Of a stretch of DNA of 64,000 bases, positions 1 to 64,000 are shown one piece after another. The notes under the pieces are model-generated. The model was given only the letters and a program-made list of their open reading frames with translations. It was not told where the DNA came from and searched no databases. The stretch is from Albugo candida (lineage: Eukaryota). The translations under genes were made by a program, and so were the position numbers. The DNA lies in NCBI GenBank assembly GCA_040437565.1, contig JBDOQK010000002.1:868001-932000 (forward strand). Reading direction: 5' to 3'. Each line of letters begins with the position of its first letter. The first letter of the stretch is position 1.

Positions 1-170
1 GAGGCTGATCATAGGATCTGAGCGATTTTTTTGGTAGAAGCGGTGACCGAATTAATGTACCTCCTCGATATATGTCTTTTTAAGCGTTCGGACTATCGTA
101 GAAGCACTTGTTTATGATTTTATCTGTAATAAATAGCATATGGCATAGCTGTGATCTTGACCGGACGATG

Positions 171-1105
171 TCAATGAACTTTGTTCTTCACATAGAATGT
201 CAATAATGCGAGGCAGATCTACGATAACAACAGAAGCACATTAGACTATGCAATGATCTTGCAAAGTTGCAATCACTAACAAAAACGAATACGCCAATTG
301 ATATTGTCATTTTCATATTTTGTATCCACAGGTGTCGTCGAAGGCTCTTGCTAGATTCTGCAAAAGCTGCGGACTGCGAACTGTAAAGCGATTTCATCAA
401 TTTTTACCGGGCCATTCAAGTAAAAGCGGCTCTGAAAGACACAGACCTGAGTTGATCCGATTTGTCCACCAGCAGCTCAATTTTGTCCCCTCTATCCAGC
501 ACTTTTTCTACAAGCAGGTTGAAGATTCGCAGAAGAATAAGCAGCATTCTTCTCACGCAAATTTTGGTGCATATTGTCTTTGACTTTTTCCATATCGGCC
601 TGCAAAGCACGCAATTTATCTTGTCCTCCATCAGTCGAAAAGATTTTCTGTTGAGCAGAGTAAAAGAAGAAGATCTCAAAAATAAAGCAACCATTCTTCA
701 TACCATTTGATTTTCTAAAGTAGGTGCGAAATCCCGATTCATATCCAGTGCAAGCTTTGTAGCTTTGCCTCTTATCCCAAATTCATTTTCGAAAAGTTGA
801 TTGATGTATTTAAGGAAAAGTGCAGCTGATCTAAGAAAGAGAGATGACAACATGGACACAGGTACTTTTTGAAAAAATTACTGCTTTCCAAAAGTTCGAG
901 TTGTCACGCAGATGTACACGACTTCGTCGCACACGCGATAGCTGTATGTTTTGGTCTCGTACTCAACAGACTCGGTAGAGTTACTATTAAACTCAAGCTT
1001 CTTGACTAGTTTGTGTGCTATATCGCTCATCTTTTTATCGCCATTCGTATTGTGTTCTGCCAAAGAGCAGCTTTTGTTAGCAATAAGACAGTAGAGTATT
1101 GTCAT
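171..1105 (-). CDS. Longin-domain R-SNARE (VAMP7/VAMP71-72-like synaptobrevin), multi-exon
   Basis: N-terminal longin start MTILYCLIANK...YSYRVCDEVVYICVT; R-SNARE coil VKDNMHQNL/VEKVLDRGDKIELLVDKSDQL...FAESSKSLRRHLW; C-terminal hydrophobic tail (MTISIGVFVF + ICLALLTFYVKNKVH*). Exons joined by eye across GT-AG introns. Confidence 0.88.
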
Positions 1106-1828
1106 CGGCTTTTCGACTGGAATAGTGTGATGAACTTCCTTAAGTACGGTATAAGACATATTGTATAATACTGGAAGCGACAATACCAAGTTTAATAAAT
1201 ACTCGACACGGGTTAGACTTAGGATTCTCTCAAATGTATGAAGCTCATCACGATGATTTGTATGTCATGCACTATCCTTGTGGCAATTAAGACGACTTTC
1301 TAGATTGGAGATTAAAGATTAAAGATGGCAGATCTAACCCAAATCTTGCAATTCTAGATGTGTCAATGCGCAAGAAATGATTCGACAGTCAATCAGTATC
1401 TCAACTTGTAGTCTGCTATAATGAAATCATTTAATGATGATAAAAATACTGTTCCAGGAATCTAGTCTCAAAATCACAGTTACGTCGCTTTCATCTATGT
1501 ATCTTTATTCAATGACCTCGCTCAATTGGTCGCAAGTAACTTAAGGGAGATAATAAAAAAATTATCTCCTAATCCAGCACACTTCCTTGCAAGAGCAACT
1601 GCCACAGAACTACCTTTCTGACAAAAGAAGCAGGTTGAGCGAAAGCAGCTCAATGTAGTCGTTTATTCCGATCATTTATCACGGACGGTATGAAAGTTCA
1701 AGGTCTGTACATTCGTAAAACATTGCTGGCCACCACACCTCTGCGACATTTCCCACCACCTTCATGCGACCATTGTGCTCTGCTTTTGCGCTTCTGCCAA
1801 AAAGCGTCACAGCCATTTTCATATCGCA

Positions 1829-4006
1829 ATGAGCTTTGTGCAAGTCAATGTTGGATCCGGAGGCAACACAATCCTTGAGAAATACACTTTAGGTGACGTA
1901 CTCATGTGCAAATCCCACCGCGGAAAACTGCAGGAGATAATGTTTCTCTTGGAACAAGTGCATTCCGATATAAATTATCGCAATCAGGCAAGTCAATAGC
2001 CTTACGTACTGAGGGTTACTTATAAAAGGTCAACAAATAGAATGGATGCACAGCTTTGCATGGAGCCGCTGCTTCTGGGCAATTAGAAGTGGTACAATGG
2101 ATGCTCCAATTCCCTGGTATTGATCCAGCAGCTGTCGATGACGTAAGTTGACAAGGAGCCGAAAGCAGAATTTCACGCTTCAATAATAGGATCAACAAAC
2201 ACCCCTGCATTATGCAGCCTTTTACGGTCATTTAGAAGTCGTACAAGCTCTTGTGGAACACGGAGTTCCTTTAGACATACCTGATAAATTTGGAAGATTA
2301 GCTCATTGCTCAGCGGCTCTAAATGGGCATTTGGATGTGGTGCGATACTTATTGGAAGAATGCGAAAGCCCAATTGACATGAATGCGATCGATGAGGTTT
2401 GAGAGTTGGTTGAGGCTGGAGAACGGAGATTTGAGTCATATCATAATAGTATGGAGGAACTTGTTTGCATTGGGCAGCGTCTAGAGGACGCAAGGAAGTC
2501 GTACAATATCTCTGCACACACGGAATTGATGTGCACATAACGAGCTATGTGAGTCGAGTCAAATACTATTTCAAATCCAGTCGATCATACATAACCTGGG
2601 TTGTAGGATAATAAAACAGCTTATCAGTTGGCGAAAGACAAACACAAACAGAAATGTGTCCATTTTCTAAAAAGTTGGTACGAAATGTCGCAGGTATATC
2701 GATCTGAATGGACGAAAGGCTCCAAACTTACATCGCTAAATGAATCACAGAAATTTGTCCATGCAGCGGAAACTGGTGATATTGACGAGCTTTCTCGAAT
2801 GATTGTCGAAATAAACGATTCGTACTCCATTCGATGCTTACGCGATAAAGTATGTATCTCCGGAAGCCTTTTCTTACCATGATTTTAATTATAGCTGTCG
2901 TGCAGAATGGAAAAAATGCAATTCATTGGGCAGCAGAATCGGGTCACTTATTTGCATTGAAACTTCTATGTGACCATAGCTCAGTATGGACCGACGCAGA
3001 CAAGGTGAAATTGCTACTTTGTAGTCTACACCTACATACTTATAGAAGGCACTCGACGCAGTTCGGCCACAACGCGCTTCATTGTGCAGCTCTTGGTGGC
3101 AATAAAGAGTGTGCTTTTTGGCTAATTCGTAAATCGCTCAAGGCATCAGAGCTTCTCACATCAACCCTTGTACGATCATGAACGATTGTAATTGAATCAC
3201 TTTTTGATATTGGCTTACAGACGAACAAAAGTCCGTCAAGGTGTGCTTTCGAAGCAGGTCATACTGGTCTTGCGGCTAAACTCCAGGTTGGTCTATTGCA
3301 GGTGTCATTATAAAAATGCAATAAATTTTACACTTCAACGCGCAGGCGTGGGAGGAAGGGAATGACGAGTACACAAACAGCGACGTAGATAGTATTCCAT
3401 CTTCACATAACAGCTCTCTACAAACGAGCAATGAAGACCCGAGCAACAATGCCAGAGGTAAATCCCTGATATAGGATGACGCGGTGCCATCACTAGCACT
3501 AACACAGTGTCTGGTTAGATATTGACACAGTGCACAATTGGCTCAAGTCGCTCGATATGGATGAGTACACAGCCAACTTCAAGAAGGATGGATTCGATAC
3601 TCTGCGGGGCGTTGCAACTATCGACGAGAATGATTTGATCGACATGCAGGTCAAAAAAGGCCATCGTCGAGTCGTGTTATCGCATATCGAAGAGCTCCGA
3701 AATAAGCTAGCTGTTTCAGATGAGCAGCAAAACCCAAAGCAGAACTCTGATTCGCCGGTACCTCGGACCATCGTACCGCAGCTATCAAACCTATCCCCGC
3801 CGAGCAGTGCGAGTACTTCTACATCCTTGGAAACAAGTAGCCCTATAGTGGTACAGGCTCAGCCAGGGGCATCAGAACCAGAAACTCCCGTAACTGAGCC
3901 GCAGCCAACTTCGAATGTCACAGTTTCACAGTCGGATCAGCCCATTGAGCAACAAGAATCTCAAACGCTTCCCTCAGTTTCAGATAAAATATCGTCAGAG
4001 CAATAG
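1829..4006 (+). CDS. Ankyrin-repeat protein with C-terminal SAM domain, intron-rich
   Basis: Spliced exons give repeated ankyrin cores (GCTALHGAAASGQLEVVQWML, TPLHYAAFYGHLEVVQALVEHG, GGTCLHWAASRGRKEVVQYL, GKNAIHWAAESGHL, GHNALHCAALGGNKEC). The last exon has a SAM signature (VHNWLKSLDMDEYTANFKKDGFD...DLIDMQVKKGHRRVVL) and a Ser/Pro/Gln-rich tail. Confidence 0.85.
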
Positions 4007-4095
4007 ATTGTCCAGTTATCCTCAATCGCTAGCCTATCAAGCGGCAAGGTAGAATAATCAAGAAGTCGAAGTAGTCCAGACCTGGCTCAGTTGTA

Positions 4096-7000
4096 TCACG
4101 CCATTTTGTCCATAGCGAGTCGGATAACCTTGATGAAGTCATCGCGTTGCTGAAGTTCATAAGAATTTTTCTTTTCCAGTATTTGTCCCGAAATTGCATG
4201 CTTGCATTTGTAGTAGATTGTCACCATCAAGGCGTTCTTTTTCAGGCAAGTCATACGAGCTATATGTGCTAAAGAATGACACGATTTGACCTGATAAATG
4301 TCGTCCATATTCCTCTCTGCTTTCAGCACGATAATGTGGTTCTCAAAGACGACCAAGTGGCGAAGAACCATGCTCGTGCGCGCAGCGGTATCTATCGTTG
4401 CTCCATTGATAGTGGGTGAAAGAGGGGATGAAGAGAGCTTCTTTTTGTATCCTGAAAAGAATTGACTATCGAGAAGCGGGATCATTTGTGTTCGAGAAAC
4501 TCGCCAGCCTTTTTCGACTTGTGAGATTTTACCTCGTTCTATTGCGTGCAGGTTGGCTGATACATTTTCGGTACCAAACGATTCGTTTCTGGAACTGATG
4601 GAAGAAGACGCTGAGGACGTACGCGAATCGTTCCCTCCGACAAAAGGATCGCTTGAGTCTTCGTCGTCATCATCTTCGATCGTGAACGTATCTTCTTGAG
4701 CTAATGAAACTGGCTTGTTCAAAGTGCCTACCACGCCGCTCACAGGGGGTTTCTCAATCGATGGCCCTGGAGGTGATTGCAGTGGATTTATGAATGAGAA
4801 AGGCATCTTCATCGTCGGTATTCTCCCAGCAGAATTATTCTGATTCGGCATTTTCAGCAAGTCCGAACCAATTTGAGAAATAGAAGTTTTCCAAGAGCCC
4901 AAACTTGCAATTCCGGGAGGTAGATGCGACTTTGATGGCTTCAAATCAGATTGATCAGACACTTTTTCTTCAGATACTGTCGTCTTGAACCACCCTTTCC
5001 CGTCAAAATGCAAAGGAGCTCTCCCTCCGGATTTGAAAGTATCTGTGATAGTGGAAAAGTATGAGTTGGTTCCAGGCGGCGCATGGGTTTTGATATCGAT
5101 TTTACTTTGTTCAACGGAGGGTGTTCTTGAAGCGCTATGTGTTGTTTGAGTAAATTGTGCTTTGTTGGTGTTTTCTTTCATTCTCTCCTCACTTTCTATT
5201 GTATTCTTTGACACGATTGTAGAGAGATGACATAATGAACACTGGGTCGCATCGTGATCCACAAGATCAGCAACAGTGAGCTCTTGGGAGTGATAAAGAA
5301 GCGCATGCACTGCAGCATAACCACCTTCAAGGACGCTGACATATGGGAAGCCTTTCTCGGTCAGAAATAAGACAGCTGCATGAAGACGGGTCGCATCGAG
5401 TGCATACTGCTCAAAGAATTCCTCGTCCAAATCAAACGGCAGTACAGATTCTTTGTTTCCATGAGCTGTAAGGCTTAGATGTTTCTCACCACCGTTTTGA
5501 TTGTGCGAAACAATCTCAGCCGCTAAATGGCTATATCCCTGACCCATCACGCAGAAGTGCATCGATTTTTGCACTGGTTGGAGTGTTGCAAGAGTTTCGT
5601 CTAAGTCTTTTTGGTCTGTCACAGCATCGGGGTCGATGAAATAAGCTGTCGGAATGGTACCTTCAAGCCTTTGGGCCCTTGTACGGCAATCAATGATAAA
5701 ATAACGAATGCTTTTACCATGATCGTTTCTATTTGCTTGTAGGGATTGAAAGTTCTTGAATACTTTGGGTATGATCTCTTTGGCTGGTAGACATATAGCT
5801 ACAGAAGCCGATGACGCAACACTCCGTAGTTGACCATGAATTTCTTTAGACCAGCGATTGGAGTCATCTTCTTTCGACAAGAATGACTTGACCGGCATCA
5901 TACCGAGTAACTTGGATGGCACGTCGCTCATCAAATCCTTCATTCCGGTGGCAGACATCGGTAGGAAAGAAAATGGTCTGGTCATCGCGCTCATGCTACC
6001 GGTGGCACGCGGTGACTCTACAGGCTCGGATTTCGTTGTCAACAGAGAATTTGATTCTATGGCATTCAGAAATCTAGCAGTAAAAGGTGCAGGTGTTGTC
6101 TCGACAATATGCTGTACACCAGAACAAAGATCTTGAGATTTGCTGGAGAGGGCTTCTAGCATGTTTTGCGTCATACAATGACGTAGTTGATCTTTTTGCA
6201 TGCAACATAACGTATCTGAGATTGCATCCAAGAGATATACCACGATGAAGCATATCGTAATTGATGGAAACGTTCTTACTTTTGTTCGAATTTGCGATGG
6301 AAAGCCTAGCAGCAAAATACAATCCCAAACCTGCACCAGAGCATCAAGGTCACTGTTTTCCAACTCAAAAAATGAAGTTATCCAGCAGTCTGGGATTGCT
6401 TCACCATCATCCGCCCATTCCCGATAGTGCTGATCCAAATACGATGCAGTCTCCGGATAATGATACAGTAAAAGCCTTTTTAAAAACGACCGCCACAATT
6501 CGGTGGTCGCTTGTTCACTAGGCCGGAAGAATGTCTGACGCATGAGGCATGGAGCGAAACGAGTCGCGACGAATAGTACATCATGCTGCAGCGGGTCTGC
6601 ACCGCTAACCACAAGTAAAGGAGATAGACTCTTGGGCAGGCTTGGCACGTACTTGATCGACAAGTATTTGCACAAAAATGTGATGAATATCTCAGCGGTA
6701 TCGATGAAAAGCAATCGTGCAGAATCAATCGTATCAACACAAGCATCCAGAAGTTGTTCGTGAAGCTTGCTAGTGAATACATTACTGCATATCGACTCAA
6801 CATCTTTTCGCAAATCAGCTTGATTTGGAAGATCTAGCGATGTTGCTTGCACCGATTGGATTGAGAAGACTTCTTTTTTGAGATCCAATTCTGAGACAGC
6901 TGCTTTCCACATTTGAAGTCGCTTCTCTTTTGGTGCCATTCCACTCATACTAAACATAAGAACTGCCGAATCTTCATCAGTCACGAGTTGCGGCACATTC

Positions 7001-7542
7001 AAAGAGCTTTTTAGTTTTAAAGATGTATTGCTATGTTCACGATGTGAGGCTTCAGTGTAGTTTGTTGGGACGTCGTCTAAAAATCTATCAAAATCACTAT
7101 CATCGTGAAGTAAGTCGACGCTCCTGTCTAGGTTTTCTCTTCTTGTCACAAAAGGAGATGATTCGTCGACGTCAAGTTCACTTTTTCTTTTTTCACGTAC
7201 GTTGTCATTCACGGAATACTTTTTTGGTAGAGTAGTAATGGTCTCAGCGTTGACAGCTAATTCTACCGGCTTACTTGTGCTAAGAGGAGAAGGAGCTCTA
7301 TGACCGTCATCCAGCCACGATAGAAAATCTGAGTCATTGAGTAACTTGGGATCATTACTTTGGGTTGGTGCAGAATGTAATGATGGATCTGATGCATTGT
7401 CGATTCGATCTTCATGTCGATCAAATTTCAATTCGCTGAAAAACTCATTCTTATCGTCAGTATCTGTGGCTGATGACTGAATAATTTGTAGCGTATCTCC
7501 TCCAAGATCTCCGAAAATCTCATCAAAATCATCAGACGCCAT
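4096..7542 (-). CDS. TBC1D23-like protein (degenerate Rab-GAP TBC domain, rhodanese-like domain, C-terminal PH-like domain)
   Basis: 1148-aa intronless ORF. TBC motifs (RLQMWK; LKRLLLYHYPETASYLD; VQVWDCIL), rhodanese-like motifs (FIIDCR...GTIPTAYFID; FPYVSVLEGGYAA) and a beta-rich C-terminal PH-like segment occur in the same order as in TBC1D23. Confidence 0.8.
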   Translation of the reverse strand: MASDDFDEIFGDLGGDTLQIIQSSATDTDDKNEFFSELKFDRHEDRIDNASDPSLHSAPTQSNDPKLLNDSDFLSWLDDGHRAPSPLSTSKPVELAVNAETITTLPKKYSVNDNVREKRKSELDVDESSPFVTRRENLDRSVDLLHDDSDFDRFLDDVPTNYTEASHREHSNTSLKLKSSLNVPQLVTDEDSAVLMFSMSGMAPKEKRLQMWKAAVSELDLKKEVFSIQSVQATSLDLPNQADLRKDVESICSNVFTSKLHEQLLDACVDTIDSARLLFIDTAEIFITFLCKYLSIKYVPSLPKSLSPLLVVSGADPLQHDVLFVATRFAPCLMRQTFFRPSEQATTELWRSFLKRLLLYHYPETASYLDQHYREWADDGEAIPDCWITSFFELENSDLDALVQVWDCILLLGFPSQIRTKVRTFPSITICFIVVYLLDAISDTLCCMQKDQLRHCMTQNMLEALSSKSQDLCSGVQHIVETTPAPFTARFLNAIESNSLLTTKSEPVESPRATGSMSAMTRPFSFLPMSATGMKDLMSDVPSKLLGMMPVKSFLSKEDDSNRWSKEIHGQLRSVASSASVAICLPAKEIIPKVFKNFQSLQANRNDHGKSIRYFIIDCRTRAQRLEGTIPTAYFIDPDAVTDQKDLDETLATLQPVQKSMHFCVMGQGYSHLAAEIVSHNQNGGEKHLSLTAHGNKESVLPFDLDEEFFEQYALDATRLHAAVLFLTEKGFPYVSVLEGGYAAVHALLYHSQELTVADLVDHDATQCSLCHLSTIVSKNTIESEERMKENTNKAQFTQTTHSASRTPSVEQSKIDIKTHAPPGTNSYFSTITDTFKSGGRAPLHFDGKGWFKTTVSEEKVSDQSDLKPSKSHLPPGIASLGSWKTSISQIGSDLLKMPNQNNSAGRIPTMKMPFSFINPLQSPPGPSIEKPPVSGVVGTLNKPVSLAQEDTFTIEDDDDEDSSDPFVGGNDSRTSSASSSISSRNESFGTENVSANLHAIERGKISQVEKGWRVSRTQMIPLLDSQFFSGYKKKLSSSPLSPTINGATIDTAARTSMVLRHLVVFENHIIVLKAERNMDDIYQVKSCHSLAHIARMTCLKKNALMVTIYYKCKHAISGQILEKKNSYELQQRDDFIKVIRLAMDKMA

Positions 7543-7747
7543 TTTACAATCAAAGAGAAAGCTACACTGAGAAGGCGCGAGATTACAGCAGCGGTTTCTT
7601 CTCAGCTGGACGCCAATACCAACTGGTTAACACTGAAGAGCTAAAAGCAGCTTTTATTCTGCAAAAAGCGCCATTTATTATATATTTTATTGACTTGCCT
7701 AAAAGGCAGATGTATCTTCTAACTATTGAGGTGTCTTGGGCTATAAT

Positions 7748-9140
7748 TCAGGCAGGTGGCAATGCGTTGATCGCTGCTGATAGATGAGTCGCATTGTACC
7801 GAACAACCTCCGCTTGATGTACATAGGAATGATGGATGGCGATGACCCACATTACTATAAGCATAAGTGTCTGCAGGACATTGGCCGACACCACTTCGTT
7901 TAACGGAGGTGTTCTTGCATTGTACACATTATGATAGCCTTCACCTGCCTGGGTGAGTGTATACAAGTGAAGTGAGATGTAAACTTGATCCAATGTTGTC
8001 AAGAGTGCTAGCCAAACTACTCCACGACAATAAAAACGAATTGGTCGGATATCTGTATCATGCACAGCTTTGAACCCAATGCAGCCGATATAGACAGCAA
8101 GTACATGGACGAACAGCTCATAACATTGTACAATCGTGCTTGGTCGAGTTAGTACATCATATTGCGTCTCATAAGAAGATCTATTGCGATCGTTGCGATT
8201 CTGTTGATCATCAGCAATTGCTGCAAATTGCCCCATTGCTTTCATAGAGTATATTATGAGAAAAAACGAGCTCCATAATTTGATTCGACGCGCTGCACTT
8301 CCTAACGGTGAGTCCAGCATCAATGGGTCGACACGTTGCAGCGAATCGGATGGGTACACGGATGGGGATATTGCCTCATTTGCAATGTTTACAAATGTCA
8401 ACGGTGGTACATTATCACGAGGCGATCGTTGATCAGGAAAATGGGATGTACTGACTGTAGCTATGTTTTCCGATGCGGGCTGTACTGATCGCACAAAAAG
8501 ATGGATTGTATGTCCCTGTTCTATCTTGTATGATGCAAGCTGCTGGTCATCTTCCAAAACACGTCCACCATATATAAGACGTTGCGTCTCAACCGTAACT
8601 CCAGACAGCTCCGAGATTTTTTCCTTCAACTTCAAAAGATTCCAACTTAATTGACAATCTATGTTTTGTAACTTGCCATCCAAATGTAAAATCCGGATAG
8701 CGACTCGGCCATCCTCAACGCGCTTGACTTCTAAAATATGTTCTTCCTCTCCTTCCTTTTCTTGCACTTGTTCTTGATGGTCTCGTTCTATTCTCGCTGT
8801 GGATAGCAAATGGATTGCATGTATGGACAGAAAATGTTATACGGAATTACTTTGATGCGAAAACAATGCACCAACCTTCCTGACTGCTATTTTGTTCATT
8901 CTCGACTTCACGCTCGCTGATGATCGTTGTAATATCGGTCGAAAGCTGATCCTCCACCACCATTGACGCCTTTTCTGATTCATTTAGCCCTTCAATCAAG
9001 GCCACGCTTGACGAACTGATAGCTTCGGCAGAGTTTTGTTCATCTTCCTGACCTTCATCCGAGTTTGGTAGAGCAGCATACAGTCGACCACGCCGACATG
9101 CACTAGGATCAGCAGCAGAAATCCCACGAAACGGTCCCAT
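7748..9140 (-). CDS. Ubiquitin-like domain protein with C-terminal multi-pass transmembrane region, 2 exons
   Basis: UBL motif LLKLKEKISELSGVTVETQRLIYGGRVLEDDQQLASYKIEQGHTIHL, then about four hydrophobic segments. Exon 1 (9140-8876) joins through a GT-AG intron at about 8875-8797. Confidence 0.78.
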
Positions 9141-9317
9141 TTTCGTTACTCGCGTTCTCTTTTACATGCAGCCAGCTAGATAAGGGTATATTTTTGTATT
9201 TATAGCCAACAGTACGAGCCAATCTGACATTATTGGATCCATTTAACCCAATCAAAGACAAGTAACGCCTTTGTGATCAAAATCACGCAATTTCAGGCTA
9301 TCCAACGGACTGATTTG

Positions 9318-9776
9318 ATGCTGCCTCCGCAAAAAGCCTCGGGCTTTGGCGCTCAATTCGAAAAACTGAGCAAAGAAGATCGAGATATCGTTCTTGATAG
9401 AATAGAGCGAGAATTGGTAGTCATTTTGCGGGAAAAACCTGTTGTACGACAATCCATCGCTTTTGGCGTCAGAGAGGTGCAAAAATGTATATTAGATCAC
9501 TCTGCTCGAATTGTGATTTTCACCCAGCAACCCGAATCAAGCCTATTTAATCATATCCCTTTATTATGTCGACTTCATTGCATCCCAATTTGTATTTTGC
9601 ACCTTTCTCCCGACAAACTGGGTAAATTGTTTGCAATGAAAAGACTTGCGGTGTTTACAATCAAGGCCAATCATTTGGTGGATGTAAGCACCGATGAGAA
9701 AACACTTGCCGATTATGAACAAAAAGTTGGAAGTGTGGTGAAGTTTTTTTGCGGTAAAGCAAGCAAAAAAATTTGA
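9318..9776 (+). CDS. L7Ae/L30e/S12e/Gadd45 family RNA-binding protein (possibly RPP38/Pop3-like)
   Basis: Family core IAFGVREVQKCI...ARIVIF...LFNHIPLLCRLHCIPICIL...LGKLF. First ATG is at 9318; the ORF track starts at an upstream GTG. Confidence 0.7.
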   Translation: MLPPQKASGFGAQFEKLSKEDRDIVLDRIERELVVILREKPVVRQSIAFGVREVQKCILDHSARIVIFTQQPESSLFNHIPLLCRLHCIPICILHLSPDKLGKLFAMKRLAVFTIKANHLVDVSTDEKTLADYEQKVGSVVKFFCGKASKKI

Positions 9777-12700
9777 ATCATTTCCGTTGTGTGATTATCC
9801 GTTCATGGGGTAAACTGCTTGTGGAATCTCTTTGGTGCATAGAGAGCCTTACGTTCTTAGCCAAAGACATGCTTCCATAAATGTAGCGTTAGCCTCCATG
9901 ATATCCGATACTGCAAACATCTTTGGGAGGAAGTAAAACCAAAATATGCACTTGTACTATACTTATATCAACTGCGAGCGCAATAGAATTGCAACCGAGT
10001 TATGACTGTGTTCGATTCATGCTGGGGAAGCGTTAAAGACCTCTGTCAACGATTTGTCACTTCTCTTTTTTCCAATCAAATGAAGGCACACCTGATACTC
10101 ATGGACACGGAGCCACATTTATCACCTATTTTACCCCACTACAATCCGACTTCTTGTGCCGCCTGCTATTTTATCTTCACTTCTACGTGTATGTCTCCGT
10201 CTCTGTACGTCCATGCCCACACGCACGTCCTCACGTTTGACATTGCTATCTCTTGAGCACACCATATGTGCTTTATCCGCACCATGAATAAAATTANNNN
10301 NNNNNNNNNNNNNNNNNNNNNNNNNNNNNNNNNNNNNNNNNNNNNNNNNNNNNNNNNNNNNNNNNNNNNNNNNNNNNNNNNNNNNNNNNNNNNNNNCATG
10401 GACGTACAGAGACGGAGACATACACGTAGAAGTGAAGATAAAATAGCAGGCGGCACAAGAAGTCGGATTGTGCCGCCTGCTATTTTATCTTCACTTCTAC
10501 GTGTATGTCTCCGTCTCTGTACGTCCATGCCCACACGCACGTCCTCACGTTTGACATTGCTATCTCTTGAGCACACCATATGTGCTTTATCCGCACCATG
10601 AATAAAATTAGTTCGCTCATGCAAGGTTTTAAGCGAGCTGTGTGTGAATGGAAGGAACCAAGTACTTGCTTTACATGTACTGCAAATAATCCACGGTAGA
10701 AGGATAGCAATTGATGCGATACCTGATTAAATATATTCCTATAGCCCGATGCGCGTCGTTTTTGCTTCTAGCAAATCAACTTGAAGATTATGCTAGGAGA
10801 CGTAATACATTTGCGGAGGTCAATGTGGTAATGCACATTTTCTTAAGCATAATCTTTTTGAACAAAGTAACATTCACTATGCCATGCAGCAGGCTTTGAC
10901 GCTGAAACCCGAGCCAATCCGATCGCGTGTTTATGAACAAAGCGGACGTATGAGGGCTTGTGCATTATTGTGCTTGCTGCCGGACAAACCATGCAGTTAA
11001 ACGACGAAATTGAGCGAAGCAAGCGAATGCAAAGAATTGAAATCACGGCTACAGACCAGTCGCTCGTACGGGATGTGAAGAATGTTCTTATCCTCGGCAA
11101 GTATGTCACGGATCATCGAAGAGGCTTCTTCGATGATCTAATCATGCCGAAAGTCATCATAAAATCTTTCAAGATTTGAGGCAGGATGTTCAAGCCGACT
11201 TGATACCGAGCAGACAGCACAGGGAAGTTCAACAGTATGGCACGGTTTCAGGTAAAATGCAGCTTTGTATCTTAAGTAGAAATATGCTCAGCGACCGAAT
11301 ATGAGCCAAGCGTTCGATTGTAGCCTGATGACATTAGCATTCAGTGGACCATTCGATAGTAGAGAGTGAGTAGGTAGTTTGCTTGTCGATGATAGAATTG
11401 GTGATGAATTGATCGTCACCGCAAACGAACATGTTAATATGTTGTTTGTATTAACTTGTGAGCATCCTGCGCGGCAATTTCGAATGCAAAATTTCATATT
11501 TTGGACGCTTTCCAACAAGTTTACCTTTGTCGCAATACTATATGACTGCTCGATCTGTAGAAGACGCATAATTTTCATATCTTATCGATCGATAATCAAA
11601 GTCTAGTAGCCCCAAGCCACCCAAGCCACCGTCAAGTTTCCAGACTTGCAGTCAGTAATAGCGTAGAATATCGTGCCGGTCGTGCCGGTATTGTACGTCT
11701 TTTCCATTTACACTTGTGGCAGCTCTAGGAGTCTCCTCATCAACGTAGAGCAGCATCGCGTTCGAATGTCACGTCTCTGACTAGATTTATGATGGTCCTG
11801 TGCATTTGTATCATCGACAAGATATGGAGCCTTGATCACCTCGATGGAATATAGCATTACTGGTGCGTTTTATGCTAAGAAAAGCGCCACTCAAATCGCA
11901 ACCGGAGGATTTGGGACGCAGATATGGCTGGGTCACAATAACGCTGCGGAGAATGCTAGACTTGCAATCGCTGTGGTAAATGAAATCAATCGTCGGGTAT
12001 CATGCGTATACCATCATAAGGCCGTGTTTATTTCTATACTTTTGCCTTTGCCGAGCACGAAGGAAAGTCCTAAAATTTGCACACGATCCCACTTCTACAA
12101 GCAATTATCTCGAGAGACGTGTACCATACAGGCAAGCATAAGCAGCGTTCGTCAATACAATACCACTCCCATACATCAAAAAATTAAAACGTTTGGAAGA
12201 CCTAGCACTAATCAGCATTGCTCGTACTATAATGTTTTGAAAAGGAGATAGCAACAATGCAAAAAGTCAGGCGTAAGCGAAAGCAAGAGTCCAATGATAC
12301 GGACTCGATGCCGCCGCGAAAAACGCTCATAGTAATAAGAGCAACAATGCAACGCAAAACCATCTCCACTGGCGTTCTGGACTTGAGCATAGCCTGTGCA
12401 ATACCCTAAATGGGTGTGAGGTGCGACAGACATAACATGTGCAGCGCGTATACTTGTTGAGCTATCATCCGGGTAGGTGTAGAAACATTTTACACTAAAA
12501 GAGTATGAAAGGCACATATGGATAGAAAACATGTGGCGCGTGGATTAATAATGAGAACAACTCAGGTAGGCTTTGCGAACTGACGTAGACACGGAAAAAT
12601 TTAATCTCGATCATATAGAACCCATTCTCAAGCTGGTTAAGGAATAGTTGGTACAAGGTGAAATGTATAGCGCGGCTCGAGTGTGTCGCTCAATCGGACT

Positions 12701-13259
12701 GGGGATCTAATCACCAGTGATTGCGACACAACAAAGCCATCAGCTGAAGTCGAACACTTTGGAGTAATAACAAGATTGTTAATAGATGTATTGCAGAGAC
12801 TCCCAGAAGTATTGATGTACCACTACAAGGACAGCCAGGCAATCCAGGACAGTGTGCAGAATACCAGATCAGATAAGGTCATAACACAAATCCGATTCTT
12901 AGAGAGTGCGAATGACCCGACAAGATACGACTGTAATTGTTTGCAGGGAACTTTGGCTGAGTGTTGTGTGTGCGTATGCTCATGTAAATACACTACAATA
13001 TTTACACTACGACCTGCGCGATCACTGTTGCAATCTCTATCCCTTGTAAAGTTTTCAAACCGACCTTTTTCGTCAAGAAATTACCATAATTATCCTTCGA
13101 ATAGCGCCGTGATACTCTCATCCTATTCTTACAAATTCAGAAATAGCTCGATGGTTTCGTTACATCTGTCGATACCGATAGCTCACCAATTTCAAATTCA
13201 CGAACACTTGAGCAGTGCCGCAAGCCTATAGAAAAATAGGGGTTGATCGTAGAATTCGA

Positions 13260-14014
13260 ATGCGCACTGGATTTTCTGCAGCAATTGTCTCCTTCGCAAT
13301 TGTTGCTGGGCTGGCCGTGTGGAACTCGTATGCTCGCGGACGAAAAAAACTTCTGAAATCGCAAAACTTGGAAGAGGAAACTCCAACATCTGTGGACATT
13401 AAAGTAGAGGACGATGAAAAAAAGCGTCGCCGAACTTCAGTTGCTGAATTAACACGAAGGTTCGATAAAGACAAAAGTCAGCTTAAGACTGATAAACAGC
13501 ATCATATGTCATGCGGACAAAACAAGCCTTCGAACAAAGGGATTAGTATCAGGACGACAGTAACTGACGATAATTCCTCAAACGGGAAAGTTTTGTCTGG
13601 AGAAAAGGCTTGCAAAGGTATCGCATTTGTGTTCATCAATTGCCTGCAGATCATCCTAACACAGTGTTGTGTACAGTGCACGACAAGAAGAATAATCTCA
13701 ATTCATTTCTGATACAGTGTACAGCAAACAAAGAGCGAACTTCCCCAATTCTTGTCGATGAGAGTTCGGCGTGCCCTACAGATGAAAGTGCCAATCTTTC
13801 CAATCAGTCAGACGACTCGGGATGCTTGTCTGATGTTCGCATTCAAAAGCATACAGATACAGTTTCGAAGCCAGAAATAATCATCAAAGAGAGTTTGGCA
13901 AATGAAACACGTCCAGAATCTCACTGCGAGCCAGCATCGGGATTGAGTCAAACAGGAAAGCTACAGCAATTTCAGCGTCTTTATCCGTCCAACGGCGCCC
14001 GTTGCTCTGTATAA
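13260..14014 (+). CDS. Hypothetical protein with N-terminal signal/anchor helix
   Basis: MRTGFSAAIVSFAIVAGLAVWNSY followed by basic residues, with a probable short intron at about 13618-13649 into the 13610 frame. The 3' end is uncertain and the gene may splice on towards 14067. Confidence 0.5.
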
Positions 14015-14078
14015 AGTTATTACCTTAATTTAGATTATAATATTAAACCAAGCGTTCATGACACGTAAACCCATCACA

Positions 14079-16942
14079 ATGAGTCTTATCTATGCTCCTG
14101 ATCACTCATCCTCTTTGATCGGTAAACGTCTGTGCAAAGCATTCGCATCTCGCTCATTTTGGGCTTCGGTTGTTTCAGCGTACAAAATCGACCAAGCCAT
14201 TTTCTATAAAATATACTTTGATGATGGGGATGTCGACATATTATCAGAAGAAGAAGTACTGGCGGATATCGCAAAGGTCGGTCAGCTTCGTGTTAATCGC
14301 TTCATGAATCTTCTCACATCACAATGTGGTAGGCAAAACGAAGTCAAGTCACAGACTATACACCAACAAAAGACGCTGGCCACTCGTTTCGCCAATGCGC
14401 TCAGCAGCAGGTACTGAAAAGAAGTCGCGATCATCCGAGTAGTGATAGCAACATACGTCATATTAAACTATGGGGACAGCGACTTTACACTATCATTCGA
14501 TCTGTTGGTGAAAATATATACATTGAAAGCTTCCAACGCACAAACGATGGTGAGCCTGGAGAAGTAGAAGCAAGTGGGAAAGTATTTATCGGAGATAGGC
14601 TTGTATCTATTGATAAGAGGAAATTGAACGGATTGAGTATAAGCGAAGTATCCAAGATCGTCAGAAATTCAAAGCGCCCAATTGTACTAACATTCGATTG
14701 CTGCGCTTCGAAAGCAGTAGCTGAGATTTTCACAAGACCTAAGGTTTCAGAAGCTTCAGAGCAGGTCGCAAAAAAATCTAGATTGTGTGAGCATAAAAGA
14801 GGGATTGAAGAGGATGCTGTCGATGATAAACCTGTAAGCGAAGAAAAAAGTCATGCCGATTCAGAGGAAACGGAAAAGCTTGGGAGCGTATCGAGCAATG
14901 AAGCGAAAAAGCCTCAATCTGACAATGAGTCTCTTCACGCATCTCAGGCTGCTGGCTCTTCGGGAATCAGGATAGCACCCAAAAAACACGAGAATGCTGC
15001 CGCGACCCCGGCAGAGGTTCCCACAAGTATCGCTGATGACACGGACAATAGATGCTGTGTTGCTCATCCTGCAGAGAGTATGGATAGAATTGTGCAGAAC
15101 TGCCACAGCAGCTTATCTGAATCAGGTTGTGATGAAACAAGCAAAGCTGAGGCGAAATCGTCTAGTTGTAGTACTAGTAGTAAGAGCGTCCAAGGTCACT
15201 GGATCAAAGATCCTAAGAAGGGGTATGGTGAAGAGCAACGAGAAAGCATTGGCCATACATCAGAGCATCGAAACAAGCGTACAACGCCGATATCCGAGTC
15301 TGGAATTGGAGATCAAGTACAACGAAGCACACCTAAACAGAAAGAACATAAGGGTGCCAATATAGTAGCAGTCGGCACGATGGATAGAGCGGAGCAACCT
15401 TCGGTCACAACTGCAGCAAAGGTGGCATGTAAACCCTTACCAAGTATCGAAGAACTGAATCGACACAGGTTGGATAATGGAACCGGAAATGTAGAGCCTG
15501 CAAACGCTGTTAATATCTGTCAAGCACACGCTTCTCAGGTAAATTCAATGATGCAAACCTCCACTACAAATCCCAAACCGACATTATCGGTGCAATCAGC
15601 ACATCATGGAGGATCCATCAATCCTGCCTCAAACACCTCCAAGTACGGTGCCGTCATGAATCCAATTCCAATCCAGAAAAACAGCGCTGTTTCATCGGGA
15701 CATATAACCGTTCGTGGGCATCACTTATCTATGCAGGATTCTACATATCAAAGCCGCGTAGCTGAGCAGCGGACTGCTTTTGTGAAGAACAATGTAAGCA
15801 TTATGCCGATGACTGTCGCTCACCAACGAACAATGACTACATCGAATCACACACAAGGGACGCCTGACGAACGAGCTATCTTGGCGAACGAATCTCAACA
15901 ACGTGATGTACCTTCTGGACATCAAAATGTATCGTTGCCTGTACAAAAAGATCATGTGCATCCGGTAACATCGCAGTTATCTACGCAGCGACTCAACGCT
16001 ACGCAACAAAGCTCGAGTACAAGACCACATGGATCCCAGCAGCATGGAATGATTTCTGGACAGCATCATATACCGGTGCCTGTACACAGAGATCATGCGC
16101 ATCCTGTATCGACACAATTGTCTGCGCAACGAACCAACTCTACGCAGCAGAGCTTAGGTACAAGATCTCATTATAATTCAATCGAGGTCAGCCAAGAATT
16201 TCTGTCGGGATTCTCCGGGAAGTCACCAGCAATACCCTTTGCTTTGCAAAACACAGTTATGCGACCCGGACAAACTCAGCAGGTCGATGCCAGGCAGACT
16301 GGCATTGGGTTGAAACCAACGCATTGGCAGCAGGTAGAAATTGCCACCAGAACGAGTCAAGATAAAGCAACTGGAAATGTACTTCCTGCTTTCAAGCCAA
16401 GACATCATATTACGGATGCAAGATTACAAGTCCTTGCACGGGGAAACAACAGTCATAGCTCTGCGGAGTGTCGTGAGAAGCACAACAGTATACGCGTGAA
16501 ACTTCCGCAAAGTGATCTATCAACAACCTCACAAGAGACGTCAGTAGTGCGTCATCATGAGCCTGCAGGTGATGGTAGAACCGTTTCTCCACACCAATCG
16601 AGGACTGCTTCTTTGAACAAAACAATTATACTAGAGCCGATACATTCATGGAATCACTACGATTATACTGCGGTAAGCATTCGAATGTCAAGATTATATG
16701 TCAAGCTGGCAACGTTCCAAGAGCAAGTGATACTCACTGCTTTTCTGAAAGGAGCAAATAATGAGTGTGGTGAAATAGAACAAAGTGGTCAAGTCCTACT
16801 GGGTGACGTATTGGTCGCCATCAATGGAAATAGCCTCAAGTCAGTTACTTCTCCTCATCAAATCGCGAGGCTCGTGACGGGCTTACCTCGCCCATTTCAA
16901 GTTTACTTTCGGAGGGCTATGTGGGAAGAACTTCAGCATTGA
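14079..16942 (+). CDS. Tudor-like domain plus two PDZ-like domains separated by a long disordered linker
   Basis: N-terminal LIGKRLCKAF...FYKIYFDDGDVDILSEEEV is Tudor-like. An intron at about 14277-14332 restores frame into GEVEASGKVFIGDRLVSIDKRKLNGL...RPIVLTF (PDZ 1). The C-terminus has GEIEQSGQVLLGDVLVAINGNSL...PRPFQVYFRR (PDZ 2). Confidence 0.72.
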
Positions 16943-17333
16943 GCAGCTGTACTGCTGGGCTTCAAACGATTTTGTGTGATGGCATCCGACTAAGAAGCGA
17001 GACACAGAATCAGAATGTCAGATGTAATTTGTCAAGGATCAAGTTCTTCATGTCCGATAAACAAAGCTCAAGTCATATTGGCCATATANNNNNNNNNNNN
17101 NNNNNNNNNNNNNNNNNNNNNNNNNNNNNNNNNNNNNNNNNNNNNNNNNNNNNNNNNNNNNNNNNNNNNNNNNNNNNNNNNNNNNNNNCTGCTGGGCTTC
17201 AAACGATTTTGTGTGATGGCATCCGACTAAGAAGCGAGACACAGAATCAGAATGTCAGATGTAATTTGTCAAGGATCAAGTTCTTCATGTCCGATAAACA
17301 AAGCTCAAGTCATATTGGCCATATATACATTGC

Positions 17334-20300
17334 TTAGGATGGATTCAACACTGGTAGTGAGCACGATTTTGCCATGACTGCCTCGTCGGTTTTCGTGCTA
17401 TTCTCGGTGCTGATCCAGCCTTCGAAAGGCTTCATCGATGTAGCCATTGTGCAGCTTTCGCCATTCAATTCAGTCGAATAATATTTCTCATTTGAACCTC
17501 TATCATGCAATGGAGCACGTTGCACTGATCCACTACCTTTGGGTATTCGGAACCCACCTCGATAGATGTAGCTTGAAATAGAACGATTGCTTGGCTCCGC
17601 TTCTTCAATTAAACTACTGCTTTGACTTTGCTGACGTGCTTCTGCGAGCTCAGTTGAGGCATGATCTGTTTTGACCCAAGATTCAAGATTTTGTTCCATC
17701 GTATGGGTGAGACTTTCATTGCTTGAACCAAAAAGTGTACGACGTCGGACGGTCGCATCGAGGAGATTGAGCAGCGTGGTTATATACAATTCACGTCTGT
17801 TTAAAGCATTGGCGTCAAACTGCTCACCAATGTTTTTATTGTGCATGATCTTGAATCGTACTTTCGCCTTCAGCTTATCTGCCATTGCTGCCTGTACACT
17901 GAGTATCAATCCACTAAGATCAGCTTGAGCCGCAACTTCTTTGTTGCACCCCACCCGCAGCGCCTCATACTCTGCTCGAGCAACTATGAGGTCGGCAAAA
18001 AACTGACTGTTCTGTACTAATAATTGCTGCTGTCGATCATTAAAAAGCTTTCGCGCCGAGTCAAATGAGCTGCTAGGGATAATGTTATCGCTAGCCATGA
18101 TGCCTTGATGGTTTGAACGACCTGATATCTCGAATTTCCAGCATTCAGACACAAATATTTCGCAGACGCGGTCAAGTTCTTGCTTGAGATCAGTGAGTGT
18201 CATATTTCGAATCGAAGATCGCGCCACAATATTAGCAAATTCTTCTTGTTTGCTCTGGTACGAATAATAGAATGCTTCTACTCGTTCAGACTCTTTCTTA
18301 AGTTGTTTGGTCAACTCTGAAATTGACGAATCAATTGTTAAACGACTTTCAGTTTGAAAGCTGGTGATGCGGGAATCAAACTGCTCTTGTTGTTTGCACA
18401 ATTGGATATGTGATGTTCTGACTTTTGAAATTGAGTCCTGTAGTACCTGATTTTCTTGACGCTGCAATTGAAATTTTTCTTCCGTTCCAGACTCTAATGC
18501 TTTTAATGTCGACCGAATGCCAGCATTGAAGTCCTCTACATGATACAACTGTTGTCTAGCTGCAGTNNNNNNNNNNNNNNNNNNNNNNNNNNNNNNNNNN
18601 NNNNNNNNNNNNNNNNNNNNNNNNNNNNNNNNNNNNNNNNNNNNNNNNNNNNNNNNNNNNNNNNNNCCCGCATCACCAGCTTTCAAACTGAAAGTCGTTT
18701 AACAATTGATTCGTCAATTTCAGAGTTGACCAAACAACTCTGAAATTGACGAATCAATTGTTAAACGACTTTCAGTTTGAAAGCTGGTGATGCGGGAATC
18801 AAACTGCTCTTGTTGTTTGCACAATTGGATATGTGATGTTCTGACTTTTGAAATTGAGTCCTGTAGTACCTGATTTTCTTGACGCTGCAATTGAAATTTT
18901 TCTTCCGTTCCAGACTCTAATGCTTTTAATGTCGACCGAATGCCAGCATTGAAGTCCTCTACATGATACAACTGTTGTCTAGCTGCAGTTATCTCAAACT
19001 CACTCGCTTTTACTGTTTGATCCACGGCCAGAGACAAGTCGTTGGCTTTCTTGTGAAGATTCTCGACTTGAAAATCAACCTCGGCGCGAAGACGAGAGAG
19101 ATCAGAAGCTAATGCAACTGTATCGTCAGAGTTTTTGCTAATTGTTTCGGAAGCTTTTCCAAGATTTTCGGTGATATGATGCGTGTTCTCCTGTAATGCA
19201 ACTATGGAATTGGAGAATTCTAGCAATCGTAATTGGCTTGATTTCTCATTCCCATCAATTTGGGATTGAGCCGATTCCATCTTCACCGAAATACCTGTTA
19301 TCGATCGGGAATGTCCATCGACTACTGTTTCTAGCATTTGCAAAGCTCCCCCAATATTCTGATCCAATACACCATTTAATCGATTCTCTAAACGTCTCAT
19401 TTCGTTCTGAGCTGTGTCGGATTGTTTATTGATGGCATCTAATAATTCTTGTTCAACACTTTTTATCTGCATCTCATGCACGAACAATTCCTCTGAGATT
19501 GTAGCATTCATTTTCTTGCTTGAATTTTGATTTTCTAATAACGACTGGACGGTTTGTTTCATATCATTCTTCTCGTCATGAGCAAGACGCAATTTGATAG
19601 TGAGGTCTGTGATCATGTTCTTTGAATTCTCAAGTTGCTTCTCTATGGTAGCTTGACGTTCAACTGATTGTCTTAGCAAACTCTCAGCTGTTGACAGCTT
19701 TCTTACCAAATCCTGTATTTTTTCGGCCTGATTACTGTTTACATTCTCTTGCTGCTCGCATAAGACGAGGAAGCGTTCATCAAGCATGCTAAATCGATTC
19801 GATGTGTCCTCTACCAAGACCTGACGGTCTATGCCCCTTTGTTTCGAGATATTATTCTCTAAATGCATCAGTTCATCTCGAGTGGGATAGATTCGTAACC
19901 TCTCCTCGATCCTTTTTATATTTGATTGAACAATTTCTTCCGATTTGCTTGTCCTGGCTTGTGTCAGTGCATCACGTCTTCGTAGTTCAGCTTGTAAGAG
20001 CTCTACTGTGTCTTTTGCGTCCGAGAAAGATTTACGAAGATCCATAAACTCATCCGATTGCCTGTAGACAGCCTGCCATAATGGTACCAGCATCTTCTTC
20101 AGTAGCTTAGTTGTATCGATTACTTCGGTTATTTCTTCGGCCACCTTCGAACCGTTTGGTTTACGCTCTGGATTAATTCCGTCTTCCATATCGGTCCATG
20201 TCGGAGGTTGTAGAGCTGGGATAGTCTTCGGGTCTGTAGAGGAACTGCTTTGGAGCAGAAGTAGATCGTTTCTTAATCTACTTACTTCTGCCTCAAAGTT

Positions 20301-20525
20301 TTCGAATTGCTTCTTCAGCGATTGACTTTCCAAAATAGGGTCAGCATTACTCAGTATATCGCTGAAGCACTGCGTCATCCATTCCGGGAGCTTCGAGCTG
20401 CTTAGAAGCTCGTTTTTTTCTATGTTTGATATCTTCTGACGTAGTGCTGCGACAACATTTGTGATGGGTTCTCCATCGACCAGGATCTCTGTTGAGGTTC
20501 TCCAAGGAAATGTATCGTGGTCCAT
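17334..20525 (-). CDS. Long coiled-coil hypothetical protein, interrupted by an assembly gap and duplicated overlap
   Basis: The 610-aa and 450-aa ORFs share an identical segment (TAARQQLYHVEDFNAG...TIDSSISEL) on either side of the N-gap at 18567-18666, so they form one gene. Composition is heptad-like and E/Q/K/L-rich. Start codon uncertain. Confidence 0.7.
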
Positions 20526-20650
20526 TAGCGTAACGACTACACGGCTGGCCACAAGGCACGTGGTATTTCAGGAACATTGCCGCATCAGCACGCGATTCTG
20601 TGACCTTAATTATATGCATTTACAGTTAAATGAACAACAATCCACGAGCT

Positions 20651-22831
20651 CTACTTCTTGCACTTTTTGTGCTTTTCGAATAGGCTATTCAATAAAGCTA
20701 GAAATGTTGCGACCAACGTGATCATAGCTACCATCACAGCAATGGGTAAAGAGGGACCAAAAGTCTGCGTCAGAGTTGATGAATTCATAGCAGGGTAAGT
20801 TGCTGTTGTACAACGCGGGCCACCCCAATATTTGCTTGTACAGACACAACGCCGACGTGTGCACGTGCCTGTTCTGACCGGATGACTATTTTGTAGCTTG
20901 GCTGTACAATCATTTGTATCTCGGCAGGATGCACCTCCCTGTACTTGAACCAGTTTGTTGTCATAGTCTTCATACTCTTCGATATGACTTTCGATCCACT
21001 CATGTGTTGGGTGCGTAGGAGGATCACATCCCACGGCCATGGTTGACTGATTTGATAAATCTTGGTACAATCGAATATAATCTATCTTCAGATACATTGG
21101 AAAGCCATCGCAGATTCTGTTCACCTTTTCATCAGACCCATTGCCACGACAGGGACGGCCAACGTTCGGAGGGGTCGCTCCCCAGCTCCCGGACACAGCT
21201 ACATTCAGAATCAAATACATTGGCTCTTCAGGCATGATTTTTTTTGGATTGCTTTGATCCGAATCCTGCGGTACGTTTAAAACGGACGATGCCGGGATTT
21301 CAAACAGAGGAAGATTTTCAAGCATCCATCGTACGTACCCGTTCGGACCCATCACCCATTCGACCTGATAAGTCATAAAGGAAGTATAACCACCTACGTG
21401 AATTGGCCAATTTGCTGATAGCGCGTCCATCTGATAATTGAATGAGGGCATCGAGTTTGTTGGAGCAGTTGTTGGTAATCGTGGATTCAGACAGTTTGCG
21501 TCTTGATTATCAGGATCACACAAGTGGGTTCCATCATATGCATTAATGGCTGAAAAGCACGTGCCTTGGGAATTTATTCCCCAGTGACCTCGGTGGACGT
21601 CCCCATCAATAAATCCCAGATCAGATTGGATGTCATTCGACGCGGGGCATGTCGTCACAGAACAGTTGTTCTCGGTGATAGAATGAGACAGGGACTTCAA
21701 AATGGATCTCAGATCTTGCTTGAGCTTTTGATCTCTTGCGCAAAAATTGTTAGAAGAATATCTCAATCCTTCATACCAGGATTTATGCTTCCTTTGCGCA
21801 TAAATTTGGGATGGAATATTGGGCTGGTTTGCTCCAGGCGTGACACATGTTGCGGAGTATTTGCAAGACGTGTCCCCACCGACTTCCAGTTTTGGGTCAG
21901 GTTCAATTCTGCGATAATGCTTTGGCATTCCTGGTGCTACTTGGATGGAAGAAGACACAATACTTCCGCCTCCTTCAATAAGATCTATCTCAGGTGCTCC
22001 TCGCCCTTGATTGGGATGCAGACCGAATCCTGGATTCGGATCACACGCACTGATACGTTGATTACTACTATTGAATACTTTTTCGTTGCAATCGTTGTAG
22101 GAAAATGGCCACATTCTTTGTGTTGACGCACTAAAGATAGCCCGACCTAGATTCCCCATCATCCAGATACCAGGCCATGCAGGATAGAATTCCAATTCTT
22201 TCACTGGTGCCGTAGGACCTCGAGCCAAGTCCGGATTCCGGGACTTTTCGTTCATAGATGCTGGCAGTTGAGCTTTGACCTCAAGCATTCCACCCTGGAA
22301 GCAAAATTTGTTCCACGTTTGCAGCATCGCCGATCGATAAAACTATTGAAGACATTTAAGATCAGACATCCAGCTGTACACAACAGTAATGACTCATACA
22401 AAGGTTATATTCGTGAAGGATGGAGGATGCAGATATTGATTGAATATCGTGACATTTTGTACATCTTCTATCACTTTGATTTCGAGGAAGCATACATCAT
22501 TTTCACAGTTGACTTGTGTCATGTTGTGAGAATACACCTCAAGAGCGCCGTTTACCCCGTCAGGTTTTTCAAGCGAAGTCCAAAGGTGATCATATCCCGC
22601 ATCAAACCGTCTCTTCTCTCCGCTGATGTTATCATTGAACTCATCACTCATCAATAGCTCCCAAAATTGACCTCTCGAAGATACGTATGAATGTTTTTCC
22701 ATCGGAGTCGCCACATCGACCCATGTACCGATTCCCGAGACCGTCTCCAAGTTATTTGTCGATATAGCATCTGCAATAAATGCATACAATATAAAACAAG
22801 ACCTCAGGTACTGCCACAACTGAGCGAACAT
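20651..22831 (-). CDS. Beta-glucan synthesis-associated SKN1/KRE6 family protein (GH16-like)
   Basis: Signal peptide, WELLMSDEFN, MLQTWNKFCFQGG, WPGIWMMGNLGRA, GRGAPEIDLIEG, PEEPMYLILN, FPMYLKIDYIRLYQ, GCDPPTHPT, then a Cys-rich segment and a C-terminal TM helix. One intron near 22345-22398. Confidence 0.92.
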
Positions 22832-23557
22832 TTTTTGTTATGTGAGCTTCATCGATACATCATGCAGTTTGCCGCGTTTGAGATGTAATTTCGATGCGTG
22901 ACATTGGTTCCCTCTCTCATACTCCTTACTTCAGCTAAGATGAATCGATGTCACTGTTTATGCGACGGTAACTCAGTCTCCCAACATATAAGAAATTGCA
23001 TGGTTTTTCAAGGCACGGCGAATTTCGCATGACATGAATGATATCCCAGATCAGTCTGAAGTGCTCATGACATCGACCTGAATAGGCTCCCTGCTTTGAT
23101 CAGATATGGCCCCTCGCTTTACCAGATATTTATACAAGTGATTGCTCCTCACATATTATGTTGAATGCTACAAACCATGAAGCCTTCCCATAAAGAGCTG
23201 CTATCCATCTCAGATGAACTATTGTTTTCTACTGCTTCCAGATTTTGTTAGTCATAAACACTACTTGCGGCAATTTCAGATGATGTCGACGACTTTACTC
23301 GATATGTAATCGCTTTTACGTTTATTGTTTGCATGTAGTTCAGTTTGCACGACAGTAGTATTTCTGAGATGGACCCACTTGTGTGGGAGCTTGTGTGCTA
23401 GCAGACTGCACAAAAGTGCCACAGATATCATAGCTAGTAGCGGAGAAAATGAAGGATATCTTACATGGTCGTCTAATGAGCCGTAAACCGTCACAAATAC
23501 AACCCGGTATCTTGGAAAGATACGTCGGCACCAAAAAGCGTGTATTATCGTGCCAAA

Positions 23558-26500
23558 ATGAGATTCTTAAAAGCTCTATTACCGTGTGTTTTTGTGGTTC
23601 ATAATATGCGCGATGCAAAAGAACAGGTATATCATACGTGAATTGGAATCACTTGTTTGTCAAAGTATTTAAAAAACTAGATGCGGTCTTCACAGACTGT
23701 GAATGAAACAGCAATCGAAATACTACTGAACCCATTGGATATTGGGGATGAGGGAGAAACTCTCTATTCGCAGATCGATCATTTCTCTGAGCTAATGGTA
23801 ATATCACAAAGGCTTAACAGCGTGATATTCGCAAGTCGTGTACTGACTCGAATCTTTGCTTTGTATGCCAGATATCAAGCTCATGTGGCTTCATTCATAT
23901 CACTGAAAAGAAGGCGTTGCCTAGTTCAATGATCTTCGAATGCAATTGCTTTATGGGAGGATGTCGACAGATAATTGCACTCACGATAAAAAATGAAACA
24001 AAAGAAATCCTTCGATCAATTTGGTATGATGGAAGGTATTGTAACTCGGATTTAATCACAGTTTCCAAGAAGGAAGGGAGATATATAGCCCCTGAAAAAG
24101 CACCTTTCAGTGATACAATCTGTCGAGATGTTGGTTCAAATCTGAATGAAAATGACACTACACTTCACGTACGAAGGATTGAATTTCCGCACAAACAGAA
24201 TTCCGTAGTAATTTCATTCAAAAGTGAAAAGCTTTCTTTGGTTGCCAATACATGCTCCCCGTTACCAGAAATAACACTAAGTATCTTGGAGTGCCCCACA
24301 TGCTCGTCGGATGCTAATTTTCGAAACGAAATTTCTGTGACTCTCACGTTATCGGTCCTCTCGGGAAACCTTCAGCTCAGTTTCCGAACTGCAACATTGC
24401 ACAGCATCTATGTAAAGCAAGCAAATAAAGCAATTCTGGATGCAGGGTCGAAGGCATTATTCATTTTGGACGACATGACATCCAATACATTCTCATTACG
24501 TGGTCAAATCGATGATATGAACGAATTTCTGCAGGAAAATACAATACAATACTGCCATCGGAGCCAAAAGTTCAAAAATGGTGTAGCTCCACTTGCGGAT
24601 ACAATCATAGTAGCGTGTCAGATCAAGGATTCGCAAGGAGCTGATGAGAAACCCTCTACGGTCAACAGATCCATTTCTGTTCAAATTTTGGATCCGATAA
24701 CTCTTCTTCCAAAAGACTGCGTTTCGAAAAACTGTAAGACGACACTGTTTCAGATCCAGGCACAGCGTGTTGTTCCTTTTCCAATATCGTACGAGTCAGC
24801 AATGATAGCGCCTGACAACAATAAAATTGTTACGCTGGCGATTGCTTTATTTGGGTCGAACAAGACCTGGATAAAAGTAAACTCCACGCTTCCAAATATC
24901 ATTAACGAATCATCAAATCCCCTCTCTACATTCGATGCACAAAGAGGGGTAGCAGTGCGCCATCGATACGTGAACGAGACTAGTTTAGGGAATATGCTAG
25001 ATCCAAAAATGATGGGTAAGGTAACAGAACAGTTTTATGAAAAAATTCTGCTTCGAGGGACGGAAAAAGAGATGGCCGATGCGCTGGAATCGATTGAAAT
25101 TTTTTCCATTCAGATGTGCAAGCCTTCCGTGGAAACACTGGCCATCCGCGAGTTCGTGGAGGGTTCGACCACGAGTCAGGTCCTTTTAGAGGAAAACATA
25201 ATTGTGCTTCCTTGGTTTTATTTTTCAAACGAAGCAGATATGAACCCAAGCGCAATTATCGCATACGCGCTTGACACAAACGTAACGAAGTCGATCAAGG
25301 AGCTTTATGGACCAAGATTCGCCGATGTGATTCATCAAAATGTCCCTGAAAACTGTGATATCGATCTTGAGATTCATATCTCTTGCACTTCTGGATATTT
25401 AATGCACCACTCGGTTCCTACATCTGTCCCGATTGAAGTAGTCACCCTTACGGCCTTCTCATCCTCCAACATCACTGTAGTTGGTAAATATCCTGACGTT
25501 CTGAACGTTCTTTCATCAATTATGTTTGTTGCAAAGAACATTGTAAACGATCCACTCGCGACTCACAGAATCCAATCGTTCAAACTACAGACCCGAAGAA
25601 GAACATTTGATTCAGATACGCACATTTTAAGAGTGAAAAGTAATAATGAAAGCATCTCAGGTCAGTACATTCTTGGCTTGCATGTACCTAACGGTCTTAT
25701 GCGAGAACGGAGCGCGCATAAAAACAACGATGGTGATTGTGTATCAGGTGCAATTTACTTGTCCGATCCGCTCACTACTGTGAGACAGAAAATTCTCAAT
25801 ATGATTTGCGTCTTACGTCCCTCTATCATTACCAATGCCACTTTGCTTGAAAAAGTGGTCGCTGTGCAAGTCTACTCAAATGCTACAACAGACCCAGGTC
25901 ATCTCGACATTTTTGATGGATATCTAAATATTCAGTACCATGAGAAAACCACAAAGGTATCGTTGGCTACCTCCAATGAGGACATGGAACGGGCAATGGA
26001 AGACTTCTTTAATGCAACAGTGAAAATCAGCAAGCAAGGTCAAAGGAATGAGAGCTTTTTCATCTGGGTTATAACATTCTCGACTGGAAGTGATAAAATC
26101 GATGTGAACATGATCACCGCGTCCACCTCCAAAGCAGTTTTTCAGGTGAAGTGCACCACACTCAAGAGTGAAGTTGAACAAACCCAAGCCAACTTGTATT
26201 CCATAACATCCGTGCAGTTCCTTCAAGTGCGGTACTTGCCAGACGATGAAAATGATAACGCAACACTTTTGGCTCTCGAAATCACTTTCGAGAACTCAGA
26301 TGATGTATCCGTGTTTCCAGTTCTCAAGATCGTTTCACATTCGCTAACTCCTAACGCTTCAAGCATCTCAATTGAACATACTATGATTGGGGCAACACGT
26401 AAAATCATGGATCATCATGCAACTCTCCCAACTATTTGCTTAAAAGCGATGGGATACGACGCTTTCACTATGGTGCCACTTGGTGATAAAAGCGATCGTG

Positions 26501-29500
26501 TACGAGAAATCATTCAGAAATATCTGCTTGATTCAATTGGAGATGTCTATGTCGTAGATCTATACTACCGGCATTACTACCCTGATGACATAAGAGAAAT
26601 GCAGGAATGGCAAATACGTCTTGCAGCGCATTCTTCACTCAAGCTGTCGACATGTAATGTAGCATCTGTGGACCATTCAGCATGGTCGATTAACCTATTC
26701 AGTGACGATCAGTCGAGTCTCATCACAAGCAGCAACTCTGCTGACGTGAGATTCAAAGTATTTCCTCGTATCGAATTTGCACAAGAGAATACTTTCATGG
26801 ATTCCATAGCGCGAATATTCATCCTGCAAACTGAACACTCTATGCAATGCTCAATGTACTCTGTAAAATCTGCCGAAGAAATACACCAGGTCCAAATAGG
26901 TGATAGAATACGCATAAAAGATCTTCAAATCAAGCGGACTCAAACAATTTGTACAGATCCCTGTCAGCTCTTCTGGATACATATAAATGCCACTGAAGGA
27001 AAAATTGCCTTCAATGATTCCCGGGATAATCAGCCACAGCATTCATTGAACGTAACGTGGAACTTGGACGTACTGAGCAAGAAACTAGCGGATGGCTTCG
27101 ATTACTATTCAACCGGTCGGGCTGGTTACCATATTGTCGCTGTCACAATAAGCTGTGCGGGGCAGCACACGACACAAATGGACGCTTTGATCACGACTGA
27201 GATCCCCGTGAGAATAATTTCTCCCAAAACAGATGATTCGTTGACCATACATGTCCCTTTCGCAAGCCTCGATTTGAACTTTGATCAAAAAGCTCACATC
27301 TTTGGAATACAACTTCAAAATCCAGATGGATCGTATTTTTCTGTCAACGTCGACATATGGGTGAAAGTTGGTGAATTGAGCTTGAGATCTTTATCGGCTT
27401 ATGCTTCCCTCGAGACAGAATGGTCTCCAATATGGAATTTGCGTGGTAGCATCGCTCAGATCAACAAAATGCTGACCAATATTCAATACCGGACTGTGAT
27501 GTGTAAGGCCCCGATCAACAAGGATCACTTCTATATTGCAGCTGAAATCATGCCTCAAATATCGACTTTTACAGCAACAGCGTCGACTAACCTATCAGTT
27601 ACATTCAATCGAGTCGAAAGGCGCATCTCATTGCACAATGTCTTCATAGAAAATTGCTTAGAGGTCTTCTTGGGTAGATCATGTATCAGAAAAGAGACAG
27701 GTTATATTCTGGGGCAACTAAATCAACCGATCCCACTGACCAACCTTAGCGTCAAAGCGTACTTTAATACAAACATCCAGACAAAGAATGTGAGTGCAGC
27801 AGATCAGCACGTTGAAATCAGGCTTGCAGCTCGAGAAGGAAAAATAGCATGCGATGAGCTTTTTCCGTACAATGATATGAAATCAAATAATGTTCTTATT
27901 GAGAAGCATATTGATGCTCTTAATCAACTCATACAAAATTGTCAGTATCTGCCACCCCATGTACCACTCGGCTTGAATGAAACAGATGAAATAAAAATAC
28001 TAGGGCAGCAAATTACTATGAACGAAAGTGTGAATCAAGTGGAAATGTCGATTTTAGTGCTCCCTGATAGCATGAACGATATTTTGATAGTCGAGTGGCC
28101 ACAAAGTATAAAGGACGGATACTCCCTTGAATGTACTGTCGGCCAAGATGTTTTGATTCCTTCTTTAGTTGTTCGGGTTTATCCTCCATCTGAACGACCA
28201 CAGCGTCTATACACAGTTGAGATCGCAATCGACGAAGGGAATATAACGAGCACGAGCTCGACCAGGATCACACACGAGAATTTACTGATTGTAAGTTCGA
28301 CCATGAATATAGATGGGCCGAGTACACTACGGCTCACTCATAGTTTATCGGACTTGAATCAAATTCTTGGCAAATTATGGTTTTCAGCACCGATTGCTCC
28401 TAAACGATCATATTCACATCTCAAATATAAAGTGTGGCCCATCAATTATCCTCAGAATGCGGTTCATGAGTACCTCCTCGTCAATCTCACGTGGAAAAAC
28501 TTTGAAAGTGTTGTAGATAAGGATGATGTATACTTGACATCAACCGATCAAATATTTCGAGCAAGTCCCGGAGAAAATGTATCAATATGTGGGGGATTTA
28601 ACATTCCCAAAAGTATCAACATTTCCTCGAATAGAGAAGTTTTTGCTCTAACTTTAAAGGCGCATCATGGTTTACTGACCTCATATCGCGAACATGCTGC
28701 AAATCCTTCGGTTAAATTACATGTAACAGCACCACTTCATGAAATTGATGCACATCTGCTCAATTTACATTATAAATCACTTCCAGGTTTCACTGGAATC
28801 GACCAAGTAAGAGCTTCAATCAAAAACTATAACCATGAGGATTTGAACTACAATACAGATCAGTCTGATGAACTTTGGATTGCGATCAAAGTGGCAACGC
28901 CACCTGTAAAAGTTCAAGTTGACTTCATTTCTCCAACTCAAACAGCATTTCCGGAGTGGCTGGAAAGATCATCTACATTGCTCGGACCATCTTTACACTT
29001 ATCCACTATGATTCCTGTCGAGTCATTACGCAAGCACCACATCCTTCATGTATATTTGCAAGCTAATTTTGCAACATTTCAACCAAAGTCCAGCGATCTC
29101 GGTCCAGATTACGATGGTATACATGTCAATACCTCTCGGCTGCCTCTTCTACTCCAACTTACTGGCACTTATTCACGGCTGAAATCAGCACTTCGCGATC
29201 CCCAAGTAATGATGGTACCAAGGACAAATTTCTGGACTCATGAAGAATGGACAACGTTCGAAGTTAAAGCATGCACTCGTTTTGAAGATGATCAGAACGA
29301 ATCAGGCACAAAAGTTTGTAGTGGAATAAAAACCAAGATGAGACTCATCACCAGCGCTCTTGTCAAATTAGTGCGGAAAGATACCAGCAATGCGTTACAT
29401 ATGTTGACTGATGCATCTTCTCCTTTGTCGAAACTCACTTATCTCGATATTGTGCGGAGATTTTCCGAATCAAGTCAAATAATCCTGATACTGGAGGTTA

Positions 29501-32500
29501 TACTATCCTCAGGGAGATTTACATGGACGGAGAAGTTCCAGTGTAGCAATGCATCTGACTTACTGCAAAGAAGCGAGTATGAATTAGGTAGTCTTGACCG
29601 GGATGCAAGAAAAGCTGTCAGGGTTAGGAGCACAATACGATGTCTGAATGAATTTATGGCTGCGACGCATGTAAAATGTGAAAATTATCAGACGGCCGTA
29701 CCTGTATCGATCAATATAAAAGTGAAGCAATTGGCGTGGAGTGCCATCGATGTATCGAGCGAGCATTTCGTGTTACAATTTGATAAAGGAGGCGGGGAAC
29801 ATGGCCTGAAAATCACACCTAAAATAACAGACGAAGCAATCGCGATCACATACGCTGATGTAATATCTCTTCCATCAATTATCAACATTCCCGTTCCAGA
29901 ACTTGAAGAAGATGTAGTAATGAATAACGATGCCCCCGAATCTTTGTTCAGATTAACACTACTATCACCATTACATATGAGGTTTGACGAGAAGAAACTG
30001 GTTCAAGGGCTCTCGCATGAATTTGTGAAGCAAAACTCTACGAACCTCACTTTTATGGGATCTTTGGAACGTTTGCATCAAATACTACATTATCTCTATC
30101 TAATTCCTTCACAATCAGACTTGAAAGGCGCTGTGCAAAGTCCAACACCCATACTGCAAAGCTATGTGAATATTTCTTTGTATAGAATTGAAGATCATTA
30201 CAGCTATGCGAGCTCTGTGCTGTCAAATCAGCATTTTGCAGTTGCATATCAGGTGCTGGAACGTCGGCTTTCTTGGATGCTGAATGATGTGGAACAGCTG
30301 GACCGTCATCAAATGATAAGGAGTAATGGCGGAGTGGTGTCATTCAGCAACATCAAGCTACGTGGTAAGGATAATGCACCAGATTTACAATTAAATCTTA
30401 TCGTCGAATGGCTCAATGATTCACTAAAAGTCAAAAGAGCGCAAGAAACAGCGACCGATAAAGAGCATGAAAGCAGGGAAAACTCGACAGAAAAACTGTT
30501 CTATAAAAGCAATAGACTTGTGCTACGTGCAAACAGAAGGACTTTTGATGATTTATTGCATTCCGTACTTCTGTATTTTGACTGCGAGAATTTCGATCAG
30601 CACGAAATATACGATTTACGGCTCACAGCGAAATTACTGGTCGGGAATTTTAGCGAAAATGATCAAGACCATGCAACACTTGGTCTAAGTGTCCTGCCTG
30701 ACGCATGTTTTCATGGTGAATCCGACCCGATGAAAGCGCAAACGCCTAAGATGCACCTGATGGATATGCAAATAACAATTAAGGAGGATGAGGACTTCAA
30801 TGATTTCGGCCGAGTAATTCGACTTCACTTTGACGACTCAAATCTCCTTTCACAAGATTATATCAGCTCTACCGCTTTCCAACTCTCATTGAGTGTCACA
30901 AGGGGATTACTATCGCTACCGGATACAATCTGCTGCATTGAGCTAAGGACTTCTCATATCTCCAGTGAAATTGTCACAATAGGAGCTTTATCCGGTCTTC
31001 GTCGCGTCCTCCAGAACCTGAGATATAGCCCGCACAAGGATTATAACGGTGAAGACAAGCTTGATCTTTCACTTAGTTTGGGCCAATATGTATCGCGCAT
31101 CCTGCAAACCGAGCAGCTGCTTATCTTGATAGAAGCTGAAAACGATTCCCCGACTATCGATTTTAGACGGACTTTCAACTCAAATGAAGTTAACAAATCA
31201 CATATATTTGGAATCTATATTAATGACCCCGATTTGTTTCACGATAAATCAATTAGGCAGACCTCTATGGCCATAGTATCGCTCGTATTGTCTTCTGGAT
31301 CACTCAGTTTTCAATCTGAGATTTGGATGGAAAATGTCATTCTTATGTCGAAATCGTGCTCGCCTGGCTCCCACGACCGATTTTTGTCGATCACGATCCA
31401 AGGCTCACTATATGCATTAAATCATTTGCTGGAACGAATGTACTATTTTCCTGCTTTGTCTAACCACCAAACATGTGTTGGTGAGAAGACAAAACTCAAC
31501 ATAACAGTCAATGATTTGGGTCATGGCTCGCTACAGCTTAAACCCAAGATCACGACTTCAGTGCAATCCATCAGTCATAACTGCATGCCGATGACACCGA
31601 TGATAGTGGTCGAAAAGAACAATCGACTGATATATGACGATTATAGCGATAAAGTATTGATGGACGGGAATCTCTCAATTGTAGGGACTCTTGACGATCA
31701 AATTCATCCGAGCGGGGAGATAGAGAATAATTCACGCTGTCAGTTGGAGATAAAATGTTTTTATCTAATTGAGGCAGAAGTCCAAGAATTACAAATCAAA
31801 GAAGCACGACATTACTATTCATTCGTTCTCCAGAGTTATATTTTGGATCGCGTTACGTTTCGTAAAACATTCCAGCTTCAAACGAATTTATCACTTCCAG
31901 GAAGGCCGATTTTCATCAAGCAAGTACGAATTTATGTGGATGCAGTTGCCATGCGATCGGACGAAGTACCCGGACAATTTGGAAACGGTCATGGACTTGG
32001 TGAATCTGTCGAATCTGCGATCCAAATGCTTTACGAAGACTGCGGGATGGAATTTGGCTTAATTATCACAAAACACTCCAAATTTCATCCCGAACGACTC
32101 AACAAGTGGACCATAGTTTTGACAGAAACAACAGATCCCATTACATCTATGCCCTTGCCATTTAGCATTCTTCGAGTTGATGAATCCGTTAAGGTAACTC
32201 TTCGCGTTGAACAACATTTGTCGGCGATGACTAGCGAATTCCGGCTCAAGCTCGGCGAGGAAATCACCCATCCTATTCCGACTGATGCAACTTCTCTACA
32301 ATTACAGGAGGCACTAGAGGATATGGAAACGGTTCAAATGGTGCACGTTAGTCCTAGAGCTGGAAATCTGCACTGGGGAATCACATTTTTCAACTACTGG
32401 AACTCTTTTCCAGTACTTGAAGGAATTACGACGGACAAGAACGGACAATCAAACATTTTCCCCGTTCCTACATTCGTAGGAGCAGGAGAGGAGACGTTGC

Positions 32501-35500
32501 TCAACTCTGGAGCAACTATTAAAACCGCACGCATCAAAAAAGGTACAGGCCACGGCACCATTTTTGAAGTCGTGGTAGGTGCACACCCGAGGTCGATAAT
32601 TTACAGGCTGGCGACATTTGCGAATTCAGTTCTTTCCGGATCTTTCCAAATTGGTTTATTTGATTCAAATGGGCAAGAATTAGCTCGAACGTCCGAAATT
32701 TATCATAATGCAGAGGCGAGCATACCGGTGGAAAGCGACCTTAGTAAAAGTGGTGCAATTAAACACAGATCTCTTGAACTAGAGCTGTTGACAGCGATCG
32801 GGAATCTTCCGAGAATCCTTGGCCTTCATAATATTGACATTGAGGCCCGCAAGGTCGTAACAGATCACCACCTTCGTCTTAGTGATTGGACAATTACTTT
32901 CACCAAATGCAGTCATGATTTTCCAGTTTTCAAAGTTGTCAACACAGCCAACCTCAGGGGTGATGATGCTAGAGCGCAATTGCACATACTTCAGGTAACG
33001 GAGAATTTAGGTGGTACATTTTCGGTTACCATTGATACGACATCTCTGAACTCACCACATACATTTAGTTGGAACGTCGAGGCATCGATCCTCGAGGAGG
33101 CCCTGAATTATGAACAGCTGGATGACTCTACAGCGAAAGGTACACCCAAATACCATGTACGTCGGCGCCGACATGGTCAAAATGGATATGCTTATGGTAT
33201 CTTGTTGCTTTCACAAACAATACCACTTCGACTTAATTCAGCATCTCGCATACCGATTGTCGATGGAACAAATCTCACGGGTCTCGGTGCATTTGCTCAA
33301 ATCAATATTATAGATAAAACTTTCCAGAATGACGAGCGTGAACTGAGCAATGAATATGCTTTGTCTTGGACAAAGATGCCTCAGTCGGATGATGAATTTC
33401 CAGAATTTCAACATGGAGCGGTCAATTATCGTATGGATGCAACATCAATGAAATTGAAGGCAAAATCACCTTGGGACTTGATTCAGGCATTACCGAGAGA
33501 TCTTGAGCTACAAATTCCGAAATATGTGAGCGGCGGTCAAGTCCAATTATCATTTACATTGTCAGTGAATTTTCGACATGAGGAGCACGTGTCAACACAG
33601 AAAACATCCATTGTCGACCTTCCAACATCGCTTAAAGCTGATGCTTTTGTTATCCGTAAAGAATTCGCACAAGACGATTCGCTGCATTTCGCGATGTCCG
33701 ATGATAACTTCACGCTTGCTGGGCTGTATGTTGATGCACAATCACGGTGGTTGGAACATGTTTGGGTTAAACTTTGTGTCTCGGCGCAGAAGGATTGTAG
33801 CAAGAATGCACACTGGGTAAATGGCACAACCGAAATGATCAACGTACATCTACGACAAAAGGAATTTCCAACCACCTTTCTGTTCGAGCAACACAACGGT
33901 GGAGCGGTCAATCTGATACTGTACTATGAAAATGACATAATCACAACACTACATGTACAGCTAAAACGAAGATCTCTTGATGTCAATGATATCACAGTGC
34001 CATATCCAACGATACGTATACAAAATGACTCTAAGAATCAAAATCTGTACAAGAACGATTCGTCGAGAATACTGCGAGCAGCTTTTGACGTAGAAACAAC
34101 GTTATTTCAATATCTGTCAATAGATGATGCAGGATGCTCTGTGATTCTAGATCACAAGCGGTATGTGACTTCAGATCCAAGTCCGACTGAAGAGGATGCG
34201 TCTTGTAATCTGAAATTCCGTCTTCGATCAATATATGGAACAATCAAAATAACGGAAAGCATAAGGGATACGTCAAAGTTTGCAAAGATAAGTGAGCAAG
34301 AAGTATTGATATGTGCCTCCAAATCTGTGATTAATTTTATATTGGCCAACCTGTTGACATATCAATGCTGCCGATACTTTGAATACCATCAGTATGATCT
34401 CATCTACGTCACAGTAAGCCGTCAAAATAACACTGTAACAAAACTCGTTCCTTTGCAGGAGAGCAGCAGTGTTCTCGAAGTCGAAATCAGTCCAATTCCT
34501 TTTGTTCCAAAAGTACACCTCACTTCGACAGAATTATCACGGATCTTATACAGAGTGAATAAGACGACTACATACCAGCTTGCTGAGCCTAGTGTTACAT
34601 TTCATTCGGGGAGGAAAACCACTTCAGATTATATTGATTCGATTAAAAATGCTGCCCTGCAGCTATACAAATTTGAGCTGGATCAATCAAGCACAACAGA
34701 GTATCGTGAAGCTCGCATACTTTATGAGTTTTTCTTTCCGAAAATATCATCGGCTACAAGCGATTTCGTCATGCACTTTTCTGAGCTGAACTCTTTGGTA
34801 ATCTTTACAGGATATGATGATCAACATGGCAGTGAGCTCTGGATAACCGATGGGAATCCTAATAACACAAAGCTTTTTATCGATCTACTCCCTGGTTCAC
34901 TAAGCTCCAATCCCACTTATCTGACCGCGATAAATGGAAAAGTATACTTTGCTGCAGAGGGCTTGGATCTATCGTGGACACTGGATCTTGATTCATGCAA
35001 CGGGCTTCGATCTGTACAAGCTTCTGGTGAAGAGATATTGTACATTATTGCAAGAGATCCTGTCTGGAAACCTGAGAAAAGGTATGAGTGCCCTGCTGGG
35101 TACCGGTGGATCACTTCACGTGAACACTTTGAAAAAATTATTCTCACATCTAGAAAAAGATCGCTTGAGGAAAGTTATTCGAGCATCTTCTGGAATTATT
35201 GTGATTGGGATGGGTACAAGTTTGGTGGTGCGTATCGCCGGTATTTTCGTTTTTCTGATTCCTACATTAATGGAGTATATCAGCATGCGGGGCGTACGAT
35301 CACCTCACCACTCGGGCACGATGATTCCTCCTTCGACTTTGCTGGAATAATTTGTGCCAAATTGAGTTCCGGAATCGATAGCACGCTTTCAGCACTAGGT
35401 AGAGAGCTATGGGTGACGGACGGGAGTTTGAGAGGTACAAAACGGGTGCGGGACATACAATCAGGAAGCATTGGATCCAATCCTAAATATTTGAGCTTAT

Positions 35501-38500
35501 TTTCGTCTATAATCGTCTTCCAAGCCACTACCGACGAATTTGGTACCGAGCTATTCAAAACAGACGGGACTGAGGCAGGCACAGTCGTGGTTGCTGATAT
35601 TTGGGTAGGACCAAGAAGCTCTAACCCTTCTTATATGACGGAATGGACAACAGGCGATGGTAGACTATATTTTGCTGCCACAAGCGATTATGGGCGCGAA
35701 TTATGGGTTTCCGGTGTGCGCGCTAACTTCCACAACTATTCTTCGAGTGGCTCAAAAACTTTCGCAGGTGAGACCTCGACTTATATGCTTCGAGACATAT
35801 TTCAAGGAAAGAACTCATCAAATCCAAGATACTTGGTCGCTGCTACTACCAAGGCTGGTATTTCAGGAGTTTTTTTCTCAGCAGACGACGGGGTACATGG
35901 TCGAGAGCTCTGGGTTACAGATGGCACTCTATCTGGTACAAAAATGATTGTAGATTTGGCTAGTAGACGGTCTAAAGGCTCCAATCCAGCATACCTGACA
36001 CTTTTTCGAGGAGAAATATACTTCCAAGCTACTGTAGATGAAGCCATTGGGGTAGAGCTATACAAAACCGATGGAACTTCTTCGAATACTCGGCTCGTTG
36101 TAAATACTGCACCCGGATCCGCAGGAAGTTCCCCACATTGTCTTTCCAATATCCAAGCAACAACACGTTTTGGGGATACAGAAGAACGTCTCTATTTTGT
36201 TGCGAATGATGAAAATAATAATGAAAGGATATGGAGCTATGATGGCACGAACTCTAAACCGTCTGGCCGGACATTGCCCGGCACTTTACAAATTACTGAC
36301 GATCTTGATGGTTTCGGTTGCAAGCTATATGTCTATGGGAATTCCATTCTATCAGCAGTCAAACAAAAGGATATCGGAAATTCTATTGAAATCGACTTTG
36401 ACTTTCCATTTGATTGTACTGTTCGTCTAATCGTCGACAAAGGAAATCTTTTGGTTCCTGCGTACGGTCGACGACAACCGAGTAAATCAGATAAAATGGA
36501 CGTCAAAAATGCACAGGAACTCAGTATTTTTCTCAAATCGATATTGTATGTGCCTCCGCAAGACTGGGCGCAAAGTTATGATGGATCAGCTTTAACTACT
36601 AACTGGGTGATTGAAATCATTCTCAATGGCGTTAATCACACAGTACAGGTCCCGCTGATAATACCACCTACCAAATTTATACCTCGATTGCTAACAACTC
36701 TGACTGGAGAAACGATTCTAACGAAAGAAGACACAATCAGGAAAATTCCTAGTATCTCTGTTCAAATGTGTAATGCAATTCTTGATGATCCCGACATGTA
36801 CGACTGCATTCCATCTGATGCGATAAACGCCTTTAACAACATTTTGCTCGAGCTAAATGCCTCGTTGCAGCATGGCACCTTCCACGTTGGATACTCAGGC
36901 TGTCTCGTGTCTTTCCGGGGTTACCAGCCCGACTATGTTGACATATACACAAGCCTTGATTCTGGTAGACCTTGGAAAACTGTCACGATGGTCGGCTCCT
37001 TGGTTTGCTTAAACCAGATAATGTCCGATCAGATGGATTTTTATGGAGATGGCGATTACACGGGAAAGGATACTCTAAATATAAGTATCCGATCGGCAGC
37101 TCCACGTGTGTCGGATCGTGAGGAACGCGTACTAATTAGAAATATTGAACAATGGACAGACCAAAAGTCTTTCACGATTCTCATCGAGCCGGTCAATGAC
37201 GCACCGTATTTGCTAGCTTCTCAGCATTACGAATGCGACGAAGATGTCCCTTTTCTTTTTCCAGACTTGAAAGTTGTGGATCCGGATGGGCTATGGACAC
37301 CAATTCAACTTGACATCGCAGCAGAGTACGGGAGTTTTGTCATCACCGTACAGCAGCCAAATGTAAAAGTTCTTTCTCAAGCTGAGTGGGCAGACCTCCG
37401 TATGATTGGCCCTGTTGATGATATCAACTTAGCACTGAGTAAAATGGCGTACATCTCGAAACCAAATTGGAATAGTCTTCAGCTAGCGACAAATGAGAAT
37501 TTTTTCAGTCTGGCCACCACCTTTGATGATGTTAGCTTTGAATTACATGATTTCAAGAAGTTTAATCATACAACAATTCGGAACGTGAAGATATTCGTAA
37601 ACCCCGTGCAAGATGCAGTCTATATCTTCGCTCCAGATATTAAGCACAGAGAAACGAGGAGCAGTCATTTTTATGAATTAGATCAAGTAGAGGATTTGAC
37701 CACAGCGATGAGAAATGTTGAGTTCAAGATCGCGGATACCACAAATATGATTACTCTAAAAGTGGAATTGAACGTGGAAAAAGGAGTTTTGTTCATGCCA
37801 GATTTTTCATTGAACGAAGTATCATTCAATGACGGTACGGAAAATAATGAACGCATTATTCACTTTGAAGGTTCGCCGCAGGCTGTGAATACAGCGATTC
37901 AAACACTTGCATACAGACCCGATACGACCCTGCTGGAATATAAAGATGTGCTCATTTTGAAAGTCCAAAGCTACGATAGACTATCGATGCAGTTCTCGCC
38001 AAATTCGTACCTGCAGGTACCTTTAGTGACGAGAAAACAGAACTTTGTTCCACAATGGGAGCTATCAAAACCCGACTTTATACTTGGTAGCTTACTCGTC
38101 TGGCACTTGGGAGAAAGCAAATCAGTTCTCATCCGAAATGCGTCATTTACGGAAAAGAATGATATAGGAGTAGACCGTTCGTCTTCCCGTGAAATGCAGC
38201 TTGCACTGAAAGCTGAGAATGGCTACTTTCATTTGTCTCGATTACATGACGTCGAGCCAAGTACAAAGATTCTGGTTCGTCGACAAAATGAGAACAATGA
38301 ATGGCGATTCTTGATGATAGCAGCTCCTTTGAATGTTTTAAACTATATCTTGGGTGAGATTTTGTTCTACTTGGACCAAAATCGCGATGTGTCACGTTCT
38401 ATGGATGTCATGCTCAGACTGACTATCAACGAAGAGGGTCTGGATGGCTCAAAAGTGAGTAGTACGCAGCTTCACTTCATTCCTAGTAATAGGACGAAGG

Positions 38501-41500
38501 AATCAGCATTATCTATCCGTGCTATCGAAGACATTATAGAGGTTGAGGAAGATCACGTTTTACCTTTCAATCGTACAAGTCATATTTTACTTTCTTTTGA
38601 GGATGAAGGATGTTGCACGCAATGGCCAATTCAGCTCGAGATAAGTTGTGAGCATGGAGAATTTTTGGTAGCTCATTCGCCAGGTGTATCGATGTCTCGG
38701 AAGAATGACCACACAATATACATGGAAGGGTATGTGGAATATATGAAAACCGTTTTGCGCAATGCAGTCTATGTCCCTCATAAGGATTGGTACGGTGCAG
38801 ATAGAATCTATTTCGCTATTCTTGATGGAAAACAAGGGTCCGAATCAAATGCGAGTATCATGGTCTCGGTTCTTCCTATTTGTGATGAGCCTCGATTTTC
38901 TCATACCGAGGCCTCACGTACAGAATACGTGATGAAAGAAGACACTGAAATCGCACTACACTTGCCACTTATCGTTGATCCGGATCCAAAAGAATCGATG
39001 ACTCGCGAGATTTCGCTAAATATCGTCGTAACTGAGAAAGCTGGAGGCATTATGGCGACCCATTTATCCGACTTTTTTGTTAATAATTCGTTGGAGAAGA
39101 CCTCTAAGGAGGCGTGGCTGAAAGATATCAGTATAAGAGGAAATGCACTTGAACTGAATGCGGTTCTCAATGGACTAATGTACCGCCCAAATCCAGACTC
39201 GTACAATAGTTTTCCTGGTGCTGGTCTGGTAAGACCGATGGATGAAATTCGATTCTCTCTGGAAGTAATAAACGATGATGGAAGTGAATGTGACGACACT
39301 GACGACTCCAAACACCTCACTGTATTTGTTCAAGTGGATGCCGTCAGAGATCTTCCTGTATTGCTTTCTGAAGAATATGCGCGGCTTCCATTTCACCTCG
39401 GTACAAAAATGATGAAAAATGAATTGGACGACAGAGAGTTTTGTAGATTTCTTGCATCAATTCCAAGCACAGCAAGTGCCATTGAGGACGAATCTCGGAA
39501 CTTGAACCCTTTCACGATATATGATGCCGACATCTCTGATCAGGAGTCGAATAGAATTCTGCTCAATATTACTGGATTCGGAGTTAGAGTATATCGAGAT
39601 TCATTAAAGCACAATGATAATTGTAGTATGGCTTCTATTACTGCTGTTCCTCAAACAAGTGATTTTGATCTCTGGATCGCTATGGTTGGACCGCAAAATG
39701 CATTGAATTGTATGATCGCTTCTCAGTTGATGTTTGTCAGTGGTCCAGACTACCATGGAATCTCTTACATTATCGTACAGATATCTGACTTGAGCTTTTC
39801 GGGAAGCGATCAAGAAGTAAGCAGTACATATGTCCTCCGAGTGAATATTGAGGCAGTTGATGACATCCCAAAGGTACAATTTCCGTCATATGGAACAGAA
39901 CTAGCACATTTTGTCGTTGAATTCGGCTCAGAGAAATTCTTAACAGGTGCTCCATACCCCGAACATTTGTCAAAGACCTGCCGAGGAATGGCGGATTCCG
40001 GCCTTTGTGCAAGCAGTGCTGCTTCCAAAGCTCCAATCTCACCATCACATGTCAAATGGTCCCTGTTGCGTGTTCGTCCTCTGTCTGCCAATAGCACCGA
40101 TCGTATTTCGCCTGTTACGTCTTTCGTTAGCTCCGAATTCTCTCAATGTCAATTTTCGATCGCAGCTCTTGGACTTGAAATCATTTTTGGTGGCTTTGAT
40201 TTGTTACATGGCGCTGAATTATGGCAGTCGAGTGGGAAGTCTCGAGAAACAAGCATGCTGAAAAATCTTGCACCCGGAAACCAAAGCTCCAGTCCATCGT
40301 TCTTGACGCACTATGCAGAACGCAATTTGGTGCTTTTTGCTGCTGAAGGATTCGACAAATCTTGGATGTTGAAAGACGAGGCTCGTGATAATTGTGGTGG
40401 TATGCGTCGTAGCACAATCAATCGTCGAATAGCTTATGTGGTTGCTGATGAAGAACGAATGAAAAATGATCAGGTATGTCAGAGAGGCTTCCTCCTGCAT
40501 TTATAGCTCAACAAAATTTGTGCATAGGAATACGATTGTCCTCCAGGGTATACTTGGATGTCTACTGAGCAAGCTCGTTTCCATCTGAGTAGCGCTGGAC
40601 AGGCCGCATATGGTCAGCCCGAGCATTTGACCTATTATGATCAGTGCGGATGGAATGGATATGAGTGGAAAGGAATACTACGTCGGCAGTTTTTATTTTC
40701 AGACTCAAAGGTACCTTTGATTAAAATTTCTCACACTAGCTCCTATAATCACTCGTCATTATAGTTTACTGGTGCCTATAAAGACGCTAGAAGTCCGGAT
40801 GCATCATTACCCGATACTGGGAATCTTGTAAATCTTTTTGCTGGTCTTGTGTGCTGGGAAACCGCTGACCGTACTGGGAGCACAGGAATAGAGTTATGGG
40901 CAACTGATGGGTCAGAAGAAGGGACTCGGCGCGTCCGTGACATCAATCCTGGACCTCCCAGTTCATCACCGTCAGATCTATACGAGTTCGAGGGCAGAAT
41001 GTTTTTCCAAGCAACGACAGCTTCTTCTGGAACTGAGCTTTGGACCACTCAGGGCACTTTAGAATCCACATTCTTGCTGGTGGATTTAGTGCCTGGAACA
41101 CGCAGTTCGTACCCAAGATTTCTGACTGGAATGCATTCCAAGCTGTTCTTCTCCGCCACCACACTTGCAACAGGTAGGGAACCGTGGAGCACAATGAGCA
41201 TCATCAATTCCAGGATGGGGCAAGGAGATCACAATGAGATGGGAGCAGGAATCCTGTACGATATCTGTGCTGGTCCAGGATCATCAAACCCGCAAAATTT
41301 TGTGGTTCTAAAACAGAATCAGCTGCTTTTTCAGGCTGATGATTGCGTTCATGGTCCCGAACTATGGATAAGTGACGGTACAGCAATGGGGACCCACCTC
41401 TTGGCTGATATATTTCCTGGGTCCGAGGGATCTCATCCTTCATATCTGACTACTTTTGGTGAAAAAAATATCTATTTTCAAGCAAACGATGGTGTACATG

Positions 41501-42648
41501 GCTTCGAGCTCTGGGTGACCGATGGGACCCCTGAGGGTACGCGTCTGTTGCATGATATCGTATCCGGGTATACTGGTAGCTATCCAAGTTTGCTCGTCCC
41601 TTACAAATCATCCGAGGGGTCCTTGTTGATCTTTACAACTAGAGGAGCCGACCAAACACAACAGCTCTGGCAGACGGATGGTTCCCAATCTGGCACATCT
41701 CGAGTATGGCAAGATTCACAACAGCTTCTTCCCCTACATATTTCAATGCCAGATTTCGATTCAACTCAAGTCATAACGCTGAATCATGAAAGCGAGTTGT
41801 ATCTTTTTGGTCGAGAGACACAAGAATCTAGCGTAGTGCTTGGGGAAGTGCAGAACACGCGATCGTATCGACCATCGATTTTTGACGAGTCAAGATCTTT
41901 GACGTTTTGGGATGTTGACAGCTGCCAGAACAGGAGTATGGAGTATCGTCTGCGCTTGAATTGCTCTGAAGGGGAATTGATATTATCAAAAAATTCGGAA
42001 TGCATATTACCTCGTATTATAAAAGGAGTTTCAACATCGACAGCAGTAATAGGAAGTCACATTATGCTACAAGGTGTTCTTGACTCGCTCAATTGTGCCA
42101 CCGCACGAATCAGATACCGCACCGCATCGAATACTGAAGCTGTCGTTCTAATATCAGCTACGCTGGTAAAGCTAGACGGTCAACGTGAAGGCCCTCTAGC
42201 AGAAGATCACATGTACGCCCACGTTCTCGAATCGAACTCACCACCTCAAGTCAGCGCAAAAGATAGTTACGAGGTCAGATTGGGTGAGTGGAATTCGCTA
42301 AATGAAATTAGAATCAGAGATAAGGACAGTGGGGAGCGCAGTATATACGTTAAAGCATCAATTCGATATGGTCGACTTTGGTTTCATCCTCAGTATCTGC
42401 ACAACCGGCGTACATCACAGATTACAATTTTAAATATAGTTGAATGGGATCAATCGAAGCAGTCTATTGAACTGAGTGGCTCAATTGATAATGTCAATGA
42501 ATTCCTTGCTACCATGCGATATGGATGCATTGTGCGAGAAGGGTGCGCTACAATTCTGGAAGACATGCTCGAAGTTGTGGTGAACGACAATAGACTAGGT
42601 GGACGCCAAACTGCACTCAAAAATATCTCATTAATACAGATCAAATAA
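23558..42648 (+). CDS. Giant (~6284 aa) putative secreted adhesin-like protein with cadherin/Ig-like repeats and two ELWxxDGT-repeat propellers
   Basis: Reconstructed exons 23558-23626, 23681-23797, 23872-40473, 40528-40710 and 40765-42648, with all four introns phase-0 GT-AG and in frame. N-terminus MRFLKALLPCVFVV; 14 ELWxxDGT-type motifs; recurrent G..LN..L..L.Y.P..Y.G.D and (V/E)ND(A/S)P motifs. The two 5' exons are less certain than the rest. Confidence 0.85.
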
Positions 42649-42776
42649 TAGATTTATAGTAGAGCCTCATGCTTCGACATGGTCGTACTTAAAATAGATT
42701 GTACAGTAATTTTGATGTCTCCTGTTTTGGTTGGTTGAGACTCGGATAGTTTGAGAAGCAAAAGGTATTTGTCAAA

Positions 42777-43330
<554 letters not shown>

Positions 43331-44340
43331 ACGACATTGCTAATCTGACATAGTAATACATTCGCAAGCTCTCAGTATGAAATTTGCATCGCTGTTTTTT
43401 TCAATGATCCTTTTTATGGATTTTAGGTCGTATCAATGGTACCCATATTCGTAATTTCTCGAAATGTACTAGTTACCGGCATATCGCTATGCGACCACAA
43501 TGTCATCTTGTTGCAGTCTTGTATCTGTTCACGTATCACTATTTTGCTATTGGCGTTGAAGCTACCAAAAGCTGATGCATAAGTAGCTTCCTATATACGA
43601 TCATTTATTTCAAGTGCATACGTATGCTCAAGCCTCTCATGAATCGCAAACGTCGATACAGTGAGTGTTGTTTTCCTACCGTCAATGTATCGACAGTCTG
43701 AAGCGAGACGTTCCATGGCGAGATGCAGCTTATATTAGGAAATCTTCGTTGATGGAAGATTATGAGACAGTTTGGATGGATGGACTGTGTCCAATATTGA
43801 AGTACTCATCTGAAAGCGGACACCTTGTTGATTATTAGATAGAGAAATTTGACTGTGCGGCTATTCTAAATAGAAGTTTCAAACCACGCTGACGTTTGCG
43901 ACAGTCGATAAATGTGGAAGTATTTTGTTTGTTCCAAAACATTATAAAGCATAATCACTTGTCTCATTCGAGCACTTTATGATACCATGCTCATGACACT
44001 TTTCCATTTTTGTCTCNNNNNNNNNNNNNNNNNNNNNNNNNNNNNNNNNNNNNNNNNNNNNNNNNNNNNNNNNNNNNNNNNNNNNNNNNNNNNNNNNNNN
44101 NNNNNNNNNNNNNNNNCTTGTTGATTATTAGATAGAGAAATTTGACTGTGCGGCTATTCTAAATAGAAGTTTCAAACCACGCTGACGTTTGCGACAGTCG
44201 ATAAATGTGGAAGTATTTTGTTTGTTCCAAAACATTATAAAGCATAATCACTTGTCTCATTCGAGCACTTTATGATACCATGCTCATGACACTTTTCCAT
44301 TTTTGTCTCAATTCATAGAGTTGAGATACAGAATCGCACA

Positions 44341-45757
44341 TCATGAGAGCAAATGCCACAGCTTTCCAATAAAGTGCATGCACGCAGGATTCTTCATTAC
44401 CCATAAAATCAGCTACATTTAGCTTACACTCAGTAAGGCATATGCTTGAGCATTGGGGCATGCACTTCGTACCTTGGCTCGCTGTAAAGGACTAAGAGAA
44501 GATTCTAAACGATTTATTTCATACCTCATAATATTGTTTCGGTCAGTGATTTCTCTTTTAAGATTTTCTAGCACATTCATCGTTCTTCTCAATTCTCCAC
44601 ACATAACGCTCGCAGAAGCACTGCAAATCATCAACAACTATGAGTGAAGTCCACTGTGAACATGTCGAAGATCCTTACCTTTGCTTCACAAATTGCATCT
44701 CTTGATCACAATTCACATTCAATTCCTCGATCAGAATGTGAGATATATTCAATTCTCGCTCTTTAATACTTTGGTGTACTTCTTCATTATGGAGTGCCCA
44801 TATGGTCATTTTCGTGACTTGTATTGGTTCGAGTAAGAGTTCGAGCCCATCAATATGATGGATAAATGTCGTGCACCAATGCCTGCCAAATTCAGAATAT
44901 AGGTCACGAAAAGCATGTATTTTGGCTTCGAGCTGTTCGTCGGAGGCACCACATGTTACCAAATGCTCGAGTTCGTCGCAAATTTTAAGTTTATTCTTTC
45001 TTTGTCTTCTATCATATTCTTTGTTCGCGTCAAGCTGAGATCGTAAACGAGCGTTTTCGAGTACTAATTGAGCATGATGCTTTTGGAATAGTCGACGTCG
45101 ATCGTGTCTTTCGCGACGACGTAAATATGATGACGTCCTTGACTTCTGCCGCAATGGTGCGACTTCTAGGTCGATTCTCACTTTCCACCCAGGCGGTTTC
45201 GTACAAATCAGTGCATCTCTTTCCTGCTTCAATCTGCCTTTTTCGCGTTGGTTAGAGTCACATTGCTGAAATTTATATTTGTCCATTCCTCTATCTTCTT
45301 CGTTAGGTCCGAACTGCTCTTGTTGCCTATCCCCCAGAATTAAGCAGGACAATTCGGTTTCTTCGTGCTCAACTCTAAAAGTGTCACTCTCGAACGATGC
45401 CAAACTACCAGTGATGACTCGATTGTTCTCGAGTAACATACCTTGCTTCATTTGTTCGGTTACCGCGGTACAAGAAGAGTATTCCAATTGATTATTTCCT
45501 TTGTGTACGTCACCTTCTACGTTGAAAGATGATAAAATGTCATCCTCCAGAAACAAGGAATTTGTATAACAACCATTTCCAAGGAAGTCGATTGTGTCTA
45601 TCATATCGTCGACTGAGTTCGGCAATTTGTTCTGCTTGCTTACGTCTTCCTTACTCGATACGAATGTATTGCTTATATTGCAATCGACCGTCTTCAGTTC
45701 TCTAATCGGTCGGGATTGCGATGTACACGACATAACATCGCGGTCATGAGTATCCAT
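44341..45757 (-). CDS. bZIP-like transcription factor with C-terminal helical domain, 3 exons
   Basis: Basic stretch KSRTSSYLRRRERHDRRR followed by a zipper-like QLVLENARLRSQLD. The C-terminal helical region includes LELLLEPIQVTKMTIW and spliced LSPLQRAK|LILWVMKNPACMHFIGKLW*. Confidence 0.6.
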
Positions 45758-46287
45758 TGTGCAAAAAATCTGGTAAAATACTTGCGTACCCAGCTTCTGC
45801 AAATCAGCAAATCTTCCTGTATATCGCCTTGAGTAACGCCACGCAACAAGTCTCGTTTCAATGGTCAATGTGTATGTGGCAGTGTTTGCTCGATAATAGC
45901 ACCACTTCTAAAATCTATTCGATTCTGTATTTTTTTATCGAGAAATACTCCAAGTGCGTTACACTATGTCAATTACTTGATATTGTGAGAAAACAGAAGG
46001 CTCTCTCCTCCGCATTCATACCATCAAACATTCGGTCATTTCTCTGGCCATTTCTTCCAATTATTGTTTACACCACAAAGCTTCGGAGAATGACATAGCC
46101 GACGTGGCACCTTCCCATTCCTTGATCGTCAACCAATCGGATCTTTCGCATCCTCTGGCAACATTTCGCAAAGTTGAAACGGCTTCCGGCTAGTCGGTCA
46201 ATAATCACATTTGTAGGGCAATACTTGCATTTTATCAAGCTGCTCTTTCGCCTAAAATAAGTCTATCTGGCACCACTTGCTTCAAAC

Positions 46288-47101
46288 ATGACTCGAGGTT
46301 CCAGTATTTCCTCCTTTTTCAAGAAGCTAAGTGTCAAAGGCTCGAGAGGGAAAATCAGTCGATCATCTCAGCAAAAAGATGAACAGATAGAATCGGCTGG
46401 ATCTGGCGCTGAACAAATAGCCGCGCCACCAGCTCCGGTTGATATTGCGAAAGACACAAAGATTACGGAAGCATCCACTGAAGCGATTCAGCAAGGAGCT
46501 GAGTTAGAAAATGATTGTAAATGTTCATATAGCAGACATCGAAATGATTTTTACACCCATTCTTGTAGCGGACGGTGAAGACACGTCGGGTCCAGCAGAG
46601 CCTGTAATGATCAAAGAAATGGATGGAGGTGACCGACCTCCAGTATCGAAAGTCACAATTGAAGATTTCGATCTTCTCAAAGTCCTTGGAAAGGGTAGCT
46701 TCGGAAAAGTTATGATGGTCCGAAAAAAAGACACGAAGAAGATCTATGCAATGAAAACTTTACGGAAAGCCGCTTTGGTGAAACGCAATCAGGTCCAACC
46801 CAATAAGTCATTTTTGCTATTTCAATTTAGCTGGCTCCTTGTTGTAGATACTTCACACGAAAACCGAGAGGAGTATACTGCAGACAATAAAGTATCCTTT
46901 TTTGACAAGTCTGACATATGCTTTTCAGGTAGGGATACTTTATCCACTTGTAATTTTGCATGGATGAACCAATCTTTTTTTTTCTTAGACACCTGATAAA
47001 TTGTATCTGGTAATGGATTATTGTGGTGGTGGAGAGCTGTTTTTCTGGCTGAAGAAAGATCGTCGTTTCTCGCTTGTACGCTTACCGTTGTAATTGCACT
47101 T
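46288..47101 (+). other. Truncated duplicate of the AGC kinase 5' half (probable assembly overlap)
   Basis: Appears identical to 48751-49564 (offset 2463) and ends at the N-gap. Confidence 0.75.
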
Positions 47102-47201
47102 NNNNNNNNNNNNNNNNNNNNNNNNNNNNNNNNNNNNNNNNNNNNNNNNNNNNNNNNNNNNNNNNNNNNNNNNNNNNNNNNNNNNNNNNNNNNNNNNNNN
47201 N

Positions 47202-48220
47202 TGAGATATATTCAATTCTCGCTCTTTAATACTTTGGTGTACTTCTTCATTATGGAGTGCCCATATGGTCATTTTCGTGACTTGTATTGGTTCGAGTAAG
47301 AGTTCGAGCCCATCAATATGATGGATAAATGTCGTGCACCAATGCCTGCCAAATTCAGAATATAGGTCACGAAAAGCATGTATTTTGGCTTCGAGCTGTT
47401 CGTCGGAGGCACCACATGTTACCAAATGCTCGAGTTCGTCGCAAATTTTAAGTTTATTCTTTCTTTGTCTTCTATCATATTCTTTGTTCGCGTCAAGCTG
47501 AGATCGTAAACGAGCGTTTTCGAGTACTAATTGAGCATGATGCTTTTGGAATAGTCGACGTCGATCGTGTCTTTCGCGACGACGTAAATATGATGACGTC
47601 CTTGACTTCTGCCGCAATGGTGCGACTTCTAGGTCGATTCTCACTTTCCACCCAGGCGGTTTCGTACAAATCAGTGCATCTCTTTCCTGCTTCAATCTGC
47701 CTTTTTCGCGTTGGTTAGAGTCACATTGCTGAAATTTATATTTGTCCATTCCTCTATCTTCTTCGTTAGGTCCGAACTGCTCTTGTTGCCTATCCCCCAG
47801 AATTAAGCAGGACAATTCGGTTTCTTCGTGCTCAACTCTAAAAGTGTCACTCTCGAACGATGCCAAACTACCAGTGATGACTCGATTGTTCTCGAGTAAC
47901 ATACCTTGCTTCATTTGTTCGGTTACCGCGGTACAAGAAGAGTATTCCAATTGATTATTTCCTTTGTGTACGTCACCTTCTACGTTGAAAGATGATAAAA
48001 TGTCATCCTCCAGAAACAAGGAATTTGTATAACAACCATTTCCAAGGAAGTCGATTGTGTCTATCATATCGTCGACTGAGTTCGGCAATTTGTTCTGCTT
48101 GCTTACGTCTTCCTTACTCGATACGAATGTATTGCTTATATTGCAATCGACCGTCTTCAGTTCTCTAATCGGTCGGGATTGCGATGTACACGACATAACA
48201 TCGCGGTCATGAGTATCCAT
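47202..48220 (-). other. Truncated duplicate of the bZIP-like gene (probable assembly overlap)
   Basis: Appears identical to 44739-45757 (offset 2463) and begins at the N-gap. Confidence 0.75.
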
Positions 48221-48750
48221 TGTGCAAAAAATCTGGTAAAATACTTGCGTACCCAGCTTCTGCAAATCAGCAAATCTTCCTGTATATCGCCTTGAGTAAC
48301 GCCACGCAACAAGTCTCGTTTCAATGGTCAATGTGTATGTGGCAGTGTTTGCTCGATAATAGCACCACTTCTAAAATCTATTCGATTCTGTATTTTTTTA
48401 TCGAGAAATACTCCAAGTGCGTTACACTATGTCAATTACTTGATATTGTGAGAAAACAGAAGGCTCTCTCCTCCGCATTCATACCATCAAACATTCGGTC
48501 ATTTCTCTGGCCATTTCTTCCAATTATTGTTTACACCACAAAGCTTCGGAGAATGACATAGCCGACGTGGCACCTTCCCATTCCTTGATCGTCAACCAAT
48601 CGGATCTTTCGCATCCTCTGGCAACATTTCGCAAAGTTGAAACGGCTTCCGGCTAGTCGGTCAATAATCACATTTGTAGGGCAATACTTGCATTTTATCA
48701 AGCTGCTCTTTCGCCTAAAATAAGTCTATCTGGCACCACTTGCTTCAAAC

Positions 48751-50433
<1,683 letters not shown>

Positions 50434-50534
50434 TGCAAAATGAATTGAGGTATTTTTATGTTTGACCGTCACTCAATCAGAATTCGCAGCATGTACGTTT
50501 CAGCATCAACTACACATCATTGCGTTTTGAGAAT

Positions 50535-52698
50535 TTATTGTGATGCTATCGCCATGAATTTCTCACGGCGTCGATTCTTTTTTCCTCCTGCATTCATGGG
50601 TACCACTGTCACACCAATATGGTCGTCGGTTTGTTCATATGGATTTTTATCCCGGCCTTTGCGTCCTTTTCGGCCATGACGTCTGAGCCTTTTGCTGAGT
50701 TCTACTTTGGGTCCCACTGCGACATCAAAATTGATGCAGTCCATTCCTTCTTGCATTATGTCCACATCGTGATCGGACTCTGTCTGTGAATCATTTTCAT
50801 CCCTCGCTTGTTGACCAAAACGCTGAGATGCAATCGCGTGCGGGTCGAACGCCTCTTCATTGATAGCTTCTGGTGGAGGATGACAATACAGCAATTTTCC
50901 GTTAACATAATCTCGAAGTAGATCTCGTGCCGCTCGAGACGTATCCGGACCCCCCTTCCCTGTCGTGGTGTATCCGCGATATCGAGCATATGTCTACAAA
51001 TTTGATTAGCAAGAATCTTGCATGACCGCATGAACCATATAGCTCCACTAACCTCAAGTAAGAGGTACACATCAACAGGATCAGTTTCCTTGCTTAGCTT
51101 TGATGGTAAAGGTACTTTGATTCCATACGTTCGATCGAAGACAAGTTTTGGAATTCGTTGACACATCAACTGACATGGAGCAACGTGATGACGCAATTGT
51201 GAGATTGGCAGGACGCCACAGCAATACATTTCCGCCTTGGAATTGACGAAACTAGGAAAAACCAAGCCAGGACAGTCACATAGCATGATTTTATCAGACA
51301 GTATCAGAGTCTACATTCCAAATTTTAGTCGAGTGGGAGTAAAATGAGAACTGCTCACCTGGAAATGTTTCGTTTTGCCAGGTGTGGCACCAACGGCTAC
51401 GCGTTGTATTTTGTGCGAATGGGTAGACGCACCCAAAAGGGAATTGATCACTGAGCTTTTACCGACATTGGGATAGCCAACCATTCCGAATTTGATGAGA
51501 CCTTTGTCACGGTCACGAGTACCGACCACTTCGAGTATCTCACCAGCAATTCCATGTAAATAATCAAGTAGCTCAAGTCTCGATAATATTTTGATTGGAT
51601 CTTCTGGAACGGGCGTATCCGATTTGATAGCGATATTTTCTTCAGGGTCAACGACATTTTCACGGTCCGTTTTGATTTGATCATCAATTTCGTCTTGGGC
51701 AAGTTTGGCGGAAAAAAATATAGATAGTATGTTTTCTTTCTTGAAATGGGCCAGCCATTTGGATCTATTTCCCACGGTGAGATGTGTACAGTCAAAGAGA
51801 TAATGTCAGAATGACATACCGCTGCTCGCTTGTTAGAAAATCGGACTTATTCACAAGAAGTAGCGTGCGGAGTGTACCATGCTCTTCGTATGCGTAATTA
51901 TCCAGATCTTTAGAGCTATACACATATGTGAGGCGGGAAAGCAGCGTCATTGAATATGATACGCTTACCGATAGAAGAGCGGATTTCTTGCATCGACAAT
52001 TTGTATCAGAACGTCACTTCTTTCTCGAACATGCCACAATTGCCTCCATACCTCCAGATTTTTTTCGAAAGGTGTCACTTCCGATCCTGTAGTAGATTCC
52101 ATTCTAAAAGATAGTCACGATTTATATACAAATGCGTCAATTGGGGAATAAGCGATACTAACCTCGCAATCTCTCTTCTCCAGTCTAAAAACGCTTCTCT
52201 TTCGTGCAGATTGAGCTCTTCAGCTGACATTTTAGCATCCCAAGCAGGACGCCGAGGTACTTTTAATTCTGAGAATGACATTTTGGGAATCTCTGGAGAA
52301 GTACTGAAGAGAAATTAGATGACCTATGCCTTCTGCAGTGTATCTCAAACGCACGTTTCCAGATTTCTGTTTCCGGATGCGTTTACGGGCTGTGCGCCAA
52401 GTTCCAGTAAGACAGTACGATCTCTTATTGCAGAGAATTCTCTGTCAGCTAGTACAGCTGTTGCTAGAAAGTCATCCAGAGAAGAGCCTTCAATGTACGA
52501 GGTCAACGCGTTCGAGGCATTTCCGCCATCTCGCGTTGAGACATGCTTTCCAACTCTACAAATTGTGATTTTATCAATTGATTAAGAGACATGTGAAACT
52601 GATTACCCTTGCGCCTTCACATTTGATTGTTTTCCGCTTGATCTCTGAGCCTTTATCAACGCTTTTCCAAGACCGTGACTATGCTTCTTGCTACTCAT
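50535..52698 (-). CDS. LSG1: Large subunit GTPase 1 (circularly permuted 60S maturation GTPase), multi-exon
   Basis: MSSKKHSHGLGKALIK start; LKVPRRPAWD...EREAFLDWRR; TPFEKNLEVWRQLW; VDARNPLFY; LLVNKSDFL (G4); GMVGYPNVGKSSVIN (G1); ATPGKTKHFQ (G2); LCDCPGLVFPSF (G3). Confidence 0.93.
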
Positions 52699-54298
52699 TG
52701 NNNNNNNNNNNNNNNNNNNNNNNNNNNNNNNNNNNNNNNNNNNNNNNNNNNNNNNNNNNNNNNNNNNNNNNNNNNNNNNNNNNNNNNNNNNNNNNNNNNN
52801 CGTGACTATGCTTCTTGCTACTCATTGATACTTGCCAGCAGAAATTGGCGTCATTTGATTTGCGGAAAATGCTCTACAGAGAGCTTTTAGATTGGTCGAT
52901 AATATGAACATTCGCCAATCATGGTCTCGATTGCTTCTGGTAATCGAAATCACAATTTATGATGCGTTGAACAACCACGCTACAGAGATAGCGCTGCAGA
53001 AGAGTAGCGAGAAAATCAGATTGCGCAATTGCTGTATTTTCAAAAGGATAATTACATTACAAGCATTTGCCAAACTTCGTCTTCTATATTGGTTTCGTCG
53101 TATGACATACAGGCATGCACGTTTTTGATCTGGATAAAGATGCAGTCAAGTCTTCGGATGCGCTTACTGCAACATCTGCTCCTTTAAAGCGAGCGCGTCT
53201 GGATACTCGACTGCATCTTCATCGGAATTCAAAGCGTGGTGCATTTCATTGGACTCGTCTGTCTGACTTCGTGCTAAGATGTGTTAGGAAGCCATCCCGT
53301 GTGAAATCAATTATTACAAGCAATCATCAGGAAAAGCTTCACAGTTTTATATCATCAGCGACCTATGGATCACTCAGAACACCTATATACTTGAGACGAT
53401 TCGTTTACTGTGCTTTTATCATGTCCCGTAAATTGTGATGATTTTCCTGCCGCCTTACCAGCAAATCTGGATCGAAGCGTGATATCTATCATAGCATCAA
53501 ATCAACGGAGAATCCTGAACGCCTCATTTCGGTCCATTTAACATCGACCGAGGTGATTGTCATGTCATTCTGGAAACGGTAGCAATTTGGAAACCTCAGC
53601 TTTTTGTTTCCCGGAGAATCCTACTACTCCATATCTAGATCGATGAATTAACCTTGCATATGCGAAGTTCAATCCTATTTCTAGCATCATTTGAATGGTA
53701 TCAATTATCCACAATTTTACTATCACTACTTTCGCGTTGTGGAGCTGGAGCACCTTGCTATTTTTATAATCGCTGACAGGATAGAATCGCATAAATACTA
53801 GCGGTACAACTGTTGGAAGGACTGAGAATATGTTCTAAATTTCCAGTTGCACTTGCTACTTGTGTAAACGACTGGGTTTTTTTAGACGAAGAAACAGAGC
53901 TTGACAATTTTCTTTTAGTTCGACAACATCGTCGCTCACCTGTCAGCAAGAGTATGTGTATAGGAATACAAACAAGCTTCAAATCTAATTCGCATTCCAA
54001 CGATAAACTTTTACCACGGACATGTTTTGCCCAATTCTTTTCCTTAACTATTGTGGGACTTATCGGCACGCTCTGATATTACTTCACAAACCCCGCATAG
54101 AAAATAGCCGCAGCAGAGACTCAGCGGTAAGCGCGCTACCTTGCTTTCAGATTATATCAAACAGATGTCAACAAAGTCTGTACTGAACTGCTTTGTATCA
54201 ATAAGCTTCCATGAGAATTTAAGGGTGATATATCTGCATCGAGGTTTCGCTCATCAGAATTGGACTTCAACCGAACCAAAATAGATTCCTTGTATCAA

Positions 54299-55350
54299 AT
54301 GGCGGCATCCGGCGGTACTGTGAGCGTGGAAGAACGCACTCAACTTCAGCGAGTATTCCGATTGCTTTCTCTAGAGTTGCCCCTTTCAGCCATTACACGT
54401 AAGCTTGAGGTCAAACAAAATTGCTTCGTATTTGTGAATCTATCCGTCTCATCATTTGCACCATTCTTTCGAAATAAAACTGCAGATACTTGATAAGTCG
54501 TTTCTCGCTACAGACATTTCGGCTCCTATCGTAATGTTCAATGTCCGCAATTGATTCTCAATTACATTGAGTATTCATAGATTTCCAGCAAAGCTAGTGA
54601 AGCTCCCACAAAAGATAAATTACGACATGATCGATATAAACGGATCTGCTCCCGTTATCATGCAACATTGCAAGAAGAGAAAAGCACGGGACATGACTTA
54701 GTCATATCACGTCACCACATAGACGCAAAGACGTTGCAAAACATGTATGAACATTTAGGGGCCTTTTCTACCCCTTGTGAGAAGCACGCACATGCTCAGA
54801 AAGTTGTTGAGTACATATGGGAAATTGACGATGATTTAGACGGTGCTATCTCATACGATGAATTCGAAAGAAGCTATCTGCGAGCACGCGATGATCGATC
54901 AGGATTGGAACCATCACACCTCTTTTATTTGACGTGCTTCCTAACATATGACAAAAAGTGTCAGGGAAGGGTGCGCTCCAAATATCAAAATGCGAAAGCT
55001 TTTCAATTTATTTTGTTGGTGTAGATTGCCCTCGATGATGCTATGCGTATCTTGTTAGTATGATCTCCGTTCTTCGGCATTACATGAAAGTAAATGTTTC
55101 TCTGATTGCAAGCTATTTGAAATATGGAGACGCAATGGAGGCGGAAATGGAATGCCATTTTGGAAAACTTTTGGATGAAGGTGCCCATTTCATCACATTT
55201 AAGCAAGTAGGTTTATTACTTGAGAGTCTACATCGGTGCTGAATTACGTGATAGTTCCATGATGCCGTCACAAAACGATCGTGTGAGCTAATCGACCAGC
55301 ATCCTTCTCTAGCAAAATTCATCAAGCCGCAGACAAGTCGCCAAGATTGA
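54299..55350 (+). CDS. EF-hand calcium-binding protein, multi-exon
   Basis: Start MAASGGTVSVEERTQLQRVF; canonical EF loop EIDDDLDGAISYDEF; second loop TYDKKCQGR|IALDDA across an intron. Confidence 0.72.
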
Positions 55351-55436
55351 GCTGTTTACTATGTTGCTTAAATTTAAAGGCGTTATTCGATGTTAGCGTT
55401 GATAAATTGTAGAAAAAAATAGCAAGAAGAGAAGTA

Positions 55437-55766
55437 TGCGGATTTTGCATCCTTATCACTACTTGCAAGAAAAATTATCTGTCTCCAGTGCGAGGTGTCC
55501 ATTTAGACATAATTTTCATCATGTACTGACGATACATACGTTGCTTCTGTCTTCTGTGTCATATATGCGTCAACTTGTTTCTGCTCTTCACTGAAAGTGA
55601 GATTGTCTGATAAACTCCAAAATCTTCAGAAACAAGTTGACGCATATATGATCCAGAAGCAGCGTTAGTATTGTCAGTTCATGATGCAAATTATGTCTAT
55701 ATGGACACCTCACACTGGGGACAGACAATTTTTCTTACAAGTAGTGATAAGGATGCAAAACCCGCA
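55437..55766. repeat. Long imperfect inverted repeat (arms about 140-147 bp, 43-nt loop)
   Basis: 55437-55583 is the reverse complement of 55627-55766 with about a dozen substitutions and one short indel, aligned by eye. Confidence 0.92.
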
Positions 55767-56775
55767 CTATGGAATCTATAGCAGCTGCATTACATTCTTC
55801 ATGCATTGCTTTCATACCGTCTGGTTGGAAAACGAATAATGCTTGTTCAAAACAAAGCTGCTGAATTTATTTTTGACGACACGTGCATACACGTACACAG
55901 CTCAGCTCAATTCATGGCAGATAACAAGTCTCTATGTACAAGTCCCAAGCATATTTCATTTATGGTCCGTCGAATCATCTACGGATATGCCCTCCAAGCA
56001 TCCATGGCTCATCATGGCGAACGAATCAGCGCATAACAAACAGAAGGGGTTGACCACCTTCTTGCCTGAACGACACACTCTGCCAGATCTCGTTCGACAG
56101 CGGTGTGTGTTGGCTCTGCAGAGGTTCGCGGATGAAGAGATGGACCGTGTAAGATGCGTACTTGCAGCATACAGTCTACAGCGAATTTCTTATTTATTCA
56201 AAGCGGTTCGATGTATTTGGAGCAACCAAATACACTCATACTAGTGGAAGCTTGGTAAAGGGTATAGGCAAGAGGCTGTTACGAATGGATCAAGGCCTGA
56301 AGTAGGGCCGTTTATATTAGACTACAACTATATTTGTCAATATGCATAATGCATACATATCCTATATATTGCCTTATAAGTAACCGTTTTTGTTAACTAC
56401 CATGTTGCGTTTATCACACCCCGTCTACACTATCAATCTCTTATTAATATACAGTGACTGTGTATTATAGACTTCTAATAGGAACGCCATGTCATACCGC
56501 ACGCATACTCCCGATGCCGCTATTTTTAGATTCCACGGTACACCTTACCGCCATATCTAATAATAGCGCTTCCACCGCATGAGTTGCATGAAATCAATGC
56601 GTACGCCTCATTCTGTGTGTCCTTTGTAGCAACTTACGCATTGCAAAAGACACACGAAATGAGACATACCCATTGNNNNNNNNNNNNNNNNNNNNNNNNN
56701 NNNNNNNNNNNNNNNNNNNNNNNNNNNNNNNNNNNNNNNNNNNNNNNNNNNNNNNNNNNNNNNNNNNNNNNNNNN

Positions 56776-57254
56776 AAATTATCGAGCTCAAGCGCGAAGG
56801 TGATTTGAAGACCTCAGAACTGACGGATGAACAAACGGATCGTATTTCGACCGAGCTTCTTTACCAAAAGCAACATCAATGCGACGAATCAAAGATGAAG
56901 CAACTAGAGCAAGCTAATTTGAAGCTCAAATCGGAGGTGGTGGAGTCACGTGCAATGCTTGAAGATTTCAAAGCGTTTATGGAGAATGAGCTCAATCATT
57001 TGGGAAGTATCAAAACGGATATTGATGAAAGAATGATGCGTTCAATGGAATATGAAGAAGATGGATATACCGATTGCGACCAAGGAGACGCAGTCGGTGG
57101 GCATCAAGTGCACTCGGAAAATGACCTCATTCCGTCATTGAAGATGCATATACATATGGTGGAATTGAAGCTCAAGAACAGCGAGTACAACAATCACATA
57201 CTGCAAATGCAACTGGATCGGATGCGAAATGAACTTGACAGTCAGCAAAACTAG
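56776..57254 (+). CDS. 3' fragment of a coiled-coil hypothetical protein (5' end in gap)
   Basis: Open frame of about 159 codons from the gap to TAG, with heptad-like MKQLEQANLKLKSEVVESRAML and LQMQLDRMRNELD. Confidence 0.5.
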
Positions 57255-57542
57255 CAGGACGTCGCATGCAACTGGAAACCAGCACCCGACGCATTTTCCA
57301 TGGCCTCATTACATCATTATGGTTTAATGCAAAAGTGCTGGATTGGTGACCTCATTACGTCATCATGTATTCAGCTCTTCTTGGTCGAGTTGCAGAATTC
57401 AATCAGGACGTCGCAAGCAATTGCAAAGCCAGCACCCAACGCAAATTTTCATGACCCTATTACGTCATTATGGTGCAAAGCGAAAGTGCTGGATGACCTC
57501 ATTACGTCATCATGTATTTAGCTCTTCTTGGTCGAGTTGCAG
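57255..57542. repeat. Two-copy imperfect direct tandem repeat, period 149 bp
   Basis: Units 57255-57395 and 57404-57542 both start caggacgtcgca and end gctcttcttggtcgagttgcag. Confidence 0.88.
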
Positions 57543-58340
57543 TACTTAATTGTAATTAATAGAAGTTTGTTTTGCTATTCCGGTAGTAATTTATCCTAAT
57601 ATGCTTACAGGGATCCGATTTTTATTACATCGTACGTTATAATGCTACTAGCCCTGGGCTAATGCGATTATAGTCATTTTGGGTGATATGTACTTCATAT
57701 TTGACTGATGTTCCCAAGCATTTACATATACGATTGACAATGTGGATAACCTCATACAAGTGCACACTATCAAATTTGAAAATAATAAGGCTCCTGGGGA
57801 TAGTTGAAGCTCTTGCGATTTTACGTAGTAGTAGATGTCGTTTCGGTGCGCACAGTATCTTCATGCAAATACTAGCAGTCACCCCTCTAGGAATTCTTGC
57901 ATGTACCTCTACCAATCTTCATCATCGATCCAAATGAAGTCCGGCATTCCTGTCGCGTGTAAATTGATCAAGTCTCAACTATGTATGAAGTTTTCTACCA
58001 ATCTTCCTAATTCAGCATCTCTTGATCTAGATATTTGGGCCTTAAAGACTCCCCGGTCGTAATCGCATTGCTTAACAAGCATACCATGTGCTCATACCTT
58101 CCGATTATAACTTATACCTCGATTTTGCCTAATCTTTCCCCGATACATTCTTCGACGCACCTGCTCAACTGTCAGAGCTTGTCGAGAGGTCGACTTCGCT
58201 CAATATCAAATTATAGCGCGAGGCGAAAAGTCTGGAACTAAAATAGGCGATCCAATTAGATCGACTGACCAACTTGATTCACAGCGATGCTCCTTCCATC
58301 AGACGTGTAGCAAAGTGTTGAATCTGAATTGCCGAGAAAA

Positions 58341-60956
58341 ATGAAAACTGCATCGAGGAAACACGGTCCTGTCAGTGATCATGGTTCTTTCCCAAGCGGT
58401 ACAAAGCAAGTCTTCGATGCTATGGCTCCTGGAGTAGACTCGCGTACCTTCAAAATTCATGCAGCCAAAAAAGCCAACGACTCAAATCCTATTGCTGCAA
58501 AAACATGTGAGAACGATTGCTATGCGCTTCAGTACCTCCCAGAGCCGATTCCAAGTCAATTTTCAAAAAACAAGGCAAGAACGTACAACACACTTCAAAT
58601 TGAAAAACGATTAGCTGTAAAAAATTGTAAGCAAACCAAGGTTACGATTGTCGGAGAAGGCTTTAAGAGGAATATCAATCAATGCACCCCCATAGACTAT
58701 ACAAAATTGAACACTGAAGATAATATTATTCTGTCGGAGCACAGTCACACCACCGATTCTGGTGGTAGGGGAACGACCATGCTGTTGTCCGAAGAAGATG
58801 CGCTTCAATCGCGTCTCATTATGTCGGAGACTTTCGAATCACAAGGACAAAATGAGAAATATCCGATAGAATCGGCACATGTTGATTTAATCGAGAATGC
58901 TCCGCAGCCGTGTCTTATTGGGTTTGATACATCAGATCCTACCCATGATGACTCTGAAACATTACAAAGAGAATCAGGAGTCTTCTCCGATAAGGAGTTC
59001 AGTAATGATTTCGACGAAAAACCTCCTTTGGAAGCGACAATCACATCTATTTCTGAGGTACCGGAGCTTTCGGAATCTATCGCTCAAGATTCCGATCAGA
59101 GTCAACAACGACTTGAGTGGGATTCACTGGACCTAACCATACAAAGACTAGAGGCGTTTGTCGCAATACATAACAAGAGTGTACACCTAAGCGCATGCGA
59201 GGATGGAATAAAGTTATATGATATTCCAAAGACGCGTAATGAAATGGATCTCGAGCTACTCGGTATCAGTTCGTTTGTATTGTGGTGGTCCTCTCCACAC
59301 AATCAACAACGATCTTCTTTCCTCGACAATTTGCAGAAGGAAGCCTTAGGTGATAAGAACATTCTCAGGGCGTGGATTGATAGTATTGAGAAAGAAGGTG
59401 AGCAACAGGACATACTATGCATGCTATCGAAACTGCTAGAGTCCAGTGAGCACGACGAAACCACTTCAGATCTAAAAAAACTTGCTGGATTCTACTTTTC
59501 CTCCAAAAGCGCTCGCTTGACCCATCTCGAATATAAAGTATCGGCTATCGAACGAGAATGTATGAAAAAACAAACCGATGAAATCCCTCGCGAAGAATCA
59601 GTACCGATACTTGAAGCTATTCCAAGACCACAGAACGCCTTTGTCGATTTCAGAGTCACATTGGAAATCTCTCAAGCAGGCTTGGAAACGCCTAGTCCGG
59701 AATCTTCTATTCTAGAGGGGATGCAAACAAACGAATCAGAGGAAGATTCCTACGATGAAAGACAATGTGCTCAACATTATAACAATGATGCACAAGAGTC
59801 ATTTAACTGGCCACTAGGAGTCAACGAGCCCAACGCCGAGATTGCAGATGCAAAAGAGATTGAGAGCCACGAAATAGTGCCCGAAGGGTGTTTTGACTAC
59901 CCCGATTCTGATATCTTTTCAAATGTTGCAGCCGAATTTGACGACGCATCTTATCGCTCACTAAGTTCAGATAATGGTAGTGGTAACGATGAGTTTGAGG
60001 AGGTCAAAGACGAAGAACATTTACGGATGCATCCCATCACCTTAATCGAACCTTCGAAAGAAAAGAATGGTGGTAAGGAGGAGGAATTACTTGAAGCTGT
60101 TAAACGACAATGGAATATCATCCAGCAACGCCAAAAGCGAATTGAGGTATTGCTGCTGAACGAAGAGAGAGCGAACATGGAAGCAGAAGATGCTCGAGAA
60201 CGCACCTTTCTCTCCGTTTTGATGTCAGAAAGAACACAAATGCAGAATGAAGATCAACTTGCAAAGGAAACTCGGCAGAAACAACGTCGCGCTATTGTAT
60301 TTGAAGCGAGGCGATGGCTTTACGATCAAGCTGAAATACAGCAAGAAGACCAGCGATCAGCTCAGTATGAGGAAGAAAGCAGTTTACAACGCAAAGAGAA
60401 TGAGGAAATAGCCATTTCACCGAAAAGACATGAGATACCATTCCAACCTCTTGATTTTCCATCAACGATTAGCCCTTTACAAATGCTGAACGAGCCGGTG
60501 AAAAAATTAAAAAAGCTTTGCGGCTCATACGCCATACCCTTTGCCGATACAATTACCGAAGAAGAGCTTTCACGAGATACATACGTCGCATCCGCGTCCA
60601 AAAAATTCTATCAGCTTCTTGGTCTTAGGGATCTGGGCGGTGATTTCTCATTAAAGGGTAGTAGAACGAAGAGCTTGTTCCTTCCATTCCCATCAAAAAG
60701 TCATGAATCGCACAACAAGAAGAATTCCCTTTCAAAAAATGCACCTTCACGAGCTTATTGCGTCAATCCTAGTACTGACAAAGATTGCAGTGCCTTTCCA
60801 AAGCTTGTTACCAAGTCAAGTTGGAAGTATAAAGTCAATGATCCCTTCGTTGAGCCTGATAACAATGTTGAAGATAAACGAGCGAGTTTGCCATTTTTTC
60901 GTGGTCATTTTGGCATTCAAGGACGTGGAAAGGTTCATTTGTCGAACCAGAAGTAG
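58341..60956 (+). CDS. Hypothetical acidic/coiled-coil protein (~871 aa)
   Basis: Long uninterrupted ORF with an E/R-rich helical segment (EERANMEAEDARER...ERTQMQNEDQ). No recognisable family motif. Confidence 0.7.
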   Translation: MKTASRKHGPVSDHGSFPSGTKQVFDAMAPGVDSRTFKIHAAKKANDSNPIAAKTCENDCYALQYLPEPIPSQFSKNKARTYNTLQIEKRLAVKNCKQTKVTIVGEGFKRNINQCTPIDYTKLNTEDNIILSEHSHTTDSGGRGTTMLLSEEDALQSRLIMSETFESQGQNEKYPIESAHVDLIENAPQPCLIGFDTSDPTHDDSETLQRESGVFSDKEFSNDFDEKPPLEATITSISEVPELSESIAQDSDQSQQRLEWDSLDLTIQRLEAFVAIHNKSVHLSACEDGIKLYDIPKTRNEMDLELLGISSFVLWWSSPHNQQRSSFLDNLQKEALGDKNILRAWIDSIEKEGEQQDILCMLSKLLESSEHDETTSDLKKLAGFYFSSKSARLTHLEYKVSAIERECMKKQTDEIPREESVPILEAIPRPQNAFVDFRVTLEISQAGLETPSPESSILEGMQTNESEEDSYDERQCAQHYNNDAQESFNWPLGVNEPNAEIADAKEIESHEIVPEGCFDYPDSDIFSNVAAEFDDASYRSLSSDNGSGNDEFEEVKDEEHLRMHPITLIEPSKEKNGGKEEELLEAVKRQWNIIQQRQKRIEVLLLNEERANMEAEDARERTFLSVLMSERTQMQNEDQLAKETRQKQRRAIVFEARRWLYDQAEIQQEDQRSAQYEEESSLQRKENEEIAISPKRHEIPFQPLDFPSTISPLQMLNEPVKKLKKLCGSYAIPFADTITEEELSRDTYVASASKKFYQLLGLRDLGGDFSLKGSRTKSLFLPFPSKSHESHNKKNSLSKNAPSRAYCVNPSTDKDCSAFPKLVTKSSWKYKVNDPFVEPDNNVEDKRASLPFFRGHFGIQGRGKVHLSNQK

Positions 60957-61124
60957 ATGAAAGTGAGAGAAACGGAGATGCATTTACTTAAGTGGTGTAC
61001 GAGAATCCCTTCCAGTTGAATACAGGATTTATGCAGCCGACTTGATTAGATCCAATCCCATCCATCCTATTTACTACCAATCGTGCGCATTGAATAAGAA
61101 AATAGTAGCATTCACTCTGCCATC

Positions 61125-62093
61125 ATGGCATACAATTCTGCGATCTCGCTGCTTTTGATTGTGCTTGTTGTGATTTCAGGTGTTTATGTATTTATAGCGT
61201 CAGCACCAGAAACAAATTTGTAATCAATTGCTTCCCTTCCCGTATTACTACCAATACTAAAGTGTACTGTTTTCTCTCATCAGCAAAGAATGTGAATCGA
61301 TCTCTTTGCAATTTATGATTAAAGGAGTCTTACCAACGTGGTTGCATGGACGAAATGATAAGATCGGTACAGTACGAAGCCTTTGGAGCTGTACAAATCA
61401 ATACAAAGTAGAGCATCCTGTCTTTGTTTTGCTCAGCTTCTGCATCGTTTATATCACTTTGCAAACATTTGCGATTCCTGGACCGATTGTTCTCAGCATT
61501 TTGTCCGGCGCGATGTATCCGTTTTTAAAAGCACAGATTCTTGTCGCATTTTGTGCAACCACCGGAGCGTCCTGCTGCTTTATACTGTCCTATCTATTTG
61601 GTAAAGATCTATTTCAAAGGCTTTGCCCCTCAATGATCGACAGATTCGAACAAAAGGTACGCGGTGTTCAATCCGTGCTTTCTTCCACTCACCATACCAC
61701 GCAGATCAAACAGAATCAAGATAATCTTCTCTATTATCTATTGTTCCTTCGTATAACACCTCTCCTTCCGAATTGGTTTGTTAATATCGCTTGCCCGTTG
61801 GTCGGCGTCAAGTTCCGCTACTTTTTTATAGCGACGCTTATCGGTACGATTATAATTCACTGCAATACGATCGACTCACAACGAAATTTCTTTGTATAGG
61901 TCTTCTACCCGCCAACTTTATTCATATCTCAACAGGTGCCACGTTAAACCAAGCGTCCGGTGATACCAGCAGCAATATGTGGAATTTTCTCATTTTGTTC
62001 CTTCTGCAATTTGTCGCCTTGTTACCAATGCTTTTCAAGAGTAAGTTGACCAAGTTTGAGCAGAGTGCATTTGAGAAAAGTAAGACTAAGTAA
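61125..62093 (+). CDS. TMEM41/Tvp38 (SNARE-associated Golgi, DedA/VTT-domain) membrane protein, multi-exon
   Basis: YITLQTFAIPGPIVLSILSGAMY, CATTGASCCFILS and YLLFLRITPLLPNWFVNIACPLVGV...FFIATLIG|LLPANF are TMEM41-family hallmarks. The C-terminus ends in a dilysine-like KSKTK. Confidence 0.88.
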
Positions 62094-62143
62094 AGATCGA
62101 CCTTCAAGCTTCACCGTATACCCTCGCTAGTTCCTTCATTTAG

Positions 62144-64000
62144 CTAGCCACGGAGAATAAATTTGGCACACATTGGATCCTTTGAACCAGCCTTTTCATC
62201 GTAAACGTCACAATCTGTCTCTGGCCTGATTGCTACGTAATAATCACCACCTTCAGAAATCTTTTGCAACTTCTCATCAAGCTCTGGCTTGTAAACACTC
62301 CAATCATCCACAGTGAGTCGAAAGTTGATTATCCTCGATTTGCCAGCAGGAAGAAAAACTTTGAAGAATTTTTTCAGCATTTTTACCTCGGGGACCGCTA
62401 ATTCCCGAAATGGCTGGATCAAGAAAAGCATGACTGTTTCTTTGCCTGCAAAGGATCCAGTGTTTGTCACACGTACGGAGACATTTATCGCTCCGTTATT
62501 GTCAACTTCCTTGGAGCTCAGACGTAGATCAGAGTAGTTGAACGTTGTATAGCTAAGTCCATGACCGAAATTCCACTCCATTTCACAGGGCAAATAAGTG
62601 CTAGCCTGAGAACACTTGACATTCACGCGGTGATTATAAGGAATGGACGTGCTGGCGGCGTTCTTTGGATATGAAATTGGTAAGCGGCCACTCGGATTCA
62701 CGTCGCCAAATAAGATCTCAGCGATTGCCTGACCACCGACCTCCCCGGGGAGCATGGCGTCTATGACAACAGGAACCTCATTAGCTAAGCCTTGCAGCAG
62801 ACGTGGTCGACCACCAACATACACAACTATGACAGTTGTCCCGGTCGTTTGAATAGCACGAGTGTACTCTAGTTGACCCAAAGGAAGATCCATGTCAGCC
62901 AAGTCGCCTGGTTTTTCTGTGTATGGACCCTCACCAAGAACGACAACTGTGTACATCGCACGTCGCGCATACTCCATCGCTACTGAAAGATTCTCGTTTG
63001 TGAATGTCCCATTGGCATTCAGACCATTGAAATACGTCAACGAAGATCCAGAATCACCATTCAGTATATCGACAATTCCTTTTCTTACTGAACGACCATG
63101 TGGGTGCAAATTGTTGCCAGAAAGACCCTGCCACTGGACAGACCACCCACCACATAGATTTCCAATATCATCTGCAGAATGCCCGGTCAGAAAAATGGAA
63201 GCATTCTTTTGTAACGGTAATATGTTGCCATCGTTTTTTAGCAGTACGATCGATTCACGAGCTAATTCTAACGCCGTATCAACTGATTGTCGGTCTCCAA
63301 CCGTTGCCACTTGTGCGGCGCCAGGGACACTGGTATCATATAACCCCAAGTCGACCTTCAATTGTACAATTCTACGAGCAGACTCTTTGATACGGTTTTG
63401 CAGTGCTGTGTCGGCTTTAGCGGCATTTTTTGCATACTGTATGAAATCTGTATCGATTGGTACCATACTCATATCCACAGAGCTCTTCTGGAGAGACATA
63501 CGCACTGCATCTTCTCGTGTTTTTGCAACCCGATGCCAATCATGTAGGTTATATATCTCAGCATAGTCTGTGACAAGGACGCCATCAAACCCCAAGTCTT
63601 GACGAAGTAATGTTTTAAGTAAGCTCGGCTGAGCAACAGTCGGAATTCCATTGATCGATACATAATTCTCCATGATGGATCGAGCACCAGCTTTGATTCC
63701 GGCAGCGAATGGCGGCACAAAGGTATTCAATAATTCATAGGTAGACAGCGTCACATCTTCACGATCATGGCCTGTGGGTTCTTTGGAATAACCAATAAAA
63801 TGTTTCATGCACGCAGCGGTTGCAGAATTGTTTTGCAATCCTCGTATACTTGCATCTCCCATCACCGAAACAAGATGGGGATCCTCACCGAACGTCTCAT
63901 AAGTCCGTGCCCAATACACATTTCGAGATACTTCCAAAATGGGAGCAAACACCCAAGAGATACCGGCTGCCAAGGTATCTCGACCGGTGATCGCACCGGC
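62144..64000 (-). CDS. Glycoside hydrolase family 3 beta-glucosidase (5' end beyond window)
   Basis: WARTYETFGEDP, ACMKHFIGY, LGFDGVLVTDY (nucleophile Asp), ARESIVLLKN, NPSGRLPISYP, FGHGLSYTTF and a C-terminal FnIII-like domain. Confidence 0.95.
   Translation of the reverse strand, partial: AGAITGRDTLAAGISWVFAPILEVSRNVYWARTYETFGEDPHLVSVMGDASIRGLQNNSATAACMKHFIGYSKEPTGHDREDVTLSTYELLNTFVPPFAAGIKAGARSIMENYVSINGIPTVAQPSLLKTLLRQDLGFDGVLVTDYAEIYNLHDWHRVAKTREDAVRMSLQKSSVDMSMVPIDTDFIQYAKNAAKADTALQNRIKESARRIVQLKVDLGLYDTSVPGAAQVATVGDRQSVDTALELARESIVLLKNDGNILPLQKNASIFLTGHSADDIGNLCGGWSVQWQGLSGNNLHPHGRSVRKGIVDILNGDSGSSLTYFNGLNANGTFTNENLSVAMEYARRAMYTVVVLGEGPYTEKPGDLADMDLPLGQLEYTRAIQTTGTTVIVVYVGGRPRLLQGLANEVPVVIDAMLPGEVGGQAIAEILFGDVNPSGRLPISYPKNAASTSIPYNHRVNVKCSQASTYLPCEMEWNFGHGLSYTTFNYSDLRLSSKEVDNNGAINVSVRVTNTGSFAGKETVMLFLIQPFRELAVPEVKMLKKFFKVFLPAGKSRIINFRLTVDDWSVYKPELDEKLQKISEGGDYYVAIRPETDCDVYDEKAGSKDPMCAKFILRG

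What the first reader, a model, noticed from the sequence alone, without database searches (positions are those of the whole stretch)
23558..42648. 19-kb gene for a ~6284-aa bacterial-style ELWxxDGT/cadherin giant protein in a eukaryote
Seen: the 5529-aa and 599-aa ORFs and three small exons splice in frame into one protein. It has a short hydrophobic N-terminus (MRFLKALLPCVFVV), no C-terminal TM helix, and two clusters of seven ELWxxDGT-like motifs (about 34830-36250 and 40215-41690). Known: ELWxxDGT repeats and cadherin-like repeats are typical of large extracellular bacterial surface proteins. Inference: a secreted giant adhesin or wall/matrix scaffold with two beta-propellers, possibly built from horizontally acquired domains. 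I know of no functional description of such a protein in oomycetes.
Basis: partly seen in the sequence, partly recalled or inferred. Interest (0 to 1): 0.75.

Follow-up and report, generated by a model that had tools for sequence, protein, structure and literature searches.

The report
Branched giant surface protein of stramenopiles
This is a real, spliced gene for a 6,284-residue, probably secreted protein shared by water moulds and some algae, in which two ring-shaped heads, each carrying a lectin-like module, appear to branch sideways from a long rod of cadherin-like domains; its job is untested but most likely surface adhesion or coat building.

Summary
The gene is real. The five-exon model gives exactly 6,284 aa, and all four GT-AG introns are removed in contigs of two probable RNA runs (one study). 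It is single-copy in an Albugo genome. The ELWxxDGT call holds, and the first repeat cluster models as a seven-bladed propeller.

First, each propeller carries a ~130-aa insert with no Pfam or PDB match. It models confidently, and its weak structural matches are all C-type-lectin-fold. Second, the propellers and a stack of phage-like 'EVQ' domains sit inside split cadherin-like domains (34 of 34 propellers in 24 homologues), so they are side branches of a rod.

Orthologues span oomycetes, a pelagophyte and a brown alga. Trees show vertical descent and a duplication of the head in the oomycete stem. A bacterial source, if any, is ancient and unresolved.

Best reading: a secreted, unanchored, branched adhesin or coat scaffold. 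Secretion, ligand and life stage are inferred, not shown. No paper naming the repeat or the orthologues was found.

The parts
23558..23626 (+). Exon 1 (aa 1-23): start codon and short hydrophobic, signal-peptide-like N-terminus
   Evidence: signal peptide not predicted by a dedicated tool
23627..23680 (+). Intron 1 (54 nt, GT-AG)
23681..23797 (+). Exon 2 (aa 24-62)
23798..23871 (+). Intron 2 (74 nt, GT-AG)
23872..40473 (+). Exon 3 (aa 63-5596), 16.6 kb without a stop
24310..31572 (+). N-terminal stalk: 11 detectable, diverged cadherin-like units (aa 209-2629), with one EVQ domain at 25921-26088
31591..33723 (+). Split cadherin-like domain holding a stack of EVQ domains (about 31777-33465). The C-half is a weak hit here; the N-half is read by eye here and detected in homologues
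34750..36303 (+). Propeller 1: seven ELWxxDGT blades, inside a split cadherin-like domain
34975..35364 (+). Insert 1 (~130 aa, four conserved Cys), between strands B and C of blade 2; probable C-type-lectin fold
36388..39858 (+). Inter-head stalk: C-half of the split unit, then seven cadherin-like units
40147..41817 (+). Propeller 2 (spans introns 3 and 4), inside a split cadherin-like domain; fold inferred from homology to propeller 1, not modelled
40363..40863 (+). Insert 2, encoded across exons 3, 4 and 5
40474..40527 (+). Intron 3 (54 nt, GT-AG)
40528..40710 (+). Exon 4 (aa 5597-5657), core of insert 2
40711..40764 (+). Intron 4 (54 nt, GT-AG)
40765..42648 (+). Exon 5 (aa 5658-6284 and stop)
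41896..42645 (+). C-half of the split cadherin-like unit and one final whole unit; no transmembrane helix follows

Best explanation
A single-copy, ancient stramenopile gene for a secreted, unanchored giant glycoprotein built as a branched rod. SHOWN: gene structure and splicing, family range, vertical descent in oomycetes, domain inventory. STRONGLY INDICATED (profiles and models): the backbone is a chain of 23 or more bacterial-type cadherin-like domains. Some of these are interrupted by long inserts, so the chain leaves the domain, builds a side branch and returns to complete it. One branch is a stack of EVQ domains. Two branches are seven-bladed propellers, each with a C-type-lectin-fold module looped out of blade 2, giving three levels of nesting. 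INFERRED: after secretion the rod (about 100 nm or more, from a recalled 4.5 nm per domain) lies in the extracellular coat. The conserved propeller-plus-lectin heads bind glycan or protein ligands, while the fast-evolving stalk spaces them and may cross-link matrix. I rank adhesion or coat assembly in spore, zoospore or cyst stages first, by analogy only.
For: Splicing. Single locus: all 10 TIGR04534 matches in the 36.6-Mb genome lie in this gene. Propeller: pLDDT 69, pTM 0.65, seven strand groups; best Z 20.1, rmsd 3.7, 301 aligned. Insert: pLDDT 87, pTM 0.84; best Z 4.7, and all 50 listed rows are C-type-lectin-fold by my recall of those entries; Atlas leads Lcl_C (47% of members) and InvE_AD (36%), both under 0.9. 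Nesting: after 34 of 34 propellers the next cadherin-like hit starts at profile position 23 or later (baseline 10 of 180; the second hit after does so in 1 of 28), and before 18 of 34 the last hit is an N-half only (baseline 6 of 195). Complementary halves flank EVQ stacks, e.g. P0216 2-57 and 55-136. Heads are more conserved than stalk: mostly 35-49% against 18-28% to three distant oomycetes. In bacteria the insert is the passenger of PEP-CTERM/VPLPA-CTERM surface proteins. The EVQ domain is shared with FN3 giants of the same genome, and FN3 giants of Saprolegnia are cyst-enriched candidate adhesion proteins (PMC5771568, passages).
Against: No ligand, location or stage data exist. The Albugo signal peptide is short and was not run through a predictor. 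The lectin-fold match is weak (Z 4.7 at best; Foldseek found nothing at E 0.001), and the fold includes non-lectins. The same module also ends a RING/B-box protein that looks cytosolic (P0257). The split domain was not folded. In the window protein itself the N-halves were not detected by the profile; the case rests on homologues. Albugo copies are long branches, and the 40 strain differences listed of 99 are 34 non-synonymous to 6 synonymous (11 expected if neutral, p 0.11), showing no purifying selection within the species.
Confidence: 0.55

Rival explanations
1. It is a structural subunit of a surface appendage (cyst hairs or spines, scales, flagellar hairs) that polymerises through its branches, and binding of outside ligands is secondary.
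For: The EVQ domain matches a structural phage protein (9d93, 'Tail tip cage, gp23', E 1.2e-14). FN3 giants of 5,297-9,440 aa were proposed as hooked-hair components (PMC5771568). The gene is single-copy and ancient.
Against: Heads are the most conserved part. The insert occurs alone on bacterial surfaces, which suits a binding module. Depth is low next to the neighbouring ubiquitin-S30 gene, though contig depth is a poor measure.
Confidence: 0.2
2. It is a secreted co-receptor or sensor: the heads capture a cue and hand it to a separate membrane receptor.
For: A propeller with an inserted domain recalls integrin alpha chains (integrins score Z 17.0, tied with many other propellers).
Against: No transmembrane or cytosolic part, no partner identified, and a 6,000-aa stalk is not needed for this role.
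Confidence: 0.1
3. In Albugo the gene is under relaxed selection and losing an ancestral function.
For: Long Albugo branches, eroded repeat motifs (3 ND.P-type linker motifs against 17 in P0106), and 34 non-synonymous to 6 synonymous differences among the 40 listed.
Against: A 16.6-kb exon without a stop, correct splicing, no stop among those 40 differences, and heads still better conserved than stalk against A. laibachii (65-79% against 56-63%).
Confidence: 0.12
4. It is bacterial contamination or a recent transfer into Albugo.
For: Bacterial-type repeats.
Against: Spliced introns, GC like the flanks, eukaryotic neighbours, and orthologues that follow the oomycete tree.
Confidence: 0.01

Closest known systems
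Bacterial ELWxxDGT repeat proteins (NCBIfam TIGR04534), including giants with tandem-95/cadherin-like stalks such as P0057 (Magnetococcales)
   Same: Same repeat, far above cut-off. The same long cadherin-like unit occurs in some of them (up to 97-100 bits in P0057 and P0035).
   Different: Eukaryotic and spliced. None of the 102 other ELWxxDGT giants listed has the insert or the EVQ domain. No function paper for the repeat was found.
Oomycete true cadherins and Nonagonal cadherins (PMC2926784, passages; Fletcher et al. 2016, seen only as cited)
   Same: Giant extracellular tandem beta-sandwich proteins of stramenopiles with a proposed adhesive role.
   Different: No LDRE motif in 8 of 8 proteins and no PF00028 hit. 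The repeats are of the bacterial type. No membrane-spanning module, whereas Nonagonal cadherins have nine passes (recalled).
Giant FN3 proteins of Saprolegnia cysts (SPRG_05384, SPRG_19863, SPRG_03974; PMC5771568) and the EVQ/FN3/IPT giants of this genome
   Same: Similar size. The EVQ domain is shared with this genome's FN3 and PA14 giants, and earlier notes report the same nested-insertion style there.
   Different: The backbone here is cadherin-like, not FN3 or IPT, and it carries propeller heads. EVQ domains were not checked in the Saprolegnia proteins.
C-type-lectin-fold adhesion modules (Link modules of LYVE-1/CD44, invasin/InvE, Lcl)
   Same: Fold-level resemblance. An invariant Cys before the helix and one in the last strand fit the canonical disulfide (geometry not inspected).
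   Different: No sequence match in Pfam or PDB, Z only up to 4.7, ligand unknown.
Integrin alpha chain with inserted I domain (works-like analogy, recalled)
   Same: Seven-bladed propeller with a looped-out domain, on beta-sandwich legs.
   Different: Different repeat, insert fold and insertion loop; no transmembrane helix or beta partner; no homology claimed.

Membership tests
ELWxxDGT repeat protein (TIGR04534) | Score above curated cut-off 65 | tested here: met
   311.8 and 268 bits
ELWxxDGT repeat protein (TIGR04534) | Tandem ~48-aa repeats forming a beta-propeller | tested here: met
   Cluster 1 modelled, best Z 20.1 to propellers; cluster 2 by homology only
Tandem-95 / bacterial cadherin-like proteins (NF012211, PF17803) | Score above cut-off | tested here: inconclusive
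   Window protein below cut-off (31.8 of 90; 21 of 25.1). Some homologues pass: P0167 127.5 and P0043 92.2 (NF012211), P0135 35.7 (PF17803)
Tandem-95 / bacterial cadherin-like proteins | Calcium binding between domains | not testable with these tools
   Acidic linker motifs are present but eroded in Albugo
True (EC) cadherins | LDRE and DxND calcium motifs; PF00028 | tested here: not met
   LDRE/LDYE 0 in 8 of 8 proteins, DxNDN 1 in the window protein; no PF00028; criterion from PMC2926784
Nonagonal cadherins | Multi-pass membrane module (nine passes, recalled) | tested here: not met
   No transmembrane-strength segment
C-type-lectin fold (insert) | Structural match | tested here: inconclusive
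   Best Z 4.7, rmsd 3.5, 90 aligned; the 50 rows are consistent; Foldseek none at E 0.001
C-type-lectin fold (insert) | Carbohydrate binding | not testable with these tools
   Needs a glycan array
Secreted proteins | Cleaved signal peptide | tested here: inconclusive
   Hydrophobic 9-mer 2.86 at aa 6-14; 10 homologues similar; no dedicated predictor
RxLR effectors | RxLR motif after the signal peptide | tested here: not met
   0 in the first 120 aa of 8 proteins

The most novel reading that the evidence does not exclude
Stramenopiles inherited from an ancestor shared by oomycetes and ochrophyte algae an undescribed class of single-chain, branched surface scaffolds. Whole propeller heads, crowned by a new C-type-lectin-fold family, are grafted into loops of cadherin-like domains. 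This is an integrin-like head design reached independently from bacterial and phage parts, and it serves as a core adhesin of their spores.
Probability: 0.35. Interest if true: 0.8.

Novelty: new variant of a known kind. Interest (0 to 1): 0.6.

Why it matters
How oomycete spores stick and what builds their coats is only partly known. This gene gives a single-copy, pan-oomycete candidate with two small, foldable heads that can be expressed and assayed. It defines an uncatalogued ~130-aa module found in eukaryotes and on bacterial surfaces, and it puts a fold model on the ELWxxDGT repeat. It also extends branching-by-insertion, noted earlier in this genome for FN3 and IPT giants, to a third backbone and to whole propellers. 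The known kind is the giant repetitive adhesin, the orthologues already sit in databases as hypothetical proteins, and no function is shown, which caps the score.

Tried and rejected
Contamination or recent transfer: rejected. True or Nonagonal cadherin: rejected.

Link to zoospore loss: no downy mildew is named, but P. infestans and P. sojae are missing too and the searches were length-limited, so this is uninformative.

Bacterial donor with the insert inside a propeller: not found in 33 overlapping loci from 10 genomes, nor among 102 other giants. The insert was found in 8 of 401 genomes of one phylum. The sample is too small to show absence.

Runs: no listed holder is on record as RNA.

Published data on orthologues: 0 papers for six identifiers and 0 for ELWxxDGT or TIGR04534. 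SPRG_09820 was not found in supplements of PMC5768655 (2 files), PMC11302233 (7 files), PMC5771568 (1 file), PMC3681718 (12 of 26 files searched) or PMC4316629 (4 of 5 files, one cut). Unseen files may hold stage expression.

PDB sequence searches for the insert, one cadherin-like unit and propeller 1 gave nothing significant.

Complex prediction of the two half-domains was not available. The one-clade test on all 120 rows did not finish; a 51-row subset was used. The careful insert tree did not finish; the quick tree is reported. Earlier-findings look-ups by words and by sequence returned nothing for this gene.

Full report
OBSERVATION. The window is eukaryotic, about 42% GC throughout, with neighbours such as a KRE6/SKN1 gene, a GH3 gene and a ubiquitin-S30 fusion. 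The closest named relative of the gene is from Albugo laibachii (75% over the first propeller), so the genome is an Albugo, most likely A. candida (inference). The five-exon model gives exactly 6,284 aa with four phase-0 GT-AG introns. All four are skipped, at the predicted bases, in contigs of runs X1 and X2. They are not skipped in X5, which covers the stretch in one piece, or in the fragmentary X4. X1 and X2 are one study, their RNA status is the tool's guess, and no single contig spans the gene. All 10 matches of that family in the genome lie in this gene.

RANGE. A search with the first propeller, limited to proteins of 3,049-9,702 aa, gave 178 hits, 120 listed. Of these 120, 18 also carry the insert described below. 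Those with names are Albugo, Pythium oligandrum, Nothophytophthora, Globisporangium, Thraustotheca, two Aphanomyces, two Saprolegnia and Achlya. Five Phytophthora species and P. insidiosum appear. Beyond oomycetes, Aureococcus anophagefferens and Choristocarpus tenellus have the same modules. Most other giants are unnamed; I treated them as eukaryotic from architecture alone. Complete oomycete proteins have two heads; the non-oomycete and most unnamed ones have one, near the C-terminus.

PROPELLERS. The model of window 34750-36360 (15 sequences) has pLDDT 69 and pTM 0.65, with seven strand groups, one per motif. Foldseek's top rows are propeller-containing chains. The wide search gives best Z 20.1, rmsd 3.7, 301 aligned, with many propeller families tied, so the fold gives no function. 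Propeller 2 was not modelled.

THE INSERT. Between the first and second motif of each propeller lies a ~130-aa segment with conserved Cys, Trp and Gly. In the model it sits between strands B and C of blade 2. It has no Pfam family and no PDB sequence match. Folded alone it reaches pLDDT 87 and pTM 0.84. Foldseek finds nothing significant. The wide search gives best Z 4.7, which is weak, but the 50 rows are Link modules, C-type lectin domains, invasin, Lcl and FGE-type domains, all of one fold by my recall. The Atlas gave matching leads under 0.9. I had noted this guess before folding. A profile finds 458 representatives at E 0.001 or better, 150 listed. They include small PEP-CTERM/VPLPA-CTERM proteins, tandem arrays in Myxococcales, Ig-domain proteins and a RING/B-box protein. 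It is a mobile module, often surface-displayed but not always.

STALK AND NESTING. A profile grown from the homologues finds 23 cadherin-like units of about 138 aa in the window protein at 5 bits or more and 17 at 12 or more, against none in 5 shuffles. A second repeat (EVQ domain) occurs 2-4 times. It also occurs in FN3 and PA14 giants of this genome, and its profile matches PDB 9d93 'Tail tip cage, gp23' at E 1.2e-14. Earlier notes on nested EVQ domains led me to test nesting here. In 24 giants chosen for length and naming, the first cadherin-like hit after a propeller starts at profile position 23 or later in 34 of 34 cases. Other hits do so in 10 of 180, and the second hit after in 1 of 28. 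The last hit before a propeller is an N-half only in 18 of 34 cases, against 6 of 195. These proteins are related, so the cases are not independent. EVQ stacks are flanked by complementary halves in the best-conserved homologues. In the window protein the C-halves are detected (two weakly) and the N-halves are not. The simplest reading is a rod with side branches; it was not confirmed by folding.

DESCENT. In the propeller tree (blades after the insert; 48 giant rows, 72 others taken from 82 usable of 102), oomycete head 1 (14 rows, SH-aLRT 94) and head 2 (15 rows, 98) are sisters (92), and Saprolegniales form their own clade in each. The head was therefore duplicated in the oomycete stem and inherited vertically. 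43 of 48 giant rows form one clade (83); 5 fall outside. On a 51-row subset a single origin is not rejected (p-AU 0.577), which does not prove it. In the insert tree (163 of 239 hits kept; 76 short hits dropped and 11 near-duplicate records left out; quick search), all 77 propeller-context copies lie in one 84-row clade (94). Bacteria have the propeller, the long cadherin-like unit and the insert, but no bacterial protein with the insert inside a propeller was seen. A bacterial origin before the oomycete-ochrophyte split is plausible and unproven.

SELECTION. Heads are mostly 35-49% identical to three distant oomycetes, stalk mostly 18-28%. Against this, Albugo branches are long, and the 40 listed strain differences (of 99) are 34 non-synonymous to 6 synonymous, with 11 synonymous expected if neutral (p 0.11). 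Relaxed or diversifying selection cannot be told apart here.

MECHANISM. Most likely (0.55) a secreted, unanchored, branched adhesin or coat scaffold whose heads bind and whose stalk spaces them. The protein has 70 N-glycosylation sequons and 91 Cys. Rivals are an appendage subunit (0.2), relaxed function in Albugo (0.12), a co-receptor (0.1) and contamination (0.01).

LITERATURE. ELWxxDGT and TIGR04534 occur in 0 papers, six orthologue identifiers in 0, and the Albugo/transfer/propeller search gave 0. Most subscription journals are not covered. I saw passages of PMC2926784 (true cadherins and their motifs), PMC7409359 (FN3 and cadherin in zoospore aggregates), PMC11603286, PMC5023847, PMC5771568 (cyst-enriched FN3 giants) and PMC5322657, and the abstract of PMC5061743 (a cadherin-like bacterial lectin). 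Fletcher et al. 2016 was not held; its nine-pass feature is recalled. Supplement searches were negative and partly incomplete.

VERDICT. Observation confirmed; interpretation partly supported. The protein is a member of TIGR04534, not a true or Nonagonal cadherin, and works most plausibly like a giant repetitive adhesin. It is a new variant of a known kind, with a new module and an unusual nested layout. Interest 0.6.

Noticed in passing
window 23406-23464 (minus strand): A spliced minus-strand intron (CT..AC on +) just upstream of the start codon in X1 and X2; one contig joins it to the giant gene's 5' end. It suggests overlapping divergent transcripts with the head-to-head KRE6/SKN1 glucan-synthesis gene (20651-22837, minus), or an antisense RNA.
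   Followed up: no
window 42803-43330: A spliced ubiquitin-ribosomal S30 fusion gene about 150 bases after the stop codon, at far higher contig depth.
   Followed up: partly
window 44739-47101 and 47202-49564: A 100% identical 2,363-bp duplication across a 100-N gap, with smaller ones at other gaps; probably an assembly artefact that doubles two ORFs.
   Followed up: partly
window 33069-33203; L007, L008 (G000:C73): A 135-bp piece of the EVQ region has two 93% identical copies on another contig, in no long ORF.
   Followed up: partly
L010-L012 (G000:C5, C51): Other giant ORFs (2,469-5,575 aa) carry many EVQ domains with FN3, PA14 and filamin domains.
   Followed up: partly
L013-L016, L025-L028; P0121, P0122, P0124: The insert is an uncatalogued family in its own right: tandem arrays in Myxococcales proteins, the tip of cysteine-rich myxobacterial proteins, and the sole passenger of PEP-CTERM proteins.
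   Followed up: partly
window 36641-37369: 11 of the 40 listed strain differences cluster in the cadherin-like units just after propeller 1, 10 of them non-synonymous.
   Followed up: no
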